Part shown: one piece after another, positions 1 to 64,000 of the stretch
Layout of the letters: the number at the start of each line of letters is the position of its first letter
Numbering within the stretch: position 1 is the first letter of the stretch
NCBI GenBank assembly: GCA_028289345.1
Contig: JANQQL010000047.1
Coordinates: 57,454-121,453 of the forward strand
Direction of reading: 5' to 3'
Length of the DNA: 64,000 bases
DNA from: Planctomycetota bacterium
GTDB taxonomy: Bacteria > Planctomycetota > B15-G4 > SIAN01
Translations under genes and position numbers: made by a program
The notes under the pieces: model-generated
What the model was told of the DNA's origin: nothing
What the model saw: the letters and a program-made list of their open reading frames with translations, nothing else
The model's database searches: none

Positions 1-368
1 GCACCTCAACTCGCCTCGAAACCCGGCCCGACTGGACTCGCCGGTCACTGGGAAAGGAGTTCCTCGCACGAAAGCAATGCCGTGGTCGCCTGAAATGAAG
101 GCCATGCGCCCACAACGGCGCATGGATGGACGGCCCCAAACCCAAAGGAGCGGGCGAAGCGATCGGCTTTCGCGCGCCTGTCGACTCGGCGAGGGGCCGG
201 CGCGGCCTCCCCTCCGACGAATGCGGAATCGGGACAGGCTGGGTCCCCCTATCATCGTTCCCGGAATCCACGGGACCCCCTGCTTCGTCATCTCCGGTGG
301 TGGTCCCACCTCACTGGCGCCAGTCGCCAAATCCCACGGCAATCCGCCGTGGATGGAAAGGAGAAGCA

Positions 369-830
369 ATGAGCGTGCAACCGATTCCCGAAGGCTTCCA
401 CTCAGTGACCCCTCACCTGATCATCCAGAATGCCGCCGAAGCCATCGAGTTCTACAAGAAGGCATTCGGCGCGGAGGAGATGACCCGTATGCCGACCCCC
501 GACGGCAAGATCATGCACGCGGAGATCAAGATCGGCGATTCGCATGTGATGATCGCCGAGCGGATGGCCGAGTTCGGCATGAAGGGTCCCGAGGACTTCG
601 GCGGCAGCCCGGTCTGCCTGCACATCTACTGCGACAACGTGGACACCATGTTCGAGACCGCAGTCAAAGCCGGTGGCCAGGTGGTCATGCCCCCGCAAGA
701 CATGTTCTGGGGCGACCGTTACGGCAAGCTCAAGGACCCGTTCGGCCACGAGTGGTCGATCGCCACCCACACCGCCGATCCGAGCCCGGAAGAGATGGCC
801 AAGGCCGCGGCCGAGGCGTTCGGCGGCTAA
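369..830 (+). CDS. VOC family protein (glyoxalase/bleomycin-resistance/PhnB-like fold)
   Basis: ATG at 369 is preceded by an aaggag RBS. The 153-aa product has the typical VOC/PhnB-like sequence (HLIIQNAAEAIEFYKKAFGA...GDRYGKLKDPFGHEW). The ORF table's longer 126..830 version carries an implausible N-terminal extension. Confidence 0.85.
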   Translation: MSVQPIPEGFHSVTPHLIIQNAAEAIEFYKKAFGAEEMTRMPTPDGKIMHAEIKIGDSHVMIAERMAEFGMKGPEDFGGSPVCLHIYCDNVDTMFETAVKAGGQVVMPPQDMFWGDRYGKLKDPFGHEWSIATHTADPSPEEMAKAAAEAFGG

Positions 831-1110
831 CACTCCGAAAAGGCGACCAGCACCCGACTCCCGAGTGCTGGCTCGCTGCCCGTGGAGAGCCGCTCCCCCG
901 AACTCGCGGGCGGCGTTGAAGATTGACGCCCCCCCCTTCCTTGCCTCGACCGCGGCGGAAATCCTGCCTCTCGGGCCGGCAGAGCGTAACACCGAGAGCC
1001 CCAGGGGTTGCTCCCGGGTCACGAGTCTCCATGATCGGGCTGCCGGCGGACCCAGCGGTCCCGCCGGCAGCTCGTTTTCGTTCCCTCCCCAGCAAACAGG
1101 AACTTCCTCC

Positions 1111-3093
1111 ATGATCCCGCGACGTGCCGCTCTGTTGTTCTTCGCGCTCGTTTCCGTCCTCCGATCGGGCGTCGCCCAGGCCTCGGAAGACGCGTGGTGG
1201 CTCGCCACCGTGCAAGGAGCGCCGGTCGGCTACACACGCACCATCACCGACCAGCTTGAGGAGGACGGCGAAGTCCGCTTCCTCACCATCGAGACCATGA
1301 AGATGAAGCTGGGCCGCTTGGGCGCCGAGATGGAAATCGTCGGCACCACGCGCTCGTGGGAAAACGAAGCCGGGGAGATGCTGCGCATCGAGGGCAGCAT
1401 GGAAATGGCCCAGAACCCGACCAGCTACAAGGGCGTGGTGCGTGGCAACGTGCTGCATCTCGAGAGCACGTTGATGGGCAACACCCAGAAGAAGCAGCTT
1501 CCGTGGAAGAAGGGCATCGTTGGCTCTCATGCCATCGATCGCGCCTGGGTGGAAATGTCCCGCGCTCCGGTCGGGACCAAGAAGAAGCTGATGAGCTTCG
1601 AGCCGACCATGGGAATGATCTTCAACATGGAGATCGAAGCCGGGCCCACCGAGATCATCGAGCACCAGGGTCAGAAGGTAGAAGCACGGGTGGTGTTCGG
1701 CACGACGGACCTGATGCCCGGGATGAAATCTCGGGTCTGGGTGACCCCCGACGGCGAATCGATCCGCGAAACCGCCCCGCTCATGGGATCGGTGGAAATC
1801 GTCTCGACCCGCACCACTCGCGAGAAGGCCTTGGCCGGCTTCGAAGCGAGCGGAGAGGTCCCCGACATTTTTGCTCAGTCCGTCGTGACCTGCCGGGTTC
1901 CAATTCCCAACCCTCGACGAGTGGACGAGGTGCTCTACCGCGTCACCATGGAGAACGCCAATCACGAGCTGCCGCCCTTCGACCACGATCGCCGTCAGGT
2001 CGAAGAGTCCCGCAGCGACAGCGAGGTGATGCTGCGGATCACCCGTCAGGAACCGGCCGCCCTGTTCCCCTTCCCGCTCGCCGACTTGCCCGAATCCGTC
2101 GGGGCGTCATTGAAGCCGTCCCTGCTGGTTCAAAGTGATGACGGAGACATCGCTCGCACGGCCCGCGAAATTGCCGGCTCGGAGACCGATGCGTGGAAGG
2201 TGGCCCAAGACATGGAGCGCTGGGTCTACGAACACATCCAGAAGAAGAGCATGGATGTCGGTTTCGCCTCGGCACGAGAAGTTTTCGAGACCAAGCAGGG
2301 GGACTGCACCGAGCACGCGGTGCTGTTGGCGGCACTGTGCCGTTCGGTCGGGATCCCGGCTCGAGTCGCCATGGGGTTCCTGTATGTCCAAGGCATCTTC
2401 GGTGGCCATGCGTGGACCGAGGTATACATGGATGATTGGTACGCCTTGGACGCCACCAACGCGGTCGGCGGGGTGGACGCGGCTCACATCACCATGGGAA
2501 CCAGCAACTTCGATCAAGACGAAGGGCTGGCGGAATTCCTTCCCATGATGGCCGTGTTCGGCAACGTCGACATCGACGTGGTCGAGCTCCGCTACGGGGA
2601 ACAGCGCATCCAGACGGGCGAAAACCTGACCAACAACATGATCCAGGGAGACACCTACGAGAACCGCTTGCTCGGCCTCAAGGTGACCAAACCGGAAGGT
2701 TGGAAGTTCGAGATCCCCGAGAAAGAAGGAATCAGCAAGGACACCCTGACCTTGGCGTCTCCGAAAGGTGACTTCCTGCACATTCACTCCCAGTCCGTTC
2801 CCTATGACTTTTCCCTCGAGGACCTGCGTCAACGTGCCCTGTCTTCTTGGAAGGGCGAAGGAAAGAACGTGACTCAAACGCCCCTGTCCATCGACGGGCG
2901 GGCGACTCAAATGCGCTCGGCCACCATGCCGAGCATGCAGCGGGTCGGCGCGGACGTGCTGTTGGGCGACACCCTCTTCGTGTTCGACATGACGACGTTG
3001 CGCGAAGACGCCGCGCAGCTGTTCGAGGAGATTCTGGACACCGTGGACTTCGACGTGGGCGTCATGCAGCTCGAAGCCGCCCAGTCGGAGTAA
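1111..3093 (+). CDS. secreted transglutaminase-like superfamily protein
   Basis: ATG at 1111 gives a signal peptide (MIPRRAALLFFALVSVLRSGVAQA). The transglutaminase-like Cys-His-Asp core is present (KQGDCTEHAVLLAALCRSVGIPARVAMGF...GHAWTEVYMDDWYALDATN). The upstream part of the 673..3093 ORF is an Arg/Pro-rich artefact. Confidence 0.8.
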   Translation: MIPRRAALLFFALVSVLRSGVAQASEDAWWLATVQGAPVGYTRTITDQLEEDGEVRFLTIETMKMKLGRLGAEMEIVGTTRSWENEAGEMLRIEGSMEMAQNPTSYKGVVRGNVLHLESTLMGNTQKKQLPWKKGIVGSHAIDRAWVEMSRAPVGTKKKLMSFEPTMGMIFNMEIEAGPTEIIEHQGQKVEARVVFGTTDLMPGMKSRVWVTPDGESIRETAPLMGSVEIVSTRTTREKALAGFEASGEVPDIFAQSVVTCRVPIPNPRRVDEVLYRVTMENANHELPPFDHDRRQVEESRSDSEVMLRITRQEPAALFPFPLADLPESVGASLKPSLLVQSDDGDIARTAREIAGSETDAWKVAQDMERWVYEHIQKKSMDVGFASAREVFETKQGDCTEHAVLLAALCRSVGIPARVAMGFLYVQGIFGGHAWTEVYMDDWYALDATNAVGGVDAAHITMGTSNFDQDEGLAEFLPMMAVFGNVDIDVVELRYGEQRIQTGENLTNNMIQGDTYENRLLGLKVTKPEGWKFEIPEKEGISKDTLTLASPKGDFLHIHSQSVPYDFSLEDLRQRALSSWKGEGKNVTQTPLSIDGRATQMRSATMPSMQRVGADVLLGDTLFVFDMTTLREDAAQLFEEILDTVDFDVGVMQLEAAQSE

Positions 3094-3480
3094 GGACCGG
3101 CGCGCTCGACGTGCACCACGCCTGGGTTCGGCGTCCGACCGAGAGGAGCGGGCGGGCAAGCTCGGGATCGGGCGGGCCGAGCATCGAGGGGCGGACGCCA
3201 AGATTCGACTCACTCGGCGGTCGCAAGGATTGCTCACCCGAGGCGATTCGTGAGTCCGGCGGCCCTCGGCTGGACTCATGAGGATTAGCCCGGACGAATC
3301 GTGAAGGTTCGCAGGCCTGAGGAAAAGGCCTGCGAGCACGAGACCCCGGGAACTTTTCCCCGGCCTCCCCGTACGTGAGGAGATGGCCCAGGCCTCCCTG
3401 ACCCCCGGGTCGTGTGGGAGGAGCCGCAGTTTTCCCGAGGGGGTGACCACCTCGAACTGGACGCGAAGGAGAGTGGATTC

Positions 3481-4446
3481 ATGAGCCTGACGCTGTTGTC
3501 CCTGTTGCTCGCCGTCGCGGATCCCGTGCCGGCAGCCGAGATGCCGAACGATGTCCTCACCGTGTCCGCATCGATGGACTCGGGGGAGTGGACCCCGGGA
3601 TCCGACCATGTGCTGAATCTCGAAGTCACCATGAAGGACGGCTGGTCCGCGTCGACTTCGGGAATTCCCCAGCCGCTGCTGCAGATCCAGAAGCCCGCCT
3701 CGGTGACCCTGGAAGGCAAGGTCCTGACGAAATTCGAAGACCTGGCCCGCAACGAGTTCCTCCAGGCTCCCTATGAGCGCCTGATCGAAGGGACCCGCGC
3801 CGAGATCGGCTTTACAGTGAAAGGCGATCCAAGGGACGGAGAAACCCTGGCATTCACCGTCCTCGCCTACGTCTCCGACGATCCGGACTCTCGCGGCTGG
3901 TTCGTGCGCAAGCGCATGGAAGTCGAGCTGAAGCCAGACGCCGTCGCCAAAGAGGTGTCGGCGGAAGACTCCACCTGGGGAGACTCGGGTGTGCTGCAGA
4001 TCGGGGACGACGCCGAGTCTTTCGAACTGCCTCGCGCCGACGAGTCCTACCTGGTCATGGACGACTACCTGTACGAGAAGAACATCGTCGTCACCACCTA
4101 TCGCGCCTACTGGTGACCGTTCTGCATCGAACAGCTCGGTGAGCTGTCAGACTTCCGGCAACAATTCGAGGACCGCGACACCGTCGTCATCGCCATTGCT
4201 CAAGAGGACACCGACCTCGTGACCCACGGCAAGATCCTGGAGAAGTTCCCCGAGGACCTGCCTTTCCAGCTGGTCGCGGATGTCGACCAGGAGCAAACCA
4301 AGTCCTACGATCGGACCACGACGTACCTGATCGACAAGGAAGGGGTGGTGCGAGAAATCTTCCCCGCCATGATCCACATGCGTCCGACCTGGCACTCGGT
4401 GCTGAATCGTCTGGACGAAATCCTCGGCGCAGAGGCCGCGGAGTAA
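3481..4446 (+). CDS. predicted selenoprotein: periplasmic TlpA/Prx-like thiol:disulfide oxidoreductase with in-frame TGA (Sec) at 4114-4116 within a W-U-P-F-C redox motif
   Basis: RBS aaggagag, then ATG 3481 and a signal peptide MSLTLLSLLLAVA. The ORF appears to stop at TGA 4114-4116, but the same frame continues with no stop and no start codon for 34 codons. It encodes the remainder of a peroxiredoxin/TlpA-like thioredoxin fold (PFCIEQLGELSDFRQQFEDRDTVVIAIA...TYLIDKEGVVREIF) and ends at TAA 4444-4446. The TGA sits exactly where the first Cys of the WCxxC motif is expected (YRAYW-TGA-PFC). Confidence 0.6.
4131..4147 (+). other. candidate bacterial SECIS-like hairpin (acagctc-GGU-gagctgt) 15 nt downstream of the in-frame TGA
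   Basis: A perfect 7-bp stem with a GGU apical loop starts 15 nt 3' of UGA 4114-4116. Spacing and G/U-containing loop are compatible with a SelB-binding element. Confidence 0.35.
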
Positions 4447-4481
4447 CCCGCTCCCCGTTGCGTCGTCCCTCCTGAACCTTC

Positions 4482-4522
4482 GGGGCCCGATTCACCGTCG
4501 CGTGAGTCGGGCCCCTTCTCTT
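4482..4522 (+). terminator. putative intrinsic terminator / stable hairpin downstream of the selenoprotein gene
   Basis: A perfect 9-bp GC-rich stem (ggggcccga ... tcgggcccc) is followed by ttctctt, about 35 nt after the TAA stop at 4446. Confidence 0.4.
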
Positions 4523-4839
4523 GGGCGAACTCTGCGGGAAACGACGCCTGCCGCGAGCCGACGCCCCGCAGACCTGACCGGGACACCCATCTGACGGGAA
4601 ACCTTGTCCCGGACAAACCGCCCCGTCGCTCGATCCCGAATCTGCGGGGCGGGGCTACCATGGCATGCGCAGGGCCGAAGCCGCCTTGGCAGCCGCTATA
4701 TTCGCGCGGATTCCGCGATCCAGCCCCCTGGCCCGCCCCTTGCGGAGGCTTGGAGGATCTGGAACTCCCTGCGAACCCCACCCTCGGCGTCGCGCTCCCC
4801 TGTCATCCGAAAATCCAGCACAAGGACCCGGCCCTCTCC

Positions 4840-7644
4840 ATGGCGAAGTCTGAAGCTCCCAAGCGGCGTCGCTACGTTCCCGCCGTCGGCAAACGCCTGA
4901 ACGTTCTTTTGGCCGTGGTCTTCGGCTTGTTCGCACTGCTGTCCGTGAACGGGCTGTTCCTCGCGAGCGTGCGCGTGCTGGGGTACTTCACCGGACGCTC
5001 CTACGAGAACCTCTTCTACCTCTACAACTTCCTGGTGCACCTGGTGCTGGGTTTCGTTCTGATCGCCCCGCTGGTGATTTTCACCGCGATCCACATGAAG
5101 AACACTCGGCAGCGGCGCAACCGACGCGCGTTGAAAGCCGGCTATGGCCTGGCGTTCATCGCTTTGCTGCTGGTGTTGAGCGGGGTCCTGCTGACTCGCA
5201 TCGAAGGCATCCTGGAGGTCAAGAACCAGACGGTTCGGAGCGCCGCGTACTGGGCCCACGTCATCACTCCGTTGTTGGCCGTCTGGATGTTCATCCTGCA
5301 CCGCCTGGCGGGCCGCAAGATCCGCTGGAACATCGGATTGCGCTGGGCCGTGGTCGGTGTCGTGTTCGCGGGAATCAGCCTGCTATTCCTCACCCACGAC
5401 CCGCGCGCTTGGGACGTGGAGGGCAATCCAGACGGCGCTCAGTACTTCTTCCCGTCGTTGGCCAGGACGGTGAGCGGCGATTTCATCCCGGCGCACGTCC
5501 TCGACAACGACGAATACTGCATGCGCTGCCACCAGGACGTTCATGAGTCCTGGGAAATGAGCGTCCATCGCTTCGCCTCGTTCAACAACCCGGTGTACCT
5601 GGCGTCCATTCGCGAAACACGCCAGGCCATGATGGAGCGCGATGGGAACATTCAAGGCTCACGATTCTGCGCCGGCTGCCACGATCCGGTTCCGTTCTTC
5701 TCCGGCGCCTTCAACGACCCCAACTACGACGACGTCAACCACCCGACGGCCCACTCGGGAATCACCTGCACCGCCTGTCACGCCATCACCCACGTGAACA
5801 CTCCGCGAGGCAACGCCGACTACACCATCGAAGAGCCCATCCACTACCCGTTCACGTTCAGCGACAACCCGCTGCTGAGCTGGGTGAATGAGCAGCTGGT
5901 GAAAGCCAAGCCAGGGTTCCACAAGAAGACGTTCCTGAAACCGCTTCACCAAGAAGCCGAGTTCTGCGGGTCCTGCCACAAAGTGCACTTGCCGAAAGAG
6001 GTCAACGACTACAAGTGGCTCCGCGGCCAGAACCACTACGACAACTATCACTTGAGCGGCGTTTCCGGCCACGGGGTGCAGAGCTTCTACTATCCCCCCA
6101 AAGCGGAACACAATTGCAACAACTGCCACATGCCGTTGATGCCTTCCGACGATTTCGGCTCCCAGGACTTCGACGGGTCTGGCGTCGTCCAGGCCCACGA
6201 CCACATGTTCCCTTCGGCCAATGCGGCCATTCCTCATTTGGAGGCCGAACTCAACCGCCTTACCAAAGAACAAGCGAACATTGCCGAGCAGAAGCACCGA
6301 AAGTTCACTGATGGCGTGATGCGTCTAGACATCTTCGGCATCAAAGAAGAGGGGCGCATCGATGGGGCACTGACGGCTCCGCTGCGGCCCGAGGTCCCGA
6401 CCTTGCAGCCCGGGGGCCGGTATCTCCTCGAAGTCGTCATCCGCACCAAGAAGATGGGGCACATCTTCACCCAGGGCACGGTGGACTCGAACGAAGTTTG
6501 GGTAGAGATGAGCGCCGAGTCGGACCAACGACTCTTGGGACGTTCCGGCGGACTGCACCCGGACACGCGGGAGCTGGACCCCTGGTCACACATGGTGAAT
6601 GCGTTCGTGCTCGACCGGGAAGGCAACCGGATCTCGCGACGCAACGCCCAGGACATCTTCATTCCGCTGTACAACCATCAGATTCCGCCGGGAGCCGCGG
6701 ACGTGGTGCACTACCTTCTGGAAGTGCCAGAGAACCAGACCGGCTCCATCACGGTGAACGCGCGCCTTCGCTACCGAAAGTTTGACAACGAGCTGATGCG
6801 CTTCGTCACCGAAGACGAAGGCTATGTGAACAACCTTCCGATTCTGGAGCTGGCCGAGGATCGGGTCGTGTTCCCGGTGGCCGGAGGAGACGTTTCCCAG
6901 AACCCCGCTTCTGAGATTCCGGAATGGGAACGCTGGAACGACTACGGGATCGGCCTGCTGCGCAAGGGACAGCTCGGTGAGCTCCGCCAGGCAGAACATG
7001 CCTTCCAACAGGTCGAGCGTCTGGGTCGGCCGGAAGGGCCGTTGCACCAGGCCCGGGTGTACATCAAAGAAGGTCGCGTTGCCGACGAAGCGCCCGCCGC
7101 CTTGCGTCGAGCTCGGGACTTCGAACCTCCCGCCAATGAGTGGTCGGTGCTTTGGTTCTCCGGCTTGGTCAACAAGCAGAACGGCAAGCTGGAAGATGCA
7201 ATTCGAAACTTCGAGCAGATCCTGGAAGGAGGCTTCGAGCAAGCTCAGGGTCGAGAATTCGACTTCCGTCAGGACTACAATCTGCTGAACGAACTGGCCG
7301 GCACCGTGTTCGAGCGCGCCAAGCAAATGCGCGGGGAGAAACGCAAGCCCCAACGCGAAGCGCTCATGAACAAAGCCCTCGGCCTGTTTCACCAGGTCCT
7401 TGACCTGGATCCCGAAAACGTGACGGCTCACTACGGTCTGAACTTGATCTACCGAGACCTGGGAGACGATGCCAAGGCCGCAGAACACAGCGCGCTGCAC
7501 GGCACTTACAAGGTGGATGACAACGCGCGGGACCTCGCCATCGCCAACGCTCGGATCAAGTACCCAGCCGCCAATCACGCGGCGGAAGCGGTGGTGATCT
7601 ACGACTTGCAGCGCGATGGCGCCTACGGAATGCCCCAACAATGA
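4840..7644 (+). CDS. membrane-anchored pentaheme c-type cytochrome with C-terminal TPR repeats
   Basis: ATG at 4840 (MAKSEAPKRRRY). About five N-terminal TM helices. Five CxxCH motifs (CMRCH, CAGCH, CTACH, CGSCH, CNNCH). The C-terminal half is TPR-like. The stop overlaps the next gene's start (ATGA). Confidence 0.8.
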   Translation: MAKSEAPKRRRYVPAVGKRLNVLLAVVFGLFALLSVNGLFLASVRVLGYFTGRSYENLFYLYNFLVHLVLGFVLIAPLVIFTAIHMKNTRQRRNRRALKAGYGLAFIALLLVLSGVLLTRIEGILEVKNQTVRSAAYWAHVITPLLAVWMFILHRLAGRKIRWNIGLRWAVVGVVFAGISLLFLTHDPRAWDVEGNPDGAQYFFPSLARTVSGDFIPAHVLDNDEYCMRCHQDVHESWEMSVHRFASFNNPVYLASIRETRQAMMERDGNIQGSRFCAGCHDPVPFFSGAFNDPNYDDVNHPTAHSGITCTACHAITHVNTPRGNADYTIEEPIHYPFTFSDNPLLSWVNEQLVKAKPGFHKKTFLKPLHQEAEFCGSCHKVHLPKEVNDYKWLRGQNHYDNYHLSGVSGHGVQSFYYPPKAEHNCNNCHMPLMPSDDFGSQDFDGSGVVQAHDHMFPSANAAIPHLEAELNRLTKEQANIAEQKHRKFTDGVMRLDIFGIKEEGRIDGALTAPLRPEVPTLQPGGRYLLEVVIRTKKMGHIFTQGTVDSNEVWVEMSAESDQRLLGRSGGLHPDTRELDPWSHMVNAFVLDREGNRISRRNAQDIFIPLYNHQIPPGAADVVHYLLEVPENQTGSITVNARLRYRKFDNELMRFVTEDEGYVNNLPILELAEDRVVFPVAGGDVSQNPASEIPEWERWNDYGIGLLRKGQLGELRQAEHAFQQVERLGRPEGPLHQARVYIKEGRVADEAPAALRRARDFEPPANEWSVLWFSGLVNKQNGKLEDAIRNFEQILEGGFEQAQGREFDFRQDYNLLNELAGTVFERAKQMRGEKRKPQREALMNKALGLFHQVLDLDPENVTAHYGLNLIYRDLGDDAKAAEHSALHGTYKVDDNARDLAIANARIKYPAANHAAEAVVIYDLQRDGAYGMPQQ

Positions 7645-9500
7645 ACGACCCGAAGAGCACGGAGCCCCACGACCACGAGTCCGAAGAGTTCGTCCCCGAA
7701 GACGACCGCATTGTCGGCCAGGCGTTTCGCTGGTCCCTCGCCGTCATTCTTTTCCTCGCCGGGGTGATCTGCGGGTTCCTGTACTTCTCGAAAGAGGAGG
7801 TCCAAGAAGCCGAGGTCCAGGAGAAGGATTTGAGTGCGATCCCGGACTTGGCGCCCGAACTGGAACAAGCGCCCACGGTGGTGTTCACCGACGTGACCGA
7901 GCAGGCGGGAATCGACTTTGTGCATCACAGCGGCGCCCGCGGCGAGAAGCTCCTCCCGGAAACCATGGGAAGTGGCTGCGCCTTCTTCGACTATGACGCG
8001 GACGGAGACCAGGACCTTCTCTTGACCAACGGTACCGCCTGGCCCCACGACCCCGCCCCCGAGACGCCGCCGACCATGGCCCTGTATCGCAACGACGGAT
8101 CCGGTCACTTCGAAGACGTCACCGAAGAATCCGGCCTGGCAGTGTCCTTCTACGGCATGGGACCCGCCGCGGCAGACTGGGACGCCGACGGAGACCTGGA
8201 CTTGTTCGTCGCCGCGGTCGGACGAAACCGCATGTTCCGCAACGAAGGGGGCACCTTTGTGGAGGTGACCGATCAAGCGGGAGTGGCCGGACTCGACAGC
8301 GAGTGGACCTCGTGCGCCGGCTTCTTCGATGCCGATGGCGACGGCGATTTGGATCTGCTGGTCGGAAACTACGTCGAGTGGTCCCGAGACATCGACACTC
8401 AGTTGGCCTTCACCTTGAACGGCGAAGACCGTGCTTACGGCCCACCGACCAACTACAAGGGGAGCTTTCCCGCTCTGTATCGCAACGACGGCGATGGGAC
8501 CTTCACCGACATTTCGGAGGAGTCCGGGATTCGCATCGCAAACTCGGCGACCGGCGTGCCGGTGGCCAAGACTTTGGGCTTCGCCTTCACCGACATCGAT
8601 CAGGACGGCTTGCAAGACGTTCTGGTCGCCAACGACACGGTCAGCAACTTTCTGTTTCACAACCTCGGCGGTGGCAAGTTCGAGGAAATTGGAGACGTCG
8701 CTGGAGTCGCGTACGATTCCACTGGGCATGCCACGGGCGCCATGGGCATCGACTGCGCCTACTACCGAAACGACGGTTCCCTGGGAATCGGCATCGGCAA
8801 CTTCGCCAACGAAATGAGTTCGCTGTACGTGTCCTACCGCGATCGCCTTCAGTTTTCCGACGAGGCCATTGGCGAGGGCGTCGGCTCCCCTTCGCGACTG
8901 CGCCTTTCCTTCGGTCTGTTCTTCTTCGACTACGATCTGGATGGGCGCATGGATTTGTTCCAGGCCAACGGACATCTGGAAGAAACCATCCACGAAATCC
9001 AAGAAAGCCAGCACTACCACCAGCCGGTTCAGCTGTTCTGGAACCGCGGCCCCGATTCGGAGAGCTGTTTCGTCGAGATTCCGAGCGACGAAGCGGGCGA
9101 TCTGGCGAAAAAGGTCGCGGGGCGTGCCGCGGCCTACGCGGACGTGGATGGAGATGGCGATCTGGACGTGATTGTCACTCAGCCCGGCGATCGCCCGATG
9201 CTGCTCCGCAACGATCAGGACCTGGGACACCACTGGATTCGATTGCAACTAGCCGGTTCCGGAAGCAATCGAGACGCCCTTGGCGCGCGTGTTCGCATCA
9301 CCCAGAACGGAACGACCTACGAACGAAGGGTCAGCCCCACCCGCAGTTACCTGAGTCAGGTGGAACTTCCGGTCACCATCGGCCTCGGCACCGCGACCTC
9401 GGTCGAGAAGCTCGAAGTGATCTGGCCCGATGGCTCGACTCAAGCCGTGACGAACCCGACGATCGACGGGCTCACGGTGGTCCGCCAGTCGGGAGCCTGA
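7641..9500 (+). CDS. CRTAC1-family protein (FG-GAP/VCBS repeats plus ASPIC/UnbV domain), membrane-anchored
   Basis: Translationally coupled to the cytochrome gene. Has an N-terminal TM helix and repeated 'FDYDADGDQDLL' / 'FDADGDGDLDLLVGNY' FG-GAP motifs. The C-terminal UnbV_ASPIC-like region reads ...RVRITQNGTTYERRVSPTRSYLSQ. Confidence 0.85.
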   Translation: MNDPKSTEPHDHESEEFVPEDDRIVGQAFRWSLAVILFLAGVICGFLYFSKEEVQEAEVQEKDLSAIPDLAPELEQAPTVVFTDVTEQAGIDFVHHSGARGEKLLPETMGSGCAFFDYDADGDQDLLLTNGTAWPHDPAPETPPTMALYRNDGSGHFEDVTEESGLAVSFYGMGPAAADWDADGDLDLFVAAVGRNRMFRNEGGTFVEVTDQAGVAGLDSEWTSCAGFFDADGDGDLDLLVGNYVEWSRDIDTQLAFTLNGEDRAYGPPTNYKGSFPALYRNDGDGTFTDISEESGIRIANSATGVPVAKTLGFAFTDIDQDGLQDVLVANDTVSNFLFHNLGGGKFEEIGDVAGVAYDSTGHATGAMGIDCAYYRNDGSLGIGIGNFANEMSSLYVSYRDRLQFSDEAIGEGVGSPSRLRLSFGLFFFDYDLDGRMDLFQANGHLEETIHEIQESQHYHQPVQLFWNRGPDSESCFVEIPSDEAGDLAKKVAGRAAAYADVDGDGDLDVIVTQPGDRPMLLRNDQDLGHHWIRLQLAGSGSNRDALGARVRITQNGTTYERRVSPTRSYLSQVELPVTIGLGTATSVEKLEVIWPDGSTQAVTNPTIDGLTVVRQSGA

Positions 9501-9623
9501 CCTCCTTCCTCACCCGTCGGGCAAAAGCGACGACGAAGTGCCGCGCACCCCAAGAACGGGTTCGATGCGAACGTACAAATCTCATCCCCGCTCTCGAATC
9601 TGGCAGATCGTGTGCTGCGCTGG

Positions 9624-10910
9624 CTACGACTCCCGACGGTAAAGGCGGGTGACTGCTAGGAACACGAGAACGAACAACACGCTGCTGGCGAGGAAGACCT
9701 GGCCGCCCAACCATGGGTAAAGCAAGCCGCCCAGGCAGAGCCCGACGATCGACGCGAGAGAGCCCGCGCTAGAAAGTGCCCCCTGCAAGGATCCCTGGTC
9801 GGGCTCGGGCACGAGACTCGCCGCTTGCGCCTGAAAGGTCGGCCAGGCCAGGCCGTTTCCAAGAGCGAACAAGCCTGCGCCGGCAAAGGCGGCGACGCTC
9901 GAGGCGCCGCTGAACGCGACAAACGAAAGAGCGAGCCCGGCAAGGCCGAGGGCGAACACCGTCTTCGCCCTCGCGTGGGAACTCACGGTACTCAGCAACG
10001 GCCCCTGCATGAACAACATCGCCGCCGACATCGTCGAGTAGAAGACTCCCATCTTCCCCGGATTCCATCCGATACGCCCGGTCGCGTGCACGGGAAACGC
10101 CGCATAGAAGATGTTGAATCCGAGGAACATCACGAACGACACGATCAACGCGAGTCGAACGTCGGGGATACGGAGAGCACTCCGCAGGCTTCCCTTCTCT
10201 TGTGACTTGTCACACGGAACCTGCTGCTGACTGAGTGCCCGAGTGATGGCTCGCGGTGGTGGTGGCCCCTCCGGGCAACGCCCTCCTGGATCTTTCAAGC
10301 GCAAGCACAGAAACACACCGACCAGCGCAATGACCATGGCAGCAACCACGGGCCACCGGTAGGGATCGTGATCCGTGGCAAGGAGTCCAGCAAGCGCGGG
10401 ACCCGCCATGAACCCCACCGACGCAGCCATGCCCATCCGGCCGAAAGCGCGCTGGCGCTCCTTCTTGGCATCTCTTGTGATGTCCGCCACGTAGGCGTTC
10501 GCCACCGAGATGTTTCCCCCCGTGAGGCCGTCAATGAACCGCGCCAGGAACACCAGCAACAACGGAACCGTCACCGTCGTCCCGGCGAAATCTCCCAGGG
10601 GTTGGCGAGGAACCACCAGAGCCACGAGAAACAGCAGCCAGGCAACGACGGTCCCTCCCTGGCTAACCGCCAAGACGACCTTGCGTCCCGTGTGATCCGA
10701 CCAGCGCCCGAGAAGGGGAGCGCCGATCGCTTGGGCTGCGGAGTAGGTGGCACCGAGCACCCCGTAGGTCCAGGCCGCGCCTCCGAGATCGGCGACCAGG
10801 AAAACCAGAATGGGCAGAGCGATGGAGAAACCGAGGGTTCCGCAAAGATGCACGACGAGGATCGGAGCGAGAGTCTTCCAGCCGACTCGCGGGGCTTGGA
10901 CTTCACTCAT
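9624..10910 (-). CDS. MFS transporter (Tet/TCR-like)
   Basis: 428 aa with multiple TM helices and the MFS signature region (GRWSDHTGRKVVL). ATG confirmed at 10908-10910. Confidence 0.85.
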   Translation of the reverse strand: MSEVQAPRVGWKTLAPILVVHLCGTLGFSIALPILVFLVADLGGAAWTYGVLGATYSAAQAIGAPLLGRWSDHTGRKVVLAVSQGGTVVAWLLFLVALVVPRQPLGDFAGTTVTVPLLLVFLARFIDGLTGGNISVANAYVADITRDAKKERQRAFGRMGMAASVGFMAGPALAGLLATDHDPYRWPVVAAMVIALVGVFLCLRLKDPGGRCPEGPPPPRAITRALSQQQVPCDKSQEKGSLRSALRIPDVRLALIVSFVMFLGFNIFYAAFPVHATGRIGWNPGKMGVFYSTMSAAMLFMQGPLLSTVSSHARAKTVFALGLAGLALSFVAFSGASSVAAFAGAGLFALGNGLAWPTFQAQAASLVPEPDQGSLQGALSSAGSLASIVGLCLGGLLYPWLGGQVFLASSVLFVLVFLAVTRLYRRES

Positions 10911-11477
10911 CCCGGCACGCTTTCATAGGCTCGGTCGACAAGTCGAATCTCATGAACACGGCTCTTCTTGTCCAGCCACGCGAACGGGCCCACGGGTCGG
11001 CGCTCCCTGGTCGGCAAGGGGCGTCTGACCTCGGCCCCCCCTCCCACGGTGCGGTGCCTTGATGCTTGGGCCATGGCGCCTCACCCTCGAACCCGGAAGT
11101 GGAGGGCTTCATCCCTTCGCCCGGGTTCTCGATCACTCGATTATGTCCTGTCGTTTGCACATGTCCTGGCGGGATTCTCGCGGCGGGACTCCGTTTGGAA
11201 AGGATGAGCGCATGGACCGGAGCGATCCAAATAAGTCGCTACCTCGGGTCGCTGGGGCATTGTCTGGGACGCAATCGCGGGCGCAAACCGCCTCATCATG
11301 AAGACCGGCTTGAGTCTGCTCATTCGATCCAGGGGGCAGAAATCGAGCGCGCGAACGGGCCCCGCGGCACTCGACTTTCGGCAATCACCGAACGACGACA
11401 AGGCTCCTGCATGTTGGGCTCGGGGTATAAACCACTCCTTGTGCAAGCACGAACCGAAGACGAGACCGACCCACGAC

Positions 11478-13124
11478 ATGACAACACGCAAGCCGAGAGC
11501 ATCCATCCCGACCAACGAACTGGAGAAAGCCGCCTGGCCATCTCTCAGCCCGGATTTGGTCGAGCAGATTGCGCAAGCCGGCATCCGGCTGGACACGAAA
11601 CGCGGTGAGGTTCTGTTCGACGTTGGCCAGGAGCGGTACGACTTCTACTACGTCGAGCGGGGCGTCCTTGAAGCCATTGACCGTTCCAACGACCATGTCG
11701 TTGTTCAAGTGAAAGAAGGAAACTTCGTCGGTGAGTTGGGAATGCTCATGGGACAACGGGCATTCCTCGCCGTGGTCGTTGCCGAGGCGGGCCGTGTCAT
11801 CCGTCTCCGGCAAGGCGATCTCATGCAGATGATGCATGCCGTGCCAGAACTCGCCGACACGATCGTGACTGCCTATGCGGCCCGGCGCCGACTGTTGGTG
11901 AACTGGGGGGAAGGGGGGCTCATCATCATCGGCTCGGAGGGCGACAGCAAAGCGCTGCGCCTTCGCGAGTTCGCAAGTCGAAGCCGGCTCCCCTATCGCT
12001 GGGTGCCGCGGAGTGACACGGCGGCCATGAACGAGGTTTCCAAGCTCTGCGAGGTTCCTGCAACAGGCACCGTTGTCGTCACCGGCCGTTCTCAAGTTCT
12101 TCCTGAGCCGACGCCGAAAGCACTGGCTTGCGTCATCGGAATGGATCTGGCTGCCGACAACACCTCCCTCTTCGACGTGATCGTCATCGGAGCCGGCCCC
12201 GGAGGGCTAGCCGCCGCGGTTTATGCCTCCTCGGAAGGGCTCGACGTCCTTGTCGTTGAAGACACGGCGATCGGCGGACAAGCCGGCACTTCTTCCAGAA
12301 TCGAAAACTACCTCGGGTTCCCTGCGGGAATCTCCGGAGCGGAACTCGCTTTCCGCAGTAGCGTCCAGGCCATCAAGTTTGGAGCGCGGATTGCTGCTCC
12401 GCGGCGAGCAACCCGGCTCACACGGGAAAATGACCTCTTCTGTGTGACTCTGGATGACGGAGATACGGTCCGAGGTCGAACCGTGGTGCTCGCAAACGGC
12501 GTCCAGTACCGCCGGCTGCCGCTCGCGAGGCTTGAAGAACTGGAAGGTCAGGGAGTGTATTACGCCGCCACCGATCTCGAGGCCCGCTTCTGCCGAGACA
12601 CAGAGGTGGTGATCGTTGGTGGGGGAAACTCGGCCGGCCAAGCCGCCATGTTCCTTTCCCGTTTCGCGTCAAAGACCCACGTCGTTGTTCGCGGGGAGGG
12701 CCTCGCGGTCACGATGTCCGCCTACCTGTCCGACCGAGTCGAGCCAGACCAACGCATTCAGCTTTGGACTCGCACCAGCGTGTCGGCGCTTGTGGGCGAG
12801 AGTCATCTGGAGCAAGTCGTTCTGAGAAACAACGACACCGGGGAGGAGTCCACCATCCGGTCGAAAGCTCTCTTCATCATGATTGGAGCAGCGCCAAACA
12901 CCGACTGGCTCGACGGTCAGGTAGCCTTGGATGAGAAAGGGTTCGTTCGGACGGGTCGCGATGTCGGACCAGAGTTCGACGGGTTTGCCACGTCTCTGCC
13001 TGGCATCTACGCGGTTGGCGATATCCGCTCGGGATCAGTGAAGAGAGTCGCTTCGGCCGTCGGCGAAGGCTCTGTAGTGATCGCTGCCGTGCACGAGTAT
13101 CTCAGCGCGCACACAGAACCCTGA
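11478..13124 (+). CDS. cyclic nucleotide-binding domain protein fused to thioredoxin-reductase-like FAD/NAD(P)-binding oxidoreductase (CxxC absent)
   Basis: A cNMP-binding motif (VKEGNFVGELGMLMGQRAF) is followed by a TrxR-like fold (DVIVIGAGPGGLAAAVYA ... VVIVGGGNSAGQAA ... GIYAVGDI). The position of the TrxR CAxC is occupied by AATD. Confidence 0.8.
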   Translation: MTTRKPRASIPTNELEKAAWPSLSPDLVEQIAQAGIRLDTKRGEVLFDVGQERYDFYYVERGVLEAIDRSNDHVVVQVKEGNFVGELGMLMGQRAFLAVVVAEAGRVIRLRQGDLMQMMHAVPELADTIVTAYAARRRLLVNWGEGGLIIIGSEGDSKALRLREFASRSRLPYRWVPRSDTAAMNEVSKLCEVPATGTVVVTGRSQVLPEPTPKALACVIGMDLAADNTSLFDVIVIGAGPGGLAAAVYASSEGLDVLVVEDTAIGGQAGTSSRIENYLGFPAGISGAELAFRSSVQAIKFGARIAAPRRATRLTRENDLFCVTLDDGDTVRGRTVVLANGVQYRRLPLARLEELEGQGVYYAATDLEARFCRDTEVVIVGGGNSAGQAAMFLSRFASKTHVVVRGEGLAVTMSAYLSDRVEPDQRIQLWTRTSVSALVGESHLEQVVLRNNDTGEESTIRSKALFIMIGAAPNTDWLDGQVALDEKGFVRTGRDVGPEFDGFATSLPGIYAVGDIRSGSVKRVASAVGEGSVVIAAVHEYLSAHTEP

Positions 13125-13557
13125 ATCCGCTCTCTGGAAACGGGAACTCGAACGACGCTTGAAGTCACTCCGGGACCTCGTCCCGCGCTGCTTCGATGAT
13201 CCAGGGAACCGCGAGGATTTGCGCGGCCATTCGCTTTCACGAACCGCCGTATGATTCCCTCTCCGAAGCAAGACGCGCTTCCACCACCGGGAAGGGCTCC
13301 ACGATGGACTTTCAAGGGAGGGTCGCTGTCTTGCTCCGCGGAGCAACCAGGACATTCCGCTCTCCCTTGTGATGAGTCGTCGATCACACGGTTCCTAAGA
13401 ATCACCGGCAAGCAGGATTGAATTCGAGGAGAGTGCTCGGGACCGCCCTTCGTTGTTTCATTGCGCCATGTTTAGGATCGGAAGAAAAACTCTTGAGCCT
13501 TCACGAACGGAGAAATGGTCCACGCTCGGGGCTCTCGAGGGATGACGGGGACAAAGA

Positions 13558-15042
13558 TTGAACACTGATCCAAGCGCGCGGGACCGGGCAAGTGTTCTTG
13601 CGAAGCTGACGCCAGCAATCTGGTTCGGCCTACTGTCCGGGTGCGGCCTCGTGGGGCCCGACTACACCCCCCCACCGGCCGACGCACCGGATTCCTATCT
13701 GGCGGACCGGCATCGAGGTCTGGTCGACGGAGCGACGGAACTCTCCGAATGGTGGAAGAACCTCGGCGATCCGACGCTCGACTCGTTGATCCAAAGATCT
13801 TTGCAAAACAACCTCGATCTGCGCGAGGCTCTGGCTCGGATCCGCGAAGCACGGGCGCGACGCGTGATCACCGGAACACAGCTCCTGCCAACCATCGATG
13901 CGAGCGGTTCGTTCTCGCGTGACCAGCGCAGCGACGAGATTGCCAACGGGGAGTTCGGCGTCCGGGTGGCAAACACTTACGCAGTCGGACTCGACGCCAG
14001 CTGGGAGGTGGATCTCTGGGGGCGCATCCGGCGGATCAACGAGGCGGCGTCCGCGGAGATCGGTTTGTCCGTCGAAGATGCCCGGGACGCATTGGTGTCC
14101 GTCCTTGCCGAGACGGCACTCAACTATGTCGAACTGCGCAACTCCCAAGAGTTGATACGGATTGCCCAGGCCAACATTGAACTACAAGAGCAGACGGTCG
14201 AACTCACTCGCAATCAGTTCAACGCCAACCTGGTCAGTCAGCTCGACGTCTCCCAGGCTCGCTCCAATCTGGAAAGCACCCGGGCATCCCTTCCTCCGTT
14301 GAAAGCCGACGCGCGTGCGGCACGAAACCGGCTGGCCGTGCTTCTGGGCATGTTCCCCGGTGCCCTGGAAGAAGAACTGCGCTCGCCCGCACCGATTCCT
14401 TCGCCAGCTTCTCAGGTCGCGGTCGGGATTCCCGCCGACATCATTCGCCAGCGGCCGGACATCCGACGCGCCGAACGAGAACTCGCTGCCGAGACCGCTC
14501 GCATCGGGATCGCCGAAGGAGACCTGTACCCCAGACTCTCTTTACTCGGGAGCATCGGACTGCAAGCGGAACACTCCTCGGACCTGCTCGACGGCCGTGC
14601 GGCCGCTTTCCGCATCGCTCCCTCCCTGACCTGGAACGTGTTCGACCGACGTCGCATCCGGGGCAACATCGAGGTTGCCGATGCACGGCAAGAGCAAGCA
14701 CTGCTTCGCTACGAACGCTCGGTGCTCCGAGCTCTTGAAGAAACCGAGAACGCGATGGTCCGATTCGCCTACGACCAAGATCGGCGCGACTCTCTCGAAA
14801 CAGCGGTGGCCCAAGCACGCCGCGCGGTGGAGCTTTCCGAGGACCAGTACCGGCAAGGGCTGGTCAGCTTTCAGTCAGTGCTGGACAGCCAGAGATTCCT
14901 GTTCGGAATCGAGAGTTCCCTGGCCTCCACTCGCGCTTCGATCACCACAGACCTCATCTCTTTGTACAAAGCCCTGGGCGGTGGCTGGGAATGCCGCGAC
15001 GTGGTACTCACTGAATCTCCAAAAGAAGGATCCGACCCGTGA
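13558..15042 (+). CDS. RND efflux outer-membrane factor lipoprotein, NodT family
   Basis: TTG start. Lipobox LLSGC. Typical OMF sequence (LIQRSLQNNLDLREALARIREARA ... two repeats). The stop overlaps the next gene. Confidence 0.85.
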   Translation: MNTDPSARDRASVLAKLTPAIWFGLLSGCGLVGPDYTPPPADAPDSYLADRHRGLVDGATELSEWWKNLGDPTLDSLIQRSLQNNLDLREALARIREARARRVITGTQLLPTIDASGSFSRDQRSDEIANGEFGVRVANTYAVGLDASWEVDLWGRIRRINEAASAEIGLSVEDARDALVSVLAETALNYVELRNSQELIRIAQANIELQEQTVELTRNQFNANLVSQLDVSQARSNLESTRASLPPLKADARAARNRLAVLLGMFPGALEEELRSPAPIPSPASQVAVGIPADIIRQRPDIRRAERELAAETARIGIAEGDLYPRLSLLGSIGLQAEHSSDLLDGRAAAFRIAPSLTWNVFDRRRIRGNIEVADARQEQALLRYERSVLRALEETENAMVRFAYDQDRRDSLETAVAQARRAVELSEDQYRQGLVSFQSVLDSQRFLFGIESSLASTRASITTDLISLYKALGGGWECRDVVLTESPKEGSDP

Positions 15043-16406
15043 ACGGCCGATGGCTCCGCGGCATTCCTGCAATCTGTGTCCTGACCGCTTGCGGTGAGCA
15101 GCCGGCCCCGCAAGGTCCTCCGCCACCTCCGCAAGTCACGGTGGCTCATCCGGTGGTCCGCGACATCGTGGAGTGGGACCGCTACACCGGGCGCCTCGCA
15201 GCCACCGAGTCGGTGGAGGTCCGAGCGAGAGTGTCCGGCTACCTGCAGTCCATCCACTTCCAAGAAGGGCAATTGGTGGAAAAGGGAGACCTGCTCGCGG
15301 TGATCGACCGACGTCCTTACGAGGCCGAGCTGCACCGGGCCAAAGCGCTCCGCGAAGAGGCGGGAGCGGGGATGGAACGAGCCCAAGCACTCCTTGCCCA
15401 AGCCGAGGCCTCGTTGACCCAGGCGGAGTCTGCACGCAAACTCGCAAAGATCCGCCTCGACAACGCGCTTCTCGCCGTGGAGACCAACTCCATCGCCCAA
15501 GAACAGGTCGACGTCCGGCGCAGTGAGTTCGCCCAAGCCGAAGCCTCCGTCGGCAAGGCCCAGGCCTCGATCGCCTCAGCGAATGCCGAGATCGCCACGG
15601 CCAACGCCGCCATCCACACCGCGGAAGCCGAGGTCGAACGAGCCAACTTGGATCTTCGCTACACGCGCATCGAGGCCGCGATCTCGGGACGCATCAGTGA
15701 CCGGCTCGTGACCAAGGGGAACCTCATCCAGGGCGGAAGCTTGGGTGCCACGTTGCTGACCACAATCGTGTCTCTGGATCCGATGCACGTCTACTTCGAT
15801 GCAAACGAGCAAGAGTTCTTGAAGTATCTGCGGCTCTCGACGTCGGGAGAACGGCCGAGTTCTCGCGAGTACAAGAATCCGGTGTACTTGGCGTTGATCG
15901 ATGAAGAAGGCTACCCCCATCAAGGACACATTGACTTCGTCGACAACAGAATCGACACCAACACCGGGACGATTCGCGGCCGAGCCATCTTTCGCAACGG
16001 GGACTTGACCCTCACTCCGGGGTTATTCGCCACCGTGAGAATCCCCGGCAGCGCCCGCTACGACGCGATCATGGTCCCCGACGCGGCGATCGGCTCCAAT
16101 CAGTCCCAGCGTTTCGTGATGATGGTCGATGACACCAACACCGTCAGTCCCCGGGCGGTCACGCCTGGTCCCCTGGTCGATGGTTTGCGTGTCATTCGCG
16201 AAGGCCTGGATGGATCCGAGCGCATCGTCATTGGCGGGCTGCAACGTGCTCGGCCCGGCAGTGTGGTCACTCCCGTTGACGGGACGATCGAAGTCGATGA
16301 ACTCGACGATCACCTCCCGAATGACTACCAGCCCCTTCCAGAAGATGAGTGGATCACCGTCGACTCGGATCCCTTGCCCGAAGACGAAACGGGGAACGAT
16401 CGATGA
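15039..16406 (+). CDS. RND efflux periplasmic adaptor (membrane fusion protein, HlyD family)
   Basis: GTG start overlaps the upstream stop (GTGA). Lipobox LTAC. Typical MFP coiled-coil, then a beta-barrel region. Confidence 0.85.
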   Translation: MNGRWLRGIPAICVLTACGEQPAPQGPPPPPQVTVAHPVVRDIVEWDRYTGRLAATESVEVRARVSGYLQSIHFQEGQLVEKGDLLAVIDRRPYEAELHRAKALREEAGAGMERAQALLAQAEASLTQAESARKLAKIRLDNALLAVETNSIAQEQVDVRRSEFAQAEASVGKAQASIASANAEIATANAAIHTAEAEVERANLDLRYTRIEAAISGRISDRLVTKGNLIQGGSLGATLLTTIVSLDPMHVYFDANEQEFLKYLRLSTSGERPSSREYKNPVYLALIDEEGYPHQGHIDFVDNRIDTNTGTIRGRAIFRNGDLTLTPGLFATVRIPGSARYDAIMVPDAAIGSNQSQRFVMMVDDTNTVSPRAVTPGPLVDGLRVIREGLDGSERIVIGGLQRARPGSVVTPVDGTIEVDELDDHLPNDYQPLPEDEWITVDSDPLPEDETGNDR

Positions 16407-19400
16407 ACATGCCGCAGTTCTTTATCGGGAGGCCGCGTTTCGCGGTCGTCCTGTCACTGGTCGTCCTGCTAATCGGCGGTATCTCCTACTTCCAGCTGCC
16501 GATTTCTCAGTATCCAGAAGTGGCCCCCCCCACGGTCGTGGTCACCGCCAGCTACCCGGGAGCGACCCCGGAAACCATCGCCGAGACCGTCGCCACCCCG
16601 CTGGAACAGGAGATCAACGGGGTCGAGGACATGCTGTACCTGGAATCCCAGTCCACGGTCGATGGCCGCATGACCCTGACCGTGACCTTCAAGCTCGGCA
16701 CGGACATCGACAAGGCCCAAGTCCTGGTCCAGAATCGGGTCTCCGTAGCCGAAGCAAGACTCCCGCCCGAGGTACGGCAGATCGGGGTGACCACCCGCAA
16801 GAGTTCCCCCGACCTCCTGATGGTGGTTCACATGCTGTCTCCCGACGACAGTCTGAGCCAGCTGTTCATCGGCAACTACGTCTTCCTCCAAGTTCGGGAC
16901 GTTCTCGCTCGCCTGGACGGGGTTGGAGACGTGCAAGTCTTCGGCGGCAGTCAGTACAGCATGCGAGTCTGGCTCGACATCGAACGACTCGCGTCGTTAG
17001 AGCTCACACCGGGTGACGTGATCGGGGCTCTTCGCGAGCAGAACGTCCAGGTGGCCTCAGGAGCGATTGGACAGGAACCGATGGGCCGACCCGGCGCATT
17101 CGAGATCACCGTATCCAGTCAGGGCCGGCTGCGCGAAGCGTCCGAGTTCGAGGACATTATTCTCAAATCGGGAACGGGCGGGCGCCTGGTTCGGTTGAGA
17201 GATGTGGCGCGCATCGAACTCGGCGCCCAAGACTACGCGGTACGCAGCTATCTCGACGGGAGCAATGCCGTGGCACTGGTCGTGTTCCAGCGACCGGGAT
17301 CCAATGCCATTGACACCGCGCGCAGCGTCAATGTCGCCATGGACGAACTCGCTCAAACCTTCCCCGCCGGGCTCGAGCATCGGGTGGTCTACAACCCGAC
17401 CGAGTTCGTGGAAGCCTCGATCGATGAAGTGTTCAACACCTTGCTGATCTCCGCGCTGTTGGTCGTGTTGACGGTGTTCGTGTTTCTCCAAAACTGGCGC
17501 ACGACGATCATTCCGGTCGTGGCGATCCCCATCTCCCTGATCGGCACGTTCGCGGTCATGCAGGCACTCGGAGTGACCTTGAACAGTCTCTCCCTGTTCG
17601 GCTTGGTCCTTGCGATCGGCATCGTTGTCGACGATGCCATCGTCGTGGTCGAAAACGTCGAACGTCTCATTGGAGGCGGTCTCGGCCCACGAGAAGCGGC
17701 CCGCCAGGCGATGAAGGAAGTGGGTTCTGCGCTCGTCGCAACGACGCTGGTACTCATCGCAGTGTTCGTGCCCACCGCCTTCATCGCTGGCCTCAGCGGA
17801 CAGTTCTATCGCCAGTTCGCACTCACCATTGCCTCGGCAACTGCGATCTCAACCTTCGTGTCTCTGACTTTGAGCCCGGCCCTCGCAGCAATCTTGTTGC
17901 GCCCTAAGGAGAAGGCACGCGGCCTACGCCGGCTCTTTGATCTGGCCTTTGGGTGGTTCTTCTGGATTTTCAACAAGGTGTTCGACGTGGCCAGCCGTCT
18001 GTATGCCCGACTCGTCGCCGGGGCGCTTCGGGCCAGCCCTCTGGTCTTGCTGATCTTCGTGGCCCTTCTCGGTGCGACGTACTTTGCCTTCCGCATAGTC
18101 CCCACCGGGTTCATTCCCGCTCAGGATCAGGGCTACCTGATCGTCGCGATCCAGCTGCCGGACGGCGCGTCGCTCGAACGCACCGACCAGGTGGTCCACC
18201 AGGTCGCAAACCTCGCCCTCGAGACTCCCGGCATCGCGAACGCGGTCGCCTTCACGGGATTCTCCGGAGCGACCCGGGTGAACAGCTCCAACGCGGCGGC
18301 AATCTTCACCGCCCTGGAAGATGCCTCCGATCGAGCAGAGAAAGGACTGACTGCAGACACCGTCCTGTCCGATCTGAGAGCTCGCATCTCGACCGTCGAA
18401 GAGGCTCTCATCTTTGCGCTCGCTCCACCGCCAATCCCCGGAATTGGCACCGGCGGTGGTTTCAAAATGCAAATTCAGGACCGTGCCGGCGTGGGCTTTC
18501 AGGCCCTGCACGACGCGGCCTGGGCCGTTGCTGGGCAGGCCAACCAGAAGGAAGGCCTGGTGCAGGTCTTCTCGAACTTCTCTCTCGGGGCGCCCCAGCT
18601 CTTCGCTGACATCAACCGCACCAAGGCCCGCATGCTGGACGTGCCGATCGGGGCAATCAACGAAGCCCTCCAGGTCTACCTTGGATCGGTGTTCGTCAAC
18701 GACTTCAACTACCTGGGCCGCGTGTACCGCGTGACCGCTCAGGCCGAATCCGAGTTTCGCGATGAAGAAGACGATGTCCTGAAGCTCCGTACCCGAAGCT
18801 CGAACGGTGCCATTGTGCCGCTCGGTTCCTTGGTCACCCTGCAACGGAAGACCGCACCGTCACGAGTGGTTCGCTACAACCTCTATCCCGCGGCTGACGT
18901 GAACGGAGACACGCTTCCTGGATTCTCCACCGGTCGGAGCCTGGAGATCATGGAAGAGCTTGCCGAGAACACCCTTCCCGCCACCATGGGCTTCCAGTGG
19001 ACGGACCTCGCCTTCCAGGCTCGCACGGTAGGGAACACGGCTCCTTTCATCTTCGCCCTGTGCGTCCTCCTGGCCTTCCTTTCTCTGGCAGCCCAGTACG
19101 AGAGCTGGCTGCTCCCCCTCGCGGTAATCTTGATCGTCCCTCTCACCTTGTTGTTCGGCCTCGGGGGAATCGCGCTGCGAGGCATGGAGAATGACATCCT
19201 CGTCCAGATCGGATTCGTGCTACTCGTCGGGCTCGCGTGCAAGAACGCCATTTTGATCGTCGAGTTCGCCAAGGAGTTGGAAGACAGCGGCATGAGCCCA
19301 TTCGACGCGGCGGTCGAAGCCTGCCGCCTGCGCCTTCGCCCGGTTTTGATGACCGCCCTCTCGTTCATTCTGGGCGTCGTCCCACTCATGTTTGCCACCA

Positions 19401-19564
19401 GCGCGGGCTCGGAGATGCGACGGTCACTCGGCACGACTGTGTTCAGCGGCATGGTCGGGGTCACGTTCTGCGGACTGATCATGACCCCGGTGTTCTACGT
19501 GACGTTGCGCAAGCTCGCTTTGAGACGAAGACGTCGAGAAGAGACACCGGCGATCTCGCCTTGA
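16403..19564 (+). CDS. RND efflux permease, HAE1/AcrB family
   Basis: ATG 16403 (MNMPQFFIGRPRFAVVLSLVVLLIGG) overlaps the MFP stop. 1054 aa with the canonical AcrB architecture. Confidence 0.9.
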   Translation: MNMPQFFIGRPRFAVVLSLVVLLIGGISYFQLPISQYPEVAPPTVVVTASYPGATPETIAETVATPLEQEINGVEDMLYLESQSTVDGRMTLTVTFKLGTDIDKAQVLVQNRVSVAEARLPPEVRQIGVTTRKSSPDLLMVVHMLSPDDSLSQLFIGNYVFLQVRDVLARLDGVGDVQVFGGSQYSMRVWLDIERLASLELTPGDVIGALREQNVQVASGAIGQEPMGRPGAFEITVSSQGRLREASEFEDIILKSGTGGRLVRLRDVARIELGAQDYAVRSYLDGSNAVALVVFQRPGSNAIDTARSVNVAMDELAQTFPAGLEHRVVYNPTEFVEASIDEVFNTLLISALLVVLTVFVFLQNWRTTIIPVVAIPISLIGTFAVMQALGVTLNSLSLFGLVLAIGIVVDDAIVVVENVERLIGGGLGPREAARQAMKEVGSALVATTLVLIAVFVPTAFIAGLSGQFYRQFALTIASATAISTFVSLTLSPALAAILLRPKEKARGLRRLFDLAFGWFFWIFNKVFDVASRLYARLVAGALRASPLVLLIFVALLGATYFAFRIVPTGFIPAQDQGYLIVAIQLPDGASLERTDQVVHQVANLALETPGIANAVAFTGFSGATRVNSSNAAAIFTALEDASDRAEKGLTADTVLSDLRARISTVEEALIFALAPPPIPGIGTGGGFKMQIQDRAGVGFQALHDAAWAVAGQANQKEGLVQVFSNFSLGAPQLFADINRTKARMLDVPIGAINEALQVYLGSVFVNDFNYLGRVYRVTAQAESEFRDEEDDVLKLRTRSSNGAIVPLGSLVTLQRKTAPSRVVRYNLYPAADVNGDTLPGFSTGRSLEIMEELAENTLPATMGFQWTDLAFQARTVGNTAPFIFALCVLLAFLSLAAQYESWLLPLAVILIVPLTLLFGLGGIALRGMENDILVQIGFVLLVGLACKNAILIVEFAKELEDSGMSPFDAAVEACRLRLRPVLMTALSFILGVVPLMFATSAGSEMRRSLGTTVFSGMVGVTFCGLIMTPVFYVTLRKLALRRRRREETPAISP

Positions 19565-19647
19565 CCCTGTCGGACAGGTTCATCGATCTGTACCGGGCCC
19601 CGGAAAGAAACTCGAAGGGGAACCACCGCTGCGAGGAATCGCCCCGT

Positions 19648-20076
19648 TCAGGCCCGCCACCGTCCCTGTTGGAAAGCTCCGATCAGGGTCTTCGCTCGCC
19701 CAGCGCCCATCTGCATGAATGACTTGCCTTGGGCGAAGAAGTCGTTCAATCCGGGAATCTCTTCGAGGTCTTTCTTGGTCACCCGGGGATATCCCATCGA
19801 CCACTCCCCGAAGGCTCGCTCTTCGATCTCCTCGGTAATCAGTTTTCGCACGCTGTGGTGGCGAGGGTCGCGCTCGATCTTGGAATAGAGAGCTTCGACG
19901 TCGGCCTCTTCCCCCTCGAGGACCTGGAAGAAAGCTCCGGACTCGAACAGCAGCATGCCAGTGATCTCGCGCGATGCGTTGTTCACTCGACTTTGCTCGA
20001 GGATCTCCTCAAGCTCATCATTGGAGAGGTTCTGATTGGTCGCGGCGCTACAGTAGATGCAGTGAATAAGAGCCAT
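19648..20076 (-). CDS. BLUF-domain blue-light photoreceptor (short, single-domain)
   Basis: 142 aa with BLUF hallmarks: a conserved Tyr near the N-terminus (IYCSAA), ITGMLLF...FFQVLEG...W, and a short C-terminal extension. ATG confirmed. Confidence 0.85.
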   Translation of the reverse strand: MALIHCIYCSAATNQNLSNDELEEILEQSRVNNASREITGMLLFESGAFFQVLEGEEADVEALYSKIERDPRHHSVRKLITEEIEERAFGEWSMGYPRVTKKDLEEIPGLNDFFAQGKSFMQMGAGRAKTLIGAFQQGRWRA

Positions 20077-20307
20077 GGAAAATCATCGCCTGAATATTGA
20101 CTTCGGCAAACTCTGATTCTCATGCCAGCAAAAAGGGCGCACAACCCAGCGGATGGCGACCGATCCAAGGGAGCCGTTCTCACCGATTGTTCGCCGCAGA
20201 AGCACCATCTTGCCGAGGAGAACGCGGGGAGCCTCCCTTTTTTCCCTGACACAGATGGAAGGGAAAAGGGTACGGGATGGGCCCTGCTCGAAGCTCCGTC
20301 TATCTCT

Positions 20308-20805
20308 TCACAACCCCGCGTCGGCCCACCCAGGACCAAGGACCTCACGAAGGTGGTGTTCCAGATGGCCTACGTAGTCGGCAAAGAAGTATTCCAAAGT
20401 CGTCGCCTGGCCTTCGGGAACCGGCTGCCACGCAATCTCATGGAGATTGTGACGAGGACGCGGTTTCGTGAGGACCTCATTGCTTGTCGCCCGCATGACC
20501 CGCACCAGGTGCAAGTTCAAACTGCGCCAAAGTTGGATCAGTTCTTTCCAGGGAGCCTCGCCGTAGCGCTGACCATCGACCCAATCGTTCTGGGCGTATC
20601 CCGCGAAGACTAGATCGTCCTGGAGCTGCGCCCGCACGAAACGTCCGTGGTTGACCGATGCGGAATCGATGAGATGGCCGAGAACCTCTCGAGGGCACCA
20701 TTTGCCAGGAGCTGGCCGTTCACCACTCGCCGACTCGGAAGTGCTCTTCAACAACGATGTGGCGCGCTCCACGTGGAACTGCAATCGATCCGCGACATCC
20801 ATCAT
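20308..20805 (-). CDS. DinB-family (DinB_2-like four-helix-bundle metalloenzyme) protein
   Basis: 165 aa. His-containing motifs HLID...HG...HHLRE. Confidence 0.7.
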   Translation of the reverse strand: MMDVADRLQFHVERATSLLKSTSESASGERPAPGKWCPREVLGHLIDSASVNHGRFVRAQLQDDLVFAGYAQNDWVDGQRYGEAPWKELIQLWRSLNLHLVRVMRATSNEVLTKPRPRHNLHEIAWQPVPEGQATTLEYFFADYVGHLEHHLREVLGPGWADAGL

Positions 20806-20841
20806 CGGTCCCCATTTTCCAGAGGGACTTGACGCATTGGG

Positions 20842-21300
20842 TCAGAGCCTCCGGTACTCCGTCTCGGTTGCCTTCGCCTCCTTGCCATCCGGCATCACAT
20901 TGAAGGCGGTAATGGTGAGGTGCTGATCGTCCAACAAATGGTAGTGCGTCCGCCAGCCCCAGGGAGGATCGGTGGGACTCACGTCATAGTGGCCGAACAC
21001 CGAGAACTCCTTCTCCTGGCCTTCTCCTTCGCTGACCAGGATCGCGTAATTCATGTGGAAGCTGTCGAGCCACGACACCTGAAATTTGTTGGTCACCGAG
21101 TTGAAGGCGATCCACTCCTCTCCATGGCGTGGCTTTCCTTGCATCGAGCCTTCGTAGGTGTGACGAAGGAATTTGCCGTCCAGGAGCGGGTCCATGCGGC
21201 CCTGGACCTCCGATTCGTCGGCCAGCTTGCCTGGCTCGAACCAGGTCCGACATTGCCCCTTCCAGGAGCCCTGCATTCCTTTGAAGATTTCGCCTGTCAT
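20842..21300 (-). CDS. DUF1579-like hypothetical protein
   Basis: The internal ATG at 21298-21300 (MTGEIFKG) is preferred over the extended ORF. The product reads as coding. Confidence 0.6.
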   Translation of the reverse strand: MTGEIFKGMQGSWKGQCRTWFEPGKLADESEVQGRMDPLLDGKFLRHTYEGSMQGKPRHGEEWIAFNSVTNKFQVSWLDSFHMNYAILVSEGEGQEKEFSVFGHYDVSPTDPPWGWRTHYHLLDDQHLTITAFNVMPDGKEAKATETEYRRL

Positions 21301-21307
21301 GATCACC

Positions 21308-21604
21308 TCAACGTTGAGCGCCCTTGTAGTGATGAACGACGGTCTTGCGGAGGAAGGGACGTTCGGCGGGGAGAATCTTGGCCTCCTGCCAATCATCGCC
21401 ACAAAAGGAGCGCAGCGACTCCAGGTCTTTCCACACCGAAACCATGACGAACTCTTCGTCGGTGGGAGTCAATGGGCAACCGGCATCCGCACTCACGAGG
21501 CCCGGTTGCTGGCGGACCAACGGCAATGCTTCTTCGAGAAAGAACCGGGCAAACTCCTCGGCCTTCCCCTGATGAACTTTGGCACGAAACACACGAACGA
21601 TCAT
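21308..21604 (-). CDS. antibiotic biosynthesis monooxygenase (ABM)-like small protein
   Basis: 99 aa from ATG 21602-21604 (MIVRVFRAKVHQGKAEEFARFF...). ABM-like ferredoxin-fold pattern. The upstream extension is implausible. Confidence 0.6.
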   Translation of the reverse strand: MIVRVFRAKVHQGKAEEFARFFLEEALPLVRQQPGLVSADAGCPLTPTDEEFVMVSVWKDLESLRSFCGDDWQEAKILPAERPFLRKTVVHHYKGAQR

Positions 21605-21942
21605 GGTGTCCTCGAGTGGCTGGTCGTCTTTTCCCGGCGGCCGAAGCATCGGATCCCCGAGCCCGCATGATTCCGAAAATGACTTCGCCGGTGAGACAAG
21701 GCCGGCCAATCGAGGGTCAGGATTCGCCGGCAAGCGTCGACACTCAAAGCATCGAACGCGAAGCCACTTCTTTCCGCGGTCAGAAGGAGCGCATTCTCGC
21801 AGGGTGGCAGGAGACTTCCAGCCCGGAGTTTCTCAGGGGGTCAAGGACCAGCCCGGTGCACGAGTGGGCGCGGGCGAGGATGGCCACCGAACCCTGTTCC
21901 CGCCGAACTGCACGGCGCCCTCGAGCCGCCACCGCGACACCG

Positions 21943-24741
21943 TCACGATCCGACGGCCCGCTCGATTCGCTCGACCAGCTGCTGCAGGCGTGGGTCCCCC
22001 CCGAGCGCTTCCTGCAAGGGGCCACCGCGCTGCCACTGAAGGCTGTCGAGGGTCCAGCCAGGATCCTCGTCCGCCATCTCCTCGAGGATCATCAAGGCCT
22101 GGTCCAGGTCTCCGGCCACCGCGTGAGCCATCGACTCACAGACTTGCAGTCGGCCACGAAGCCTTTGTTTCAGGAACTCGGGAACGGCAAGCTCCTCCAG
22201 CATGCCGAGCCCGCGGTCCAGAAACTCCTCGGTGGGCGCCAGATCTCCGAGAGCGGCGGCTGACTCACAAGCAATCAGGCAATCGCTGAACTCTTCGAAA
22301 CTGCCCGGTTCCGCGGAATCGAGCGAGCGCTCCGACAAATCCCTCAGGGATTCCCAGTCTCCGAGGACTCGAGTCACCGCACGATCCAACTCGGTCACTG
22401 TTCGCGGGGCTTCGCCGAGCGCTTCTTGACGCAGTCGTTCTCCGACTTTCTCGTAGGTGTTGCCCGGCGAGGAATAGCTGTCCGCAAAGCTGGTCACTTG
22501 CCCCGACTCGCTTCGAGTGAAGAACACCCATCGTCCTTGTTCGCGATTGAGGAAGAGATCCTGGTCGACCGCTTCGAAGGAACGGTCCCAGATCTCAATC
22601 TGACCCGGCTCCACCGAAGTGACCTCGGTGAATCTCGAAGCCTCCCAACCCGCCCCCGGGGGACAGCCGTGACAGAAGAGGTTGCCGACATAGGTCCCGG
22701 TGTAGGCGGCAGTGTCGACCTCCAGACGCGGCCGGTCCACATCGATCGATGTCCTGCCCTCGGGAAACCAGTGGTTCATCAACGCACGAGTGACCGCCCA
22801 CGCAAGCCGCGGTCGAGGTCCCGTTTCTCCATCTCGGTTCATGAGCACCACGGCGCCCTTGCCTTGACCGGGCAGAAAGAAGAAGTCGCCCGAGTATCCC
22901 TGCATGGTTCCTCCATGCTGAAGGACTCGCTGACCGTTGTGCATTTCTTCCCAGAAGCCGAAAGAGAAGCCGGGGATTTCTGGATGAGCACGGAACTGTG
23001 AGGTGCGAAGCTGATTCGCCATCTCGCTCGAAAACAGTCGAGCGGTTCCACAGGACCCATCGCCGCTCAAAGCAACCAAAAGACGGGCCATGTCCGACGC
23101 CGTGGAGTCGATCGACGAGGCCGGCAAAGAAGCGTAGTACTCATATCCTTGTCGAACGTGGCGTCCCGCAGTGAAGCCGTAGCCGGTGGCGAGCTCGTCC
23201 CGCCGATCGTCGGGCACTTCCACGAATGAGCGGGACATGCCAAGAGGCTCGAAGACCAGCCGAGTCATCGCCACTCCGTAGTCCACATCCAGGCGCGCTT
23301 CCAGCAAGTACCCGAGCAGAGAAATCCCGTAGGTGTCGTAGCAACTTTCCCGTCCGGGAGGACGAACACGGCGCAGGTCCCGTTCCAGAAAATCTCCGAG
23401 CGAGACCCGCTGGGCCGGGTCATAGAACAACCGGTTGGTCCCCACCTGGTCGAATCCTGCCGTGTGGGTCATCAAGTGATCGATGGTGACCGGCGAGTCG
23501 AATCTTGTGTCGACATGGAACTGCTCGAGGTAGGTGTTCACATCGGCTTCCCGAGACAGGAGGCCTTGATCCACCGCCGCCAACACACCGATCGCGCTGA
23601 CCGCCTTCGAGATCGACCCAATGCGAAACAAGGTCTCTTCCGCATCCACCGGAGACTCGGTCTCCAGGTCCGCCACGCCATATCCTTGCAGGTACGCAAT
23701 TCGGCCTTCGTCCACCACGGCCACGGCAGACCCAGGAAGGGAATCATCCAGCATCTGTTGAGGAATGATCGACTCGAGTAGCTCTCGATACTCTTCGCCG
23801 TCCGGCGTCACCGGCTTGACGGTCTCCACTGCGGCTTCCTCGCTCGCCGCGCGCTTCATGAAGCCCAGCCGAGCGGGCGCCGCAAGCAACACGGGCGCTG
23901 GAGAACTGTCCGCGGAACTGGTGGCGACCGTCGGGCTTTTCGGTGGAGTGCGCGGTGGCAAGGCTCTGCGCACCACGAGGGGGGAAGCCTCCGAGGCAGA
24001 GCCGACGGCAGCGGACGGATTCGAAGCGAGGACGGAAGGAGCTTCGTCGAGGGACGGCAAGACCGCAGAGTCCGCCTCCTTCCTTCCGACCATGATGAAG
24101 AACCCGAGAGCGGCCACCGCGATCGCTCCTGCCAGAGCTTGGAAGGACCAATCTCGGCCCGCCACTCGTTCGGAAGACTTCGCAAGGGGAAGCGTTCCGG
24201 GGACACAGAACACTGCCAATCCCCGGCGAATCGCAGATGGCTCATGCTTGCGTTGAAGCTCCTCGCGCAGCATCTGCAGTCCACGACGCAACCGGGTTTT
24301 GACCGTTTGCAACGGGACCTCCAGACGCTGGGCCATCTGAGGAGGAGTCAGCCCTTCGTAGTAACGCAGGTAAACGCTCGTTCGATAGGGCTCCCGCAAT
24401 TCGCGCAGGGACTTCACGAGGTCTTGAACCAGCTCCATGCGAGCTTGGATCTCGGCCGGGTCGGTCGTCGACGAATCTCGAAGTCGCTGATCGTGGTAGG
24501 CCCGCTCCCGAAGGAGCCGCCGCTCGTCTCCCAGCTGCATGCTGCGAATCGCATTGCGAGCGACTTGCTTCAGCCAGGCCCCAAGGTTTCCTTGGGCCGG
24601 GGGGCTCCCCAACGCAGTGACCCAGGTCTGCTGCACCACGTCGTCGATCGGTGCTTCTCGAGAAATCAGGTCTCGGGCGATGCGACGCAGGCGATCCCGA
24701 TGGCGCAGCAGGTCCTCGGCAGTCAAGGCTTGTTCACTCAT
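21943..24741 (-). CDS. ECF-type sigma-70 domain fused to a TM helix, a periplasmic beta-lactamase/serine-hydrolase-like domain and a C-terminal helical domain
   Basis: ATG 24739-24741 (MSEQALTAEDLL). Sigma region 2 is DDVVQQTWVTAL and region 4 is YLRYYEGLTPPQMAQRLEVPLQTVKTRLRRGL. A single TM helix (AIAVAALGFFIMVG) is followed by a Pro/Ser linker. SxxK motif (GSISKAVSAIG) and HGG motif are present. Confidence 0.75.
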   Translation of the reverse strand: MSEQALTAEDLLRHRDRLRRIARDLISREAPIDDVVQQTWVTALGSPPAQGNLGAWLKQVARNAIRSMQLGDERRLLRERAYHDQRLRDSSTTDPAEIQARMELVQDLVKSLRELREPYRTSVYLRYYEGLTPPQMAQRLEVPLQTVKTRLRRGLQMLREELQRKHEPSAIRRGLAVFCVPGTLPLAKSSERVAGRDWSFQALAGAIAVAALGFFIMVGRKEADSAVLPSLDEAPSVLASNPSAAVGSASEASPLVVRRALPPRTPPKSPTVATSSADSSPAPVLLAAPARLGFMKRAASEEAAVETVKPVTPDGEEYRELLESIIPQQMLDDSLPGSAVAVVDEGRIAYLQGYGVADLETESPVDAEETLFRIGSISKAVSAIGVLAAVDQGLLSREADVNTYLEQFHVDTRFDSPVTIDHLMTHTAGFDQVGTNRLFYDPAQRVSLGDFLERDLRRVRPPGRESCYDTYGISLLGYLLEARLDVDYGVAMTRLVFEPLGMSRSFVEVPDDRRDELATGYGFTAGRHVRQGYEYYASLPASSIDSTASDMARLLVALSGDGSCGTARLFSSEMANQLRTSQFRAHPEIPGFSFGFWEEMHNGQRVLQHGGTMQGYSGDFFFLPGQGKGAVVLMNRDGETGPRPRLAWAVTRALMNHWFPEGRTSIDVDRPRLEVDTAAYTGTYVGNLFCHGCPPGAGWEASRFTEVTSVEPGQIEIWDRSFEAVDQDLFLNREQGRWVFFTRSESGQVTSFADSYSSPGNTYEKVGERLRQEALGEAPRTVTELDRAVTRVLGDWESLRDLSERSLDSAEPGSFEEFSDCLIACESAAALGDLAPTEEFLDRGLGMLEELAVPEFLKQRLRGRLQVCESMAHAVAGDLDQALMILEEMADEDPGWTLDSLQWQRGGPLQEALGGDPRLQQLVERIERAVGS

Positions 24742-24902
24742 CCCGCTCTCACTTGGTTCCGGCAAAGGGTCGGGTGGAAAACACCCAACGGAAGCAGCGA
24801 TGGGCACCGACCACCCGTCTCCCCCCAGCAGGCCGGGTCCCGGTCGCTCCGCCTCATGAACCTCGCCGGGCGGGATTGGAGTTCAGGAATTCGAAGACTT
24901 TC

Positions 24903-25412
24903 TCAACGCCCGGGGAGACCGTCCGCCCGCATCCGCCACGGGGCCGGCTCCGCTGCTGCTTGGCGAATGAGGAGATTCAACTGAGCAACGTGATGCTGCA
25001 CGTGACGCAAGTTGTACAGCAACAACTCGGCGGCCTGCATCGTGCCCCAGTGAAGCTTGCATGGGCGCCGGGCCTCGGGATCCGATCCGATGGAAGCCAC
25101 TCGGCGCTGCAATGCAGCTCGAGAGACTTTCAACCATTGCACCAACTCCGCCTTCGAGTACGGACGCTCGGGAAACTGGTCGGGCTCCAACTCACCTTTG
25201 GTGAACGGCGGCGGCGGATCGTAGTCCAACGCCGACTCCGACAGGTAAAGATCGAGCCAGAACAAGGCATGAAAGGCGATGTACCACGGTTGTTTCCACT
25301 GCTCGCCATCGGTCCACAACCCGTCGGGACAAGCTTCGATCGCTCCTTGGAGAGAGTCGATCGCCGCCCCAAACTGCTGATGCACCGCATCCTGAAGGGG
25401 AGTCGTATTCAC
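24903..25412 (-). CDS. DinB-family protein
   Basis: GTG start. His motifs (YNLRHVQHHVAQ). Confidence 0.7.
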   Translation of the reverse strand: MNTTPLQDAVHQQFGAAIDSLQGAIEACPDGLWTDGEQWKQPWYIAFHALFWLDLYLSESALDYDPPPPFTKGELEPDQFPERPYSKAELVQWLKVSRAALQRRVASIGSDPEARRPCKLHWGTMQAAELLLYNLRHVQHHVAQLNLLIRQAAAEPAPWRMRADGLPGR

Positions 25413-25440
25413 CCGAAGGCCTTTCTCGGATCTTGTGACT

Positions 25441-26379
25441 TCAGCGGCTCAATAGATCCTGAAGAGCCGAAGACAACTCGGGGAACTGAAACTCGAACCC
25501 GGCCTCGGGAAGGCGGCGGGACACGCAGTAGCGGCCGTACAAGACAAGCTCGGGATCGGTCCGCAAGAACAACGGAGCGGCGATTCGCACCATCCAGGAG
25601 GCCGCCGGAAGTCCCACGGGCTGATGAACCACGCGGCGCAGCTTCGCCATGAATTCGCGGTGGGACACCGGTTTGGGAGCGGTGACCAAGTAGGCACCGT
25701 TCATGCGCTCGTCTTCGATCGCCTGGACGAAGAACTGATTCATGTCGGCTTCGTGAAGCCAGCTGATCCCCTGTCGACCGCTTCCGACTCGGCCCCCCAA
25801 TCCCCAACGCGCCAGCCGGGCCAGCTTTCCAAGAGCGCCCCCGCTTCTTCCGAGAACGAAACTGGTTCGGGCAATGACAGTGCGCACGCCATCGGGAACC
25901 GAATCGTGCATCGCTTGCTCCCACGCCTGACCGACTTGCGGCGCGAGACCGTATCCGAACGCGGAATCTTCCTCGCAAACCGCGTCTTCTCCCGGATCTC
26001 CGTAGTTATGCGCCGTGGACATCTGCACCCAGACAGGCGGAGGTTGGGCCGCGTTCTGCAATGCCTGCCCGAGAACTCGGGTCGACTCAACTCGGGAACG
26101 GAGGATCTGGTCGCAATGATCAGGGGTTTTGATGCAATCGACCGAACGGCCGGCCAGATTGACCACGGCTCGAGCGCCCTCGAGATGCTTCGCCCATTCC
26201 CCGAGTCGCCTCCCGTCCCAGGGCGACCACGTCCACGGTCCTTTCCGGGACGGCTCCTGCCGCGAGATGATCACGACCGAACGGCCGCGCTCCCCAAGAT
26301 GGACCGCGAGGTTCTGACCAAGAAAGCCGGATCCACCCGTGATCACGACTTTGTCGTCCGTTGGGGTGCCGTGGTTCAT
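25441..26379 (-). CDS. TIGR01777-family NAD-dependent epimerase/dehydratase (YfcH-like)
   Basis: Rossmann motif [14 protein letters not shown]. Typical YfcH/SDR39U1 length and sequence. ATG at 26377-26379. Confidence 0.8.
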
Positions 26380-26644
26380 GGCTCTCACTTTCGTGTTCGC
26401 GCACCACCGGTGGGGTCAGCCGGAAGACAGATTCTGCCGGCAATCGACCGAACTCGACAGTCTCTCCAAAAATGGGGCTGCAAAGCCTGTTCCCAACCCC
26501 CTCAACTCCCACGCTCCTTGGGGCCGAGCCGCACACCCTGTTTTTCGCAGAAACCATGCAGAATCTTCGGGCTTGGCGGGCTCTCCCGCATGGAGTCCGA
26601 CGCGGACTCGAGGACCATTTCTTTCACCGACCGGAGAGTCAGCA

Positions 26645-27796
26645 ATGTCAGGGCTTTGCTTGGGCATCTTCCTTTCGAGCGTGCTTGTCGCAGTGACACA
26701 AGCCCCCCCTTCCGAGGGCGGAGTCCTTCTCGCCGTCCATGAAGAAGCTTCTCTCGAGCTTCAAGCATTCTGGGATCCCTGCAAAGAGTCCAAATACGGC
26801 CTCTTCGAGCGCACCAAAGCAATCGCCTCGATTCAACCGGTTCACGAGACGAACTTGTACTTGGCTTCTTCGTTCCAAGCATTTCTTCCCGAGCACCGGG
26901 TCGAGGTCGGCCAAGTTTGGAAAGTGAAAGAGGAGGCCGTGTTGCCGTTCTTGCGACAACTGCATCCGGGTGCGACTGCCCATCTCCATCACGGCAGCCC
27001 GGGCAGCACCGGCGCTCGAGCCTGCTTGCGAGCGATCAACGCCACCAAAGCCGAGGTTCTGATTCGCGCCCATGCGGAGTTTCGGATCGAAGACGAGATC
27101 TTCTTCACCCCGGCGCAGTTCGAAGGACGTCTGGTCCTCGATCAGGAAACGGGCATGGTCGATTCGTTTCGACTCTTCTTGCCCAGTCGAAACACCAACG
27201 TCGACATCAACGTGGGTTCCGTGGATTCTTCGGGGCCCTTCCCTGAGTCTCGTTCCTACGAGGCAGACATTGGATGGGTGCCGCGGCTGGAAGTGACCAG
27301 CGGTCCGAGTCTTCCCCCACACTGGGTCGACTCCATCTCGCTCGAGAAAGCGAGGAGCCGTCTCCGGGCCCCGTTCTATGCATTCGCCAAGATCGACTGG
27401 ATGCCGTTCGAAAGCGCGGTCCAAGAATCCATCGACCTCGGCCTACCGCTCCACTTGATCATCCTGTTCGGCTGCCTCGACGACGAATCCTGCTGAGGCA
27501 GCGGCAAGACACTGAGGGCGGGTCCGCTCTCGAACCCCAGGATCATCAAGACACTGAATGAAGACTTCATCAACACATGGATCCTCGCCAAGGACTTGGA
27601 GCACCTCGCGGAACACTCTCCCGACGAAGCCATTCGTGAACGGGCCGCCCATTGCGGCAAGCGCTACAAGTACCCGGTCGACAGTCAGATTCTGGCTCCG
27701 AACGGCGATCTCCTGAGCCAGGTAGGAGCGAACGAGATCATGGGACTGGATCTGGGGAATCGCTATTGGCGGTTCCTGGAGAGTGCCTACGAGTGA
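26645..27796 (+). CDS. predicted selenoprotein: secreted protein whose C-terminal thioredoxin-like fold spans an in-frame TGA (Sec) at 27494-27496 (motif C-U-G-S)
   Basis: ATG 26645 with a signal peptide (MSGLCLGIFLSSVLVAVTQA). The ORF nominally ends at TGA 27494, but the same frame continues for 99 codons with no start and no stop. It encodes Trx-fold-like sequence (…IDW…LHLIILFGCLDDESC-TGA-GSGKTLRAG…NEDFINTWILAKD…YKYPVDSQILAPNGDLL…). It ends at a TGA that overlaps the ATG of the next gene (TGATG at 27794-27798). Confidence 0.5.
27514..27531 (+). other. candidate SECIS-like hairpin (gagggcg-GGUC-cgctctc, including one G.U pair) 17 nt downstream of the in-frame TGA
   Basis: A 7-8 bp stem with a G/U-containing apical loop lies about 20-27 nt 3' of UGA 27494-27496. 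Confidence 0.3.
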
Positions 27797-30735
27797 TGGT
27801 CGATTCCAACAACCCGTGCGACGAGCTGTTTCGACATGCGGGATTCGTGAAGCACCTGGCGCGAGACCTGCGCAGCGACCCAAACTCTTCGGACGACCTG
27901 GTGCAGGACACGTGGGTGGTTGCCCTGCAGTCCCCGCCGAGTTCCACCACCGGCGTCAAAGGATGGCTCAAGCAGGTGTGCCGTCGCTTGGCGATTCGGG
28001 AAGGGCGAACCCAGGAACGACGGTTGCGCCGGGAGCAAGCCACGGCTTCTCACGAACTCTCCCGAACAACGGTCGAAGAATGCGCCTGGCGCGAAACTCT
28101 CCGTCAAGTGACGGATTGTGTGCTGGCCCTCTCGGAGCCCAACCGTCAGGTCATTCTGTTGCACTACTACGAAGGCCTTTCGCCCGAAGCGATTGCCAAT
28201 CGACTGGAGGTATCTCGTGCCACGATCTACTCGCGGTTGAGTCGCGGCCTCGAACAACTTCGTCACGCGCTCGATCAAAAGAACCGGGGAAACCGGAGCG
28301 CGTGGGTGCAAGCGCTCGCTCCCCTCACTCTGGATCTCCCCACTCGGAGAAGATCCACGGACAGCGATTCGACGACGCTGTCCATTGGGAGAGTGTGGGT
28401 CGGGGTCGCGCTCTCGGGACTACTTGTCGCAACCGGAGTTTGGTGGTGGCGAGACGGCAAACTCGGAGACACGGGTGACGGGCCACCATCGCCCTCGTCG
28501 TTCATCAGTGAGACCCGAACCAACACCCAAAGCGTCGAGAAAAGCGACCAAAGGCTCGAGGCCCCCGTTCGAGAACTCGCTTCCTCCAAAGCGGCGACCG
28601 GGGACTCGCGACAAGTCGAATCCCCTCCTGTTCCTCGAGAAGACGAGGCTTCCGCGCGCACGGTGGTGCGAATGGTGTGGCAAGACGACGGCACTCCCCT
28701 TGGTGATCGCTGGGTCCAGATCGTTCCCCGGAAACCCAGCGCCGCGGAGTTTCCGGCTTTGAAGACCGACGACCAGGGAGAGCTTCCTCTTCCTGACGGG
28801 GGAGCCGACATTCTTGCTTTGGTCGATCCAGTCGCTCACCAAACTCTGAAGCTGCCCGAGCACCCCGCCGCCTTCGACACCATCCGTTGGGAAATCCCGG
28901 CGGGCTTGGACGTGTCAGGAACCGTCGCCGACATCCGGGGACATCCCGTCGGCAAGGCAAGCATTTGGATTGGTCATCCGGAACGGACGTTGCCGCCGGT
29001 TTTGGTCGATGTTTCGCACGCCCAGGGAGAGTTTCATTTGCGAGGAGTGGCTCCGGAGTCTCGCTTGTGCGCGATGGCGTCGGGCTATCAGGCGTCTCGC
29101 TTTCAAAGTGTCGAGGGAATTCCAGGATCTTCCGTCCGCGCCACGGTGATCCTCGCCCCGGGTTGCGGAGTGCTGACCGGCCAGGTGCTCGATGAATCGG
29201 GACGCCCGGTCCCCGGGGCCAGGATTCGGATGAAAGGGCGACATGAAGCCGACCTTTATCGGTTCGATGGAGTCGCACTCCACGATCTACCTCCCTGGGA
29301 AACACGAGCCGACTCAAAGGGGCGCTATCGCTTTGACTCCCTGGTCCCGGGCCCAGTGCAGCTCGTGGTGACCGCCCCCGGCTATGCCCCGACGGCCATG
29401 CAGCGGCAGCTTCCGCGTCAACAGTCGGAACAGGATCTCGTTTTGACCAAAGGAGTCTGCATCTCCGGACAAGTCCAAGACCTGTCCGGTGCCCCCGTGG
29501 CGGACGCGGTGATCGAGATGCGAGACACCAAGTCTCCCTGGCAGCAAATGGTTCGCGTCGATGCCGCGGGTACGTACGAGCTTCTGCACTTGCCGAACAG
29601 CGCGCAGCTTGTTGTTCGCAGCCCCTCGGCCGGAGTGGCACGGCGACTGATTGCGGAAGGATCCGGGCGGGATCGAACTTGGAATCCGGTTCTCCATCCA
29701 GGCAGAACAGTGCATGGCCGGCTGCAAGACTCTTCGGGTCAACCTCTGGGTGGTCGGACGATTCACGCCGTGGGCAACGTGCCGAGGGGGGACCAGCGGT
29801 CGCTGTGGAGCAGTCAGGCTCGGACCGATGCAACCGGTGAGTTTCGCCTTCTCGGGTGTCCCGATGAGCCGCTCCAGCTGGAGATCCTACGTCACGTTCA
29901 AATCGGCGACATCGAACTGGCCGTTCGAATCGAACCAAACGATCCCATGCCATTGACCTTGGTCCTGGAGCCGACCCAAACACCGAGTGCGTGGATTCGC
30001 GGCTTTCTGGTCGATCCCGCGGGGCAACCGATCGTTGGCAGAGTCGAGGGGTTCTCCCACGGCCTCACCGCGGGAAGCACACTCTTCCAGGAAGCCACCA
30101 CGGATTCTCGCGGTCACTTCCTGCTCGGTCCCCTCGCTCCCGGGCTCTGGCAACTCCGCGCCCGCCGCCACCATGGACCTCTCGTCTCCCTGTCCCGGAT
30201 CAACGTCGGATCCGGAGAAACGGTCGATCTGGGCAAGTCGCTCGTTGAGTTCTCGGGATGGCTGGAGATCCGAACAGAACGGCCCAGGGAGCCGGTTTTC
30301 GAACGGTTTCAAGTCATCGGCAATGGCAACCTGCAAAACCATGCCATCTCACAGGACCGAATCGCCCTTTCTCCCGGCGAGTACACGGTCACCTTGTGGG
30401 GACGCAACACCGCGCTCGTCACCCATGAAGTCACGATCGCACCGCAACAGCTGACCACCCTCGACGTCCGGGGAACTGCGGGCACGCTGTGTCGCTTTCG
30501 GTTTCAGATTGCTGAAGGGAGGATCTCCCACACAATCGGATTCTCTCTCTTCTCCGGGGACCGACTACTTGGTCACTGGTGGCACTCGGTCCAGGAATCC
30601 AAGACCCGCGAGCAACGCTTGTCACCGGGCTCCTACGACCTCGAAATCCATGGAACCGGCCGCCCCACCTTTCGCCGGAGGGTGGAAGTGCGTCCGGGAC
30701 AGCCAGAGCTCACCGAACAGCTCGTCATCGAGTGA
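27796..30735 (+). CDS. ECF-type sigma-70 domain fused to a TM helix and about five periplasmic carboxypeptidase-regulatory-like (CarboxypepD_reg/prealbumin-fold) repeats
   Basis: ATG 27796 (MVDSNNPCDELFRH) aligns with the start of its paralog 21943..24741. Sigma region 4 is LLHYYEGLSPEAIANRLEVSRATIYSRLSRGL. TM helix VWVGVALSGLLVATGVWWW. Repeated GxVxDxxGxPVxGAxI motifs follow. Confidence 0.75.
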   Translation: MVDSNNPCDELFRHAGFVKHLARDLRSDPNSSDDLVQDTWVVALQSPPSSTTGVKGWLKQVCRRLAIREGRTQERRLRREQATASHELSRTTVEECAWRETLRQVTDCVLALSEPNRQVILLHYYEGLSPEAIANRLEVSRATIYSRLSRGLEQLRHALDQKNRGNRSAWVQALAPLTLDLPTRRRSTDSDSTTLSIGRVWVGVALSGLLVATGVWWWRDGKLGDTGDGPPSPSSFISETRTNTQSVEKSDQRLEAPVRELASSKAATGDSRQVESPPVPREDEASARTVVRMVWQDDGTPLGDRWVQIVPRKPSAAEFPALKTDDQGELPLPDGGADILALVDPVAHQTLKLPEHPAAFDTIRWEIPAGLDVSGTVADIRGHPVGKASIWIGHPERTLPPVLVDVSHAQGEFHLRGVAPESRLCAMASGYQASRFQSVEGIPGSSVRATVILAPGCGVLTGQVLDESGRPVPGARIRMKGRHEADLYRFDGVALHDLPPWETRADSKGRYRFDSLVPGPVQLVVTAPGYAPTAMQRQLPRQQSEQDLVLTKGVCISGQVQDLSGAPVADAVIEMRDTKSPWQQMVRVDAAGTYELLHLPNSAQLVVRSPSAGVARRLIAEGSGRDRTWNPVLHPGRTVHGRLQDSSGQPLGGRTIHAVGNVPRGDQRSLWSSQARTDATGEFRLLGCPDEPLQLEILRHVQIGDIELAVRIEPNDPMPLTLVLEPTQTPSAWIRGFLVDPAGQPIVGRVEGFSHGLTAGSTLFQEATTDSRGHFLLGPLAPGLWQLRARRHHGPLVSLSRINVGSGETVDLGKSLVEFSGWLEIRTERPREPVFERFQVIGNGNLQNHAISQDRIALSPGEYTVTLWGRNTALVTHEVTIAPQQLTTLDVRGTAGTLCRFRFQIAEGRISHTIGFSLFSGDRLLGHWWHSVQESKTREQRLSPGSYDLEIHGTGRPTFRRRVEVRPGQPELTEQLVIE

Positions 30736-30773
30736 CTCGAGGAAAGAACCCGCGGGACCGGGAACACGGTGTC

Positions 30774-30803
30774 CCTCGACCGGCACCCCGCCTTCGGTCG
30801 AGG
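30774..30803 (+). terminator. GC-rich hairpin (9-bp stem) downstream of the ECF-fusion gene; possible factor-independent terminator lacking a T-tract
   Basis: cctcgaccg (12-nt loop) cggtcgagg, about 40 nt after the stop at 30735. Confidence 0.25.
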
Positions 30804-30852
30804 CAACGAAACGGCGTTTGTCCGCCACAATCTCAGAGCCGAGGAAACAGCT

Positions 30853-31107
30853 TCATGACACCGATTCGTCCGCGGCCAGTGCCAGCTTCGACGAGTGCAC
30901 GAGCCAGTACCCCACCGCCAAGAGGGGACCACCAATCAAGGTTGCCGCGGTCCACACAAGTGGATTCGCAAAGCAAAGCGTTCGATCTTTGGCATCCTGA
31001 AACACGCCGACGGCAAACACGATGTGGACGATGACATTGGTCACCCACAGAGCAATTCGCAATCCAATGAAACCTCCCACCGCGTCGTAGAACAACACTT
31101 CTCCCAT
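30853..31107 (-). CDS. small hypothetical membrane protein (2 TM)
   Basis: 84 aa, hydrophobic. An agggaggg Shine-Dalgarno sits about 8 nt upstream of the ATG. Confidence 0.45.
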   Translation of the reverse strand: MGEVLFYDAVGGFIGLRIALWVTNVIVHIVFAVGVFQDAKDRTLCFANPLVWTAATLIGGPLLAVGYWLVHSSKLALAADESVS

Positions 31108-31214
31108 GGGCCCCCTCCCTGATCTTTCTTTCCAGAAACGAGTGCGTCACTCGTTGGCACTTGCTCCTGTCACAGAATGCTTCTGTCCTTCTACGGTTGC
31201 CTCCGAGGATTGAT

Positions 31215-32021
31215 TCAAGTCCAGCCAATCATGACCAGGAACACAAGTATGTCCGCGACCACATGGGCGAGGAACGGCGCCAGGATTCCTCGCGCGGCAT
31301 GAGCGAGCCCGCCGAGAGCGAAACCGTAGAGAAAGGTCAGACTGGCTCCCTCGAGTCCATCTGGCACCGATGGCGGTCGATAGTGCAGCGCACCAAAGGC
31401 AAGGGCTTGCACAAGAATCGCCACCCCGGGCTTGGAGAAACTAGCCTGAAGAGCGCGAAGTGAGAGGCCGCGGAAAACGAGTTCCTCCATCGCCGCGTTG
31501 GTGATGGCAAACATCACCCCCGCAAACACCGCCTCGGTCATTGTCAGACCAGCGAATCCATGGCTCCCTGGCTCCGCGTTGGAAAGCGTTGCCCAGAGGA
31601 GGAACACAATCGCGGAAAGAGTGGTGATGGCAACGGTCAGTAGCTTCACACCCGCCGCCATCGACCCCAGCGATGCCCATGACGACACGGGCGCGGCACC
31701 GCGAACCGTACCACAGTAGAAGACAGCACCCGCCAATGGGATCAACCAATGGAGTGGCCACGAATCCAGCCGCGGAGTCACGATCTTGAGTGCCATGAGC
31801 AAAGCAACGAACAGGCACCAAGGCGAAACCAGGGAGTGCCGACGAATCAGTGCCGTTCCGGCAACTGCCACGGCCATCCCGAACAGCCACGGTTCGGCCC
31901 ATGGCGGCGCAAACCCAAAAGCAGTCAAGAAGATCGTTGAAGCCGGAGCCAGGAGACGCCTACTCAAAACTCGCCAGCTCCTGTTCGATGCCCTTCCATC
32001 CCGCCTCAATCTCCTCCTCAT
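31215..32021 (-). CDS. CPBP-family intramembrane metalloprotease (CAAX protease/Abi-like)
   Basis: Multi-TM protein with the EExxFRG motif (AMEELVFRGL) and a downstream conserved His (FGALHY). The start may be further downstream, since the 5' end overlaps the upstream gene by 62 nt. Confidence 0.7.
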   Translation of the reverse strand: MRRRLRRDGRASNRSWRVLSRRLLAPASTIFLTAFGFAPPWAEPWLFGMAVAVAGTALIRRHSLVSPWCLFVALLMALKIVTPRLDSWPLHWLIPLAGAVFYCGTVRGAAPVSSWASLGSMAAGVKLLTVAITTLSAIVFLLWATLSNAEPGSHGFAGLTMTEAVFAGVMFAITNAAMEELVFRGLSLRALQASFSKPGVAILVQALAFGALHYRPPSVPDGLEGASLTFLYGFALGGLAHAARGILAPFLAHVVADILVFLVMIGWT

Positions 32022-32775
32022 CGCTCTCGGCAGTTCTGTCCAGAGTCCAGTTCAACGCCTCGAGAAAGAACCATTGTCGAACCGTCTCCATCGACCAGGG
32101 GCCGCTGTCGTAGGCGCGCATCACCGACTCGCAAATCGACAATCCGAAGTCTTCGTACAAGTCGATGAAGTCTCGAGCCGGGTGTCCGACCGCCAAGTCG
32201 CCGAAATCGATGACGCCTGCCAAGCCACCGGTGTCTTCGTTGAACAGGAGGTGTCCCGGCGCGATGTCGCGGTGAATCAGACTCGTCGGTGTTTCCGAGG
32301 AGGTGGTCAGGGCCCACGCCCCGAGCAGGCTTGTCAGCCGAGTGTGAGTGCTCGGGTCGATCCAAGGACAGGCGGTCTCTTCAAGTCGCTGCCGCAGCTG
32401 TTCCGCCAGCCATCGAGCGCTGATCCTCGTCACGCCGGCATCGAGTCCTACGGAAACCGGAATCTTGTGCAACGCCCGGAGAAACGCCGCGGTGTCGCGA
32501 GCCAACGTCCGTTGTCCCTCGGAGTCCAGCGAACTCCATCTCTCCCGGGTGATCGGCACTCCAACAACCTCTCGATGGGTCGTAAATGGCGGACACCCGA
32601 CCGGCGTATGAAAGTTCAGTCGAGGGACGGGACACGGAAGTTGATCCGCGATTTGTTCGAGAACTGCCGTCTCGCGTCTCAACGCCGCGGCGGCTTCCGC
32701 ATGCCGTGCCAAGCGAACCACGATCGTTCCCAACCGGAACGCGAGACAGAAGTCCCCTCGGCCATAGGCCTCCAC
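31960..32775 (-). CDS. phosphotransferase (APH/choline-kinase-like) family protein; start codon uncertain
   Basis: Kinase-fold motifs: Gly-rich loop YGRGDFCLAF, catalytic HRDIAPGHLLF and IDFGDLAVGHPARDF. The 468-aa ORF in the table has an artefactual N-terminal 150 aa that would overlap the DUF1772 gene. The first canonical start in frame is the GTG at 32773-32775. Confidence 0.55.
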   Translation of the reverse strand: MEAYGRGDFCLAFRLGTIVVRLARHAEAAAALRRETAVLEQIADQLPCPVPRLNFHTPVGCPPFTTHREVVGVPITRERWSSLDSEGQRTLARDTAAFLRALHKIPVSVGLDAGVTRISARWLAEQLRQRLEETACPWIDPSTHTRLTSLLGAWALTTSSETPTSLIHRDIAPGHLLFNEDTGGLAGVIDFGDLAVGHPARDFIDLYEDFGLSICESVMRAYDSGPWSMETVRQWFFLEALNWTLDRTAESDEEEIEAGWKGIEQELASFE

Positions 32776-32900
32776 CTCGCCGGCTCTCCCGCCGAATTCT
32801 TTCGCGAGGAGTCGAGCTCCCGAGGCGTGGTCCAGATCCGGCCATTGCCAAGAACGGGATGAGCCACCCGGTTCTCTGCTCTCGCGATTCTGCCGGGCCG

Positions 32901-33404
32901 TCAGGACTCGCCCCCCTCCACCAGGCGAATCAGCGCGATCAAGAACAACACGGTGGAAAACAACGTCGCCACCGACCGAACGTGGTTCCAGCGTACCCAA
33001 GTGGACAGGTAGCGCTTCCAGATCGCATGCCCTTCTTCGGTCTCCCCATTCACCGCGGCCAGGCGATTGTTCCAGGGAACGTTGAAGACAATGGTCACCC
33101 CGACGCAACCCACGACATAGGTCAAGGTCGCTGCCAGGGCCCAGGGCTTCGACTCCGGGCGCCAGGCATTTCCTCCGAACACCACGGCAGCCAATCCAAC
33201 GGCACCGGTACCCATGAAGATGATCAGAAACGAAGGACGCACGATGACAAGGTTGATGGACTGCATCGCCTGGATCCCGGAAGCCAGCGGAATCCTCGAC
33301 AGCGCACGCATGAGGAAGCTCGAGAAAGAGCAAAACAGACCCGCCATCATCCCCGAACCCAAGCAAAGGGCGACCAGGGTGGCGACCAGCGCCTCATGAG
33401 TCAT
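32901..33404 (-). CDS. DUF1772-family (anthrone-oxygenase-like) membrane protein
   Basis: 167 aa with four predicted TM helices, typical of the DUF1772 family. Confidence 0.7.
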   Translation of the reverse strand: MTHEALVATLVALCLGSGMMAGLFCSFSSFLMRALSRIPLASGIQAMQSINLVIVRPSFLIIFMGTGAVGLAAVVFGGNAWRPESKPWALAATLTYVVGCVGVTIVFNVPWNNRLAAVNGETEEGHAIWKRYLSTWVRWNHVRSVATLFSTVLFLIALIRLVEGGES

Positions 33405-33873
33405 TGGCTTTCGTCCTTTCGCAGGCCAGGTGCCGCACCATGATCAGGCACGGATTCTCCGGACCCCAGAGAGTGGTTTCTTCCAGAGGCACGAAGCCGA
33501 CCTTGCGGTAGAAACCCCGAGTCCGTGCGTAAGCCTCACTCGGATGTGATGATCCAATGGTCTTGACTTGAACGAACTCAATGGACTCCCGGCGTAGCTC
33601 GCCGAACACGTGTTCGACAAGTCGCCGGCCGTTTCCTTCACCGTGATGTTTCCTCTCTACCGCGACGATATCGATTTCGGCAGCCAACGCCCCGAATCGC
33701 TCGATCGCTAGGAATCCCACCACTCGCCCCGAGCGCTCGACGACCCAGGTCTCCAACCGCGACAAAGCAGCGATGTAGCCCAGGATTGCCTTCTCTTTCC
33801 CGAACCACTCCGGCAAGCCGCGCAAGATGTCTTCGCAAACGCTTTCCTCGCCGGACTGGAACTTACGAATCAC
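33394..33873 (-). CDS. GNAT-family N-acetyltransferase
   Basis: GTG start. Acetyl-CoA-binding motif (HHGEGNGRRLVEHV). 159 aa. Confidence 0.8.
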   Translation of the reverse strand: MIRKFQSGEESVCEDILRGLPEWFGKEKAILGYIAALSRLETWVVERSGRVVGFLAIERFGALAAEIDIVAVERKHHGEGNGRRLVEHVFGELRRESIEFVQVKTIGSSHPSEAYARTRGFYRKVGFVPLEETTLWGPENPCLIMVRHLACERTKANDS

Positions 33874-33971
33874 GATCGGTGGACCTCACTTTCGTTCCAG
33901 GGTTCAGTGCTTGGCGAACTCGTTGCGATTGTTCGAACACCTTCTCACTCAGCGAGCGGAATCAGTGTCTT

Positions 33972-34361
33972 TCAAACCCCGCCGTCTAGAAACTCCAGAG
34001 AGTACTTGGTGCTTCGCTTCCTCCAAGGAATGAGAGCCTTCTTCTCCACCGATTTCATGCGAGTTGGCTTACGAACCAGAGACTCGATGAGACTCTGAAT
34101 CTCGTCCCGTCGGTCGATGATGCTCTGTTCTTCCGTCGGTTCCCAGTGATCGCACCAGTCTTCGAGAATGGCACGATCGTCCCCTTCCGCTCGAATAGAG
34201 ACAAACCACTCGAAGATCCCTTCGGGGATGCAAATCTCAATGATCCACGCGGGAGGCACCTTGACCTCGGCAACGGTCGCCTCCCCCTGACGGGTCAATC
34301 GAATTCGACCGGTCTTTGCGTAGCCCTGGAGCACCTTCGTCAGTTCCGGATCATTCATCAT
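33972..34361 (-). CDS. hypothetical protein
   Basis: 129 aa with a coding-like composition (MMNDPELTKVLQGYAKTGRIRLTRQ...). No recognisable family. Confidence 0.5.
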   Translation of the reverse strand: MMNDPELTKVLQGYAKTGRIRLTRQGEATVAEVKVPPAWIIEICIPEGIFEWFVSIRAEGDDRAILEDWCDHWEPTEEQSIIDRRDEIQSLIESLVRKPTRMKSVEKKALIPWRKRSTKYSLEFLDGGV

Positions 34362-34525
34362 CGGACAGTGTTCGGAGTCGACTCGATGGAAGGTCGCGAG
34401 GCTCTCGACTGGAATTGGGAGTCAAGAGAAAGTTCCCAGAGACGGCTCTCCTGGGGAGAGCGCATCCCTGGGAACAGGGGATCGAACAAGCTCTGGGTCG
34501 CGTGAAGTCTCGCCGCGACCCGCGA

Positions 34526-37516
34526 CTACCTCACTGCCAAGGAGATGCTCTGGCGGCCGACGCTTTCATCTGCGCTGACTCTCAGGTCGAGAGAGGTTCC
34601 GCCGTTGACGGTCACGATGCCATCGTGGGCGCCGAAGAAACGATCTCCGGGGCCGCCAATCTGCTCGTCTCCGTCGTCGTCAGAACCGGCGAAGAACCGG
34701 TACTGACCGGTCGGCAGGTTCCCGAGGTCATAGTCGAGACCGCCTTCGGGGTTGACCGTGGTTCTGGCACGCGGCTCTCCGGTCTCCGCATCCACCGCCA
34801 CCACGAACACGTCCACGTCTCCGCCCAAGGAAACCGGCGGCTCCACCATCATGTGCACGCGAATCTTGGCCTCGCCCGCGTTCAACGTGTTCACTTCGAC
34901 GGTGCCCCGATAGATACCAGGCGACAGCCCGTCTCGGGACACGTCGATCAGCAACGCTCGCTTGTCGGTCGGATCGTTCGCGTCCTGACTGGCGACCGCC
35001 TGCACCTGAAGCCAAGGCTCTCCGGTTTCCGTGTCCGCCACCGGCTCGTCCACCAGCAACAGTCCCGTGCCCTCGTTGAAGAGCGCGATCGAAGCGGAGT
35101 TCTGACCCGGTGAGAGATCCACCGTATCCCGCTCCAATCTCAAAATCGGCGCACCGGACTCTCCCTTGGCCGTCTTCACCGCCAGGAACGTATTCACCAG
35201 ACCGTGGCCGAAGTTCTCGTCTTTGCCCTTGGCGCCGATATCGGTAGCCGTTCCATAAAGGATCGCTTCGATCTCGTGGGGCAGGGCTTCGGGGTAGACG
35301 GATTTCATCAACCCGGCAACTCCCGCGACGTGAGGACTCGCCATGGAAGTGCCCATGTTCGGCGCGTAGTCAGGAACGAACGTGTCATTGTTGTAGCGAC
35401 CGTAGGTGGACCAGACTCCTCGGTCGACGAAGTTGTTGTCTTCATCGAAGATGAAATCACCGCCCGGCGCCGTGATGTCGACGCTGGAATGGTAGTTCGA
35501 ATAGAAGGCGAGCTCGCGATCTTCGTTGGTCGCAGAGACCGAAATGACACCGTCGTACACCGCTGGCCAAACGGGGATGTTCTGTTCGTCGTTGCCGGCG
35601 CCGGCCACCACCGTCACTCCGGTTGCCAGTGCCGAGTTGATCGCTTGCTCAGTCAGAGGCATCTCGCCCAGGGCGCGAAGACTCATGTTGATGACGTGGG
35701 CTGCCTGGGAAGGCGGAGAGGGGGCAGGACTCTCTTTTCCGGCGGCGTAAAGAATGGCATTGGCCACCCAGCTGTCGAGGGCGCTATTGCCCGTCGAGCC
35801 ATCGGGGAACTCGAAGACGCCGAACACGCGCAGCGGCATGATGCGACCGCTCCACATCATTCCCGCCACTCCTTCGCCGTTGTTGCTCGCGGCTCCCACC
35901 GTGCCGGCCACGTGCAGTCCATGCAGGGAACGAGTCACGTCGGTGGGATCATCGTCGACCCCATCGCCATCCAGCGAGTTCTCGACCAAGTCCACGAAGT
36001 CGAAGCCCTCGAACCAACGTTGTTCGATGTCGGGATGGGCCTCACTTCCGGAGTCGATCACCGCCACCACGACGTTGTTCTCGCCCACCGAAATGTCCCA
36101 CGCTTCCGGCGCATTGATCTGGTTGTAGTGCCAGTTCTGATTGCCAAGGAGTGCGTCATTGGGAAGACGAGTGCTGAATGCCATGCGATCCGCGCTGGCC
36201 CACTTCACCGAAGAACTGCCGTGAAGGGATGCGCTCACGCGCTGGGTCAGCCGTCGGCGATCGGTCAAGGACATGCCCGAATCGGCGGAGTAGTGAGCCT
36301 TGAGAGCTCCCAGGCCTTTCATCTTCTCGACCTGATAGCCACGGCCTTCCAGGAACTCGATGGTCGCCGATTCGTCTCCGTTCGGCTTGACGATCACGTA
36401 ACCGTCCATCGCCGGCGCCGTCGGTTGCCCAAAGGCCTGGGAGGCGCGGACCACTTGGGATTCTTGCTCGGGAGACGCCTGGCGTGTTCCGAAGCGAGCC
36501 CCCCCGGCGGCCACTCGGCTCAGGGAGGCGGCGGCGCTCAGGTTCAACTCATAGGCCAAGCGATCCGGGCCCGGGGGAAGCGGCGGAGGTCCGTCATTGA
36601 TCGGCCGGCGCGAATCCAAAGATCCATCGCTGGGTCGGTCGTCTCCCTCGTCGATCACCGGAGGAAGAGACCAGCGCACCACGATCTCCAGCGCGGTGAA
36701 GTCACCGACGTCAAAGCTACCGGCCTCGATGGCGGGCCCGGAAGTCTCGAAGTTGGCCAGCGACAAAGGATCGAACAGGTCTCGAGTCACATCGTTCACG
36801 TCCAGGTCGATGTTGTGAACTGCCGTCCCGGAGAAAATCGCCGACGTTGCCACCGAGGCTCGCTGCGGAATGACGACGACGTAGCGGTCGACGTCTTCGG
36901 TCGAGTCCAGGATTCCCGAAACCCGCTGTCCTTCGTCCACCAGGATTTCGCCGAGGTATTGGCCGGCTCCCAATTCCCCGTTCTCGAACCGCTTTTCGTC
37001 AATCAGCTCCCCTGCGGAAACTGGATCAAAGGACAGGACATAATTGGAACCTTGCAGCAACGAAGATTCCAACACGGCATAGAACGGTCCTTTGGCATGG
37101 AACGAAGTGCTGCCATCCAAAGGAATCGACTCGACGAACTGACCAGCAATCGGGTCATAGATTCGCAGGATCACACCCGAAGGATCGCCTCGGTCCAATT
37201 CGATCCGCGGCGTGATCTCCATTCGGTCGAGTGGCACGAGGAAGAACGAATCGAACACGTCGCCACCACCGGCCGTGTTCCCAAACACCTGAAGGCGCTC
37301 GTCCGTCGCGAGTCCCTCCAGGAACTGCGCCTGGTCGATGGCATCGTTCGGTTCCTGCTCGAGAGTGGAAAGAGCGGGAATCGCGATGCTCACATTGCCC
37401 GTGACTCCAGCGGTGGCACCTCCTCCACTGCCGCCACCACTGCTGCTACTCCCACCACAGGCAGGAATGCATGCGAGCGCAACAACGCTCGCCATTCGAA
37501 AACGAACCGGAAGCAT
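34526..37516 (-). CDS. S8-family subtilisin-like serine peptidase, lipoprotein, about 1000 aa with large non-catalytic extensions
   Basis: ATG at 37514-37516 with lipobox ACIPACGG. The Asp/His/Ser triad motifs are present (VAVIDSGSEAHPD, HGLHVAGTVGAASNNGEGVAGM, GTSMASPHVAGVAGLM). Confidence 0.85.
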   Translation of the reverse strand: MLPVRFRMASVVALACIPACGGSSSSGGGSGGGATAGVTGNVSIAIPALSTLEQEPNDAIDQAQFLEGLATDERLQVFGNTAGGGDVFDSFFLVPLDRMEITPRIELDRGDPSGVILRIYDPIAGQFVESIPLDGSTSFHAKGPFYAVLESSLLQGSNYVLSFDPVSAGELIDEKRFENGELGAGQYLGEILVDEGQRVSGILDSTEDVDRYVVVIPQRASVATSAIFSGTAVHNIDLDVNDVTRDLFDPLSLANFETSGPAIEAGSFDVGDFTALEIVVRWSLPPVIDEGDDRPSDGSLDSRRPINDGPPPLPPGPDRLAYELNLSAAASLSRVAAGGARFGTRQASPEQESQVVRASQAFGQPTAPAMDGYVIVKPNGDESATIEFLEGRGYQVEKMKGLGALKAHYSADSGMSLTDRRRLTQRVSASLHGSSSVKWASADRMAFSTRLPNDALLGNQNWHYNQINAPEAWDISVGENNVVVAVIDSGSEAHPDIEQRWFEGFDFVDLVENSLDGDGVDDDPTDVTRSLHGLHVAGTVGAASNNGEGVAGMMWSGRIMPLRVFGVFEFPDGSTGNSALDSWVANAILYAAGKESPAPSPPSQAAHVINMSLRALGEMPLTEQAINSALATGVTVVAGAGNDEQNIPVWPAVYDGVISVSATNEDRELAFYSNYHSSVDITAPGGDFIFDEDNNFVDRGVWSTYGRYNNDTFVPDYAPNMGTSMASPHVAGVAGLMKSVYPEALPHEIEAILYGTATDIGAKGKDENFGHGLVNTFLAVKTAKGESGAPILRLERDTVDLSPGQNSASIALFNEGTGLLLVDEPVADTETGEPWLQVQAVASQDANDPTDKRALLIDVSRDGLSPGIYRGTVEVNTLNAGEAKIRVHMMVEPPVSLGGDVDVFVVAVDAETGEPRARTTVNPEGGLDYDLGNLPTGQYRFFAGSDDDGDEQIGGPGDRFFGAHDGIVTVNGGTSLDLRVSADESVGRQSISLAVR

Positions 37517-37779
37517 GGCAAACCCCTTGTCGTCCAGCGCAGCCCGTCGCAAACAACGAACCGCGGGCGTGCTCGCCTCGACCCCGGTTCCCAACGGTTC
37601 GTCGATTGGCGAGCGCGGCTAGTGACTGGCCCGGCTCCATGCAGCTCACGGATCGGCAAGGTGGCCGAAGCTTCGTGCGGCTTCCAGGCCAGAGACTTCC
37701 ATTTGAATCGATTCGCGCGATGAACTCCATGAGCCGCGAGAAATCGGGCGGAGTTCGCACACACGAGGAAATGCACCAG

Positions 37780-38202
37780 TCAGGAGTCTCCCTCGGCCCG
37801 GTACGGCTCGCCGAGCTCTTCCAAGATGGACTTCAGTCCGCGGCGAACTGCTTGCAGACGGCGCGCTCCCATCGAGGCCGCGACTCGCTCTTCGACTTCC
37901 TGGCTCGCCTCGAGAATGTCCGCCGCTAGCCGAGTCCCTTTGCGCGTCAACTTCACCAACCGAGCTCTTCGATCACGGGGATGGGCGACGGCCTTGGTGT
38001 AACCACAGTCTTCCAGTTCGCGCACCAACGACCACATGGTTTGTTTGGTGACACTCGCACGCTCTGCAAGGTCGGAAATCGTCGTTCCTGACTTGTCGAT
38101 TCCGCGAAACACATGGGCCGACGCCGCTCTGACTACCAAGTGGCCACGAGCTCTTAACAGTTCCGTGACCTGTCGATTGAACGATACGCGCGCCTTTCCC
38201 AT
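37780..38202 (-). CDS. MarR-family transcriptional regulator
   Basis: Winged-HTH region (ISDLAERASVTKQTMWSLVRELEDCGYTKAV...DRRARLVKLTRKG). ATG at 38200-38202. Confidence 0.8.
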   Translation of the reverse strand: MGKARVSFNRQVTELLRARGHLVVRAASAHVFRGIDKSGTTISDLAERASVTKQTMWSLVRELEDCGYTKAVAHPRDRRARLVKLTRKGTRLAADILEASQEVEERVAASMGARRLQAVRRGLKSILEELGEPYRAEGDS

Positions 38203-38507
38203 GAGCACGCCCAAGCTTGTTGGTTCTTTGCTGCGAGCAGGATTCTGATAGCGCATTCGCAAGTCACCGAATTGAATCGTGGATCGAGTTCAGGACGTTC
38301 GATGTTGAAATCTCGATGCTGAAAAACGGACTTGCCTCCCGGCGTCTTCTCACGGTTTTCCTCCATCGAAGCCTGTTACCCAAACGTATGGTCAGCGGTA
38401 CTGACGATATCGCTCTCAGCGTCTCTCAGAAAGCCATCCCGCGAAGAAACACCCAGGAGGCTTCCCCCCATGAACTCCCGCGGCTCCGTTCCCCTGAAGA
38501 CGCTGCG

Positions 38508-40289
38508 ATGTCGCCAAGGCAACATTGCGTCCCTCGCGGGACTTCCCTTTCCGTCCAGATTCCGGTGGATTCTTCAACAGCTCGTTCGCTCTCCCCGCGG
38601 GTTGCGGATCCACTCGAGTTGACTGGAAAAGTGCAAGTTTCCGGCAATCCAGGATCTCGATCCGGCAAGAAACGCGCGACCCGAGGGTCACCTCTTGCGC
38701 GAAGCGGTGGCACCTCGAGCAGGCGACAGCAGGGGCTTCCGAATGACACGGGAAGTGGCCCGAGTGATCCGGGAACCAGGCTGAACCGACAGGCCTCGAC
38801 CCAAAACGCCTGCGCGCCCGCGGTGGCGTTGGTCGTCTTGTTCACAGCCCTTTTCGCCGTCTCGGGCTTTGATCGCGATTCGACGAATCTCGAAGCAGAG
38901 ATTGACAGTGCCGCCCGAGCGATGATGGAACGCCATCAAATCCATGGGATCGGTGTGGTCGCCGTGCAAGGCGGACAAGTCTCACTCGCCAAGGGATACG
39001 GATTCGCCAACTATCTGCCGAACCTCCACTGGAAAGCCGCTTTCACGGACCAGTCGCCCTTCTTCTCCTCAACCGTGACAACGACACTCTTGGCAATCGC
39101 TTTGGCGAAACTCGTCGAAACGGGACAAGTTGCCATCGATGCTTCGTTGACAGATTTCGTAGAGCCCCGCTTCTTCCTGAATCCGCAGCAAGCCAACGAG
39201 ATGACCATTCGTCAGCTCCTGATGGAAACGAACGGTTTCTCCCTCCGGGATGGGCAAGCCGAAGAGTCCCAGACCACCCGTCCGCGACTGCACCAACTGG
39301 TGAAGTTCTACGAGTTCGACCACGGAGCCACCATTCGCCCCCAAGAGGTCCCAAGCCATTTGGCCCGGAAGGTCATTCAATCAGCGGTCGACATCCCCTG
39401 GCAACAGTATCTCAATGACCAAGTCTTGAAGCCCTTGGACATGAACCAATCGATGCCAAGACTTCCTTTGGACCGCTCCCGCCTCGTGTTGCCCTACGCC
39501 TTTGATCGACTCGAACCGTTGTCCCTGGTCGGCGTCACCAAGACGGGTCTGCCACTCGATGGCGTCTACTCGACACTGCAGGACATCGGCAAACTGCTGC
39601 AGCTCCTGACCGCGCACGTCCCCCCCGAAGCTCACTCCCTGGCAGACAGCTGGAGCCTTCTGGCACAGCGAGATCACCACCACTCCAAAGAATCAGACGC
39701 TGGCGTGGTCCGGGGATCACCACTCTCACGGCTGGAGTCGCGGAATCGCAGGACGCCCCTCCGGTGGACGTCCGGCAGCTTCGACGGCCATGAATCGTGG
39801 TTGTCGTACGACGCCGAATCCGGAGATGGCGTATTCGTTTTCGTGAACGAACAAGTGGGTGGTGCCCGGGTCGCAATGATGCTGGGCGCTCTCTTCCATG
39901 ACCTCACGGTCCACGAACCGGATACGAACGAGAACCGCGACTTCTTCGAACAGTGGATCGCCGAAGCCTATCAAGAGTCCGCGGGTTCGCCGCTAGTTCC
40001 GGTTGCCGTCAGCCAAGCCACGTTCCCTCGGGGGACTTTTCGAAGTGATCGGTACGGAGTTCTTTCTCTCCAAGAAGACAGCTCGCAGCTCCGGGTCAAT
40101 CTGGGAACACTCGAAAGCTTTGGCTTGGAAGCCAAGGATTCTCAGGGCACGGGAAACCCGCTGCAGTTGCTGGTGGAGTTCTTGCCCGGCCGCGTGCAGA
40201 GCCTGGAAATTCAGACCCAGGATCAGCTGATCTATCGGAACCGTCGGGGGGAGATCCTCGACACTTTCTTCCGGGTTGCCGGCCAGTAG
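38508..40289 (+). CDS. membrane-anchored beta-lactamase-fold (serine-hydrolase-like) protein, possibly catalytically degenerate
   Basis: Beta-lactamase-family core (HGIGVVAVQGGQVSLAKGYGFAN...). The SxxK position reads SSTV, with no Lys. A TM segment (ACAPAVALVVLFTALFAVSGF) follows a low-complexity cytoplasmic N-terminus. The start is uncertain; ATG 38508 was chosen. Confidence 0.6.
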   Translation: MSPRQHCVPRGTSLSVQIPVDSSTARSLSPRVADPLELTGKVQVSGNPGSRSGKKRATRGSPLARSGGTSSRRQQGLPNDTGSGPSDPGTRLNRQASTQNACAPAVALVVLFTALFAVSGFDRDSTNLEAEIDSAARAMMERHQIHGIGVVAVQGGQVSLAKGYGFANYLPNLHWKAAFTDQSPFFSSTVTTTLLAIALAKLVETGQVAIDASLTDFVEPRFFLNPQQANEMTIRQLLMETNGFSLRDGQAEESQTTRPRLHQLVKFYEFDHGATIRPQEVPSHLARKVIQSAVDIPWQQYLNDQVLKPLDMNQSMPRLPLDRSRLVLPYAFDRLEPLSLVGVTKTGLPLDGVYSTLQDIGKLLQLLTAHVPPEAHSLADSWSLLAQRDHHHSKESDAGVVRGSPLSRLESRNRRTPLRWTSGSFDGHESWLSYDAESGDGVFVFVNEQVGGARVAMMLGALFHDLTVHEPDTNENRDFFEQWIAEAYQESAGSPLVPVAVSQATFPRGTFRSDRYGVLSLQEDSSQLRVNLGTLESFGLEAKDSQGTGNPLQLLVEFLPGRVQSLEIQTQDQLIYRNRRGEILDTFFRVAGQ

Positions 40290-40341
40290 CATCCGCTTTC
40301 CAGAAGTTTCCAACGAATCCGCCCGACTCAGGAGCCAACCC

Positions 40342-41721
40342 ATGCTCTCGTCCCTTCGCACCCCGTGGAAGAAGGCCTCGAATGATCGGCCCCAGTCGGC
40401 ATGGCTCGCGAGGATCTCCTTTGCTTTGGTCGGGTCTCTGTTCGTTCATCAAGAACAGGCAAACGCCCAGACCCCCGCGTTCAAGAAAGGCGCGGATGCC
40501 TTCGCGGAACCGGTCGAAGTGCTGCATGAGCTCGTGGGAGAGGCGGCGGGCGACCAGTACGGGTGGATCGCTCGATCCGTCGGCGACATGGACGAGGACG
40601 GCTTCCAGGACTTCTTGGTGACGGCCCCCACGTGGAAGACGGGGGGCCAAACTTGCGGCAAGGTCTACGTGTACTCCGGCTCCACTGCCGAGCTCATCCA
40701 CGAATTCGAAGGAACCGCCGGGAGTCAGTTCGGAATGACCGCTGCACCCGCGGGGGACTTTGACGAGGACGGGATCGGGGACTTGGTCGTGGGCGCGCCT
40801 GGCTTTCAGGGCACCGGCGCAGTGTATGTGTACTCCGGGTTTGACGGTCGTCAACTGCTCTGCATCGTTGGTGAAGAGAGTGGAGCCGCGTTCGGCCGCA
40901 AGGCTTGTGGGGTGGCTGATCTGAATGAGGATGGACTTCCTGAGCTTGCCATCGGAGCCATCAGTAGCGGGGTGAGCGGCGCGACTTCGGGCTGCGTCTA
41001 TGTGTATTCCGGAGACGGCGAAGAGGTCCTGGCAGAGATTCCTGGGGAAGCGGCCGGAGATCAGTTTGGATCCGGTCTGGATGCAGAACTCACCGGTAAG
41101 CAACCGTTGCTCGCGGTCGGGGCCATGGGCCACGGGGGCACCGGAAAGGCCTATGTCTACAAACTGTCCGCGAAAGGTGCCGAGCCTCACTTCGTCATCG
41201 AACCTGACTCGACCTCTGCCAACCTCGGCCAGTTCTTCGTCTGCATGATCGGTGATGTGAACGCCGACGGAGCGGTCGACATCTACGCGTCCGACTGGAA
41301 CAACTCTGCTGGCGGGCCCGCCACTGGACGAGTGTTCGTTCACTCTGGGACGGATGGCAAGCGTCTTCTCACTCTGACGGGGACAACTCCCGGTGAAGGC
41401 TTCGGCACCTCCCCGTCCCAGGCCGGAGATGTCAATGGAGACGGACACGACGATTTGATTGTGGGAGCCTGGCAGAACTCCGAGAAAGCCGCCGCCGCCG
41501 GCAAGTGCTATCTCCATTCCGGCAAGGACGGCAAACTGCTCGCCACCTACACCTGCACCCAAGCCGGCGACACCTTCGGCTTCGACGCCACCAACCTGGG
41601 TGACGTGAACGACGATGGTCGCATCGACTTCCTACTCACTTCTGCCTGGAGCCGTGTCCACGGACCGCAGACCGGCCGAGTTTTCGTCATCTCTGCTCCA
41701 GAGTTTCCCGCGGGAGGGTGA
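40342..41721 (+). CDS. FG-GAP-repeat (integrin-alpha-like beta-propeller) secreted protein
   Basis: A ggag RBS precedes ATG 40342. Signal peptide present. Seven or more FG-GAP/Cys-free repeats (DxDGDGxxDLxVGAP...VYVYSG). Confidence 0.8.
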   Translation: MLSSLRTPWKKASNDRPQSAWLARISFALVGSLFVHQEQANAQTPAFKKGADAFAEPVEVLHELVGEAAGDQYGWIARSVGDMDEDGFQDFLVTAPTWKTGGQTCGKVYVYSGSTAELIHEFEGTAGSQFGMTAAPAGDFDEDGIGDLVVGAPGFQGTGAVYVYSGFDGRQLLCIVGEESGAAFGRKACGVADLNEDGLPELAIGAISSGVSGATSGCVYVYSGDGEEVLAEIPGEAAGDQFGSGLDAELTGKQPLLAVGAMGHGGTGKAYVYKLSAKGAEPHFVIEPDSTSANLGQFFVCMIGDVNADGAVDIYASDWNNSAGGPATGRVFVHSGTDGKRLLTLTGTTPGEGFGTSPSQAGDVNGDGHDDLIVGAWQNSEKAAAAGKCYLHSGKDGKLLATYTCTQAGDTFGFDATNLGDVNDDGRIDFLLTSAWSRVHGPQTGRVFVISAPEFPAGG

Positions 41722-42106
41722 GAACCCAGCCCCGATCGACGATCCCTCTCCTCGGACAGGGCCCGAGGAAATCAGTGGAAAGACCTTTCGGCGCCCGATC
41801 GGATCTTGTCGACTGCGTCTTCGTTCTCGAATCCCCGTCGAGTCCGCCGATTCTCCGACGGCCCGACCTCTCGAAGGACACCGAGGCCTTTTTCACCGCC
41901 CCGTGAGCCCGGAAGATTCATGAAGGGCGTCGCGAAAAACTGCTGGGTTGCTTTTCCTGGCTAGGACTTTCGGCGGTCTTCCCCGGGCAGCTCGTCCAAA
42001 TCAAGCAAGCGGTGTCTCTGACGATCCGTTGAGGATGGAGATCGTGGGAATGACGACGCCAGAAAGAGCTTGGGCGTTCGTCACAGGCCTTGATGAGTCA
42101 TCCAGA

Positions 42107-42820
42107 CTAGCACTTGAGCGCTCTTCGCTTCTTCCCTGCTCGACCGGACTCCACGGCCTTTTGGATGGCCTCAGTCGCAATCGGAACTTTGCAAGATGTT
42201 CCGCCCAGCTCGACGTCCACTTTTCCCAGCTTCTTGGCAGTGGCGGTCGCCGCCTTGATCAGCGGCTTCACAAATGATCCCACGGCAATGACGAAACCGT
42301 TCATGGTGTAGCGGACGCGATTGGGCGCCTGGTCAATCTGTTCTTCCACCTGCTTCAGGAGATCTCGGATCTCCCCCAGATTCAGGTCTTCGTCGGAAGT
42401 CACGGTGACGTATCCCGCGTAGGTGCTCCAACCACACGAGGCGACCGAATCCTTTCTCGCCTTCATCCACTTCTTCGCTAGATCCCGAGCGTGCTTGCTC
42501 TCCACGACCACCCGCGGGATCGAGTACTCTGCGATCATCAGCCAACTCGCTGCCTTTGCCCAGGCGTCGAATCGTTTCTTGGTCATCTGAGAGCCATCCG
42601 CCACCATCCCCGCCAAGTACATGGCGTCCCCATTTCCAGTATCGAACAAGTCATAGGCCAGCTGCTGTTGACCCTTGACCTTCTTGGCAATCTCCTTCAT
42701 GTCCGCGACACTGACACCAAACAGTTTCTCGGCAGGAGCCCCATGCTTGGCGAAGACTCGGACACGTGCCGGATTCCCCTTCTTCTCCAACTCCTTCATG
42801 ACTTGAGCCACGGTGGTCAT
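42107..42820 (-). CDS. DNA alkylation repair enzyme (AlkD/AlkC-like HEAT-repeat glycosylase family)
   Basis: 237 aa (MTTVAQVMKELEKKGNPARVRVFAKHGAP...), typical of the PF08713 family. Confidence 0.8.
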   Translation of the reverse strand: MTTVAQVMKELEKKGNPARVRVFAKHGAPAEKLFGVSVADMKEIAKKVKGQQQLAYDLFDTGNGDAMYLAGMVADGSQMTKKRFDAWAKAASWLMIAEYSIPRVVVESKHARDLAKKWMKARKDSVASCGWSTYAGYVTVTSDEDLNLGEIRDLLKQVEEQIDQAPNRVRYTMNGFVIAVGSFVKPLIKAATATAKKLGKVDVELGGTSCKVPIATEAIQKAVESGRAGKKRRALKC

Positions 42821-43467
42821 CGCGACGTTCTCCAGCTTGCTGGATCGACGGAAACGGATGACGCTCGCAGCGCTCTTCCGCCATCCGATTCTCTCACCGC
42901 TTCATTCATCGCCCCGAGGCTTTGCCGACCGAAGCGTCGTTGAGTTGCCCTTGCGAACGGGGCCCCCCACTTTGCCAAGAAGTGACGCGGCCGGGAGAAG
43001 GCCATGATCGAGTAGGTCACCTCGTCATTCTCCGGGTCCCTTTCCACCAGGAACCGCTCTTCTCCGATTTCTGCGTGGTCGTTCAGAGTGCCGTAGGCAA
43101 AGCCAAACCGCTCTGGCTCGTCGATGGTGTAGACCACTCGACTGAAGTTGGTCCACCACACTCCCATAACCCGAGCCACCACGGCGACCACGCGATCAAC
43201 TTCCAGGTCCCCTTGGTGGGCGATTTGGATCCATGGAATTTGAAACGGCGCCCATTGGCGAATCGCCTCTTTGGCTGCTTCCAGTGCTCCCGGGCCACGA
43301 CCGACCACCTGGGAGTAGCGGTCGACATGGTATCCCGCCGGAGGAGAACTCTGGGTGGCGCCGACCTCGGGGTAGGAGAAGGGCTGGTCCTTCACCGCCT
43401 CGATGTGCTGAATCAGTGAGCGATGCGGCGGACAAGTCAAAGACAGGACAGACAACACAGTCGCCAT
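42817..43467 (-). CDS. DUF1990-family protein
   Basis: 216 aa. ATGA overlap with the downstream AlkD-like gene. Confidence 0.65.
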   Translation of the reverse strand: MATVLSVLSLTCPPHRSLIQHIEAVKDQPFSYPEVGATQSSPPAGYHVDRYSQVVGRGPGALEAAKEAIRQWAPFQIPWIQIAHQGDLEVDRVVAVVARVMGVWWTNFSRVVYTIDEPERFGFAYGTLNDHAEIGEERFLVERDPENDEVTYSIMAFSRPRHFLAKWGAPFARATQRRFGRQSLGAMNEAVRESDGGRALRASSVSVDPASWRTSR

Positions 43468-43592
43468 TCACTCCTGAAGCAGCCGGGAAAACCTTGGACC
43501 CGAGCCAATCTTTGGCGTCCCCAAGGTTCCGAACTCGACGAATGTTCTGCACTCGGCACGAAGAATCGAACACGAACCTGCAACACGGCTCT

Positions 43593-43991
43593 CTACTCCA
43601 ACTCCAACCGCTCCCTCATGTCGACATAGGCCGTCCGGATGAGTTTCGCGAGCGCGGCCTCGTCCACCGCGCTTCCTGGCCGGAGCTTCACGTGCCTCAT
43701 GAACTTCCCCGTGCCTTCCAAAAGACCAACCGGATCCTCGAGCTCGGCACCTCGAAAGAACCCCACATTGACGTGGGCCTTGAACACGTCCACGTAGGCA
43801 AACGCCGCGTCGGCGACACACGCAGTCGGCTGACCGTCGTGAAGAGTCTCTCGGACATCTTCGCCGCACTCGCGCATGAACCGAAACCAGCGGGTGGCGA
43901 TCTCCCCAAGGCCCCCTCCGTGATCCTGGATCCACGCCTCCACCGATGGGTCGCGGCGCGGCGGTTGAGGGAATCGGAACAGAGCAGTCAT
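43593..43991 (-). CDS. DUF1801-family protein
   Basis: 132 aa, YdhG/DUF1801-like. Confidence 0.6.
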   Translation of the reverse strand: MTALFRFPQPPRRDPSVEAWIQDHGGGLGEIATRWFRFMRECGEDVRETLHDGQPTACVADAAFAYVDVFKAHVNVGFFRGAELEDPVGLLEGTGKFMRHVKLRPGSAVDEAALAKLIRTAYVDMRERLELE

Positions 43992-44009
43992 GGTCTCCCT
44001 CGCCTTCGG

Positions 44010-44567
44010 TCAACTGGTGCCATCACCCTGGGCCTCATAGGTTAGCTCGACGAAACCTGTCCTGAACGCGGTGACATCCTTCAAGGACCATCGGTGCTCT
44101 GGAAGCTCTTCGTCGAACAGGCGCAACCCTTCGCCGAGCAAGACCGGTGCCAAGGACAGGATCAGACGATCAACGAGGTCTCGCTTCAAGAACTGCTGAC
44201 AGAGATCCGCCCCTCCCACGATCCACACGCTGTCGAACCGTGGAGCCAGGACTTGCCTCACCAGGTCGGAGAGATCCCCCGCGTAGAACTCGACGCTCGC
44301 CCGAGTCGACTTCCACGTTCGGTGGGTGACCACGACAACAGGGGTGTCTCCATAAGGCCACCCTAACTCGAGAGCGTGCTCGTAGGTGCGAGAGCCCATC
44401 ACGTAGCAGTCGATCGACGCGAGCACCTTTTCGATCTCCGCAGCGTTCAGCTCGACGCCCTCGGGATAGGCGTCGCTTGGGCTCTCGAGCCACGACACAC
44501 TGTTGTCCTTTCGGGCGAGGTAGCCATCCAAACTGGTGGCGACATGCAGCGTGACCGTGGGTTTCAT
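44010..44567 (-). CDS. dihydrofolate-reductase-family protein (RibD C-terminal-like)
   Basis: ATG at 44565-44567 (MKPTVTLHVATSLDGYLARKD...). DHFR-like fold motifs. Confidence 0.75.
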   Translation of the reverse strand: MKPTVTLHVATSLDGYLARKDNSVSWLESPSDAYPEGVELNAAEIEKVLASIDCYVMGSRTYEHALELGWPYGDTPVVVVTHRTWKSTRASVEFYAGDLSDLVRQVLAPRFDSVWIVGGADLCQQFLKRDLVDRLILSLAPVLLGEGLRLFDEELPEHRWSLKDVTAFRTGFVELTYEAQGDGTS

Positions 44568-44602
44568 CGTTCGCTCCGCGGAACTTTCCGAACACGGGCT
44601 CC

Positions 44603-45067
44603 TCAGAGCCAGCGCCTCACTCTGTGGAGATACGAATCGTACTCTTCCCCGAACCTGGCCCGAAGAACCCGCTCCTCCGGCTCGATCTGAAATCTCGTGA
44701 TGTAGAGAAAGAAAAGGGGCACGGCAAGCAAACTCACGGCGTTGCCCAGCTTCACGGCCCACGCGCCCAGGACGAGCAACGCCGACAGGTACATCGGGTT
44801 TCGAGTGAACCGAAAGACTCCGTTGGTCACCAAGCGAGAAGCGTTCTCAGGCCTGGTCGGATCCACGGTCGTTCGGGCATTTCGGAACTGGAAGATCGCG
44901 GTGGTCCCCAACACCACGGCCCCCACCAACATTCCTCCCGCGGTCCAGTGGATTGCGGGGTTTTCCAGGACAAGCCCGGTCGGTGTGACCTTTCGCGCAG
45001 CCCAAGCCACGACCCCACAAAGGACCAACACGAACGGGGGAGGGATCTTCAATTCGAGATTCAACAT
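44603..45067 (-). CDS. membrane methyltransferase of the ICMT/PEMT (isoprenylcysteine carboxyl / phospholipid methyltransferase) family
   Basis: TM helices plus the conserved C-terminal motif (TNGVFRFTRNPMYLSALLVLGAW...EEPERVLRARFGEEY). Confidence 0.7.
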   Translation of the reverse strand: MLNLELKIPPPFVLVLCGVVAWAARKVTPTGLVLENPAIHWTAGGMLVGAVVLGTTAIFQFRNARTTVDPTRPENASRLVTNGVFRFTRNPMYLSALLVLGAWAVKLGNAVSLLAVPLFFLYITRFQIEPEERVLRARFGEEYDSYLHRVRRWL

Positions 45068-45359
45068 CGGCCCCTCACCGAGCGCACCCATCCGAGGGTT
45101 GTGAGCCCGCAAACGACTGATTCACGCCGCCCGGGAGCGAGGTGCGATCGCTCGGGAGGACTCCCGCGGGGTAGTACCAAGAACTCATGACATTCCGCAT
45201 CTTCCCGTGGATGAAACGAGCTTGGATCAATGACACCGGCGTGCCTCGATCGATTCCGACACGGAACTTCCAAACGAGTTCCCAGGCGACATGCCCTTGA
45301 GGATTGACAACGTCTTCGCAGCACCGATTGGCACCCCCACGGTGTGCCGTGAAGTCCAT

Positions 45360-45680
45360 TCAACCGGTCAGCGCAACTTTTCTCCAAGCGTCGGGACGAC
45401 CCAACTTGGCGATGAGAGCATCGACCGTCGCAGACTCTGTCGCAAACTTCTGGCAGGTGGTCAAAAGCTCGTCCGACTGCGCCTTCGTGACAACCCGTGG
45501 CCTTGGCGTCCCAGCGCATCCGAACAAGATCAACCCAGCCAAACCGATGAGCCAACCGCGGAACCACTGTCTGCTCAGGAAAGAGAGCGCCTCTCGAAGG
45601 CCTGTTCGGTCGACAATGCAGGAATCCTCGGCCGGCGCCACCCTCCATCGACAATCAGCGTTCCTCAAGTCTGGACTCAT
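45360..45680 (-). CDS. hypothetical lipoprotein
   Basis: Lipobox LILFGCAG. The start is uncertain and support is weak. Confidence 0.35.
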   Translation of the reverse strand: MSPDLRNADCRWRVAPAEDSCIVDRTGLREALSFLSRQWFRGWLIGLAGLILFGCAGTPRPRVVTKAQSDELLTTCQKFATESATVDALIAKLGRPDAWRKVALTG

Positions 45681-45687
45681 CGCTCCC

Positions 45688-46314
45688 TCAATTCTCCGAG
45701 CTCCCCTGCGGGATCATGCTGGCGTTTCGCGGAAGCCGGTCGAAGCTTCCATGAAGTAAGAAGGGCTGCGGTGGCCAACCGAGGGCTTTTCCCGTCTCGA
45801 AATCCTCGCAGTGGGGAAGCTCAATGTCGAAGTGACCACTCAGGGTTCCGGCCTCCGACAGCTCGGTGATCTCGCACGTTCCAATGACTGGCTGCCCGAC
45901 GCGAGCACGGACTTTGCGGACGCGATCCTGGAGCAAGAGTTCGAAGACCACGCGAGTCTCCGAATTCAACTGCCCCTCCTCGTCGAATCCGAGAGCCATC
46001 TCCCAATGATCCGCCCCGAGTTCCACGCGCCCTCGGTCGACCCGGCCGAAGAATGCGCCGGGGCTGTCGCTCCCGAAGCCGAGGTGCGATTCGAGCCCGA
46101 AGAGCTTCGGCGGAAGGAGGCCACCGAGCGGCAAGCCGGAGCGTGGCCGAATGATCTGAACGACGAAGGCGGGTCCCGGCGAAGAGCCTGGATCGATGGT
46201 CGGGACGGGACGGTCGGGCCGGTACGACACGAAGGAAAAACCAGCGAGCACCGCGAGGCAACCCAGCAACCCCAGGGGAACGAGCAGCCACGACCTTTGG
46301 CGATTGTGTGTCAT
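45688..46314 (-). CDS. hypothetical membrane-anchored protein
   Basis: An internal ATG gives an N-terminal TM helix (SWLLVPLGLLGCLAVLAGF). No family recognised. Confidence 0.45.
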   Translation of the reverse strand: MTHNRQRSWLLVPLGLLGCLAVLAGFSFVSYRPDRPVPTIDPGSSPGPAFVVQIIRPRSGLPLGGLLPPKLFGLESHLGFGSDSPGAFFGRVDRGRVELGADHWEMALGFDEEGQLNSETRVVFELLLQDRVRKVRARVGQPVIGTCEITELSEAGTLSGHFDIELPHCEDFETGKALGWPPQPFLLHGSFDRLPRNASMIPQGSSEN

Positions 46315-46398
46315 TCGATGATTGCGGATCTGGTGCAGGCGCACGTTTCTCAACCGCACCTCAGTGACAGTATACCTGTCATTGGATAGCCTCCTCCC

Positions 46399-48210
46399 AT
46401 GGCACTCAGACATTCTCCTCCCACTCGTTCTTCATCACCGACCCCATCGATTGGCCTTGTGAGTCTTCTCGCCCGGCTCTTGACGATGATGGTGGTTCTG
46501 GCCGACCCTCTGGTCGCGAGCCCGGTCTTTCCTGACCCGGTCGCACCCATGGCCGCGCGCGCCAATCGCCGAGACAACTGGGAGGCCTGGTGGAAGAACA
46601 ATGGCAATCTCTACCTGCGTCAACGACGCCCGTTGCTGGACCGAGTCGTCTCGGGCGACGTTGGCTTCTCCACGGGACGAAGCCGGACTCACGAAGATCC
46701 ATTCCAAGGTCTGATCAATCCCGAGCTCTTGCAGACCGAGTTGATTCCGGAGCTCGTTCAGCAGCTGGAAGAGGCGCGCAGCTCCTACGTCACCGCGGCC
46801 GCGGACACTCTCGCGCGAATCGCAGACGACGCCACTCGCGACATGATCTATGAGCACTTGTCGCCGTTGATCACGGACGAGCGAACGGCGGTCCGAGATC
46901 GCTCCATCTTGGCACTGGGCATCCTCGGTCACAAAGAGGCTCGCCAGGACCTGATGGACATTGCCTTGGACACGAAGCGGGGAAGACACCTGACCGCTTC
47001 CGATGGCACCGTCTCGAAGCATCGTCGCTGCTTGGCGGCGTTGGGCCTCGGGTTCTTGGGGGACAGCGACGTGGCCGCTCCCATGATCAAAGAATCGCGG
47101 AAGACCAATTTGATGGATGTTCGCGGCGCGTTGCTGATGGGAGCCATGCACGCCGCCCCGGATGACCGAGCCACGGTGTCCGCTCTGGTCGACCGCCTGC
47201 GTCAACCCATTGAAGATCGCCGGGTGCAAACGATCGCCGCCACGGCATTGGGTCAGGCGGGAGGAGAGGCCGCTCGTTCCGCTCTGTCCACGCTGATTCG
47301 CTTGCTGAAGACGCGAGAAAGCCCGGGTGAACTGCGCATTTCGTGTGCGGTGGCGCTGGGAGCTTTGGGGCGGGTCGACGACGACAAGGTCGTTCGCGCG
47401 CTCATGCAAGGAACTCAGCTGGCGGACGCCAACTTGAAACACGTCTCCCTGATGGGGCTTGGCCGAATCCTGGAGTCCGCGGACGAGAAACAGCGCACCC
47501 CGCGAGCTCGCCAGAAGATTGTGGATCACCTGCTCCAAGAAGTCGTCCAACCCGACCAAGATGCCAACCGCCCCTTCGCCGCATTGGCGCTGGGAATCGG
47601 ATTGCGCGAGGACCCCACGGATTCTGCCACGCGCGAGGAGGTGGCGGCCGAGATCCGGAAAGTGTTCGAAGCCGAAACCGACCCGTTCATGGCAGGCGCC
47701 TTCGCCATCAGCTTGGGACTCATGAAAGACCCGGAAGGCGCTGCTGTCATGGCGCAGCGGCTCGACGACTCTCCCACGGATGTTCTCGCGAGACACTTGG
47801 CGCAAGCCATTGCGCTCTCCCACCACGACGCCGGCACGAAGACGTTCTTGAAAGAGGTCACGGCGGAAGAGACTCAGTTTTCCGTCCGCCTGGAGATGGG
47901 ACGCGCCCTCGGCATTCAGCAGGACGTCAAAGCCATCGAACCACTGGAGAAGATGCTGCAGGAAACCCAGAGCGAAGAGACCGTCGCGGGAATCGCGGGC
48001 GCGCTGGGTGCCATGCGCTGCACCGAAGCACTGTCCCCGCTGCTCGAACTCCTGCGCGATGAAACACGACCCGCCGGCAGCCGCATCCGCGCGATCACGG
48101 CACTTGCAGATCTCGCGGAGCCCGGCGACACATCATGGTTCGCGCCCTACACCGTCGACAGCAACTTGTTCGTTCGCAACGCGGGCATCGATCTCATTCT
48201 GCAGCGGTGA
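46399..48210 (+). CDS. HEAT-repeat (PBS-lyase-like) protein
   Basis: Repeated (A/S)LGxLG...A...L modules along 603 aa. ATG confirmed. Confidence 0.75.
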   Translation: MALRHSPPTRSSSPTPSIGLVSLLARLLTMMVVLADPLVASPVFPDPVAPMAARANRRDNWEAWWKNNGNLYLRQRRPLLDRVVSGDVGFSTGRSRTHEDPFQGLINPELLQTELIPELVQQLEEARSSYVTAAADTLARIADDATRDMIYEHLSPLITDERTAVRDRSILALGILGHKEARQDLMDIALDTKRGRHLTASDGTVSKHRRCLAALGLGFLGDSDVAAPMIKESRKTNLMDVRGALLMGAMHAAPDDRATVSALVDRLRQPIEDRRVQTIAATALGQAGGEAARSALSTLIRLLKTRESPGELRISCAVALGALGRVDDDKVVRALMQGTQLADANLKHVSLMGLGRILESADEKQRTPRARQKIVDHLLQEVVQPDQDANRPFAALALGIGLREDPTDSATREEVAAEIRKVFEAETDPFMAGAFAISLGLMKDPEGAAVMAQRLDDSPTDVLARHLAQAIALSHHDAGTKTFLKEVTAEETQFSVRLEMGRALGIQQDVKAIEPLEKMLQETQSEETVAGIAGALGAMRCTEALSPLLELLRDETRPAGSRIRAITALADLAEPGDTSWFAPYTVDSNLFVRNAGIDLILQR

Positions 48211-48232
48211 TCAAGCGGTGGTGGCCCGCCGT

Positions 48233-48967
48233 TCATTCCGCGGGAGACGTAAGATACACAGGCTGCCCCACCGCCAAGCGACCGCACCGAATCACGGTGC
48301 CGTAGATTCCAGCCTTGTTGCTCCGTTCTCGAACCACGGTTTTGTGAACTTCCGGCGTGGGACGCGCGGACTCGGGATCCAGGTTGACCATCGAACAACG
48401 CTGATCCCAGTTTGTGATGGCAATTGCCGCCGCGGACGGGTCTTCTCCGAACGTCAGTGTCCCTCCGACCCACGAGTCTTCCTGGAAGGGGGACGATTCT
48501 TTCGTTGAGATCAAGAGGTTCGGCCGAAATCGGCGAACATCCGCGCGATGCGAGCCAAGGTTCGCGATCTCCTGCACGGTTGCAGAAGTGATTGCGGACA
48601 CGCTCGCTTCATCGAAAATGCCACGGATGAGGTGCGTCATCTCGACCGTCGATCCATGGCTGCTGCCCACTTTGGCGGCGAGTTCCTCACCGAACAGTTC
48701 CAGTTCCTCTCCATCGGGCATCCGCACGTGGGACGGAAGGTTTCCGGCTTCGGCAGCTCGCCGAACCGGTGCGCACAGAATCAGCTCGGGAAGCTTGGAT
48801 GCGGTCAACCAGGGGAAGCCTCCACGGTCATGGGTTCGACGAAACGCCAAGCGGCGATCGCCCTCGACACCATGCCAACCCAGCACTGCTTCCTCGAGCG
48901 ATTCCCCGGCCATGGACTTCACTGGATAGCGAAAGAGCGCTTCCACTTCCCCGACGTGAGTGTTCAT
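48233..48967 (-). CDS. MOSC-domain protein (MOSC N-terminal beta-barrel plus MOSC)
   Basis: FRYPVKSMAGESLEE ... conserved Cys near the C-terminus (RCSMVNLDP). Confidence 0.8.
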   Translation of the reverse strand: MNTHVGEVEALFRYPVKSMAGESLEEAVLGWHGVEGDRRLAFRRTHDRGGFPWLTASKLPELILCAPVRRAAEAGNLPSHVRMPDGEELELFGEELAAKVGSSHGSTVEMTHLIRGIFDEASVSAITSATVQEIANLGSHRADVRRFRPNLLISTKESSPFQEDSWVGGTLTFGEDPSAAAIAITNWDQRCSMVNLDPESARPTPEVHKTVVRERSNKAGIYGTVIRCGRLAVGQPVYLTSPAE

Positions 48968-48982
48968 TCTTCCCTACCCGAT

Positions 48983-50500
48983 TCACCCGCCTCGGCGGGC
49001 CAAGAGTGCGACGGCACCGGGCTCTTCCATTGTCTCGACGATCGTGCCGGCCCGCTTCAACACGCCGGAAACCTTCGGCAGAGGATCCTGCCATTGAGGA
49101 TGCTGGTAGATCACGACCCAATACAGGCTGCCCTCCTCGAGTTCCTGAATGTCCTGGAAGAGGAGCTTCAAGTCGGCCGCCCCGGTGGATGCGAAGATCT
49201 CGGGCTCTGGGTCGATGGGTTTCCCTTCCGCGTAGTAGCGGTAGGCGACACGGCCGAACTCTTCGACGTAGATGGGTTGGAGTGATTGTTCGTGAGCCGC
49301 GATCTGATTGAGAAGCGGACGCATCTCCTGAAAGCGAGGAGAATGCACCAGGTGATGGGCGGCTCGGCCAATGGGCCATGCCATCAGAGCAACGAATCCA
49401 GCCATCGCCATCCACTCGGCGCCGCGGACGCGGAGCGAGAAAAAGATCCCGAGGCCGTGGGCAATGATCAAGATCCAGGCAGGAACCAGGAACAACACCA
49501 GCCTTCCCCAGAATACCGGCTCCCAGCGATCGGGAATGTTCGTCGGAAACGGGTACAGATGGAACGTCGCGGCCAAAAGACCCAAGCAAGTGGGGACCAC
49601 CAAGATCGCTCCCAGCCAAGGCCGCCGGCGGAACATCCGAAGAACGCCAACCAGGAAAACCAAGCCCGGAAGGGACGAGAAGGCGAAGCCCCCGGGGTCC
49701 TGGAACATGCCGCGCACGGTCCTCCCCCACCAGTCGAGAGCCTTTTCCTGGGAGGGGAACGCCTCCCCCCAGAACGTCATCAAGTACTCGTCATTCTGCA
49801 GCTGGGAGAGAACCAGACCGTACTCGATGGCAAAGCTCGCCAGCCAGAGCAACGAGACTCCCGCCCATCGCGCGGCGGCAGATCGATCGCGTTCCACCAA
49901 GGCTCGAAGGAAACACACTCCTCCCACGGCGGCCGCGACAAAAGTCAAGGTCGCCGAGAACCACACACCCACGGCCCCGGCCACTGCCAAGGCCTTCCAG
50001 CGTGGCCCCAGCGGATGCCAGGCAAGCCCGACCAACAGCACCCCAAGCCCCACGTCCAGCACATAGGGCTTCAGCTCGGCGGAGTAGTAAACGAGAGGTT
50101 CCAACACGACGAACATGGCAAAGGCGATCAACGCCTCCCGGTTCCCCAATAGATTTCGCGCAACCCGCGCGAACACAACGAGCCCCGCCACCGACACCAG
50201 CCAGGGGAAGAAGCGCAGGACCCACTCCTCGTCTCCCAGAACCTCATGGCAAAGCTTGACGACCCAAAGGAATCCGACGGGTGCGACTTGATGAAAGTCG
50301 AGGGGCTCGAGAAGTTCCCCCCAGCCACGAGTGCGTAGATTCAGGGCAATGGCAAGCTCGTCGGCCCAGAAGGATCGATTCGCGATCAAACGCGCCAGGC
50401 GAAGGACGACCCCCAAGAGCAACAAGACCGCGAACGCCCCCTCGAAGCGGCGACTGCTTCGGTTCTTTCCCTGGTTCGCCTGGCTCAAGGAGTCAACCAA
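48983..50500 (-). CDS. glycosyltransferase family 39 (ArnT/PMT_2-like) integral membrane protein
   Basis: An N-terminal loop with WADE after TM1 and about 11 TM helices, typical of the GT39 topology. Confidence 0.8.
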   Translation of the reverse strand: MVDSLSQANQGKNRSSRRFEGAFAVLLLLGVVLRLARLIANRSFWADELAIALNLRTRGWGELLEPLDFHQVAPVGFLWVVKLCHEVLGDEEWVLRFFPWLVSVAGLVVFARVARNLLGNREALIAFAMFVVLEPLVYYSAELKPYVLDVGLGVLLVGLAWHPLGPRWKALAVAGAVGVWFSATLTFVAAAVGGVCFLRALVERDRSAAARWAGVSLLWLASFAIEYGLVLSQLQNDEYLMTFWGEAFPSQEKALDWWGRTVRGMFQDPGGFAFSSLPGLVFLVGVLRMFRRRPWLGAILVVPTCLGLLAATFHLYPFPTNIPDRWEPVFWGRLVLFLVPAWILIIAHGLGIFFSLRVRGAEWMAMAGFVALMAWPIGRAAHHLVHSPRFQEMRPLLNQIAAHEQSLQPIYVEEFGRVAYRYYAEGKPIDPEPEIFASTGAADLKLLFQDIQELEEGSLYWVVIYQHPQWQDPLPKVSGVLKRAGTIVETMEEPGAVALLARRGG

Positions 50501-51515
50501 CCTCGGGTGCGCTCCCCTCGATCCGAGCCCGGGACACGAGCTCGTGAAATCGCGAAACGTCGATGTTTGCTCCGCAAACGATCAGTGCCACACGCTTGCC
50601 CCTGAGCTCGTCGCGAAGCGGACCGAACAGAGCGGCAGTGGCGGCCGCTCCGGCGGGCTCCACCGCCAGCTTTGCGTCCTGGAACAACCAAGCCATCGCA
50701 TCGACGATTTGCGCATCGCTCACTTTGCACAAGCCATCGACGAATCGTCGGCATAGCCCGAAGGTGTAGGCCGCGGCGTGAGGCGCGCCCAGACTGTCGG
50801 CAATGGTTTGAATCTGGTCCAACTTGACCGGCGCGTTGGCTTCGAAACTGCGGTGCATGCTGTCGGCACCCTCCGGCTCCACGCCGAAGACCTGAGTGTG
50901 CGGCGAGACCTGCTTGACGGCCGCCGCAACTCCTGAACAAAGACCTCCTCCCCCGATTGGCACCACGACCGCATCCAAGTCCTCGACCTGCTGGCACAAC
51001 TCGAGTCCCAACGTGGCGGTTCCCAGTGCCGTTTCCCATCCGTCGAAAGGGTGTACGAACACTCGCCCTTCCTTCGCTTGGATTTCGTCCGCGATTCCAA
51101 ACAGCTCGTGCACGTCGTTCGCCAGAATCAGCTCTGCGCCGTCCTGACGGCAAGCTTCGATTCGCACCGGACTGGCGGTGCGAGGCATGACCAGCTTTGC
51201 GTGAACACCAAGCGCTCGAGAAGCATGAGCCGTCGCCATGGCGTGGTTCCCGGCGCTCACCGTGACGACCCCCTGCTCCTTTGCATCCTGCAAACGCGCC
51301 ATGATGTTCCGCAGCGCTCCCCGCACTTTGAAACTCCCGGCGTGTTGAAACAGCTCGAGCTTGAGAAAAAGCGATGTCGCCGCCCCGAGCTTGCGATCCA
51401 CGAAGGAACTCTGCCACCTCCAACTGGGAGTCACCTTGATCCGGTTGCCAAGAGACTCCCGCGCTTGTCGAATCTGATCGAGAGTCGGTGCCTGAAGAGA
51501 GTCCGCCGAATCGCT
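50493..51515 (-). CDS. PLP-dependent threonine/serine dehydratase-like enzyme (fold type II)
   Basis: PLP-lysine motif (ELFQHAGSFKVRGA). Gly-rich loop GGGGL. ATG at 51513-51515. An 8-nt overlap with the upstream GT39 gene suggests co-transcription. Confidence 0.85.
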   Translation of the reverse strand, partial: SDSADSLQAPTLDQIRQARESLGNRIKVTPSWRWQSSFVDRKLGAATSLFLKLELFQHAGSFKVRGALRNIMARLQDAKEQGVVTVSAGNHAMATAHASRALGVHAKLVMPRTASPVRIEACRQDGAELILANDVHELFGIADEIQAKEGRVFVHPFDGWETALGTATLGLELCQQVEDLDAVVVPIGGGGLCSGVAAAVKQVSPHTQVFGVEPEGADSMHRSFEANAPVKLDQIQTIADSLGAPHAAAYTFGLCRRFVDGLCKVSDAQIVDAMAWLFQDAKLAVEPAGAAATAALFGPLRDELRGKRVALIVCGANIDVSRFHELVSRARIEGSAPEVG

Positions 51516-51776
51516 CATGAGTTCCTGTTCCGAGTCATCAGTCCCGCCGCACTCGATTCGACCTCGCCCACTCCTCCCTGCTTCGATGGAGCGGGCCGTC
51601 CTCAAGGACTCCAAAGGTCGATTGCCGTGTGATCAAGGCAGGGAGCCGGGCGGATGTTACTTTCCTTCCGCACGAAGCAACGAGGGAGCGCTTGAAAATC
51701 GGCGAAGCCCCATCGATCGGGGTGAGTCAATCGCGAAAACTGCGCCCGGCCGACCAATTCTCCGTATCATTCGGCG

Positions 51777-52376
51777 ATGAGCCAGCGTCGCCCCATCCTC
51801 CTGTTCGATGTCATGGGCACCGTCGTCTATGACCCATTCTTCAAGGAAGTCCCCGAGTTCTTCGGTATGTCCTTCGAAGAGCTCATCGCGGCCAAGCACC
51901 CCCGGTCCTGGTTGGAATTCGAACGTGGCAAGCTCACCGAGGACGAGTTTTTGCCAATGTTCTTCAAAGACGGCCGGGACTATGACCGATCGGGACTCAA
52001 GAAATTCTGGACCGATGCCTACGCGTACCTCGACGGAATGGAAGCCGTGCTCCAGGACCTGGCGGACGCCGGCTACGACCTTCACTTGTTCAGCAATTAC
52101 ACGAACTGGTATCGACACATCGAAGAGCATCTCGAGCTGAGTCGCTATGCCTCGTGGACCGCCGTGTCCTGCAATATGGGACACCGCAAACCAGAGCGGG
52201 CCTCGTACCAGTGGGTCGCCCATCACCTGGGTGTTTCCATTCAAGACTGCCTGTTCGTCGACGATCGCAAGAAGAACATTTCCGGGGCCGAGAACGCGGG
52301 GATGCAAGGAATCCTGTTTCAAAGCGCGGAACAGTTACGCGGCGAACTGAAAACCCGGCAAATCCTCTCGAGGTGA
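51777..52376 (+). CDS. HAD-family hydrolase
   Basis: Motif I (LLFDVMGTVV), motif II (LFSN) and motif III/IV (K...FVDD). Confidence 0.8.
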   Translation: MSQRRPILLFDVMGTVVYDPFFKEVPEFFGMSFEELIAAKHPRSWLEFERGKLTEDEFLPMFFKDGRDYDRSGLKKFWTDAYAYLDGMEAVLQDLADAGYDLHLFSNYTNWYRHIEEHLELSRYASWTAVSCNMGHRKPERASYQWVAHHLGVSIQDCLFVDDRKKNISGAENAGMQGILFQSAEQLRGELKTRQILSR

Positions 52377-52480
52377 AAGCTGGGAGCCACCCCAACCCAC
52401 GGCTCGGCACCGTCGATCAACAACCGCTTGGTGAACCGAGCCCTTGACGACCAACTTGCACGGAGAGACCATCGGTCGTC

Positions 52481-53356
52481 ATGCCCGAACTCCCCGATGT
52501 CACGCTCTATCTGACGGCACTCCAACGACGCATCGTTGGGGCAACGCTCGAACACGTCCGGCTGAAGAGCCCGTTCCTCTTGCGCTCGATCGAGCCACCC
52601 ATCTCCGAACTCGAAGGCAAGGAAGTGATCGGTCTGCGAAGACTCGGGAAGCGCATTGTGCTCGAGTTTGGCGAACAGCGGTTCCTGGTCTTTCACTTGA
52701 TGATTGCCGGTCGTTTCCAGTGGCGAGAGGCGGGAGCGAAGATCCCGGGCAAGCTGGGATTGGCGGCGTTCGACTTTTCCTCTGGCTGCTTGCTCTTCAC
52801 CGAAGCGGGAACCAAGAAGCGCGCGTCGCTCTATGTCGTCCAGGGGGAAGAGAAACTGCAAGAGCATCAGCCGGGAGGAGTCGAACCACTGGAAGTGGAC
52901 CTGTCCGGTTTCACGGCTGCACTGCTCAAAGAGAATCGCACACTAAAACGAGCCCTCACCGATCCCCGCGCGTTCAGTGGAATCGGCAATGCCTACTCCG
53001 ACGAGATCTTTCACCGCGCGGGCATGTCTCCCGTGCAGCGCACCAAGAACTTGAAGCCCGACGCGATTGAGAGACTCTTCCATGCCACTCGCGAGGTCCT
53101 TCAAGAGTGGATCGATCGGCTTCAAGAGGAAACCGGCGACGACTTCCCCACCAAAGTCACCGCGTTCCGAAAGGGAATGGCCGTGCATGGCAGGCACGGC
53201 AAACCCTGCCCGGTGTGCAAGAAACCCGTCCAGCGCATCGTCTACGCCGAACGGGAAACCAACTACTGCGCGATTTGCCAAACCAACGGCAAGCTCCTGG
53301 CCGACCGGGCGCTCTCCCTCCTTCTCAAAGAAGACTGGCCCAAGACTCTCGAGTGA
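52481..53356 (+). CDS. Fpg/Nei-family DNA glycosylase (formamidopyrimidine-DNA glycosylase / endonuclease VIII-like)
   Basis: N-terminal MPELPDV with the catalytic Pro2. H2TH region. C-terminal CxxC...CxxC zinc finger. Confidence 0.85.
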   Translation: MPELPDVTLYLTALQRRIVGATLEHVRLKSPFLLRSIEPPISELEGKEVIGLRRLGKRIVLEFGEQRFLVFHLMIAGRFQWREAGAKIPGKLGLAAFDFSSGCLLFTEAGTKKRASLYVVQGEEKLQEHQPGGVEPLEVDLSGFTAALLKENRTLKRALTDPRAFSGIGNAYSDEIFHRAGMSPVQRTKNLKPDAIERLFHATREVLQEWIDRLQEETGDDFPTKVTAFRKGMAVHGRHGKPCPVCKKPVQRIVYAERETNYCAICQTNGKLLADRALSLLLKEDWPKTLE

Positions 53357-53469
53357 ATCGGCCCCGGGGCACCCGCTTCCGTTCGTGCTGAATCCCGGTG
53401 ATGACCGCCGGAAAGTTGGGCGCGGCCTCTGCGGCTTTCCACAAAGCGATCAGGCCTCCACCACGGAAC

Positions 53470-54249
53470 TCACGTCCAGCGATCCAGAAGCAACTGAAGG
53501 GCGTGGCGCTGGCGACGGCTGCCGTGGAGTCGGGTGCCGTCGTGAAGCAGGACGGCGAAGTCTCCTTTGGCGGTCGGTTCGATCTCTCGAATCTGCTCGC
53601 TATTGACGATGAGGGACCGGTGGATTCGAAGGAACTGATGGGGATCGAGTCGTTTCTCGAGGTGGGTCAGGGCTTGGCGGTAGAGGACGGTGGATTCTGC
53701 GGTATGGAGCTGCACGTAGTTGCCCGCGGCTTCAATCCAGCGAATGTCCGGAACCGGCACCAGGACGATTCGGCCAGCCCCTTTGACCACGAGCCGCTCC
53801 GTGGGTCCGCGACGTTCGCGAACCTCGGCGAGCACTGATTCCGGCCCCCCATGCCTCTCGGGCCCTTGCTGCCTGCGGTCGAGAACCTTGCCAAGAGCCT
53901 GATCGAACAGCTTCTCGTCCACGGGCTTCAGCAAGTAGTCGACGGCGTTGGCCTGAAAGGCGCGGACGGCGTATTGGTCGTAAGCGGTGACGAAGATGAC
54001 CGAGGGAAGGTCCGCCGGGTCCAGATTGTCGAGAAGCTCGAAACCATCCATGCCCGGCATCTGAATGTCCAAGAACATCAGGTCCGGTTGCCACTCCGAC
54101 AAACCGGCGATCACTTCTTCGCCGCTGGAACACTCGGCCACCACCTGACATTCGGGGCGGTTCTCCAGAAGCTGGCCGAGTGCGCGCCGGGCCAGGACCT
54201 CGTCATCCACCACCAAGACGCGGAGGGGCGCCGACCGATGCTCGCTCAT
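53470..54249 (-). CDS. two-component response regulator, LytTR family
   Basis: REC domain (LRVLVVDDE ... phospho-acceptor Asp in LMFLDIQMPGMDG) and a C-terminal LytTR DNA-binding domain. ATG at 54247-54249. Confidence 0.85.
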   Translation of the reverse strand: MSEHRSAPLRVLVVDDEVLARRALGQLLENRPECQVVAECSSGEEVIAGLSEWQPDLMFLDIQMPGMDGFELLDNLDPADLPSVIFVTAYDQYAVRAFQANAVDYLLKPVDEKLFDQALGKVLDRRQQGPERHGGPESVLAEVRERRGPTERLVVKGAGRIVLVPVPDIRWIEAAGNYVQLHTAESTVLYRQALTHLEKRLDPHQFLRIHRSLIVNSEQIREIEPTAKGDFAVLLHDGTRLHGSRRQRHALQLLLDRWT

Positions 54250-55343
54250 CCGGCGATCTCCCGGGGAATCTCGATCTGCACCGTCGTCCCCCGAGGGAGC
54301 CGAGGAGCCACGGAGAGAACGGCATCTTCCCCGTACAAGCTCTTCAAACGAGAGCGGGTGTTGCGAAGTCCCACTCCTTCCTTCCATCCGCCGACAAGCC
54401 CCGTGCCATCGTCACTCATGGTCAGTCGTAGCTTCTCGTCCGAAGCCTCGGCCCTCAGAGTCAAACGAACGGGCTCCTCACGCGTGGGGAGCCCATGACG
54501 CACCACGTTCTCGGCCAGGGGCTGCAAGAGCATCACCGGAACGTCCAAGTTCTGCACATCCGAGGGCACGTCCACCGAACAACTCAGCTGGGGGTAGCGA
54601 ATCTTCATCAGGTCCCAGTAGGTTTGAAAACCATCGATCTCTTCTTCGAGGGTTCGTTCTTCCTGGTCCATAGAATCCAGAGTGTCGCGCAGCAACGCGC
54701 TCAACCCCTGAATCATCGCGCGCGCCCCGTCTGGATTGTCCTTGACCAATACGGAGATACTGTTGAGGGTGTTGAACAAGAAGTGTGGCTGAAGCTGCAT
54801 CCGCAGCGCCTGCACTCCGGCGACGGCCATCTCTTCTCGCAACTGGCTGAACTGGAGTCGCCGCTGGTCCATCTCCCGCCGGGTGTCGTGCAGGCGTGAC
54901 GCCATGAGCACGACGCCATAGGCGATCAGCTCCATGAACGGGTGTAGGCTCCAGAGCAATTGTTCCCAGCGGACCGCCAGAGAAAAGTCGTAGAGGATCG
55001 GAAACCACGTTCGGAACGCAGCCAGCCAGAAGAGGTGGGCCGCCCCCAGAATCGCTGCCGCAACCAGGTGCCCGGTCCCGCGGGCGAGTCGGGACCGCGA
55101 CCGCAAACGCCGCCCCAGAGCAATCACCACGGGAGTCCCCAGAATCCAGGGCCACCACGTGGGAAGAGTTCGAACCGCCAGTGAAAGTGACGACACCTCC
55201 GCCTCGGTCCGCAGTTCGAGATAGAGATTCTCTTGCACTGCGGACAGACCACCGGGCACCGTCCAGATCACGAGAAGCAAGAACCACCAAGAGATCCGGG
55301 ACGAGGGGGAATCGGAAACAGCCTCGGGCTCAGTCAACGCCAA
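54246..55343 (-). CDS. sensor histidine kinase (LytS/YehU-type His_kinase plus HATPase)
   Basis: About four TM helices, then the H-box region (QLQPHFLFNTLNSI) and an ATPase domain. ATGA overlap with the response regulator. Confidence 0.8.
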   Translation of the reverse strand: MALTEPEAVSDSPSSRISWWFLLLVIWTVPGGLSAVQENLYLELRTEAEVSSLSLAVRTLPTWWPWILGTPVVIALGRRLRSRSRLARGTGHLVAAAILGAAHLFWLAAFRTWFPILYDFSLAVRWEQLLWSLHPFMELIAYGVVLMASRLHDTRREMDQRRLQFSQLREEMAVAGVQALRMQLQPHFLFNTLNSISVLVKDNPDGARAMIQGLSALLRDTLDSMDQEERTLEEEIDGFQTYWDLMKIRYPQLSCSVDVPSDVQNLDVPVMLLQPLAENVVRHGLPTREEPVRLTLRAEASDEKLRLTMSDDGTGLVGGWKEGVGLRNTRSRLKSLYGEDAVLSVAPRLPRGTTVQIEIPREIAG

Positions 55344-55592
55344 CCTCTGACAGCGATTTTCGGACGAGTCATGTTATCGAGTTCCCGGTCCCACTCGTCC
55401 CACCAGAAGCCCCGCTCAACCCATCCGGTTCCTCGACAACCCCGTGGGACTGCCGGCATTCGCCCGCCTTCGTACCTTGTTCTCCAAGCGCAGATCATTC
55501 CTGAAGGCCTCCGACGAACGGCCCAAGTTGCTTCAGGCTTCGTCATGGATGATCGTCGCGACACGACTCACGAAAAGCACCCGGAGACAAGA

Positions 55593-56480
55593 ATGATCGC
55601 TAGCGGACTTTCTCTTGCTTGCAGCCTCGCCGTTCTGGGCGGACTCGAAGACGCCGACTTTCGCACCGAGTACTTAGTGATGACCGGACAATGGAGCGAG
55701 GCGACGAAGGTTCTCGAAGCCGAAGTGATCGACCACCCCGAAGACACTCTCCTCTGGTATCAGCTCTCCCAAGTCAGAGCTTCCCAAGGGGATTCCGAAG
55801 GAGCTTTCGAGGCGCTCGACATGGCGGAAGGCAATCCCGCGATCGACCCGTCCATTCAGTACACCCGTGCAGGATTGCATGCGGCCGCGGGACAAGTGGA
55901 AGAGGCACTGGAGGCGCTGAACCTCGCCTTGGAGCTTGGCTTTCACGCAAAGTGGTTCTTTCCCAATGACCCGCGCTTCCAATCCCTACAGCAGAATTCG
56001 GAGTTTCAACGAATCCTCGCCCGGATGGACCCGCTGGCGACCGTGACCTCCGAGGACCCCATCAACCTGGCCACTTTGCGTCCCGAGCGTCAGATGGACT
56101 TCCTAGTCGGAGACTGGTACCGCATGAGCGCCGGTGCATTCCTCGGCCGCTCCTCGAATGTGGCGCTGCTGCAAGGCGCGGTCATCCAGAAGCGGGACGC
56201 CACCTCGACAAGCTTTCATGTGTTCGACCCGACTCTGCAGCGCTTCAAGCAAACCTGGTGCAGTGGTGCGGGCCACCACGACACCTTGGAAGGATCCCTC
56301 GAAGACGGCAAGCTGGTGCTCATCCAAGACGTCTTGCGTGGGCAACCCGGCGCCATTGGTCGGTCCACATTCTTCAACATCGCCAAGGACAGCTACGACT
56401 ACGAGTGGCACACCTCTGGCGACCAGGGGGCCACCTGGACTCTCGGGGCAAAGTATCGCTTCGTCCGAATCGAGAAATGA
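55593..56480 (+). CDS. secreted TPR-like / hypothetical protein
   Basis: A ggag RBS precedes ATG 55593. Signal peptide MIASGLSLACSLAVLG. An N-terminal TPR-like helical region is followed by an uncharacterised beta-rich domain. Confidence 0.55.
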   Translation: MIASGLSLACSLAVLGGLEDADFRTEYLVMTGQWSEATKVLEAEVIDHPEDTLLWYQLSQVRASQGDSEGAFEALDMAEGNPAIDPSIQYTRAGLHAAAGQVEEALEALNLALELGFHAKWFFPNDPRFQSLQQNSEFQRILARMDPLATVTSEDPINLATLRPERQMDFLVGDWYRMSAGAFLGRSSNVALLQGAVIQKRDATSTSFHVFDPTLQRFKQTWCSGAGHHDTLEGSLEDGKLVLIQDVLRGQPGAIGRSTFFNIAKDSYDYEWHTSGDQGATWTLGAKYRFVRIEK

Positions 56481-56504
56481 TGGCACGGGGCGGCGGTGAC
56501 GTCT

Positions 56505-57989
56505 TCAGGGACGGTGTTTGGCTCGGGCGCTGAGGGCTTTGCTTCGACGAACTCGTTTGGAGTGTTGGGCCACCTCCTCGGAGTTGCCTTCCAGGCGGGC
56601 GAGGTCGGCGAGAGGCGCGAAGACGTCGGCGCAGTCCGCGCAGAGGTGGTCGGGACCGAGGCTCTCGGCGACCGACTCGAGGCCTCGGGTGATCTGGCGA
56701 ATTCGCTTGTTGGGCCCGCCGCCAGGAAACTCGAAAAGGTGGATGTCACCAAACTGGACCGAGTCCACGGGGAACTTCGGAACGTGCTCGCTGTAGGCAA
56801 CCACGAACGCGCGAGCGCTCGAGTCCTTCATCATCTCGTTGACGAAAGACATCCCCGGCCTGGGTCCGGAGGTTCGCTCTTCACAGGGAAGGTAAGACCT
56901 CACTCGTAGATCTTCGATGAAGGTGTAACCGACGAACCGGTCCCCCTGGGTGCGCTCGTTCAAGTAGTGTTCGGCAGCCAGGTGATAGCGACCTCGCTGG
57001 TCTTCCTGGTACGCCTGGACGTCCTGGAATCCCCACCAGACCACCGCCGCCGCAACCCCCAAAGAAACCACCACCTTTCGGCCTCCACCGGGAAACCACG
57101 CAGCCGCGGTGCCCCACCCGATCGCGCACAGCATCACGATGACCGGCATGACGAAGATGTGAAACCTCGCCATCGCCCACGGATAGTGAGAGTAACCCGC
57201 CAGCGAGGCGCCGAGCACCGGCACCGCGGCCCACAGCAACACCTGGAGTCCGGTCTTCGGTCGAGACTTCGCCACGGCCACCATCCCGACAAGCATCAAG
57301 CCGAAGAACACCCAGGCCGTCCCGGCATCGAGGAAGTAGGTCTGAAACGCCAACGGCAGGTAATCCAAAGACGTCACGCTCTTTTCGGCCCACGTTCCCC
57401 GGAACTCGCGGAGCTCTTCCCGGAGCTGCCAGTAGTAGAGGGCCGCCGCTCCGTTCAAGGCCAAGTAGGGAATCGAGAGCCGCCCGATTCCCGCCAAGTA
57501 TCGACCGCGCTCCTCGCGATCCTTCGCCGTCCATACAAGTTCCAGGCCGAACATCACCCCGATCCAGATGACGACAAACGCTCCGTTCATGTGGGACAGG
57601 AGAGTGATCGCGCTCAATGCGGACAATGCCAGCCCGTTGCCCCAGGTCGGAGCGCGCCGCCAGCGAAGGAAGAGCAGCCACAACCCCAAGGACAGGGCGG
57701 CGAACAGGGCATAGGCCCGAGCCATCACGCTGAACTTGATGAGGTACGGCTGCACCGCAACGAAGGTGGCGGCGATCCATCCGAACCGCCCCATCCCCCA
57801 ACGAGTGGCAAGCACTCCCACCAATACCACCAGAGCCGAACCGGAAAGGATCGACACGGCGCGCATGGCCAAAAAGCCCTCTCCGAAAGCGGCCGCGATC
57901 CCCTTCTCCAGCACCAGGAACCAGTTCATGGTGAGCCATTCCTGGAAGTGGGTCAGCAAGTACTTCACGGGAGAGCAAATCCACAGCAT
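56505..57989 (-). CDS. glycosyltransferase family 39-like (ArnT/PMT_2-type) integral membrane protein with a C-terminal soluble domain
   Basis: Multi-TM. The first plausible start is ATG 57987-57989 (alternatively ATG 57927-57929). The upstream 300 aa of the 800-aa ORF is an artefact overlapping the SLC13 gene. Confidence 0.6.
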   Translation of the reverse strand: MLWICSPVKYLLTHFQEWLTMNWFLVLEKGIAAAFGEGFLAMRAVSILSGSALVVLVGVLATRWGMGRFGWIAATFVAVQPYLIKFSVMARAYALFAALSLGLWLLFLRWRRAPTWGNGLALSALSAITLLSHMNGAFVVIWIGVMFGLELVWTAKDREERGRYLAGIGRLSIPYLALNGAAALYYWQLREELREFRGTWAEKSVTSLDYLPLAFQTYFLDAGTAWVFFGLMLVGMVAVAKSRPKTGLQVLLWAAVPVLGASLAGYSHYPWAMARFHIFVMPVIVMLCAIGWGTAAAWFPGGGRKVVVSLGVAAAVVWWGFQDVQAYQEDQRGRYHLAAEHYLNERTQGDRFVGYTFIEDLRVRSYLPCEERTSGPRPGMSFVNEMMKDSSARAFVVAYSEHVPKFPVDSVQFGDIHLFEFPGGGPNKRIRQITRGLESVAESLGPDHLCADCADVFAPLADLARLEGNSEEVAQHSKRVRRSKALSARAKHRP

Positions 57990-58102
57990 GGTGCCGCATT
58001 CGTCCCCGTAGAAGGTCTTGTCGTGGGCGACGACAACGCGGATCACGAGCGCCAGCACGGCCAGTCCGCCCAGCACTCGCCAAGACGGAGACTCGTCGCG
58101 AC

Positions 58103-59881
58103 TCACAGCCAACCTTCTTGATACGCCAGGGCAAACGTGACAAAGGCCCAGGCCAGCAAGCTCACCGGGATGCCGACACGGATGAAGTCGGAGTACTTGT
58201 AACCGCCCGGGCCATAGACCATCAAGTTCACCTGGTGCCCCTGCGGGGTCACGAAGGCAATGGACCCGCCGAAAGCGACGGCCAGCAAAAACGGCCGCAC
58301 GTCGACTCCTGGCATGACATGCGCCACCTCGATGGCGATTGGCGTCAACAACACCGCGACCGCGCTGTGGGAGACGAAGGCATTGAACAAGATGCACAGA
58401 AACACGATGCCGGCCAGGACGGCCGTGGGACCGTAGTCGAACAATGCTCCCACCAGCCCGTTGGCGAAGTACTCCGCCGTACCACTGGTCCGCATTGCCT
58501 CGCCCAGTGCCAGGGTGCCCACCACGAAGATCAGGATCGGCCAGTCGATGGTCCGGTACGCGCGTCGAGCCGTCACGCAGCCAGTCGCCACCATGGCCAT
58601 GGCTCCCAACACCGCAGCCATGGGCAAAGGCACCGCCTTCCAGCCAAATGCCGAGTAAGCGGTGAACAATGCCACGACCCCCGCAGCGATGGCCAAGGCC
58701 TTGCGTGCGTGACCGCGCAACACCACCAGATTGTGGGCCCCGGTCAACAAAAAGAAATCCGTGGACGCTCGGAACTTGGTCGGCGAGGCCTGTTCTCCGC
58801 AGACCAACAACAAGTCCCCTGAGCGAAGCACGAGATTGGAAACGCGCTCGCGAATGTGGTGGCCATGGCGCAACACCGCCACCGCCACCGCGTTGTAGTC
58901 GCGCCACAAGTGCAGATCACTGATGCGCCGCCCAACAATGTTGGAGTGAGGAGACACCGCCAGCTCGAAGAAGGTCATGGTTCGCGGATCGAACTTCATG
59001 TTGCCGATCAGCTTCAGACCCAAGCGCTGCTGCATGTCGGTCAGGCTGCCCACGTCACCGCGAAGAACGACCACGTCCCCTTCTTCGAGCACGACGTTTT
59101 CGAAGGGCGGCCAGAACGGCACCTCGTTGCGCACCAGAAACAGCAGCCGCGGCCCCTCTCCGAACGCTTCGGCCACGGTCTTTCCAAGCAAGGGAGAAGC
59201 GGGGCCGATGACCAACTCGGTCACATATTCCCGGGCCGTCCCATCGGCCAGGGTCGCCGACATGGAAGCGCGCGCCGGCAGGAGCCTCTTTCCGAACACT
59301 GCCAGGAAAGTGATGCACAGCACTGCGAGAGGAACGCCGATCGGAGACAGTTCGAACATTCCGAGCGGAGCCTCGCCCTCGGCGACCGCCACGCCGTCCA
59401 CCAACAGGTTGGTTGACGTCCCAACCAAGGTGCACATACCGCCGAACAACGACCCAAAAGACATGGGAATCATCAGTCGTGAGGGAGGAATGCCCGTGTC
59501 TCGAGCGATCCCGATCACCACCGGAATGAACACCACCACCACTGCCGTGTTGTTCAAGAACGCTGAAAGTGCCGCGGAGACCAAGCCGATGGCCAACACC
59601 ATCACGCTTTCGCGTCCCTTGCCCCAAGCAAGCACCAGCCGCGCGATGAACTCGACGGCACCGGTTCGCGTCAACCCTTCCCCGACGACGTAGAGAGCGC
59701 CAATGGTGATCACCGCGTGATTCGCAAACCCGTGCAGCGCCCCTTCCAGGTCCACCAGTCCGGTCGCCACCAGCGCCACGATCAATCCCAGGCCGATGGC
59801 GTCGAGGGACACCCGGCCGGACACCAACAGGATGAGCACCAGCACCGTGAAAGAGGTGACGAGGATTGCGCTGGGATCCAT
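58103..59881 (-). CDS. SLC13/DASS-family anion permease with two central TrkA-C domains
   Basis: 592 aa. Transporter halves flank the TrkA_C-like regions. ATG at 59879-59881. Confidence 0.85.
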   Translation of the reverse strand: MDPSAILVTSFTVLVLILLVSGRVSLDAIGLGLIVALVATGLVDLEGALHGFANHAVITIGALYVVGEGLTRTGAVEFIARLVLAWGKGRESVMVLAIGLVSAALSAFLNNTAVVVVFIPVVIGIARDTGIPPSRLMIPMSFGSLFGGMCTLVGTSTNLLVDGVAVAEGEAPLGMFELSPIGVPLAVLCITFLAVFGKRLLPARASMSATLADGTAREYVTELVIGPASPLLGKTVAEAFGEGPRLLFLVRNEVPFWPPFENVVLEEGDVVVLRGDVGSLTDMQQRLGLKLIGNMKFDPRTMTFFELAVSPHSNIVGRRISDLHLWRDYNAVAVAVLRHGHHIRERVSNLVLRSGDLLLVCGEQASPTKFRASTDFFLLTGAHNLVVLRGHARKALAIAAGVVALFTAYSAFGWKAVPLPMAAVLGAMAMVATGCVTARRAYRTIDWPILIFVVGTLALGEAMRTSGTAEYFANGLVGALFDYGPTAVLAGIVFLCILFNAFVSHSAVAVLLTPIAIEVAHVMPGVDVRPFLLAVAFGGSIAFVTPQGHQVNLMVYGPGGYKYSDFIRVGIPVSLLAWAFVTFALAYQEGWL

Positions 59882-60035
59882 CCCTACGTTCTACTCCTTG
59901 TCCGAGTGCGGGAAGGAGCCCGACCGGGTCGGTCGGAGCGGCAAATCAGCTCGGTGGTTGCTGGTGCCGGGCGTCGGTTCCGAGCGCGCGGATTATGCAT
60001 GAAGCACCGGCGGAAACCCGGTGGAAACGTTGTTC

Positions 60036-60542
60036 CTACCAGGCGAAGTCATCCTCCTCGGGATCGAATCCCGCCAATCCGACCACGAAGTCGAAGATCC
60101 CCCACACGTCGACCGCGGCATGGACGCCCACAAGCAGGGCGTGGACCTCCGCGCGCACATCGCCAGGTCCCCGGTACCAGCTCGGGCCCGCGGTCGCATC
60201 CGCGGCCAATGGGCCGAGGGCAATGTAGTTTTCGCTGGAGGCCGACAGTGGCATGCGGCGAAGTCCCTGGTAACCGAGGCCGACGGTGGTCCGAGACATG
60301 GTGCCCGCTCGAACCCACTGGGTGACCTCTGCGTCGACGCCAATTCCGGGGCCCACATTGGCACCGACGCGAACGATCTCCACCAGATCGAACACCCGAT
60401 TGGGCAAGTACAGAAGAATTGTGCCCAGTACCGACCCGACGTCTCCTTCGGACGAGGTTTCGGATTCTTCGGCGGCCGGAGAAGGAAAGCTCGCGCATCC
60501 CCCCAGTGAGCTCAGCAGACCGGCGGCCAACCAACGTGTCAT
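60036..60542 (-). CDS. hypothetical lipoprotein
   Basis: An internal ATG gives lipobox SSLGGCAS. Acidic region, then a Gly-rich beta region. Confidence 0.5.
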   Translation of the reverse strand: MTRWLAAGLLSSLGGCASFPSPAAEESETSSEGDVGSVLGTILLYLPNRVFDLVEIVRVGANVGPGIGVDAEVTQWVRAGTMSRTTVGLGYQGLRRMPLSASSENYIALGPLAADATAGPSWYRGPGDVRAEVHALLVGVHAAVDVWGIFDFVVGLAGFDPEEDDFAW

Positions 60543-60880
60543 TCGCGACTGCCCCACCACACATCTCCTTCGTCGCCACCTCTTCTTCGGGATCTCCCTG
60601 GCGAGCCAGGGGTGACCCTTTTCAGGCTACCCCCTTCTTCTCGACCACGAGCGACGCGAGTCCGGAGTGACGTCACGATTTTGTCGACGATCCCACATCC
60701 ACGGCGCATCCTCCCACGGAACCGTGATCGAGCGCGCCCCGGGTTGACGGGAGTAGCGCGGATAGTCCACTGCGGAAGGTCCGACATGGCTCGCCGCCTG
60801 ATCCGTTTTCAGCCGTGTGTTGTTTGCTGTCGCGCAGAACAGTAAGCCGGCCCTGAGACCTTCTTTGACACGAGAACTCG

Positions 60881-62248
60881 ATGGCCCGCAGATCACCCCT
60901 ACATGAAGCCTTGGCCTTGATCCGGCTGGCGATCCCCTTCGCCATCGGACAGGTGGGACTGATGTTCATGGGCGTGGTGGACACCATGATGGTGGGCCGA
61001 GTCTCGGAAGAGGCTCTGGCCGCGGTGGCTCTTGGTCACATCTACAGTTTTGGGATCTGCATTCCGTTCAGCGGGTTGATCTTCGCCTTGGATCCACTGC
61101 TTGCCCAAGCATTCGGTGCCCAGGATCACCGCTCGTTGGCCGCCACCCTGCACCGCGGCGCGATCCTGGTCGGCGCCATCTTGGTGCCCGTGGTCGGATT
61201 GCTGTGGGTGGCGGAGCCGGTGCTTCGATCTCTCGGTCAGAAAGAAGAAGTCCTACCGCTCGTCACCGGCTATTGCCGCGCGTGCGCTCCGGGGATGGCC
61301 GGGTACTTCGCGTTTCTGCTGCTGCGGCACACCGTGCAGGCGATGAGCATCATTCGTCCCGTCGTCCTCGCAGTCCTTGTGGCCAACGGCGCCAACGTCC
61401 TTCTGAACTACTTGCTGGTCTTTGGCCACTGGGGCTTCCCGGCATTGGGCCCGGTGGGGAGCGGCTGGGCCACGACCGGTTCTCGATTCGTCATGGCCGC
61501 CTTGTTGTTCCTGATGAGCTGGCCAGTCCTGCGCCCCTACTGGCGAACGCCGGTCACCGATCGCTGGCGTTGGTCGGCCTATCACAAGATCTTTGCCTTG
61601 GGGATTCCCGTCGGCGTGCAAGTGAGTCTCGAGGTTTGGTGCTTCTTCGCAGTGTCTCTCATCATGGGAACTCTGGGAACCTTGGAACTCGATGGACACC
61701 AAATTGCGATGAGCTTGGCCTCCTTGTCGTTCATGGTGCCACTTTCCATCGGCATGGCCAGCGCCACTCGAGTCGGGAACGCCGTCGGGCGCCGCGACAT
61801 CGAGGGCGCACGACTCTCGGCCTGGATGTCGATCGTGTTGGGCGCCCTCGTCATGACGGTGTCGGCCGCGGCATTCATTCTCATCCCCAAGGAACTCGCC
61901 AGGCTCTACACCGACTTGGATTCGGTCATCGAAATGGCGGCCTTGGTTCTACCGATTGCCGGAGTCTTTCAAATCATGGACGGCACCCAGGCCGTCGCCT
62001 GCGGAGTGCTGCGAGGCATTGCCGACACCCGAGTTCCCGCGGTGATCAACTTCTTCAGTTACTGGGCGCTCGCCATCCCGGTCGGCTGGCTGCTGGCATT
62101 TCGAGGCGAACTCGGCCCGCGTGGCTTGTGGTGGGGTTTGACAACCGGACTGGCAGTCGCCGCCGTCCTCTTGACCTTTCGGATTCGACAAAAGTTTCGG
62201 ACGGGAATCGTCGCCGCGTTCGACAGTTCGGCGGCGAAGGCTTCGTAG
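60881..62248 (+). CDS. MATE-family efflux transporter
   Basis: 455 aa with 12 TM helices. Typical NorM-like N-terminus (ALIRLAIPFAIGQVGLMFMGVVDTMMVGRV). Confidence 0.85.
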   Translation: MARRSPLHEALALIRLAIPFAIGQVGLMFMGVVDTMMVGRVSEEALAAVALGHIYSFGICIPFSGLIFALDPLLAQAFGAQDHRSLAATLHRGAILVGAILVPVVGLLWVAEPVLRSLGQKEEVLPLVTGYCRACAPGMAGYFAFLLLRHTVQAMSIIRPVVLAVLVANGANVLLNYLLVFGHWGFPALGPVGSGWATTGSRFVMAALLFLMSWPVLRPYWRTPVTDRWRWSAYHKIFALGIPVGVQVSLEVWCFFAVSLIMGTLGTLELDGHQIAMSLASLSFMVPLSIGMASATRVGNAVGRRDIEGARLSAWMSIVLGALVMTVSAAAFILIPKELARLYTDLDSVIEMAALVLPIAGVFQIMDGTQAVACGVLRGIADTRVPAVINFFSYWALAIPVGWLLAFRGELGPRGLWWGLTTGLAVAAVLLTFRIRQKFRTGIVAAFDSSAAKAS

Positions 62249-62392
62249 GCGTCTCGAAGACCGGGGACCGAGGGTGTCGGCAAAGGCGTCGTCGAGTTTC
62301 CGAGACCCGACGTTCGCGCCGATGATTCATGAAGGCCCGTCGCGGAAGCAGGAGATCGCGCGGCCAGAGCCCGGAATTTGTCGAACCTCCGG

Positions 62393-63673
62393 CTACCAGC
62401 GAACCGTCAGCGTCACTTCCTTCCCTTCCCGGACGACGATCAACCCTAGGTCCTCGCCATTGGGAGAGCTGGCCACCGCACGGCGCAAACTGGCGGCGGG
62501 GTCATCGGGAGACAGGGTTCGGCCGCGGAAAGACAAGATCACGTCCCCCACCTGAAGGCCCGCTTTCTCGCCGGCGCTCCCCCCGGCCACGGAGTTGACG
62601 CGAAAGCCCCCCTGGTCGGCGCCATAGCCAAGCGCATCCATGGTCGCTCGATCGACCGCTCCATCTCCGGCGATGCCGAGAGCCTTGCGACGCCGAGTCT
62701 CGAACACCGGCTCGCGGAATTCCAAGCGCTCTCGAGTGTTTGCCACGTCGACGAGCAAGGCGAGAGAGAATCGAGAAACCGCGTCCATGCGTTTCCAGGA
62801 CACTTTGTCGGCGTGATCGGTGACCCGGTGATAGTCCTCGTGAAGCCCGGCAAACAAGAACACCGCCGGCACTCGGCGATTGAGGAAACTGTGATGGTCC
62901 GAGTCGGCCATGGCAAAGCTCTTCTCGTCGATGGTCAAGCCCGGAACTGATTGCAGCGCTCGGTCCTTGGCCAGGTACCAAAGGTTGTTGGCGAGAGAAC
63001 TCATCCCCAACATCTCGAGCGGCTTCCCCGGGTTGCGACCCACCATGTCCAGATTCACCATGGCCACGGTGGAGCCCAGGGGAACCGCCGGGTTCTCACA
63101 GTAGTCGATCGACCCGAGCAGCCCGTGCTCCTCGGCACTGAACAAGGCGAAGACGATGCTGCGTGCGGGACGGTACTTGGCGTCACTCAGACACCGGGCC
63201 AGTTCGAGAACAACACTGGTTCCCGAGGCGTTGTCGTCGGCACCGTTCCAGATCTCATCGTCCCGAATCCTGGTGCCAAGCTTGCCGGTGTCGTGACTGT
63301 CCCCGGTCCCCAGATGATCGTAATGCCCTCCAATCACGACATACTGTTTGCTCAGCTGGGGGTCGGAGCCTTTCCAGAGAGCAAGTACGTTGTGGCTGTC
63401 AGACAAACCGAAAGTGCTACGAAACCGAAATCCGTCCAGGAATGTGCCGTCATCCCCAAGGGGGGTCAAACCGGCTTTCTCGAACTCCGAAGCGATGTAC
63501 TGCGCGGCCTTCTCGCAGCCTTCTTCCCCGGCGAATCGTCCCTGCAGTGCATCGGAAGCCAAGTACTCCACGTCGGCCCGCATTCGATCCAAGGAAACCC
63601 GGGAGAGGGCATCCCCCACCGCCGACTCCGAGCCAAGGACGACAACAGCGAACCAGCAAATCCAACTTGTCAT
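62393..63673 (-). CDS. M28-family zinc aminopeptidase with C-terminal PDZ domain
   Basis: Signal peptide. Zn-ligand motifs (GGHYDHLG, NGADDNASG, EEHGLLGS, HHSFLNRRVPAVF). The PDZ segment reads GLQVGDVILSF. Confidence 0.8.
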   Translation of the reverse strand: MTSWICWFAVVVLGSESAVGDALSRVSLDRMRADVEYLASDALQGRFAGEEGCEKAAQYIASEFEKAGLTPLGDDGTFLDGFRFRSTFGLSDSHNVLALWKGSDPQLSKQYVVIGGHYDHLGTGDSHDTGKLGTRIRDDEIWNGADDNASGTSVVLELARCLSDAKYRPARSIVFALFSAEEHGLLGSIDYCENPAVPLGSTVAMVNLDMVGRNPGKPLEMLGMSSLANNLWYLAKDRALQSVPGLTIDEKSFAMADSDHHSFLNRRVPAVFLFAGLHEDYHRVTDHADKVSWKRMDAVSRFSLALLVDVANTRERLEFREPVFETRRRKALGIAGDGAVDRATMDALGYGADQGGFRVNSVAGGSAGEKAGLQVGDVILSFRGRTLSPDDPAASLRRAVASSPNGEDLGLIVVREGKEVTLTVRW

Positions 63674-64000
63674 GACAACTCCTGGGCCTCTCGCAGGCCG
63701 TTGAGAAAGGCCTCGGATGGCCGACCTCAGTCACATCGGTGAAATCGTCGAGGATTCGAGGACGAAGGCGGAGGCGAGCAGGGTCGATCATGCGCTGAAA
63801 GACGATTTCCTTGGCCTGCCAGTTCCATGAAGATCCGCCCGGCTGGGCATCCAGTCGATCCGGGCTCGACACCTTGCCGAGTCGCTGCGCCGCCCCTTTA
63901 CCCACGGGACGATTGACCCGGTGACTGACTCGTGGAGCAATAGCTTCGACGGGCGTCGACCGACACCAGCCGGTCCTCTTCCGCGATCCAAGCGGTGAGT

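Follow-up and report, generated by a model that had tools for sequence, protein, structure and literature searches.

A complete selenoprotein gene was predicted on the forward strand of the 64,000-nucleotide stretch of DNA analyzed here (hereafter the window), at positions 3481 to 4446. This region is very probably one gene, in which a UGA codon is read as selenocysteine (Sec) by means of a SECIS element, and its product is a probably exported two-domain peroxiredoxin-like redox protein. The first-pass annotation had proposed a selenoprotein from a UxxC motif, a thioredoxin-fold redoxin and a downstream hairpin, and this proposal is supported by an invariant TGA, coding selection, a covarying hairpin and agreement with the published criteria for bacterial SECIS elements (bSECIS).

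The coding sequence forms one reading frame with a single internal TGA and encodes 321 residues including Sec212. The ATG at 3481 was preferred to an upstream GTG at 3412 because a Shine-Dalgarno-like AAGGAG (3466–3471), read directly from the sequence, lies 9 nt 5' of it. Homologous proteins likewise begin at a hydrophobic N-terminus in the protein alignment, and residues 1–321 are covered in the orthologs found by tblastn. As the first-pass annotation had described, the ORF ends at TGA 4114–4116 (codon 212) and the frame then stays open, for 109 codons, up to the TAA at 4444–4446 that ends the readthrough frame; the first in-frame ATG, GTG or TTG past the TGA is indeed a GTG, at 4219, 34 codons downstream. 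A mechanical ORF list splits the gene in two, with one ORF running to 4116 and another of 75 codons starting from GTG 4219. The expected outcome of standard annotation, a 211-aa protein plus an orphan fragment, is exactly what a gene caller produced on the independent assembly L072, where the orphan has 75 aa. L072 is a separate assembly of the same DNA and is identical to the window across 10,830 bases, TGA included. A terminator-like hairpin with a 14-bp stem (10 GC pairs) and a T-rich tail was identified at 4482–4525, 36 nt past the TAA; it is the sole terminator-like site between 3000 and 4800, and none lies between 4116 and 4446. Comparison of the gene neighborhoods of 65 loci revealed no conserved operon partner, with neighbor clusters recurring in at most 7 loci once the gene itself and overlapping ORFs in other frames are set aside, and no linked cytochrome-maturation genes.

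DNA of 64 orthologous loci from 64 species-level genomes, nearly all labelled Planctomycetota or Phycisphaerae, was retrieved, giving 65 sequences together with the window. The search patterns left the stop out, so that sense codons at the TGA site could have been found. These orthologs are divergent, with a median pairwise identity of 44% and values down to 31%. The codon following the invariant Trp is TGA in 65 of 65 sequences, and in the orthologs P-[FYSN]-C and about 100 to 140 open codons come next. In contrast, the true terminal stops of the orthologs are mixed (TGA 25, TAG 24, TAA 15), indicating that the TGA at 4114–4116 is not an ordinary stop and pointing to a UGA read as Sec at residue 212. 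Column entropies at the three codon positions are 0.82, 0.66 and 1.38 bits downstream of the hairpin, compared with 0.91, 0.67 and 1.40 bits upstream, indicating that the part beyond the TGA evolves as protein-coding sequence in the same frame. The best conserved residues of the whole protein directly follow the TGA. When the window was scanned for TGA codons flanked on both sides by a coding-type GC3/GC2 signature, six sites emerged, of which 4114 has the clearest signature (GC3 0.81 and 0.82).

The predicted protein consists of a short hydrophobic leader and two domains. The N-terminal hydrophobic segment (3481–3537), MSLTLLSLLLAVADPVPAAE, is probably a signal peptide or a membrane anchor. 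The first-pass annotation had called it a signal peptide; the short hydrophobic stretch is present, and the assignment to signal peptide or anchor was judged by eye. The hydrophobic character of the first ~13 residues, though not their sequence, is kept in all homologs, and structure models show the segment either as a helix or at low confidence. It is followed by an Ig-like beta-sandwich domain (3553–3960; about residues 25–160) and by a peroxiredoxin-like thioredoxin-fold domain (4000–4443; about residues 174–321) that contains the Sec codon. The N-terminal domain and the family are both missing from Pfam and NCBIfam. Residues 174–292 match Pfam AhpC-TSA (PF00578) with an E-value of 1.7e-17 and 63.9 bits against a cut-off of 26, over profile positions 1–123 of 124, and Redoxin (PF08534) matches up to residue 294 with an E-value of 9e-12. 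Both matches run across the TGA, which bears out the earlier claim that a conserved redoxin core continues past it.

The readthrough product reads ...TTYRAYW-U-PFC-IEQL, with the redox motif U-P-F-C formed by Sec212 to Cys215 (4114–4125). Among 67 family members, the Cys at +3 is present in all 67, the Pro at +1 in 65 and the preceding Trp in 64; Cys215 and the upstream Y-R are invariant, and the family signature is R-A-[FHY]-W-U-P-[FY]-C. Arg278 (4312–4314) aligns with the conserved active-site Arg of peroxiredoxins and is Arg in 60 of the 67 members. The structure of P0002, a full-length homolog bearing Ser at the Sec position, was modeled as two packed domains (pLDDT 91.8, pTM 0.89). The residue at the Sec position directly precedes helix 209–227 in this model, which places U212-P-F-C215 at the start of the first helix of the thioredoxin fold. 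The best Foldseek matches of the C-terminal domain of the P0002 model are Bcp1, Bcp4, LsfA and AhpE, with TM scores of about 0.8 on the target, and ResA is slightly behind. The best sequence match in the PDB is Bcp1 (3drn; 5e-9), in whose alignment Sec corresponds to the Thr of T-P-G-C(p), Cys215 to the peroxidatic Cys and Arg278 to the catalytic Arg (..ARITFVIDKKG). The cis-Pro at the TlpA/ResA position is absent, the aligned residues being R-T-T, and the NCBIfam ResA profile gives 40 bits against a cut-off of 170. Because Bcp1 is the best match, the W-C-P-x-C motif aligns and R-T-T replaces the cis-Pro, the protein was described as a TlpA-like W-[CU]-P-x-C motif on a peroxiredoxin-like scaffold.

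Among 5.8 billion proteins searched, 27 homologs of 200–227 residues share the invariant Trp (...TTYRA[FYH]W) as their last residue, and one homolog of 314 residues runs on with S-PFC. A profile of the N-terminal part, searched exhaustively with HMMER, retrieved 374 clusters at 50% identity with E-values of at most 0.001, 134 of them at or below 1e-30, and nearly all of the best 150 of the 374 clusters end exactly at the last position of this profile. Altogether, more than 100 database homologs end exactly at the TGA site. The family is an undescribed Planctomycetota one, and its database entries are almost exclusively 'hypothetical proteins' that stop at the UGA after about 205 residues.

Four members of the family carry a sense codon at the TGA position: TCA (Ser) in L065, AGC (Ser) in L066 and L068, and GAG (Glu) in L070. 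The sense-codon homologs are continuous proteins of 312–335 residues. The 7-bp stem found downstream of the TGA in the window is kept in none of the four, with 2 to 5 of its 7 positions still able to pair. L065 is nested inside the Sec clade and shares 67% identity with L004, and its sequence identifies it as a putative recent TGA-to-TCA derivative in which the hairpin is already eroding. Cys does not occur at the Sec position in these four non-Sec members (3 Ser, 1 Glu), which is atypical for selenoproteins, and at the TGA column it was seen only in distant TlpA/ResA-type relatives. The first-pass annotation had described the TGA as a Cys-to-Sec substitution, a description that does not fit the evident history of the family because its non-Sec members carry Ser or Glu and never Cys. 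The related statement that the TGA stands for the first Cys of a WCxxC motif holds with respect to distant TlpA/ResA proteins and fails with respect to BCP/PrxQ, where the position is a conserved Thr; when the alignment to Cys-containing homologs that it had suggested was carried out, the Cys column coincided with the TGA in the distant TlpA/ResA relatives only, and the closest structures have Thr.

The hairpin at 4131–4147 is predicted to be the core of the bacterial SECIS. It begins 15 nt beyond the A of the TGA and consists of the arms ACAGCTC (4131–4137) and GAGCTGT (4141–4147) around a GGT loop, that is, a 7-bp stem ACAGCUC/GAGCUGU with a GGU loop in the RNA; the perfect pairing, loop and distance that had been claimed for it were all found. 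The 65 sequences align without gaps over the hairpin, which every locus retains, with the stem in columns 27–33 and 37–43. Standard pairs occupy 96.7% of the stem cells in the 65 sequences, as compared to 4–41% when the partner is slid by 1–3 columns. Compensatory changes on both sides were found at 4 of the 7 stem pairs, the observed covariation score was reached by no shuffle, and RNAalifold by itself finds 6 of the pairs of the 7-bp stem. The clearest pair is that of columns 30 and 40 (A-U 38, G-C 24, G-U 3, A-C 0), which links the third base of a Gln codon with the first base of a Leu codon. At the protein level, the stem corresponds to a conserved Q-L-x-[QE]-L peptide. Third-position entropy is 0.70 bits in the hairpin codons versus 1.38 directly downstream, indicating that synonymous sites in the hairpin are constrained at the RNA level.

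The published bSECIS model specifies a loop of 3–9 nt, a stem of 4–16 bp, a distance of 16–37 nt from the UGA to the loop and a minimum free energy of at most -7.5 kcal/mol (PMC13188914, Fig. 2), as well as a G within the first two loop positions, usually as G[G/U] (PMC13188914). The window hairpin agrees with this model, having a GGU loop, 7 bp, 21 nt to the loop and -8.4 kcal/mol. In the orthologs, the loop, stem, G and distance criteria hold for the conserved hairpin, the stem of L033 being 6 bp; the commonest bare 17-nt hairpin has -7.4 kcal/mol and just misses -7.5, which is reached when flanks are included. Taken as a whole, the 81-nt region shows no unusual stability (folding z = +1.09) and only the local hairpin stands out; since this z-score is not significant, the stability of the larger region was not used as evidence. 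No Rfam SECIS family matched the window at gathering thresholds or positions 4080–4220 at permissive E-values, where only chance miRNA and snoRNA matches appeared.

The element resembles the SECIS of Escherichia coli fdhF: both are short stem-loops within the coding sequence, placed just past the UGA, and both have a small apical loop containing G and U. The minimal fdhF element is, like the window core, 17 nt in size, and lies about 11 nt after the UGA. The spacing in the window is 14 nt and no bulged U is evident.

No selA, selB, selC or selD gene was identified in the 64-kb window or the roughly 8 kb of flank added to it. Pfam scans detected no SelA, SelB or SelD among the 29 large ORFs of the window, and neither tRNA genes, including tRNA-Sec, nor Rfam matches at gathering thresholds were present in it. 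The flanks were added by exact-protein look-up, which contributed about 6 kb upstream via a VOC-family neighbor, with heme-biosynthesis genes, and about 2 kb downstream via an M28 peptidase; P0001 and the transglutaminase neighbor yielded no entry in this look-up. The Sec trait of the source genome is accordingly an inferred one. In the orthologous loci L010, L042, L056 and L059, ARAGORN predicted a tRNA-Sec 1.5–3 kb upstream of the ortholog, and all four were also recovered with Rfam RF01852 (66–70 bits against a gathering score of 47). SelA (PF03841, E = 7e-126) directly precedes tRNA-Sec in L010, and the C-terminal part of SelA does so in L059. In L056, tRNA-Sec is followed by a second TGA-interrupted gene, which is deiodinase-like and has GSYT-U-PPF at its TGA.

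The composition scan also flagged TGA 27494 of the window, in a conserved TGA-interrupted gene with an SCUG motif. With readthrough, this gene spans 26645–27796 and reads ...LFGCLDDESC-U-GSGKTLRAGPL... Nearly all of its 155 homologs end at ...DDESC, and three full-length homologs carry C-C-G at the TGA point. One homolog was named 'selenoprotein N' by JGI, and a quick literature search found no description of a bacterial selenoprotein N. The gene is covered by neither Pfam nor NCBIfam. A GGUC-looped hairpin lies past the TGA, its loop starting 24 nt downstream. As a second TGA-interrupted gene in the window with Cys-bearing homologs, it was counted as support for the presence of a Sec machinery.

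Other readings of the TGA were weighed against decoding as Sec. The UGA at 4114 might be read through by a near-cognate tRNA (Trp, Cys or Arg), with the hairpin acting as a generic stimulator of readthrough. The inserted residue is indistinguishable from sequence alone and there are no sel genes in or around the window, both of which would suit such a readthrough, but the loop G[G/U] and the spacing of the hairpin are those by which bSECIS elements are defined, orthologs adjoin selA or tRNA-Sec in four genomes, and the codon sits at the redox-active position of a thioredoxin fold. Moreover, if Cys or Trp were sufficient there, sense codons would be expected, and 0 of 65 orthologs has one. We consider near-cognate readthrough very unlikely. 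Still less likely is that the TGA is a genuine stop, leaving a functional Ig-like protein of 211 residues and a redoxin piece that is untranslated or made from GTG 4219. Although this matches the output of gene callers and the way several hundred database entries are recorded, such a stop would split a Pfam domain and break off the thioredoxin fold directly behind beta-1. Nowhere in the gene is conservation higher than in the 34 codons that separate the TGA from GTG 4219, among which is that of the invariant Cys. Substitutions in the downstream frame follow a coding pattern, a genuine stop should alternate between TAA, TAG and TGA as the terminal ones do, and the four sense-codon homologs are continuous. 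A genuine end of the ORF in homologs, which the first-pass annotation had named as a possible refutation, is contradicted by the TGA in 65 of 65 sequences together with the downstream coding signature and the startless 34 codons.

A sequencing error had been named as another possible refutation. That the TGA stems from an error in sequencing or assembly, or that the gene is a pseudogene, is highly improbable: the window does come from a metagenome-type assembly, and one homolog is a single base away (TCA), but the TGA is shared by 64 other species and by the separate assembly of the sample, and the downstream frame is intact and under selection. A reassigned genetic code, with TGA as a sense codon everywhere (e.g., for Trp or Gly), was the least credible of these explanations and was ruled out, as TGA terminates 16 of the 23 window genes with complete Pfam domains, indicating the standard code, and only six TGA sites in 64 kb have a coding-type signature on both sides.

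UxxC peroxiredoxin-like proteins are among the commonest classes of bacterial selenoproteins, and so the gene at 3481–4446 represents a known kind of selenoprotein and not a new mechanism. Such 'Prx-like' UxxC selenoproteins combine a TlpA-like motif with a Prx-like scaffold (PMC1088965; PMC2398784; PMC13188914) and have been 'predicted with high confidence' (PMC13188914). The window family shares PF00578 and UxxC with the Prx-like thiol:disulfide oxidoreductase selenoproteins (Zhang, Fomenko & Gladyshev 2005, PMC1088965; Zhang & Gladyshev 2008, PMC2398784), its placement in this class being by description. It differs from them in the added N-terminal Ig-like domain and hydrophobic leader and in being confined, as sampled, to Planctomycetota/Phycisphaerae. 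Unlike Prx-like 1, which has thousands of Cys homologs (PMC2398784), it has non-Sec members with Ser or Glu.

The best sequence and structure matches of the family are to BCP/PrxQ and 1-Cys peroxiredoxins, namely S. solfataricus Bcp1 (3drn) and Bcp4 (3hjp), P. aeruginosa LsfA and M. tuberculosis AhpE. As in peroxiredoxins, a catalytic Arg before the beta-strand ..[FY]hID is matched by Arg278, and the Ser-bearing relatives show the S/T-x-x-C signature. The full P-x-x-x-T/S-x-x-C pattern of BCP/PrxQ is not found, as Sec replaces the Thr/Ser and an invariant Arg replaces the Pro four residues earlier, and, unlike in BCP/PrxQ and as in TlpA-type proteins, a Trp precedes the motif. W-U-P-F-C aligns residue by residue with W-C-P-Y-C (3hdc) and W-C-P-H-C (ResA) and with P0030 and P0031, and an N-terminal hydrophobic leader is common to the window family and TlpA/ResA/CcmG; the window family differs from the latter in having R-T-T in place of the cis-Pro loop.

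Because Cys homologs are absent, a different account of the Sec position was also considered, although we judge it rather unlikely. Sec would here occupy the Thr/Ser position of peroxiredoxins (S/T-x-x-C) and would not replace a catalytic Cys; it would have arisen from Ser via single-base changes, with one lineage reverting, in a near-obligate Sec family. Cys215 would be the peroxidatic residue and Sec212 the resolving one, acting via a selenylsulfide. If true, both this route of Sec evolution and the catalytic arrangement would be undescribed for bacterial Prx-like selenoproteins.

In the favored model, in which Sec212 itself is the attacking residue, the ribosome would read UGA 4114–4116 as selenocysteine, the 17-nt hairpin at 4131–4147 serving as the SECIS that recruits SelB carrying Sec-tRNA(Sec). 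The product of 321 residues, probably exported, would have its Ig-like beta-sandwich packed on the peroxiredoxin-like thioredoxin fold, with the active site W-U212-P-F-C215 at the start of the first helix. Sec212 may attack an oxidized substrate and form a selenylsulfide with Cys215, which would then be re-reduced by a thiol partner, and the Ig-like domain may bind the substrate or the partner. A peroxide is slightly favored over a protein disulfide as the substrate, given that the Arg is of the Prx type, that an invariant Cys occupies the peroxidatic position and that the Ser relatives have S-x-x-C; disulfide reduction is kept in contention by the W-U-P-x-C motif, which argues against a preference for peroxide.

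The finding leaves knowledge of Sec decoding itself unchanged. With corrected gene models, many Planctomycetota/Phycisphaerae genomes would regain a redox enzyme. All sampled orthologs retain Sec despite their deep divergence, with Ser and Glu as the sole alternatives seen, and the family thus offers a clean natural system for asking what keeps Sec in place and how the demands of SECIS and protein coding are reconciled.

Genes for selenocysteine incorporation were found beside orthologs of the Prx-like UxxC selenoprotein candidate (window 3481-4446, plus strand; in-frame TGA 4114-4116). The order selA, tRNA-Sec, an ORF of approximately 320-410 aa and the candidate gene recurs in Phycisphaerales genomes. 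A selA/tRNA-Sec stretch lies upstream of the ortholog in loci L010 (42-1487) and L059 (40-945), and a tRNA-Sec stretch in L042 (1384-1480). In L042, the tRNA-Sec has no adjoining selA, and chorismate synthase occupies the place of selA. The intervening ORF shows weak TPR matches in L042 and in a further ortholog locus, L056, whereas in L010 and L059 it matches no Pfam family.

In L056, the tRNA-Sec (8-103) is located directly 5' of a deiodinase-like gene (PF00837; approximately 230-1252, plus strand), followed by the TPR-like ORF and then the ortholog. The deiodinase-like gene encodes a signal-like N-terminus and contains an in-frame TGA (497-499) within GSYT-U-PPF. L056 looks like a small selenoprotein cluster.

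Directly 3' of the candidate gene in the window is a plus-strand gene (4660-7644) whose 994-residue product carries several CxxCH motifs for heme binding, along with TPRs at its C-terminus; in L072, a separate assembly of the same DNA, this product faintly matches Cytochrome_C554. The next gene (7641-9500, plus strand) encodes an FG-GAP/ASPIC-UnbV protein, and the homolog in L070 that carries Glu at the TGA position likewise adjoins an FG-GAP protein. Across the loci compared, no consistent linkage of the candidate gene with CxxCH-heme or FG-GAP neighbours was observed. Just beyond the left end of the window, a heme-biosynthesis cluster (L072 1-5749), which lies on the other strand from the candidate gene, encodes ferrochelatase, glutamyl-tRNA reductase, porphobilinogen deaminase, uroporphyrinogen-III synthase and ALA dehydratase.

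Apart from the bin of L055, the named bins with orthologs are almost exclusively Planctomycetota/Phycisphaerae, with a few labelled just 'bacterium'. The ortholog in L055 (JANQQE010000011.1), with both TGA and hairpin intact, lies on an 892-kb contig in a bin labelled Alphaproteobacteria, which could reflect a mislabelled bin or horizontal transfer.

Two long ORFs in the window (21943-24807, minus strand; 27652-30735, plus strand) combine N-terminal ECF-type sigma-70 regions 2 and 4 with a large C-terminal part, containing a beta-lactamase-like domain in one and CarboxypepD_reg repeats in the other. Their products could be sigma factors fused to sensory or anti-sigma-like extensions.

Another plus-strand gene (26645-27796), whose product has a signal-like N-terminus, is conserved and interrupted by an in-frame TGA (27494-27496). 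Its product has no family in Pfam or NCBIfam. One homolog carries the JGI label 'selenoprotein N', and the SCUG motif agrees with that of animal SELENON; a quick literature search found no paper describing a bacterial SELENON. Readthrough gives ...LFGCLDDESC-U-GSGKTLRAGPLSNP..., and the frame stays open for 99 further codons. Of 155 homologs, almost all terminate precisely at ...DDESC, and full-length homologs have Cys at the TGA position (SC-C-GSGK). A hairpin, GAGGGCG-GGUC-CGCUCUC (27514-27531, plus strand), lies 3' of the UGA, its loop beginning 24 nt downstream. This gene is a candidate for a second selenoprotein in the window.

Follow-up and report, generated by a model that had tools for sequence, protein, structure and literature searches.

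Within the window, a stretch of 64,000 nucleotides from a contig of a Planctomycetota bacterium, a single minus-strand open reading frame (21943..24807) encodes an ECF sigma factor continued by a transmembrane helix and a large periplasmic module (Table 1). The frame would give 954 aa if started at the GTG at 24807, which adds 22 aa to the product of the internal ATG at 24741; the 932-aa product of the latter is identical to the database protein P0001. The neighbouring genes are those of ABM, DUF1579, DinB and epimerase proteins. No separate anti-sigma gene flanks the fusion gene, a situation typical of ECF sigma factors regulated by their own extension (PMC7826278). A scan for sigma-70 promoters and terminators gave nothing beyond the level of shuffled sequences, and no Rfam family reached its gathering threshold anywhere in the window. 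The sequence GGAAC, noticed by eye 18-25 nt ahead of the start codon in each of the two fusion genes, lies too near the ATG to serve as a -35 element and was not accepted as a sign of autoregulation.

Table 1. Coordinates of the sigma-hydrolase fusion gene, of its parts and of the neighbouring sigma paralog in the window
Feature	Position	Strand	Basis or remark
Whole gene	21943..24741	minus	932 aa + stop; sigma, TM, linker, periplasmic PBP-like module
ECF sigma core, aa 10-165	24247..24714	minus	Pfam, TIGR02937, AlphaFold
Sigma2, aa 13-67	24541..24705	minus	Pfam Sigma70_r2
Sigma4, aa 108-160	24262..24420	minus	Pfam r4 and r4_2
Juxtamembrane segment, aa 166-199	24145..24246	minus	degenerate LD..GG.R..W..AL.PL family motif (alignment)
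Single TM helix, aa 200-220	24082..24144	minus	predicted N-in / C-out
Ala/Ser/Pro-rich disordered periplasmic linker, aa 221-315	23797..24081	minus	composition, pLDDT <50
PF00144 / S12 PBP-like serine hydrolase, aa 323-652	22786..23775	minus	Pfam 1.2e-56
S376-I-S-K379	23605..23616	minus	coordinates verified
Y468-D-T470	23332..23340	minus	coordinates verified
H609-G-G611	22909..22917	minus	coordinates verified
Eight-strand lipocalin-like beta domain, aa ~677-765	22447..22713	minus	AlphaFold strands, model residues 382-465
C690-H-G-C693 in beta domain	22663..22674	minus	
C-terminal helical-repeat (TPR-like) domain, aa 768-932	21946..22440	minus	AlphaFold helices, model residues 468-631
Paralog: ECF sigma, juxtamembrane motif, TM, 5 CarboxypepD_reg repeats	27796..30735	plus	Pfam
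Conserved juxtamembrane motif of the paralog, aa 159-177	28270..28326	plus	

The preliminary description of this DNA, which had proposed the fusion of an ECF sigma factor, a transmembrane helix and a periplasmic SxxK/HGG domain in one polypeptide, had also raised the possibility that separate sigma and membrane protein genes were joined by a frameshift or misassembly, in which case split genes would be expected in close relatives. The sigma/hydrolase junction (aa 166-320) is indeed of low complexity and weakly conserved, and the databases offered no close relatives of the lineage for comparison. However, GC3 stays even throughout the junction (0.65-0.79 per 60-codon block), stops close both other frames there, and the hydrolase part possesses no start codon and signal peptide of its own. 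Moreover, a metagenomic protein of 966 aa (P0002), originating from a different sample and contig in an independent ENA assembly, is 41-48% identical and has the same architecture from end to end, while a sigma factor with a transmembrane helix and a long extension is the norm in this sigma family and is seen in the paralog nearby as well. No version split into a sigma factor and an anti-sigma-PF00144 protein was found among the top relatives, including those with N-terminal extensions (SnoaL/DUF4440, an M56 fragment, FG-GAP/ASPIC and TPR). An artificial junction is hence very improbable; the 932-residue fusion gene is real, and its proposed composition was borne out by Pfam, TIGR02937, hydrophobicity and AlphaFold.

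Sigma regions 2 and 4 were recognized at the N-terminus as earlier described, with 35.7 bits for Sigma70_r2 (cutoff 24) and 42.6 bits for Sigma70_r4_2 (cutoff 25.7), and Pfam gave no match to sigma r3 or r1 in the 932-aa protein. The NCBIfam model of ECF sigma factors (TIGR02937, sigma70-ECF) was passed with 63.6 bits (cutoff 42.9; P0002 scored 78.0), and all NCBIfam sigma subfamily models, the planctomycetal TIGR02984 and TIGR02989 included, remained below their cutoffs. AlphaFold predicted a two-domain helical core at aa 10-165, with pLDDT mostly above 90 (83-98 per 10-residue block) over aa ~10-160. The two conserved Cys residues described for ECF57 are absent from this core, the first Cys of the protein being aa 179.

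The sigma and transmembrane half belongs to a larger, seemingly planctomycetal family, the members of which usually bear CarboxypepD_reg repeats: identity to this family is 33-35% over the N-terminal 300 aa and 38-50% between sigma cores, and the source name of the relatives is 'Planctomycetota bacterium'. A word-index search with this half alone retrieved 16 distant sigma factors of at most 43% identity and missed the CarboxypepD_reg family. The paralog in the window is a typical family member (P0098-P0120), with a sigma core 45% identical to that of the 932-aa protein over 153 aa and a hydrophobic transmembrane peak at aa 197. It had been noted before as a paralog with a different periplasmic domain lying downstream; its sigma2 and sigma4 regions, transmembrane helix and CarboxypepD_reg repeats agree with that, but the two genes are divergently oriented rather than placed in tandem.

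Only about 35 residues, modelled as disordered, separate sigma4 from the membrane; AlphaFold placed a weak helix at aa 168-178, and the pLDDT of aa 179-202 stayed under 50. Neither FecR nor any other anti-sigma domain was detected by Pfam in the protein, for aa 161-320 even at E<=1, and zf-HC2 did not match, aa 166-199 containing one His and one Cys without the HxxxCxxC motif. The designation 'anti-sigma-like' therefore fits the protein only insofar as the sigma factor is tethered to the membrane, and not for any detectable domain between sigma4 and the membrane. The single transmembrane helix was confirmed by the sole strong hydrophobic peak, FQALAGAIAVAALGFFIMV (aa 200-218, Kyte-Doolittle 2.2), and by its flanking charges (+1 N-terminally, -2 C-terminally), the AlphaFold helix spanning aa 198-225 around it. 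The C-out topology is predicted on the basis of these charges and because standalone homologs of the C-terminal module bear N-terminal signal peptides (P0005, P0006, P0007). The functional-looking sigma2-sigma4 core is covalently tethered to the inner membrane, on the cytoplasmic side by the predicted topology, via a short unstructured segment and one transmembrane helix. This helix is rich in small residues, which, together with the disordered periplasmic linker, is a substrate-like feature for intramembrane proteolysis. Its origin from the old signal peptide of the captured hydrolase is not favoured, since the helix and the juxtamembrane motif are common to sigma family members with unrelated extensions. 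As to the linker, its description as Pro/Ser-rich agrees with the composition of aa 222-320, where Ala is the most frequent (19%, with 14% each of Ser and Pro); it is poorly conserved between P0001 and P0002.

The PF00144 domain scored 192.7 bits (cutoff 27) over profile positions 2-326 of 329 and was modelled with a pLDDT of 89. Pab87, Lip3, IS11, SurE, ClbP and class C enzymes were its best Foldseek matches, with a probability of 1.00 to Pab87, ClbP, DAP and the class C enzymes. With the class C beta-lactamase model (NF033085, bla_class_C) the protein reached only 109.6 of the 415 bits required, with profile positions 5-232 of 356 covered. The domain is not a class C beta-lactamase but belongs to the wider S12/PF00144 family of peptidases and esterases, and the PBP-like fold with its SxxK and HGG motifs stands as earlier described. 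The second motif, YDT, keeps the Tyr and has Thr in place of the Asn of Y-x-N, the consensus in the broader family being Y-S-N. The motifs S-x-x-K, Y-D-T and H-G-G do not vary in the alignments, whether in the two fusions or in the subfamily relatives, and the predicted catalytic residues Ser, Lys and Tyr were shown to be intact.

A C-terminal helical domain had been placed directly after the hydrolase; both were recovered, with AlphaFold helices from aa ~768 to 931, but a lipocalin-like beta domain omitted from that order lies between them in the model. Its residue H691 is invariant, including in the M56 fusions considered below. A PBP-like domain followed by a beta-barrel or lipocalin domain, with the Ser-Lys-Tyr set, is likewise found in Pab87 (CubicO), the DL-peptidase Lip3, DAP, SurE and IS11, the lipocalin arrangement being common to Pab87, IS11 and SurE. 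The closest solved structure by sequence is 2qmi (1.2e-28), and the Pab87-type enzymes are only 18-25% identical. These S12 proteins are free enzymes, whereas the 932-aa protein adds the sigma and transmembrane half and the TPR-like domain and has Y-D-T instead of Y-x-N. TPR matches were obtained with Pfam in the relatives P0126 and P0142 and only faintly in the 932-aa protein itself, and the helical region has a homologous counterpart in standalone relatives.

Standalone relatives of ~610-730 aa (e.g., P0005, P0124, P0125 and P0127) align end to end with the periplasmic module, which was captured whole from a secreted hydrolase family of ~650 aa. Only two fusions, P0001 and P0002, were found among 1.84 billion cluster representatives (~15 billion proteins), i.e., the sigma-PF00144 fusion is a very rare variant of the design in which a sigma factor carries a built-in transmembrane sensor. 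Scans of genomes and metagenomes with patterns drawn from the P0001/P0002 alignment yielded, among the matches listed, hydrolase-only proteins of 26-38% identity. The sigma cores of the two fusions share 38% identity (rank 14 of 18) and are not mutual closest relatives; the sigma-domain tree is star-like and does not separate one fusion event from two, and the genomic context of the two loci exhibits no conservation. Presumably, the fusion arose when a duplicating sigma and transmembrane module was joined to an existing gene of a secreted hydrolase. This origin matches the process described for ECF sigma factors of Planctomycetes, in which the sigma core duplicates and gains unrelated C-terminal extensions (Pinto and da Fonseca, 2020, PMC7671368), and the window itself holds two sigma paralogs with different extensions. 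The protein is a clear natural example of modular evolution in signalling proteins, a cassette of sigma factor and transmembrane helix having been joined to a complete secreted enzyme that already existed.

The same process, in which duplicated sigma cores capture adjacent genes, would also be compatible with a fortuitous fusion through insertion of a duplicated sigma module in front of a secreted hydrolase gene, the module being a membrane-anchored periplasmic peptidase or esterase and the sigma factor being regulated, if at all, by its expression level or turnover rather than by anything that the hydrolase domain meets. The periplasmic module may be simply an enzyme, as its closest relatives are standalone enzymes with the same intact catalytic residues, and the PF00144 subtype occurs in fusions with numerous unrelated domains (those of M1 and S41 peptidases, FG-GAP/ASPIC, SnoaL and alpha/beta hydrolase domains). 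With two instances among ~15 billion proteins, and with sigma cores that are not sister sequences, the fusion, rather than being a selected sensor design, could have come about as a rare by-product when sigma modules were shuffled. Against such uncoupling, both halves are intact in P0001 and P0002 despite divergence to 38-48% identity, which implies that the whole fusion was either retained over a long time or selected for repeatedly, and the fate of the membrane anchor must affect a covalently tethered sigma factor. The Y-D-T PF00144 subtype, moreover, serves as the sensor in systems of the BlaI/BlaR1 kind: nine of its best 150 relatives (P0144, P0146, P0153, P0155, P0158, P0163, P0170, P0175 and P0204) are fusions with a BlaR1-type Peptidase_M56, in which both the Y-D-T signature and the beta domain recur and the TPR-like tail is missing. 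In both cases with an informative context (P0146 and P0163) the fusion gene lies directly downstream of a Penicillinase_R (BlaI-type) gene. The subtype is thus used independently as a sensor in BlaR1-type transducers, which lends independent support to the analogy with BlaR logic drawn in the preliminary description; the comparison with PASTA made there gained no support. Considering both sides, we regard an uncoupled, fortuitous fusion as rather unlikely.

Transmembrane-extended ECF sigma factors are recognised, though barely characterised, as one-component envelope sensors, and the signal of most of them is not known. With somewhat more confidence than doubt, we consider the 932-aa protein to be such a one-component sigma factor, which is kept sequestered at the membrane until its PBP-like domain engages a D-amino-acid or beta-lactam-like ligand and is then released or activated; in this way the fusion probably turns the detection of cell-envelope or antibiotic-like peptides directly into gene expression. 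The tethered sigma domain would be kept from productive use by RNA polymerase; since the protein has no anti-sigma domain, inhibition in the tethered state is an assumption, and the sigma factor might already be active while tethered. The ligand engaged by the PBP-like domain would most plausibly be a D-amino-acid peptide (a peptidoglycan fragment, a lipopeptide or another nonribosomal peptide) or a beta-lactam-like compound, D-amino acids being proposed because the structural neighbours Pab87, D-aminopeptidase, ClbP, SurE and the DL-peptidase Lip3 act on substrates containing them (PMC12903863). Binding may involve a covalent bond, with Ser376 becoming acylated in the way known from BlaR1. 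Engagement of the ligand would change the state of the periplasmic module and open the linker and the transmembrane helix to site-1/site-2 proteolysis, and the freed sigma domain would then transcribe its regulon. Against this reading speak the unconserved genomic context of the two fusion loci, the lack of an identifiable promoter signal and the Y-D-T in place of the canonical Y-x-N, which might alter acylation or deacylation. The narrower proposal that acylation of Ser376 by a beta-lactam, by a peptidoglycan stem peptide or by a nonribosomal peptide such as a lipopeptide directly licenses intramembrane proteolysis and sigma release is, in our estimate, improbable.

The proteolytic step is modelled on IutY (ECF243) of Pseudomonas putida, in which sequential proteolysis by Prc and RseP was demonstrated to free the sigma domain (PMC8999054, PMC5411451). 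Both proteins consist of an N-terminal ECF sigma factor, one transmembrane helix and a C-terminal periplasmic domain and have no separate anti-sigma factor. However, IutY contains a FecR-type anti-sigma domain, and its periplasmic domain is signalled by a TonB-dependent transducer, whereas the 932-aa protein has no detectable anti-sigma domain and its S12/PBP-like module could bind the ligand directly. The sigma factor could, in principle, also act in the manner of ToxR or CadC, recruiting RNA polymerase while intact and membrane-resident and being switched by the ligand conformationally or through oligomerisation. There is no anti-sigma domain here that needs to be destroyed, the ~35-residue flexible tether might permit core binding, and through the TPR-like domain the protein could oligomerise or bind a partner. 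Yet no earlier case came to light of a sigma factor that works while anchored in the membrane, the characterised transmembrane-fused IutY depends on cleavage, and a long disordered Ala/Ser/Pro linker is a poor transmitter of conformational signals; signalling without proteolytic release is therefore decidedly unlikely.

Activation by proteolysis was also proposed for the actinobacterial ECF48, ECF52 and ECF53 (PMC8999054). These groups (e.g., SCO4117) resemble the 932-aa protein in their C-terminal transmembrane helix or helices, Pro-rich extracytoplasmic linker and extracytoplasmic ligand-binding domain, but differ in having a zinc-finger (ZAS-like) anti-sigma element and carbohydrate-binding domains and in belonging to another phylum and sigma clade. 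With the C-terminally extended ECF sigma factors of Planctomycetes (ECF57 and related) the protein shares the sigma core and transmembrane family, although its extension is a PF00144 module and not a beta-sandwich or WD40 repeats. In the ECF literature searched, neither 'lactamase' nor 'PF00144' is named as an ECF extension.

Like BlaR1, MecR1 and the M56-PF00144 proteins, the fusion bears an extracytoplasmic penicillin-recognising Ser-x-x-Lys domain at the C-terminus of a membrane transducer controlling transcription. The output of BlaR1, however, is a zinc protease inactivating a repressor and not a sigma factor, and the classical BlaR1 sensor is of class D (PF00905-type). Peptidase_M56 was not found by Pfam in the 932-aa protein, nor a BlaI-type gene among its neighbours; the resemblance is one of logic, not of membership. 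In Bacillus thuringiensis, the SigmaP-RsiP-PbpP system also links an ECF pathway with a PBP-fold protein, PbpP sensing beta-lactams and triggering proteolytic activation of the sigma factor (PMC8092216), but it comprises three separate proteins together with signal peptidase and RasP, whereas here the parts are fused and an anti-sigma domain is absent. If acylation of Ser376 does license sigma release as outlined above, the protein would represent a third, independently evolved coupling of a penicillin-recognising fold to transcription, beside BlaR1-BlaI and PbpP-RsiP-sigmaP, and this coupling would sit in a single polypeptide without an anti-sigma domain. If the coupling is real, it would give an insight into the ways in which little-studied phyla, Planctomycetota among them, detect peptidoglycan or peptides resembling antibiotics, and would offer synthetic biology a compact single-gene part converting a periplasmic ligand into an orthogonal sigma output. 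The case is a notably tractable one, as the chemistry of the sensor fold is well known, with an active-site serine, acyl-enzyme formation and the possibility of labelling with fluorescent beta-lactams and boronates. Taken with the M56 fusions, the 932-aa protein points to one input module, the Y-D-T subtype, being served by two parallel output designs, a sigma factor and a BlaR1-type/BlaI pair.

The gene is encoded on the minus strand as one unbroken open reading frame, within which translation from an internal ATG reproduces exactly the recorded product P0001; the G+C content of the window is ~61% throughout. The N-terminal 200 aa of P0001 scored above the curated cutoff of the ECF superfamily model TIGR02937 (63.6 vs 42.9 bits), and the sole strong hydrophobic stretch outside the hydrolase core (Kyte-Doolittle 2.2) is flanked by more positive charge on its N-terminal side (+1) than on its C-terminal side (-2), being followed by a linker of ~95 residues comprising 19% Ala, 14% Ser and 14% Pro. 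Pfam, TIGR02937, hydropathy and AlphaFold agree with the preliminary description, which had placed the sigma regions, a TM helix and a serine-hydrolase or PBP-like domain in one polypeptide, and the SISK and HGG motifs reported there were confirmed. We hold this sigma-TM-PF00144 architecture with high confidence.

Coordinates of the features of the P0001 gene, its neighbours and the related loci
Feature	Position	Strand	Remarks
Open reading frame of P0001	21943..24807	-	internal ATG at 24741, 932 aa
Sigma70_r2	aa 13-67 of P0001		Pfam
Sigma70_r4_2 and r4	aa 108-160 of P0001		Pfam
TM segment	aa 200-218 of P0001		FQALAGAIAVAALGFFIMV
Beta-lactamase/PF00144	aa 323-652 of P0001		Pfam 1.2e-56; profile positions 2-326 of 329, full-length
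SISK motif	23605..23616	-	exact coordinates checked
HGG motif	22909..22917	-	exact coordinates checked
C-H-x-C	22663..22674	-	aa 690-693, lipocalin-like beta domain
Periplasmic domains of P0001, in order			PBP-like alpha/beta; eight-strand beta; helical-repeat (AlphaFold)
Upstream extension of the frame	24742..24807	-	22 codons, to GTG; contains GGAAC
GGAAC at L001, the P0002 locus	~9975..10000
BLUF (blue-light FAD sensor) protein	19648..20076	-	small, standalone; Pfam 3e-34
SelenoN-like gene	26645..27796	+	directly upstream of paralog
In-frame UGA	27494..27496	+	within S-C-U-G motif
TGATG overlap	27794..27798	+	SelenoN-like stop and paralog sigma ATG share one base
Paralog	27796..30735	+	sigma, TM, five CarboxypepD_reg repeats
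Juxtamembrane motif of paralog	28270..28326	+	aa 159-177; clear match, also in P0098-P0120
CPBP/Rce1-like intramembrane protease gene	31215..32021	-	Pfam 1.1e-15
BlaI-type repressor + Peptidase_M56/PF00144 (Y-D-T) operons	L082 3549..6442; L084 2585..5487

The true start of the gene is uncertain, since the upstream extension of the open frame encodes DPLP and resembles the N-termini of P0002, a 966-aa metagenomic protein, and of P0120, a member of the wider sigma+TM family. In both sigma-PF00144 genes GGAAC precedes the start codon by 18-25 nt, too near the ATG for a -35 element.

A frameshift or misassembly joining two genes had been named as what could overturn the fusion, as had split genes in close relatives. 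GC3, however, is 0.65-0.79 in every 60-codon block along the sigma region, TM helix, linker and hydrolase alike, and both other frames carry stops at the sigma/hydrolase junction. Moreover, P0002 has the same domain order (96% of the length, 41% identity) and originates from a separate 41-kb ENA metagenome contig with neighbours unlike those of the window gene, and a sigma domain followed by a TM helix and a long extension is the norm in this sigma family, including the paralog and the P0098-P0120 proteins. No close relatives of the lineage were among the matches listed from the searchable genome and metagenome collections, and no split pair of sigma and anti-sigma-PF00144 genes was found among the distant relatives examined. 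Considering the even GC3, the closed frames, P0002 and the family norm, we regard an artefact as highly improbable. The fusion is nevertheless rare: in an exhaustive phmmer search of 1.84 billion cluster representatives, standing for ~15 billion proteins, P0001 and P0002 were the only two matching both halves.

In the AlphaFold model of the cytoplasmic half, based on a 14-sequence alignment, the sigma2-sigma4 core (aa ~10-160) was predicted confidently, with block-mean pLDDT of 83-98, and was followed by a weak helix (aa 168-178), a stretch lacking any confident prediction (aa 179-202), the TM helix (aa 198-225) and then disorder. Pfam gave no match to an anti-sigma domain within aa 161-320, even at E<=1, so the tether is neither a class I anti-sigma domain nor a ZAS domain. 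Consequently, of the "sigma plus anti-sigma-like fusion" proposed earlier the membrane tether with its TM helix stands, and the supposed anti-sigma part is reduced to just that. Directly after sigma4, members of the sigma+TM family carry the motif LD..(Y/F)GG.R..W..AL.PL, separated by 15-25 residues from the TM helix; P0001 and P0002 have it in degenerate form. Possible roles of the motif are self-inhibition, or recognition by a protease or a partner.

The periplasmic part (aa 301-932) was modelled as three domains with pLDDT of 89.2 and pTM of 0.88. The nearest solved structure by sequence is Pab87 (2qmi, 1.2e-28), and the nearest folds are those of Pab87, the DL-peptidase Lip3 (9sn1), the IS11 esterase, SurE, ClbP, the FmtA-like Flp, D-aminopeptidase and class C beta-lactamases, all of them free S12-type enzymes, several with the same PBP-plus-lipocalin layout. 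P0001 is an ECF sigma factor and a member of the S12/PF00144 family, and not a class C beta-lactamase, as it reached 109.6 bits against the 415 required by the NCBI curated model. The canonical S376-x-x-K379 and H609-G-G611 are accompanied by Y468-D-T470 in place of Y-x-N, Y-D-T being invariant within the PF00144 subfamily of P0001 and Y-S-N occurring in more distant relatives of ~650 aa. Sigma fusions and standalone relatives all keep the C-H-x-C of the beta domain, which may be a periplasmic disulfide or metal site; of its residues only the His is shared by all the M56 fusions described below.

There are standalone proteins of ~610-730 aa whose alignment with P0001 spans all of residues ~316-932. 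Among these relatives, P0122 shows 50-52% identity across the PF00144 and beta domains, while P0005, P0124, P0125 and P0127 align up to about aa 920-926 with 40-45% identity. N-terminal signal peptides or a lipobox in P0005, P0006 and P0007 support a likely periplasmic location of the module and an N-in/C-out topology of the fusion. Elsewhere the Y-D-T subtype is joined to M1 and S41 peptidases, alpha/beta hydrolase, SnoaL/DUF4440, FG-GAP/ASPIC and TPR domains.

In nine proteins among the best 150 relatives, the Y-D-T PF00144 and beta domains, without the helical tail, form the C-terminal half of a polypeptide that has a BlaR1-type Peptidase_M56 domain with intact HExxH as its N-terminal half. 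In the two with usable genomic context, P0146 and P0163, the gene lies 3 bp after or overlaps by 4 bp a Penicillinase_R (BlaI/MecI-type) repressor gene; judging by this arrangement, the loci are bona fide BlaI/BlaR1-style operons with the Y-D-T domain as the predicted extracytoplasmic sensor. The corresponding sensor of classical BlaR1 belongs to class D. The likeness to BlaR suggested in the preliminary description therefore holds for the logic and for the sensor-domain subtype, shared with M56 transducers beside BlaI-type genes, but P0001 itself has no M56 domain. One ENA sample yielded both L084 and P0002.

In P0001 the sigma core and the Ser/Lys/Tyr set are both intact. The genes flanking that of P0001 (ABM, DUF1579, DinB_2, BLUF, DinB and epimerase) include no anti-sigma gene. 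ECF factors with extensions but without anti-sigma factors are regulated via the extension (PMC7826278); IutY, the only sigma characterised to date that has a fused TM helix and periplasmic domain, is activated by Prc/RseP proteolysis and is constitutively active when truncated (PMC8999054, PMC5411451); and in both BlaR1 and the PbpP-RsiP-sigmaP pathway (PMC8092216) ligands are sensed covalently by a protein of the PBP fold. On these precedents, the sigma domain of P0001 would be sequestered at the membrane, the S12 domain would engage a ligand, possibly with acylation of Ser376, and signal-dependent cleavage via the disordered linker and TM helix would free sigma. Such working would resemble that of the sigma/anti-sigma hybrids (IutY; ECF48/52/53), but without their FecR or ZAS anti-sigma element. 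Control of sigma activity by the periplasmic module seems to us reasonably probable, and the proteolytic release of sigma a tentative proposal. That the fusion is accidental and uncoupled, the module being just a membrane-anchored enzyme, we consider unlikely. Less likely still is a ToxR-like sigma, active while tethered. Since the structural neighbours process substrates containing D-amino acids, such as the lipopeptides whose D-L bonds are cut by Lip3 (PMC12903863), candidate ligands would be peptidoglycan stem-peptide fragments, nonribosomal peptides or lipopeptides, and beta-lactam-like compounds.

In their periplasmic modules, P0001 and P0002 are each other's best match (48% over 595 aa), standalone forms being only slightly less similar; their sigma cores share 38% identity, and each is nearer to cores that bear CarboxypepD_reg extensions (47%). 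A distance tree of the cores is star-like. Whether the fusion formed once, long ago, or through repeated joining or an exchange of modules cannot be told from these comparisons. Planctomycetal ECF cores duplicate and gain unrelated C-terminal extensions through capture of adjacent sequence (Pinto & da Fonseca, PMC7671368), and the P0001/P0002 pattern matches such capture under either history. The process is displayed directly by the two window paralogs, with sigma cores 45% identical and unrelated periplasmic modules; they do lie ~3 kb apart, as described before, but in divergent orientation. The main texts of the ECF classification paper, the evolution paper and the review make no mention of a beta-lactamase or PF00144 extension. 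As planctomycetal ECFs are already known to gain diverse extensions, the fusion is no surprise in principle; P0001 is an unusually interpretable and testable instance.

Downstream of the P0001 gene, ABM, DUF1579, DinB_2 and BLUF form a same-strand string in which BLUF is last. On the side of the paralog, the SelenoN-like gene is, to judge from its homologs, annotated as truncated, the predicted true frame reading through the UGA: "...DDESC" is the exact annotated end in about 115 of 120 homologs, including P0284, the 283-aa record of the window itself, full-length homologs have Cys at this position (DESC-C-GSGK), and one homolog is named "selenoprotein N". Beginning ~19 nt past the UGA, a GC-rich hairpin GAGGGCGG-GUCC-CCGCUCUC with a GGUC-containing loop is a candidate SECIS, for which Rfam gave no match. 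The TGATG overlap suggests an operon in which a putative periplasmic redox selenoprotein is translationally coupled to the membrane-tethered sigma paralog. The CPBP/Rce1-like gene is located ~0.5 kb past the paralog's 3' end; enzymes of its class are candidate proteases for membrane-tethered regulators.

Follow-up and report, generated by a model that had tools for sequence, protein, structure and literature searches.

Evidence for a bacterial homologue of selenoprotein N made by selenocysteine read-through of an in-frame UGA

Selenoprotein N (SELENON or SEPN1) is a redox protein of the eukaryotic ER membrane that is known from the SEPN1-related myopathies. It is held by a type II membrane anchor, carries an EF-hand and a long N-terminal region, and exposes its catalytic part to the ER lumen. 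The eukaryotic gene has its SECIS element in the 3'-UTR and an additional hairpin, the so-called SRE, beside the UGA for selenocysteine (Sec); for algal SELENON it has been reported that Sec forms strongly dominate over Cys forms. The motif SCUG is the published hallmark of the family, and the SelN literature itself likens it to the thioredoxin reductase centre (PMC12839072). Of SelN, only the EF-hand is mentioned in Aravind's paper on ER calcium. Bacteria possess other selenoproteins with a thioredoxin fold, namely Prx-like, Trx-like, DsbA-like and TlpA-like proteins, in which an in-frame UGA lies at the redox motif (UxxC or CxxU) and which have Cys homologues and a downstream bacterial SECIS (bSECIS) fitting the consensus model (PMC13188914). 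In the same paper, SelD, GPX, deiodinase-like, SELENOW-like and MsrA proteins are given as the selenoprotein families common to bacteria and eukaryotes, and SelN is missing from the table of its inventory (May 2026), which covers 119 selenoprotein families of prokaryotes.

Here we analyze a locus in a 64-kb stretch of DNA from a Planctomycetota bacterium, the whole of which is called the window in the following. With a probability of about 0.92, positions 26645-27796 represent one gene whose product, an exported selenoprotein of 383 residues, is a bacterial homologue of SELENON/SEPN1 with the UGA at 27494 read as Sec. The features of the locus are the following:

26633..26638, + strand: Shine-Dalgarno-like GGAGAG, 6 nt 5' of the ATG at 26645, from direct reading of the sequence
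26645..27493, + strand: coding part 1 (283 codons), ending ...DDESC and identical to database protein P0001; it holds the signal peptide, the SelN-specific beta-rich domain, and the first helices and beta1 of the thioredoxin-like domain
26645..26704, + strand: probable signal peptide MSGLCLGIFLSSVLVAVTQA, from by-eye reading of the hydrophobic N-terminus
26750..27340, + strand: N-terminal beta-rich domain with the motifs RxHAEF, TPAQFxG and NVDxN in common with eukaryotic SELENON
27377..27793, + strand: thioredoxin-like domain extending across the TGA, which falls between beta1 and alpha1
27494..27496, + strand: UGA, almost certainly read as Sec (the U of S-C-U-G), from column conservation and alignment with the Sec of human SELENON
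27513..27532, + strand: putative bacterial SECIS hairpin with the stem 27513-27520 / 27525-27532 and the apical loop GGUC at 27521-27524
27497..27793, + strand: coding part 2 (99 codons), made only if Sec is inserted; its protein sequence is kept in all homologues
27794..27796, + strand: true stop TGA, overlapping the ATG at 27796 of the next gene (TGATG)
27796..30735, + strand: downstream gene, putatively coupled in translation; its product combines ECF sigma regions 2 and 4 with a TM helix and CarboxypepD_reg repeats (Pfam)

The reading frame agrees with the description in an earlier note made from the sequence of this DNA. Past the TGA at 27494-27496 the frame stays open for 99 codons up to the TGA at 27794-27796, its first start-like codon is the TTG at 27596 that opens the ORF table entry 27596..27796, and the terminal TGA overlaps the start of the ECF-sigma fusion gene as TGATG. 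The same stop/start overlap is present at the syntenic locus L061. The mechanical ORF list opens the ORF at the GTG at 26339. As start codon we favour the ATG at 26645, because it corresponds to the annotated product P0001 (283 aa) and is preceded by the Shine-Dalgarno sequence. Translation of the window frame gives the residues ...LHLIILFGCLDDESC-U-GSGKTLRAGPLSNPRIIKTLNEDFINTWILAKD...YKYPVDSQILAPNGDLL around the UGA; the motif reads DDES-C-[TGA]-G-S-G and hence represents S-C-U-G with a UGA-encoded Sec.

The relationship to SELENON is seen in the homology across the conserved luminal region. In BLASTP, the window product aligned with a working copy of the human SELENON sequence over ~300 aa including both domains (E = 4e-49, 31% identity); the Sec columns of the two proteins coincide and S-C-U-G-S-G is identical. 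This human sequence was validated by comparison with the wombat SELENON orthologue (UniRef A0A4X2KGP4, P0373), which is 58% identical to it and which was matched by HMMER with the N-terminal part of the window product at E = 6e-19 over 1.8 billion proteins. In contrast to SELENON, the alignment of which begins at about human residue 166 and thereby past the EF-hand region, the bacterial protein is devoid of the long N-terminal region and of an EF-hand; none was found by Pfam in the window protein or in the relatives checked. Altogether 155 homologues were found, nearly all of ~280 aa and ending ...DDESC, among them P0014 with the JGI name 'selenoprotein N', and 320 clusters at 50% identity match coding part 1, most of which end at the same residue. 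The profile searches suggested earlier for finding a family did not help, as the product with U replaced by C matched no Pfam or NCBIfam model. A UGSC-containing family was also considered and ruled out, since its motif is UGSC and not UGSG and its NCBIfam model NF041046 was unmatched. The earlier note had left the family open as possibly new, which is right only in part. The family itself is known from eukaryotes as selenoprotein N; in the searchable literature, we found neither a mention of bacterial SelN nor a paper describing the family among bacterial selenoproteins, and two 2026 papers that seemed to name it contain only the words 'selenoprotein name' and 'selenoprotein neighborhoods'.

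The earlier assumption of a thioredoxin-like fold around the TGA is supported by structure prediction, which was done for the Cys-form homologue P0035 and for the exact N-terminal part of the window protein. The topology is beta-alpha-beta-alpha-beta-beta-alpha, in which alpha1 carries the redox motif at its N-terminus, and in the AlphaFold model the Cys-Sec pair occupies the site of the CxxC of thioredoxin folds. The two residues of the motif are vicinal, C-U or, in the Cys forms, C-C, and represent neither CxxC nor UxxC/CxxU, with no conserved second Cys at +3 or -3. In this respect the window protein differs from the Trx-fold selenoproteins of bacteria mentioned above, with which it shares the in-frame UGA at a Trx-fold redox motif, the downstream hairpin fitting the bSECIS consensus and the existence of Cys homologues; moreover, it has an extra large N-terminal domain without Pfam or NCBIfam model. 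DsbH, Thioredoxin_7, AGR2/3 and DsbD-gamma proteins, with which the window protein shares only 10-20% identity and no Pfam match, have CxxC or CxxS, no Sec, and are devoid of the SelN beta-rich domain. The GCUG centre of thioredoxin reductase likewise has adjacent Cys and Sec followed by Gly, where a selenenylsulfide is possible; however, it is located on the flexible C-terminal tail of a flavoprotein, while the window motif lies inside a Trx fold and no flavin domain is present. No solved structure was matched by sequence or fold, the beta-rich domain has no solved structural relative, and the sequence search of the PDB returned only chance matches to TTLL6.

Most likely, the vicinal Cys-Sec pair would cycle between the selenol/thiol and the selenenylsulfide state, and the protein would act as an oxidoreductase or as a redox sensor for a client protein. 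Such a role would most likely mirror, by analogy, what has been proposed for SELENON and its SCUG site on the lumenal side of the ER. A conserved reductant partner (DsbD, thioredoxin reductase) was not found in the neighbourhoods examined. Judged by eye, the leader of the window protein resembles a signal peptide of the cleavable type; pLDDT is low at the N-terminus of the model, and homologues show similar leaders. The protein is therefore probably exported to the periplasm, and its catalytic part would be topologically outside the cytosol like that of SELENON, with a signal peptide instead of the type II anchor. Among the bacterial relatives, P0333, P0343 and P0375 possess a TM-like helix at the N-terminus together with a linker.

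The decisive support for a Sec codon comes from the comparison of loci and not from the single window sequence. At ~40 homologous loci from Planctomycetota, Poribacteria and metagenomes, representing at least 2 phyla, this column likewise holds a TGA and the frame past it is conserved: L001 from Planctomycetota, the poribacterial L002 and L003, and 39 of the 51 metagenome loci that were detected with a degenerate TGA-containing DNA pattern, the other 12 being chance matches. A scan with patterns requiring Cys returned only 4 loci. The full-length proteins P0035, P0053 and P0054 as well as L004, L056 and L057 have Cys in this column and align continuously across the TGA. Hence, the orthologue check proposed in the earlier note found TGA or Cys in the same column of related loci, the genuine coding read-through claimed there is supported by the conserved downstream frame, and its Sec assignment is backed by a TGA kept at ~40 loci, few Cys homologues and RNA-level selection on the hairpin. 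As in algal SELENON, the Sec forms far outnumber the Cys forms in the bacterial SelN family, which is an unusual trait. From these alignments it is almost certain that the "stop" at 27494 encodes selenocysteine.

The hairpin with a GGUC apical loop, which the earlier note had located 17 nt past the TGA, was recovered with 7 bp, or 8 bp when a U.G pair is included; the spacing from the UGA to the apical loop is 24 nt. Folding of a 67-nt stretch was no better than that of shuffles (z = +0.27); the hairpin alone gave -11.5 kcal/mol (z = -2.4, 1/200 shuffles). The same hairpin occurs in 36 of 40 family loci, and its sequence GAGRGCG-GGUC-CGCUCUC hardly varies at synonymous sites. The synonymous-site entropy at codons +8 to +11 is 0.18-0.34, as compared with 1.3-1.8 at equally conserved residues elsewhere, and the choices AGR, GCG, GGU, CCG and CUC are frozen. 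Stem pairing is kept to 100% across the loci, with two pairs changed on both sides (GCG/CGC to GUG/CAC and GAG/CUC to GCG/CGC), and paralogues carry further hairpin variants. The published bSECIS constraints demand a loop of 3-9 nt with G within its first two positions and then G/U, a distance of 16-37 nt from the UGA, a stem of 4-16 bp and an MFE of <= -7.5 kcal/mol. With its GGUC loop, 7-8 bp stem, distance of 24 nt and -10.7 to -11.5 kcal/mol, the window hairpin fits this model, which answers the earlier call for a SECIS check. Our own version of these constraints was passed by 38/40 Sec loci and 0/3 Cys loci; as a background, 3.1% of the TGA trinucleotides throughout the window precede a passing hairpin. 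Rfam gave no family at threshold in the window, including the eukaryotic 3'-UTR SECIS. The SECIS of E. coli fdhF, which has a GGUC-type loop, is likewise a short G+C-rich stem shortly after the UGA, but the window hairpin differs from it in stem sequence and spacing, and no bulged U is evident. Compared with the SELENON gene, a hairpin beside the UGA is common to both, and the bacterial SECIS lies within the ORF instead of the 3'-UTR. Because synonymous sites are frozen, changes are compensatory and the structure is lost in the Cys forms, the comparison supports RNA-level selection on the hairpin.

The UGA at 27494 would be decoded by the standard bacterial pathway, in which the hairpin at 27513-27532 as SECIS would recruit SelB and its Sec-tRNA(Sec) to a ribosome that has paused at the UGA, after which 99 further codons would be translated up to the real stop. 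Genes for selA, selB, selC and selD were found neither in the 64-kb window nor in the fetched loci, ARAGORN detected no tRNA in the window, and tblastn with a SelD sequence had no match in the window or the loci. The putative Sec-decoding trait of this genome receives indirect support from another Sec candidate at 4114, which is likewise followed by a SECIS-like hairpin. This other in-frame TGA, also pointed out previously, is indeed present at 4114-4116 within an AhpC/TSA domain as YW-U-PFC.

It might be argued that the TGA at 27494 is a real stop and that the 66-99 codons downstream, for example from the TTG at 27596, encode an independent small protein. Gene callers annotate the family everywhere in this way, with products of ~280 aa in the databases and part 2 listed as separate ORFs of ~80-110 aa in homologous loci. 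Such a two-gene arrangement is, however, already contradicted and thus very unlikely: the TGA would split the thioredoxin fold between beta1 and alpha1, residue conservation begins at the first codon past the TGA (GSGKxLRAGPLS) and thereby far 5' of any start codon, the Cys-form homologues are single continuous proteins, and SELENON of eukaryotes is a single chain in which Sec occupies the corresponding column. A Cys codon (TGC or TGT) that was mutated in a pseudogene or miscalled by sequencing or assembly would require only a single-base difference between TGA and TGY, and the metagenome relatives L014, L027 and L041 do show disrupted downstream frames. The probability of this explanation is nevertheless practically negligible, given that the same-column TGA recurs independently at ~40 loci that stem from various phyla and samples, that 225 of 382 collected family proteins end at ...SC, that the intact downstream frame is under protein-level constraint, and that the SECIS is conserved in TGA forms only.

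The nucleotide conservation after the TGA could also reflect only the conserved peptide LRAGPLS or codon bias without any RNA element, as this peptide is kept in most homologues including some Cys forms. This is extremely unlikely, because the synonymous sites are frozen in AT-rich Poribacteria and GC-rich Planctomycetota alike and the stem changes are compensatory; the Cys form L056, which spells the same peptide as CGU GCC GGG CCG CUG and has no hairpin, already contradicts it, and the Cys forms L004 and L057 have lost even the peptide. Finally, the UGA could be read through without selenium by a near-cognate or suppressor tRNA (Trp, Cys, Gly) or under a reassigned code, with the hairpin acting only as a stimulator. 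One homologue, P0342, indeed has Trp (TGG) in the column, and the Sec machinery of this genome is putative. We consider such a mechanism highly improbable, because TGA is an ordinary stop in the window, where it ends 38 of 47 long open frames, and the code is thus not a reassigned one; nearly all non-TGA homologues have Cys, not Trp or Gly, in the column; the hairpin satisfies specific bSECIS constraints including the G-G/U loop start at 16-37 nt; and the homologous eukaryotic protein is an established selenoprotein.

Returning to the selenoprotein N homologue, its gene context hints at a function. ECF sigma genes adjoin or are fused with SelN-like genes at L001, L003, L004, L038, L056, L059, L061, P0268 and P0277, an association that is recurrent and not universal (~9 of ~25 contexts). 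In this linkage or fusion, and in the tandem paralogue arrays that occur in Poribacteria, the bacterial family differs from SELENON. Since the stop codon overlaps the start of the ECF-sigma fusion gene and relatives adjoin or are fused with ECF sigma factors, the protein is probably, as a weaker inference, part of an extracytoplasmic, sigma-factor-linked redox-sensing module. A far more tentative idea, which we regard as doubtful, combines several suggestions: bacterial SelN-like proteins might be extracytoplasmic redox-sensing partners of ECF sigma factors, as a fused domain in some lineages; Sec read-through of the UGA at 27494 might gate the overlapping sigma gene; the family might be the ancestor of SELENON; and the SRE might be a relic of the bacterial SECIS, the likeness of the two being speculative.

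SELENON is a human disease gene, the reaction, substrates and structure of which are poorly defined. The bacterial SelN family is abundant, with the 320 clusters mentioned above, has the same SCUG centre, natural Cys variants and high-confidence models, and represents tractable material for enzymology and crystallography. SelN is a likely addition to the prokaryotic selenoproteome and would join the short list of families shared by bacteria and eukaryotes. Hundreds of entries in the databases carry a wrong annotation as two hypothetical proteins. From the recurrent linkage or fusion with ECF sigma factors, a role in redox signalling at the envelope can be put forward as a testable hypothesis. 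If the combined idea outlined above were true, an ER calcium/redox sensor implicated in a myopathy of humans would trace back to a sigma-factor signalling module of the periplasm.

UGA 27494 encodes selenocysteine (Sec) with high probability, about 0.9, in a bacterial homologue of selenoprotein N (SELENON, SelN). The frame, its 99-codon extension and the TGATG overlap described in the earlier note match the window, and a frame check agrees with its placing of the first start-like codon after the TGA:

26645, + strand: ATG start codon with GGAGAG upstream
27494-27496, + strand: internal TGA, reached by the frame opened at ATG 26645
27513-27520 / 27525-27532, + strand: hairpin stem with loop GGUC
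27596, + strand: TTG, earliest start-like codon 3' of the internal TGA
99 codons up to TGA 27794-27796, + strand: post-TGA frame, same frame, uninterrupted
27794-27796, + strand: true stop TGA, sharing a TGATG overlap with the start codon (ATG 27796) of the following gene

The translation around the TGA reads ...LHLIILFGCLDDESC-[TGA]-GSGKTLRAGPLSNPRIIKTLNEDFINTWILAKD...YKYPVDSQILAPNGDLL. The stretch 26645-27796 is one gene for a two-domain protein with a hydrophobic N-terminus and a vicinal Cys-Sec pair at the thioredoxin active-site position. The profile scans proposed earlier for the product with U replaced by C gave no match in Pfam or NCBIfam. A protein search found 155 homologues, nearly all of about 280 aa with the C-terminus ...DDESC; hence, gene callers truncate them at the same TGA. 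One of them bears the JGI name "selenoprotein N", i.e. at least one automated pipeline has already given this label to a homologue. In a BLASTP comparison with human SELENON, the product showed 31% identity over about 300 residues (E = 4e-49) with aligned Sec positions, the flanks being DDESCUGSGKTLR in the window and DDQSCUGSGRTLR in the human protein; further close matches are NEDFINTWIL/NESFISTWSL and YKYPVDS/YSFPVEM. The homology has further support: an HMMER search, run exhaustively with the N-terminal part of the product exactly as in the window, matched 320 clusters including the wombat protein P0373 (UniRef A0A4X2KGP4, E = 6e-19), which shares 58% identity with human SELENON across 548 residues. 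The homology spans the beta-rich and the thioredoxin-like domain, whereas the EF-hand and N-terminal region of animal SELENON lie outside. The SCUG motif is the hallmark of eukaryotic selenoprotein N (PMC12839072).

Whether the TGA is read as Sec or as a stop was weighed at the corresponding alignment column. The single sequence at 27494, TGA plus hairpin, is only suggestive. Among the relatives, both kinds of orthologue sought by the earlier note were found: L001 (a Planctomycetota MAG) and the Poribacteria genomes L002 and L003 have TGA at this column and keep the frame conserved behind it, and Cys occupies it in full-length homologues aligned through the column (proteins P0035, P0053 and P0054, loci L004, L056 and L057). 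A metagenome scan with a degenerate pattern that included the TGA returned 51 loci, 39 of them true family members; the downstream frame was disrupted in 3/39, and 1/39 appears eukaryotic. The loci L014 (1848), L027 and L041 carry a 1-nt hairpin insertion, early stop or frameshift past the TGA and could represent pseudogenes or errors of low-coverage assembly. L043 (2840, + strand), with the animal-like motif LWGALDDESCUGSGRTLR and without a bacterial-type SECIS, is probably a eukaryotic SELENON, from an alga or another lineage. In a further protein, P0342, the column is occupied by Trp (TGG). In the AlphaFold model of the Cys-form P0035 (pLDDT 92), beta1 precedes the Cys-Cys pair and alpha1 follows immediately, therefore a stop here would split the thioredoxin domain in two. 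TGA is otherwise an ordinary stop in the window, where it terminates 38 of 47 long open frames. These four lines, namely Sec/Cys pairs, recurrence, fold continuity and TGA as ordinary stop, support and sharpen the initial Sec interpretation.

The hairpin with the GGUC loop was confirmed in the window and, counted as 7 bp, begins 17 nt past the TGA. Shuffled sequences fold as well as a 67-nt stretch containing it (z = +0.27), but less well than the isolated hairpin (-11.5 kcal/mol, z = -2.4). At 36/40 distinct Sec loci the element GAGRGCG-GGUC-CGCUCUC is found, always in one register; it is kept in AT-rich Poribacteria and GC-rich Planctomycetota with proteins only 35-50% identical. It encodes R-A-G-P-L with fixed codons:

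Codon use and synonymous-site entropy in the hairpin
Ala: GCG 34/35, entropy 0.19
Gly: GGU 37/38, entropy 0.18
Pro: CCG 34/36, entropy 0.31
Leu: CUC 37/39, entropy 0.34
Arg: AGR 37/40, entropy 1.38
Comparably conserved Pro, Gly, Leu, Ser outside the hairpin: entropy 1.3-1.8

For Arg the choice of AGR versus CGN alone is fixed, the third base varying (AGA 19, AGG 18). An alignment of 20 sequences shows pairing in every cell and, at two of the pairs, changes on both sides (C-G to U-A, A-U to C-G), whereas pairing drops to 35-71% in slid controls. Poribacterial paralogues show further hairpin variants with AGUU loops, and L032 has a different hairpin still within the bacterial SECIS (bSECIS) model. 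In the Cys-form L056, an identical LRAGPLS peptide is encoded via CGU GCC GGG CCG CUG and the hairpin is absent; the Cys forms L004 and L057 have also lost it. The published bSECIS model demands a loop of 3-9 nt starting with G then G/U, a stem of 4-16 bp, a spacing of 16-37 nt and an MFE <= -7.5 kcal/mol (PMC13188914); the SECIS check suggested earlier showed that the window element fits throughout (GGUC, 7-8 bp, 24 nt, -10.7 to -11.5 kcal/mol). This filter is passed by 38/40 family Sec loci, 0/3 Cys loci and 53/1693 background TGAs, i.e. roughly 3% of the window's TGA trinucleotides (61% G+C overall). Hence, hairpin 27513-27532 is a SECIS, conserved 3' of UGA 27494.

Neither a tRNA, an Rfam match nor SelD was found in the 64-kb window, therefore we infer the Sec trait of the source organism, counting a second Sec candidate as indirect support:

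3481-4443, + strand: second probable selenoprotein gene, TGA 4114-4116, motif YW-U-PFC

An AhpC/TSA domain (PF00578, E = 1.7e-17) spans this TGA, and 21 nt beyond it lies a hairpin, ACAGCUC-GGU-GAGCUGU, that satisfies the bSECIS filter. The gene, presumably the other TGA gene of the earlier note, belongs to the Prx-like UxxC proteins, a recognised bacterial selenoprotein family (PMC13188914).

Both bSECIS-driven Sec recoding and the SELENON family are well known. Targeted literature searches of incomplete coverage located no description of SelN as a bacterial selenoprotein. SelN is missing from the 119 prokaryotic selenoprotein families inventoried in May 2026, and the only families which that inventory gives as common to prokaryotes and eukaryotes are SelD, GPX, deiodinase-like, SELENOW-like and MsrA (PMC13188914); bacteria go unmentioned in a SelN review of January 2026 (PMC12839072). 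In databases (P0121-P0240), N-terminal parts of these genes are annotated as hypothetical proteins of about 280 aa and post-TGA parts widely as independent ones of about 80-110 aa, a systematic mis-annotation. Among 382 collected family proteins 225 terminate at ...SC and 8 continue with Cys; Sec forms vastly outnumber Cys forms here, paralleling algal SELENON.

Regarding function, the genomic neighbourhood offers some indications:

27796-30735, + strand: ECF sigma, TM helix and five CarboxypepD_reg repeats; start overlapped by the SelN stop
25441-26388, - strand: divergent upstream NAD-dependent epimerase/DUF1731 (YfcH-like)
21943-24807, - strand: ECF sigma fused to a beta-lactamase-family domain

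Two long ECF-sigma fusion proteins thus lie within 7 kb. The epimerase gene is not conserved beside SelN genes in the other loci examined. The overlap of SelN-type stop and ECF-sigma start recurs in L061, and an ECF sigma gene lies 3' of the SelN gene in L059 and L038 and 5' of it in L001 as well as L056; in L003 one separates two paralogues. None was found near SelN genes in L057, L058, L060 and several metagenome contigs, hence the association is recurrent, not universal. Single polypeptides joining ECF sigma domain, TM helix and SelN-like domains, in a Sec (P0277) and a Cys version (P0268; L004, 2047-4100), are a gene-fusion link to sigma-factor signalling. Poribacteria carry SelN paralogues in tandem, with four copies inside 7 kb of L002 (1747-6993) and two flanking the ECF-sigma gene in L003 (3004-6953); wherever the column can be seen in them it is TGA, and some have AGUU as a variant SECIS loop and a further C-terminal domain, which P0342 shares.

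By the standard bacterial pathway, SelB with Sec-tRNA(Sec) would bind the hairpin and decode UGA 27494. Judged from its leader and homologues, the protein would be exported to the periplasm, where it might cycle via a selenenylsulfide and act on oxidised cysteines of a client by analogy to SELENON and thioredoxin reductase, to whose GCUG centre the SCUG of SelN has been likened (PMC12839072). A role as periplasmic oxidoreductase is somewhat favoured; participation in ECF-sigma signalling is a tentative idea. The sigma association suggests that bacterial SelN may serve extracytoplasmic redox sensing, and the TGATG overlap suggests that translation of the sigma gene may be coupled to selenium supply.

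Follow-up and report, generated by a model that had tools for sequence, protein, structure and literature searches.

The 64,000-nt stretch of contig JANQQL010000047.1 from a Planctomycetota bacterium analysed here (the window) encodes a genuine selenoprotein, with a thioredoxin-fold redox centre Ser-Cys-Sec-Gly, which is a secreted bacterial homologue of selenoprotein N (SELENON/SEPN1) and is referred to below as SelenoN. Its gene is followed by one for a predicted membrane-spanning one-component ECF sigma factor (Table 1), and the pairing of the two in other loci is facultative but non-random. We tentatively favor a functional link, in which the periplasmic selenol/thiol redox protein and the membrane-tethered sigma factor would form a two-gene envelope module, a reading that we hold to be plausible although still short of probable.

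Table 1. Coordinates, in the window, of the selenoprotein gene, the sigma factor gene and their elements.
Feature	Coordinates	Strand	Basis or remark
Shine-Dalgarno-like GGAGAG	26633..26638	+	7 nt before ATG 26645; direct sequence reading
SelenoN-like selenoprotein gene	26645..27796	+	383 codons including Sec; N-terminal signal-like hydrophobic segment, beta-rich N-domain, C-terminal DsbH/AGR-type thioredoxin fold
Signal-peptide-like N-terminus (MSGLCLGIFLSSVLVAVTQA, followed by PP)	26645..26710	+	Kyte-Doolittle hydrophobic segment aa 1-22; similar N-termini in homologues
UGA selenocysteine codon in motif D-D-E-S-C-U-G-S-G-K	27494..27496	+	TGA in 159/159 homologous genes
SECIS-type hairpin, stem UGAGGGCG / CGCUCUCG, apical loop GGUC	27513..27532	+	MFE fold; 19 nt after U of UGA
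TGATG, selenoprotein stop overlapping sigma start by one base	27794..27798	+	overlap absent in related loci
Predicted one-component ECF sigma factor, 979 aa: sigma2-sigma4, TM helix, periplasmic CarboxypepD_reg repeat array	27796..30735	+	
ECF sigma core	27832..28260	+	region 2 aa 13-75, region 4 aa 103-155; PF04542, PF08281; TIGR02937 above cut-off
Single TM helix, aa 194-215, IGRVWVGVALSGLLVATGVWWW	28375..28440	+	hydropathy scan and sequence
Extracytoplasmic region: Pro/Ser-rich linker, then transthyretin-like CarboxypepD_reg beta-sandwich repeats	28441..30732	+	PF13620

A bacterial homologue of selenoprotein N

The coding region of the upstream gene starts at ATG 26645 (MSGLCLGIF...), identical to gene call P0001. 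The open reading frame 26339..27496 ends in ...LFGCLDDESC followed by TGA (27494-27496), past which the same frame runs on (GSGKTLRAGPLS...) up to the stop TGA at 27794-27796. In all 159 homologous genes, drawn from 141 fetched loci, a TGA was present at exactly the same codon and the conserved C-terminal domain followed in frame. Five homologues carried Cys in place of Sec (P0035, P0053, P0054, P0180, and P0303), the full-length ones reading SCCGSGK at the site, and the SCU active site was present in nearly all SelenoN-like members. Since the TGA and the frame downstream of it are conserved in 159 genes and Cys homologues exist, the readthrough is not that of a chance open reading frame.

Selenocysteine insertion at UGA 27494 is aided by a bacterial SECIS hairpin. 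Its 7-bp core was 89% paired over 140 distinct homologous sequences, a value reached by none of 500 shuffles, and its closing pair varied among homologues (GC, 90; AU, 38; GU, 11) with compensatory GC/AU changes; in one SelenoN subclade, a different hairpin occupied this position after the UGA. Together with the invariant TGA and the Cys homologues, this conserved hairpin establishes as real what the original prediction had offered as a candidate readthrough selenoprotein; its homology to selenoprotein N had not been recognized there. Genes for the Sec machinery were not found in the 64-kb window, and no tRNA was found there either.

The SelenoN-like protein is recognized by no Pfam or NCBIfam model. 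One homologue (P0014) carries the JGI annotation 'selenoprotein N', and BLASTP of the window protein against an approximate copy of human SELENON (UniProt Q9NZV5) aligned 355 aa at 31% identity (E=4e-49). The AF2 model of the Cys homologue P0035 (pLDDT 92) placed a strand at residues 270-275, SCCG at ~283-286 and a helix at 286-293, i.e., the motif is at the N-terminus of a helix in a thioredoxin-like fold, and Foldseek matched this model to DsbH, AGR2/3, and ERp18.

The sigma factor gene and its junction with the selenoprotein gene

An ECF sigma domain fused through a TM helix to CarboxypepD_reg repeats had been proposed for the downstream gene, and Pfam, TIGR02937 and hydropathy agree on this architecture. 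Pfam searches of the 979-aa product returned Sigma70_r2, Sigma70_r4_2 and five CarboxypepD_reg stretches (PF13620, E=6.5e-51), the latter within the ~760 aa that follow the TM-like segment at aa 194-215. With the NCBIfam sigma70-ECF model, TIGR02937, the protein scored 66.7 bits (cut-off, 42.9); it fell below the curated cut-offs of all NCBIfam ECF subfamilies. No anti-sigma or zinc-finger Pfam domain was found in the protein, and the ~34 aa between region 4 and the TM helix are too few to accommodate one. Co-linear homologues, 27-32% identical, occur in three loci (L095, L129, and L139). The periplasmic part of this sigma-fusion family contains no conserved Cys, and a thiol-disulfide relay acting directly on the stalk is therefore unlikely. 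An Rce1-like membrane protease adjoins the sigma gene, an adjacency that is not conserved, and at least one other sigma-TM-X gene lies 3 kb away in the same organism.

The stop/start overlap described in the original prediction was read directly in the sequence, where the ATG at 27796-27798 shares its A with the upstream stop (GAG TGA TGG); the public gene call P0121 (979 aa, 100% identical) independently uses the same start. Since the genes are on the same strand, overlap by one base and have no terminator between them, their sequence indicates that they are very probably co-transcribed. Expression of the sigma gene had also been suggested to depend on ribosomes traversing the UGA and thus, possibly, on selenium. 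Under such a gate, synthesis of the sigma factor would need UGA 27494 to be decoded as Sec, followed by termination and reinitiation at TGATG, and sigma levels would follow the selenium supply. The one-base overlap is compatible with this arrangement, as are the location of the UGA in the same cistron, 300 nt upstream of the junction, and a sigma ATG lacking a strong, well-spaced Shine-Dalgarno sequence (the nearest GGAG is 14 nt upstream); premature termination at the UGA could, in addition, cause polarity. However, the TGATG overlap was seen in no related locus and is unique to the window among the loci compared, the SelenoN-sigma gaps elsewhere being ~220-320 nt (L083), ~650 nt (L095), and ~1.2-1.6 kb (L129). 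RNA around the sigma start also showed no excess of structure over shuffles (z=+0.12), and fused SelenoN-sigma proteins exist as Cys versions (P0180 and P0303), so that the link between the two parts does not depend on Sec. We therefore regard a selenium gate as quite improbable. Since the overlap is confined to the window, obligatory translational coupling and selenium-dependent sigma expression are not conserved properties; they are a possibility as candidate features of this one genome, where the overlap would add translational coupling as a local feature and not as conserved logic.

Recurrence of the pairing and what it may mean

Of 24 GC-rich (Planctomycetota-like) loci, 6 had an ECF sigma gene no more than 2.5 kb downstream of SelenoN, and 0 of 21 had one upstream. 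Three of these six, the window included, had the same sigma-TM-repeat architecture. With the window excluded, all five sigma genes in the flanks fell in the downstream 2.5-kb zone, which makes up 22.6% of the flank scanned (P=5.8e-4). In L095 and L129, the sigma-TM-CarboxypepD_reg gene follows SelenoN proteins just 37-44% identical to that of the window, and mutual identity among the three SelenoN proteins beside this rare architecture is 35-44%. The remaining 18 of the 24 GC-rich loci with enough flank had no downstream sigma gene, nearly all Poribacteria SelenoN loci were without a sigma neighbor, and SelenoN adjoined none of six sigma-fusion homologues examined. Conservation of the gene pair, one of the checks set for the predicted module, is thus borne out for a minority of loci and fails for the majority. 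SelenoN neighborhoods were otherwise variable. Two of the six neighboring sigma genes were convergent, and one belonged to another ECF type and had a Ser/Thr kinase as its partner.

The two parts also occur as a single sigma-TM-SelenoN protein, both in Poribacteria (P0162-P0184, L124) and in a GC-rich lineage (P0303), and the two fusion lineages are very divergent from each other. Other thioredoxin-fold partners were found as well. The gene of the closest sigma-fusion homologue (P0122, in L139) is followed by that of a signal-peptide TlpA-like selenoprotein with the motif W-U-G-P-C; P0158 combines sigma, CarboxypepD_reg and a Cys-less TlpA-like domain in one protein; P0159 joins CarboxypepD_reg repeats to a WCGPC thioredoxin; and in L053 a sigma factor carries a redoxin-like domain without Cys. 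Thioredoxin folds that lack Cys, when attached to sigma factors, fit sensing or binding better than catalysis. Among Poribacteria, the sigma-TM scaffold is joined to very many unrelated domains, of which SelenoN is one.

One explanation of these observations is that the adjacency is incidental, i.e., that functionally unrelated genes are neighbors in ECF-rich genomes and that their overlap is ordinary operon compaction. The partner is indeed missing for most members of either family, the overlap is restricted to the window, and SelenoN genes with a sigma neighbor are scattered across the SelenoN tree; the further sigma-TM-X gene nearby and the readiness of Poribacteria to join the scaffold to almost anything point the same way. 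However, chance adjacency would have to account for the enrichment of sigma genes just downstream, calculated without the discovery case, for the same rare sigma architecture appearing three times beside such dissimilar SelenoN proteins, for two very divergent fusions, and for the recurrence of thioredoxin-fold partners or fusions in the sigma family. We consider it unlikely.

A second explanation would make SelenoN an output rather than an input of the sigma factor. Its gene would belong to an operon that the sigma factor itself autoregulates, and the protein, without a sensing role, would be an effector enzyme for thiol/selenol repair or redox buffering in the envelope, induced on sigma release as thiol-repair genes are in other ECF regulons. 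Precedents exist in SigR-TrxBA of Streptomyces and the ECF-MsrAB system of Neisseria. Consistent with such a role, the overlapping genes lie on one strand with no terminator between them, the active site is catalytically competent by sequence in nearly all members, and a catalytic-type TlpA-like selenoprotein adjoins the sigma homologue in L139. ECF sigma factors are, moreover, commonly found beside genes of their regulon (PMC7826278). Against it, the fusions attach the SelenoN domain covalently to the sigma factor outside the membrane, which would be odd for a mere effector, and thioredoxin-like domains joined to related sigma factors lack Cys. The sigma gene is also usually first in ECF operons, and no ECF promoter was recognizable upstream of SelenoN. 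Overall, we judge an output role to be somewhat unlikely.

The favored reading remains a two-gene envelope module. The redox-responsive envelope unit envisaged by the original prediction gains from the recurrence of these gene types as neighbors and as fusions and from the analogous selenoprotein in L139, and it loses in that the pair is not generally conserved, that a search for a shared ECF-type promoter motif found none, and that the Poribacteria scaffold has many fusion partners besides SelenoN. Because of its TM tether, its periplasmic stalk and the lack of an anti-sigma domain, the sigma factor is probably held inactive at the membrane and would be freed by regulated proteolysis. The recurring neighborhood, and fusions that place SelenoN in the sensor position of the sigma factor, suggest that SelenoN may be its extracytoplasmic redox-sensing partner. 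The state of its selenenylsulfide/selenol center would then report periplasmic oxidative or thiol stress, and this state could modulate release or activity of the sigma factor. Taken together, the recurring neighboring or fused parts hint at a common role in envelope redox signaling. A broader proposal, which we advance as doubtful, is that SelenoN is a selenium-based extracytoplasmic redox sensor of tethered ECF sigma factors, acting in trans in the window and in cis in the fusions, and that the ancestral role of the family containing SELENON was redox sensing beside a membrane to regulate a membrane protein. If true, this would reveal a new class of sigma-factor input, and the biochemistry of a human myopathy protein, which has long been unclear, could be approached in a tractable bacterial system.

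Comparison with known systems

Eukaryotic SELENON/SEPN1 is a redox protein of the ER membrane that is mutated in SEPN1-related myopathies. With the approximate human sequence, residues 200-546 were aligned, giving homology over both domains, and in both proteins the redox motif reads D-D-x-S-C-U-G-S-G-[KR]-T-L-R, Sec occupying the same site in each; an S-C-U-G motif has been described for human SelN (PMC12839072). Both place a thioredoxin-like fold on the non-cytoplasmic side of a membrane system. However, the bacterial protein has only a signal-like segment and is without the cytosolic N-terminal tail, TM anchor and EF-hand calcium sensor, in keeping with its 22-aa hydrophobic N-terminus, the lack of an EF-hand Pfam match and an alignment beginning at human residue 200. 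Its SECIS is within the open reading frame instead of the 3'-UTR, and it adjoins, or is joined to, a sigma factor. Bacterial SelenoN is not mentioned in a 2026 catalogue of >110 prokaryotic selenoprotein families. Among the bacterial selenoproteins, thiol-disulfide isomerase/TlpA-like UxxC families (listed in PMC13188914) likewise have a secreted thioredoxin fold, an active-site Sec and an in-frame SECIS, whereas in SelenoN Cys and Sec are direct neighbors instead of being spaced as UxxC, a large beta domain is added at the N-terminus, and the thioredoxin fold is of the DsbH/AGR and not the TlpA type.

For the sigma factor, the nearest parallels are IutY of Pseudomonas putida (ECF243) and SCO4117 of Streptomyces coelicolor (ECF52), which have TM-containing C-terminal extensions and are activated by regulated proteolysis (PMC8999054, in which ZAS anti-sigma factors are also covered). 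As in these, a sigma2-sigma4 core, a TM helix and an extracytoplasmic domain form one polypeptide with no separate anti-sigma gene. The window protein differs in that its TM helix follows region 4 with no intervening anti-sigma (ZAS/FecR-like) or zinc-finger domain, in its CarboxypepD_reg array outside the membrane, and in its phylum; proteolytic activation, established for IutY and SCO4117, would apply to it by analogy.

Redox-linked ECF systems include SigR-RsrA, which responds to thiol stress and has TrxBA in its regulon, and RpoE-ChrR. In these, as in the window, an ECF sigma factor is tied to thiol redox chemistry and thioredoxin-fold proteins, but their sensing is cytoplasmic and proceeds through a zinc-binding anti-sigma factor, whereas the candidate redox element here is extracytoplasmic and contains selenium, either as a separate secreted protein or as the C-terminal domain of the sigma factor itself. 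On the favored reading, the locus would be a new variation on known ECF redox signaling.

Read-through of the in-frame TGA in the SelenoN gene

The upstream gene of the pair, hereafter SelenoN, had been predicted to encode a selenoprotein by read-through of an in-frame TGA. Its likely start is shared by an independent public gene call (P0001), which halts at the TGA. A search of 5.8 billion proteins with the gene product gave 155 relatives, most of which were ~280 aa long, ended exactly in ...DDESC and covered only 65-74% of the query, suggesting that gene callers had cut them at the identical codon. A few full-length relatives carry Cys at the Sec position (...ESC-C-GSGK...). Another full-length homologue, P0062, has Gly there (ESC-G-VNGK), i.e., neither Cys nor Sec. 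For comparison of SelenoN genes, 141 loci were fetched from genomes and metagenomes; scanning metagenome contigs was productive with an alignment as query and gave nothing with a single protein. These loci contain 159 genes in which the ORF of the N-terminal domain is followed by a TGA and at once, in the same frame, by a conserved C-terminal domain. Such genes and the full-length Cys relatives contradict three other readings, which were rejected: that the TGA is a true stop between two genes, that the SelenoN ORF is a pseudogene, and that the ORF after the TGA is a chance one. Together with a conserved hairpin, they bear out the original prediction; judged by this comparison of homologous genes, read-through here yields a genuine selenoprotein. 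Rfam and tRNA scans of the 64-kb window gave no matches.

Folded as a single sequence, the RNA after the UGA showed no significant structure (z = -0.55), and the case for the hairpin therefore comes from comparative analysis. Among 140 distinct homologous sequences, 89% of the cells in its 7-bp core were paired, a value equaled by 0 of 500 column shuffles, and every slid control fell below the true position. In the same sequences the closing pair alternates between GC (90), AU (38), and GU (11). RNAalifold over all 140 returned no structure; a mixture of two hairpin types is the probable cause, since alignment of the SelenoN genes (A3) revealed one subclade with a different hairpin at the same place, CCCUC-CGUGCG-AGGG (loci L003, L007, L014, L017, L021, L042, L044, L076, L094, L103, L108, L116, L117, L122, and L129). 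This subclade has the peptide LRARVL in place of LRAGPLS. The hairpin and the highly conserved LRAGPLS are encoded by the same bases, so that RNA and protein constraints coincide. The position of the hairpin and its G/U-containing apical loop agree with the definition of the bacterial SECIS established for E. coli fdhF.

Features of the window and of related loci
Feature	Location	Strand	Remarks
Cyclic-nucleotide-binding domain fused to thioredoxin-reductase-like pyridine nucleotide-disulfide oxidoreductase	11298..13124		Farther upstream
RND efflux operon	13558..19564		Farther upstream
Second one-component ECF sigma factor	21946..24882	-	3 kb upstream of SelenoN
DinB-family gene and NAD-dependent epimerase			Between second sigma gene and SelenoN
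Upstream ORF, stop-to-stop	26339..27496	+	Ends ...LFGCLDDESC, then TGA 27494-27496
Likely SelenoN start	ATG 26645	+	N-terminus MSGLCLGIFLSSVLVAVTQAPP...; GGAGAG at a spacing of 7 nt ahead
Frame after TGA 27494-27496		+	GSGKTLRAGPLSNPRIIKTLNEDFINTW...; runs on to second TGA, 27794-27796
Hairpin in RNA after UGA	27513-27532	+	Apical loop GGUC; begins 19 nt past U of UGA
TGATG overlap	27796	+	A of TGA 27794-27796 is A of sigma ATG
Sigma-fusion gene	27796..30735	+	979 aa
Rce1-like CPBP intramembrane protease	31215..32021	-	Convergent with sigma-fusion 3' end
APH-family kinase, DUF1772/anthrone-oxygenase-like protein, large subtilase			Beyond Rce1-like gene
Sigma genes of window, L095, L129	Downstream of SelenoN	As SelenoN	All sigma-TM-CarboxypepD_reg
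L083 sigma gene		As SelenoN	PF07638-type ECF, then Ser/Thr kinase
L101, L107 sigma genes		Convergent with SelenoN	Small ECF genes
Poribacteria sigma-TM-SelenoN fusion	L124 6059-8128		
TlpA/AhpC-TSA-like gene	L139 8124-9209		Signal peptide; in-frame TGA in FWGFW-U-GPC; annotated as two ORFs

A bacterial family related to human selenoprotein N

No Pfam or NCBIfam model recognizes the SelenoN product; one homologue (P0014) is labeled "selenoprotein N" by JGI. A provisional BLASTP comparison with human SELENON (U changed to C) gave 31% identity over 355 residues (E = 4e-49), with human residues 200-546 aligned and Sec falling on Sec in DD[EQ]SCUGSG[KR]TLR. Human SelN is characterized by the motif S-C-U-G (PMC12839072). 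The Cys homologue P0035 was modeled confidently by AlphaFold2 (pLDDT 92, pTM 0.88): its C-terminal half adopts a thioredoxin fold of the DsbH/AGR2/ERp18 type, in which the first helix carries SCC(U)G at its N-terminus; PDB comparison of the beta-rich N-terminal domain gave no convincing match, and selenoprotein N had no sequence match to any chain in the PDB copy searched. Whereas animal SelN has a TM/EF-hand N-terminus, the bacterial proteins have a signal-like segment there instead. The gene thus encodes a secreted SelenoN-type selenoprotein with its SCU center on a thioredoxin fold.

The bacterial family is small, with 518 clusters (50% identity) out of 1.84 billion representatives, and overwhelmingly Sec-containing. 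It occurs in Planctomycetota and Candidatus Poribacteria, and public gene calls systematically cut its genes short at the UGA. It is not listed in a 2026 review cataloguing >110 prokaryotic selenoprotein families, and neither bacterial SelenoN nor its sigma pairing was seen described in a limited literature search, which is absence of evidence only. SelenoN domains also occur with other N-terminal additions, including LRR repeats (P0321), a TPR-containing protein of 1101 aa (P0312), and extensions of ~240 aa that belong to no known family (P0310, P0314). In the Poribacteria loci L038, L046, L048, L068, L069, and L073, three to five SelenoN paralogues stand in tandem, and every copy has a TGA and a hairpin of its own; a sigma-TM-X gene comes after the array in L068 and L069. 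The molecular function of selenoprotein N, which in humans is a disease protein, is understood only in part, and a compact bacterial family with the SCUG center of human SelN offers a simple model in which to study structure, substrate trapping, and genetics.

The tethered sigma factor and its linkage to SelenoN

The downstream gene had been described as an ECF sigma domain joined through a TM helix to carboxypeptidase-regulatory-like repeats, and domain hits and hydropathy agreed with this architecture in every structural point. The product contains Sigma70_r2 (aa 13-75) and Sigma70_r4_2 (aa 103-155), along with CarboxypepD_reg in five stretches (E = 6.5e-51). With the NCBIfam model of the ECF superfamily it scores 66.7 bits (cut-off 42.9), whereas it passes no curated NCBIfam ECF subfamily. 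A single TM helix tethers the sigma factor to a long periplasmic beta-sandwich stalk: the hydropathy scan found exactly one TM-like segment (aa 194-215), and since it lies ~34 residues past region 4, there is too little space for an anti-sigma domain, none of which was detected in the protein. Two sigma genes, one on either side of SelenoN, are all that were detected in the 64-kb window; the product of the second combines regions 2 and 4 of a sigma factor with one TM segment and a Beta-lactamase/PBP-like PF00144 domain.

With an ECF profile made from sigma-fusion homologues, all six-frame ORFs of the loci were scanned and the genes de-duplicated. In GC-rich (Planctomycetota-like) loci, a sigma gene lay ≤2.5 kb downstream of SelenoN in 6 of 24 cases and ≤2.5 kb upstream in 0 of 21. 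When the discovery case was excluded, 5/5 sigma genes in the ±8-kb flanks of GC-rich loci fell in the downstream 2.5-kb zone, although this zone makes up 22.6% of what was scanned (binomial P = 5.8e-4). The L095 and L129 sigma proteins are co-linear with that of the window (27-32% identity over about 240-650 aa). Incidental adjacency of the two genes is therefore unlikely: the pairing is not general, and SelenoN stood beside none of six sigma-fusion homologues examined, yet the pair occurs above chance. The sigma-associated SelenoN genes are dispersed over the SelenoN tree with mutual identity of only 33-49%, so that the linkage was either long retained with many losses or formed repeatedly. 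Among other neighbors sought in all loci (Rce1-like protease, DinB, epimerase, APH, beta-lactamase domain) none was conserved, the Rce1-like protease being found in no related locus. In L001, a Lake Baikal Planctomycetota MAG, a CarboxypepD_reg protein cut by the contig end lies ~1.7 kb upstream of SelenoN.

The TGATG overlap proved real and is confined to the window, related pairs being ~220-320 nt, ~650 nt, or 1.2-1.6 kb apart; the spacers of L095 and L129 have no common ORF. Since neither a sigma-70-type promoter nor an intrinsic terminator was found between the window's two genes, their co-transcription is probable. GGAG precedes the sigma ATG by 14 nt, and RNA structure around this start does not exceed that of shuffled sequence. 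In 11 regions upstream of SelenoN or sigma genes, the search for a common ECF-type promoter of two blocks gave GC-rich noise only. Given the one-base overlap, translational coupling may well occur in the window, and failed decoding of the UGA 300 nt upstream could lower sigma synthesis. However, a selenium gate, with sigma synthesis dependent on UGA decoding and coupling at TGATG, is very unlikely, since an overlap seen only in the window is not a conserved design and fused proteins existing in Cys form (P0180, P0303) make the link independent of selenium.

Sigma-SelenoN fusions and a candidate redox input

In Poribacteria contigs L124 and L132, one reading frame encodes an ECF sigma core, a TM segment, a linker, and a complete SelenoN with UGA. 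These fusions form an orthologous group (~23 clusters, 83-99% identical), of which P0180 is a full-length Cys-containing member. Poribacteria have a hugely expanded set of such sigma-TM scaffolds (>7000 hits; sigma/TM/linker 65-70% identical), and the interchangeable extracytoplasmic domains include Sortilin/BNR, Kelch, LRR, peptidase M16, TPR, and SelenoN (P0162-P0281), which makes the fusion less special, yet puts SelenoN where a "sensor" would be. P0303 (668 aa, GC-rich composition, Cys form) is a second fusion and shares only 25% identity with that of Poribacteria. Judged by gene order and domain content, association and fusion of SelenoN with tethered sigma factors are thus recurrent.

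Other thioredoxin folds accompany this sigma family. In L139, the gene for P0122, to which the window's sigma fusion is most closely related, is directly followed by a TlpA/AhpC-TSA-like gene, whose product is a periplasmic thioredoxin-fold selenoprotein different from SelenoN. In P0158, sigma and CarboxypepD_reg repeats are joined to a TlpA-like domain that is C-terminal and lacks Cys; P0159 joins CarboxypepD_reg repeats to a WCGPC thioredoxin; and a sigma from Poribacteria (L053) has at its end a redoxin-like domain, again lacking Cys. Because of these fusions and recurring partners, our results indicate that tethered ECF sigma factors of this kind have a recurrent functional affinity with extracytoplasmic thioredoxin-fold modules, suggesting a wider link between one-component ECF sigma factors and periplasmic thioredoxin-fold proteins.

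SelenoN would then be the extracytoplasmic redox partner of the tethered sigma factor. A role as its input, i.e., a sensor, is our tentative preference, since SelenoN occupies the sensor position in the fusions and catalytically dead thioredoxin folds occur on related sigmas. The same observations weigh against the main rival, a rather unlikely output role in which SelenoN is a co-induced envelope redox-repair enzyme. Across the periplasmic regions of 13 sigma fusions no conserved Cys was found, which argues against a direct thiol relay, and any coupling to SelenoN would have to act via binding or a shared substrate. Thus, the original observation holds, and its reading as a redox-responsive unit is supported in part: the association of a redox protein with a tethered sigma recurs, whereas selenium dependence is the weakest part. 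The arrangement is best viewed as ECF redox signaling in a new form. Its interest is raised by the SelenoN identity and the existence of the fusions, and the recurrent link offers a concrete, testable functional hypothesis for SelenoN.

By analogy, the sigma factor may be kept at the membrane and then freed by regulated proteolysis, with the Rce1-like protease a conceivable tether-cleaving enzyme. Regulated proteolysis releases IutY/ECF243 and has likewise been proposed for SCO4117/ECF52 (PMC8999054). To the known inputs of such one-component ECF sigma factors, the present arrangement would add a selenoprotein partner or domain.
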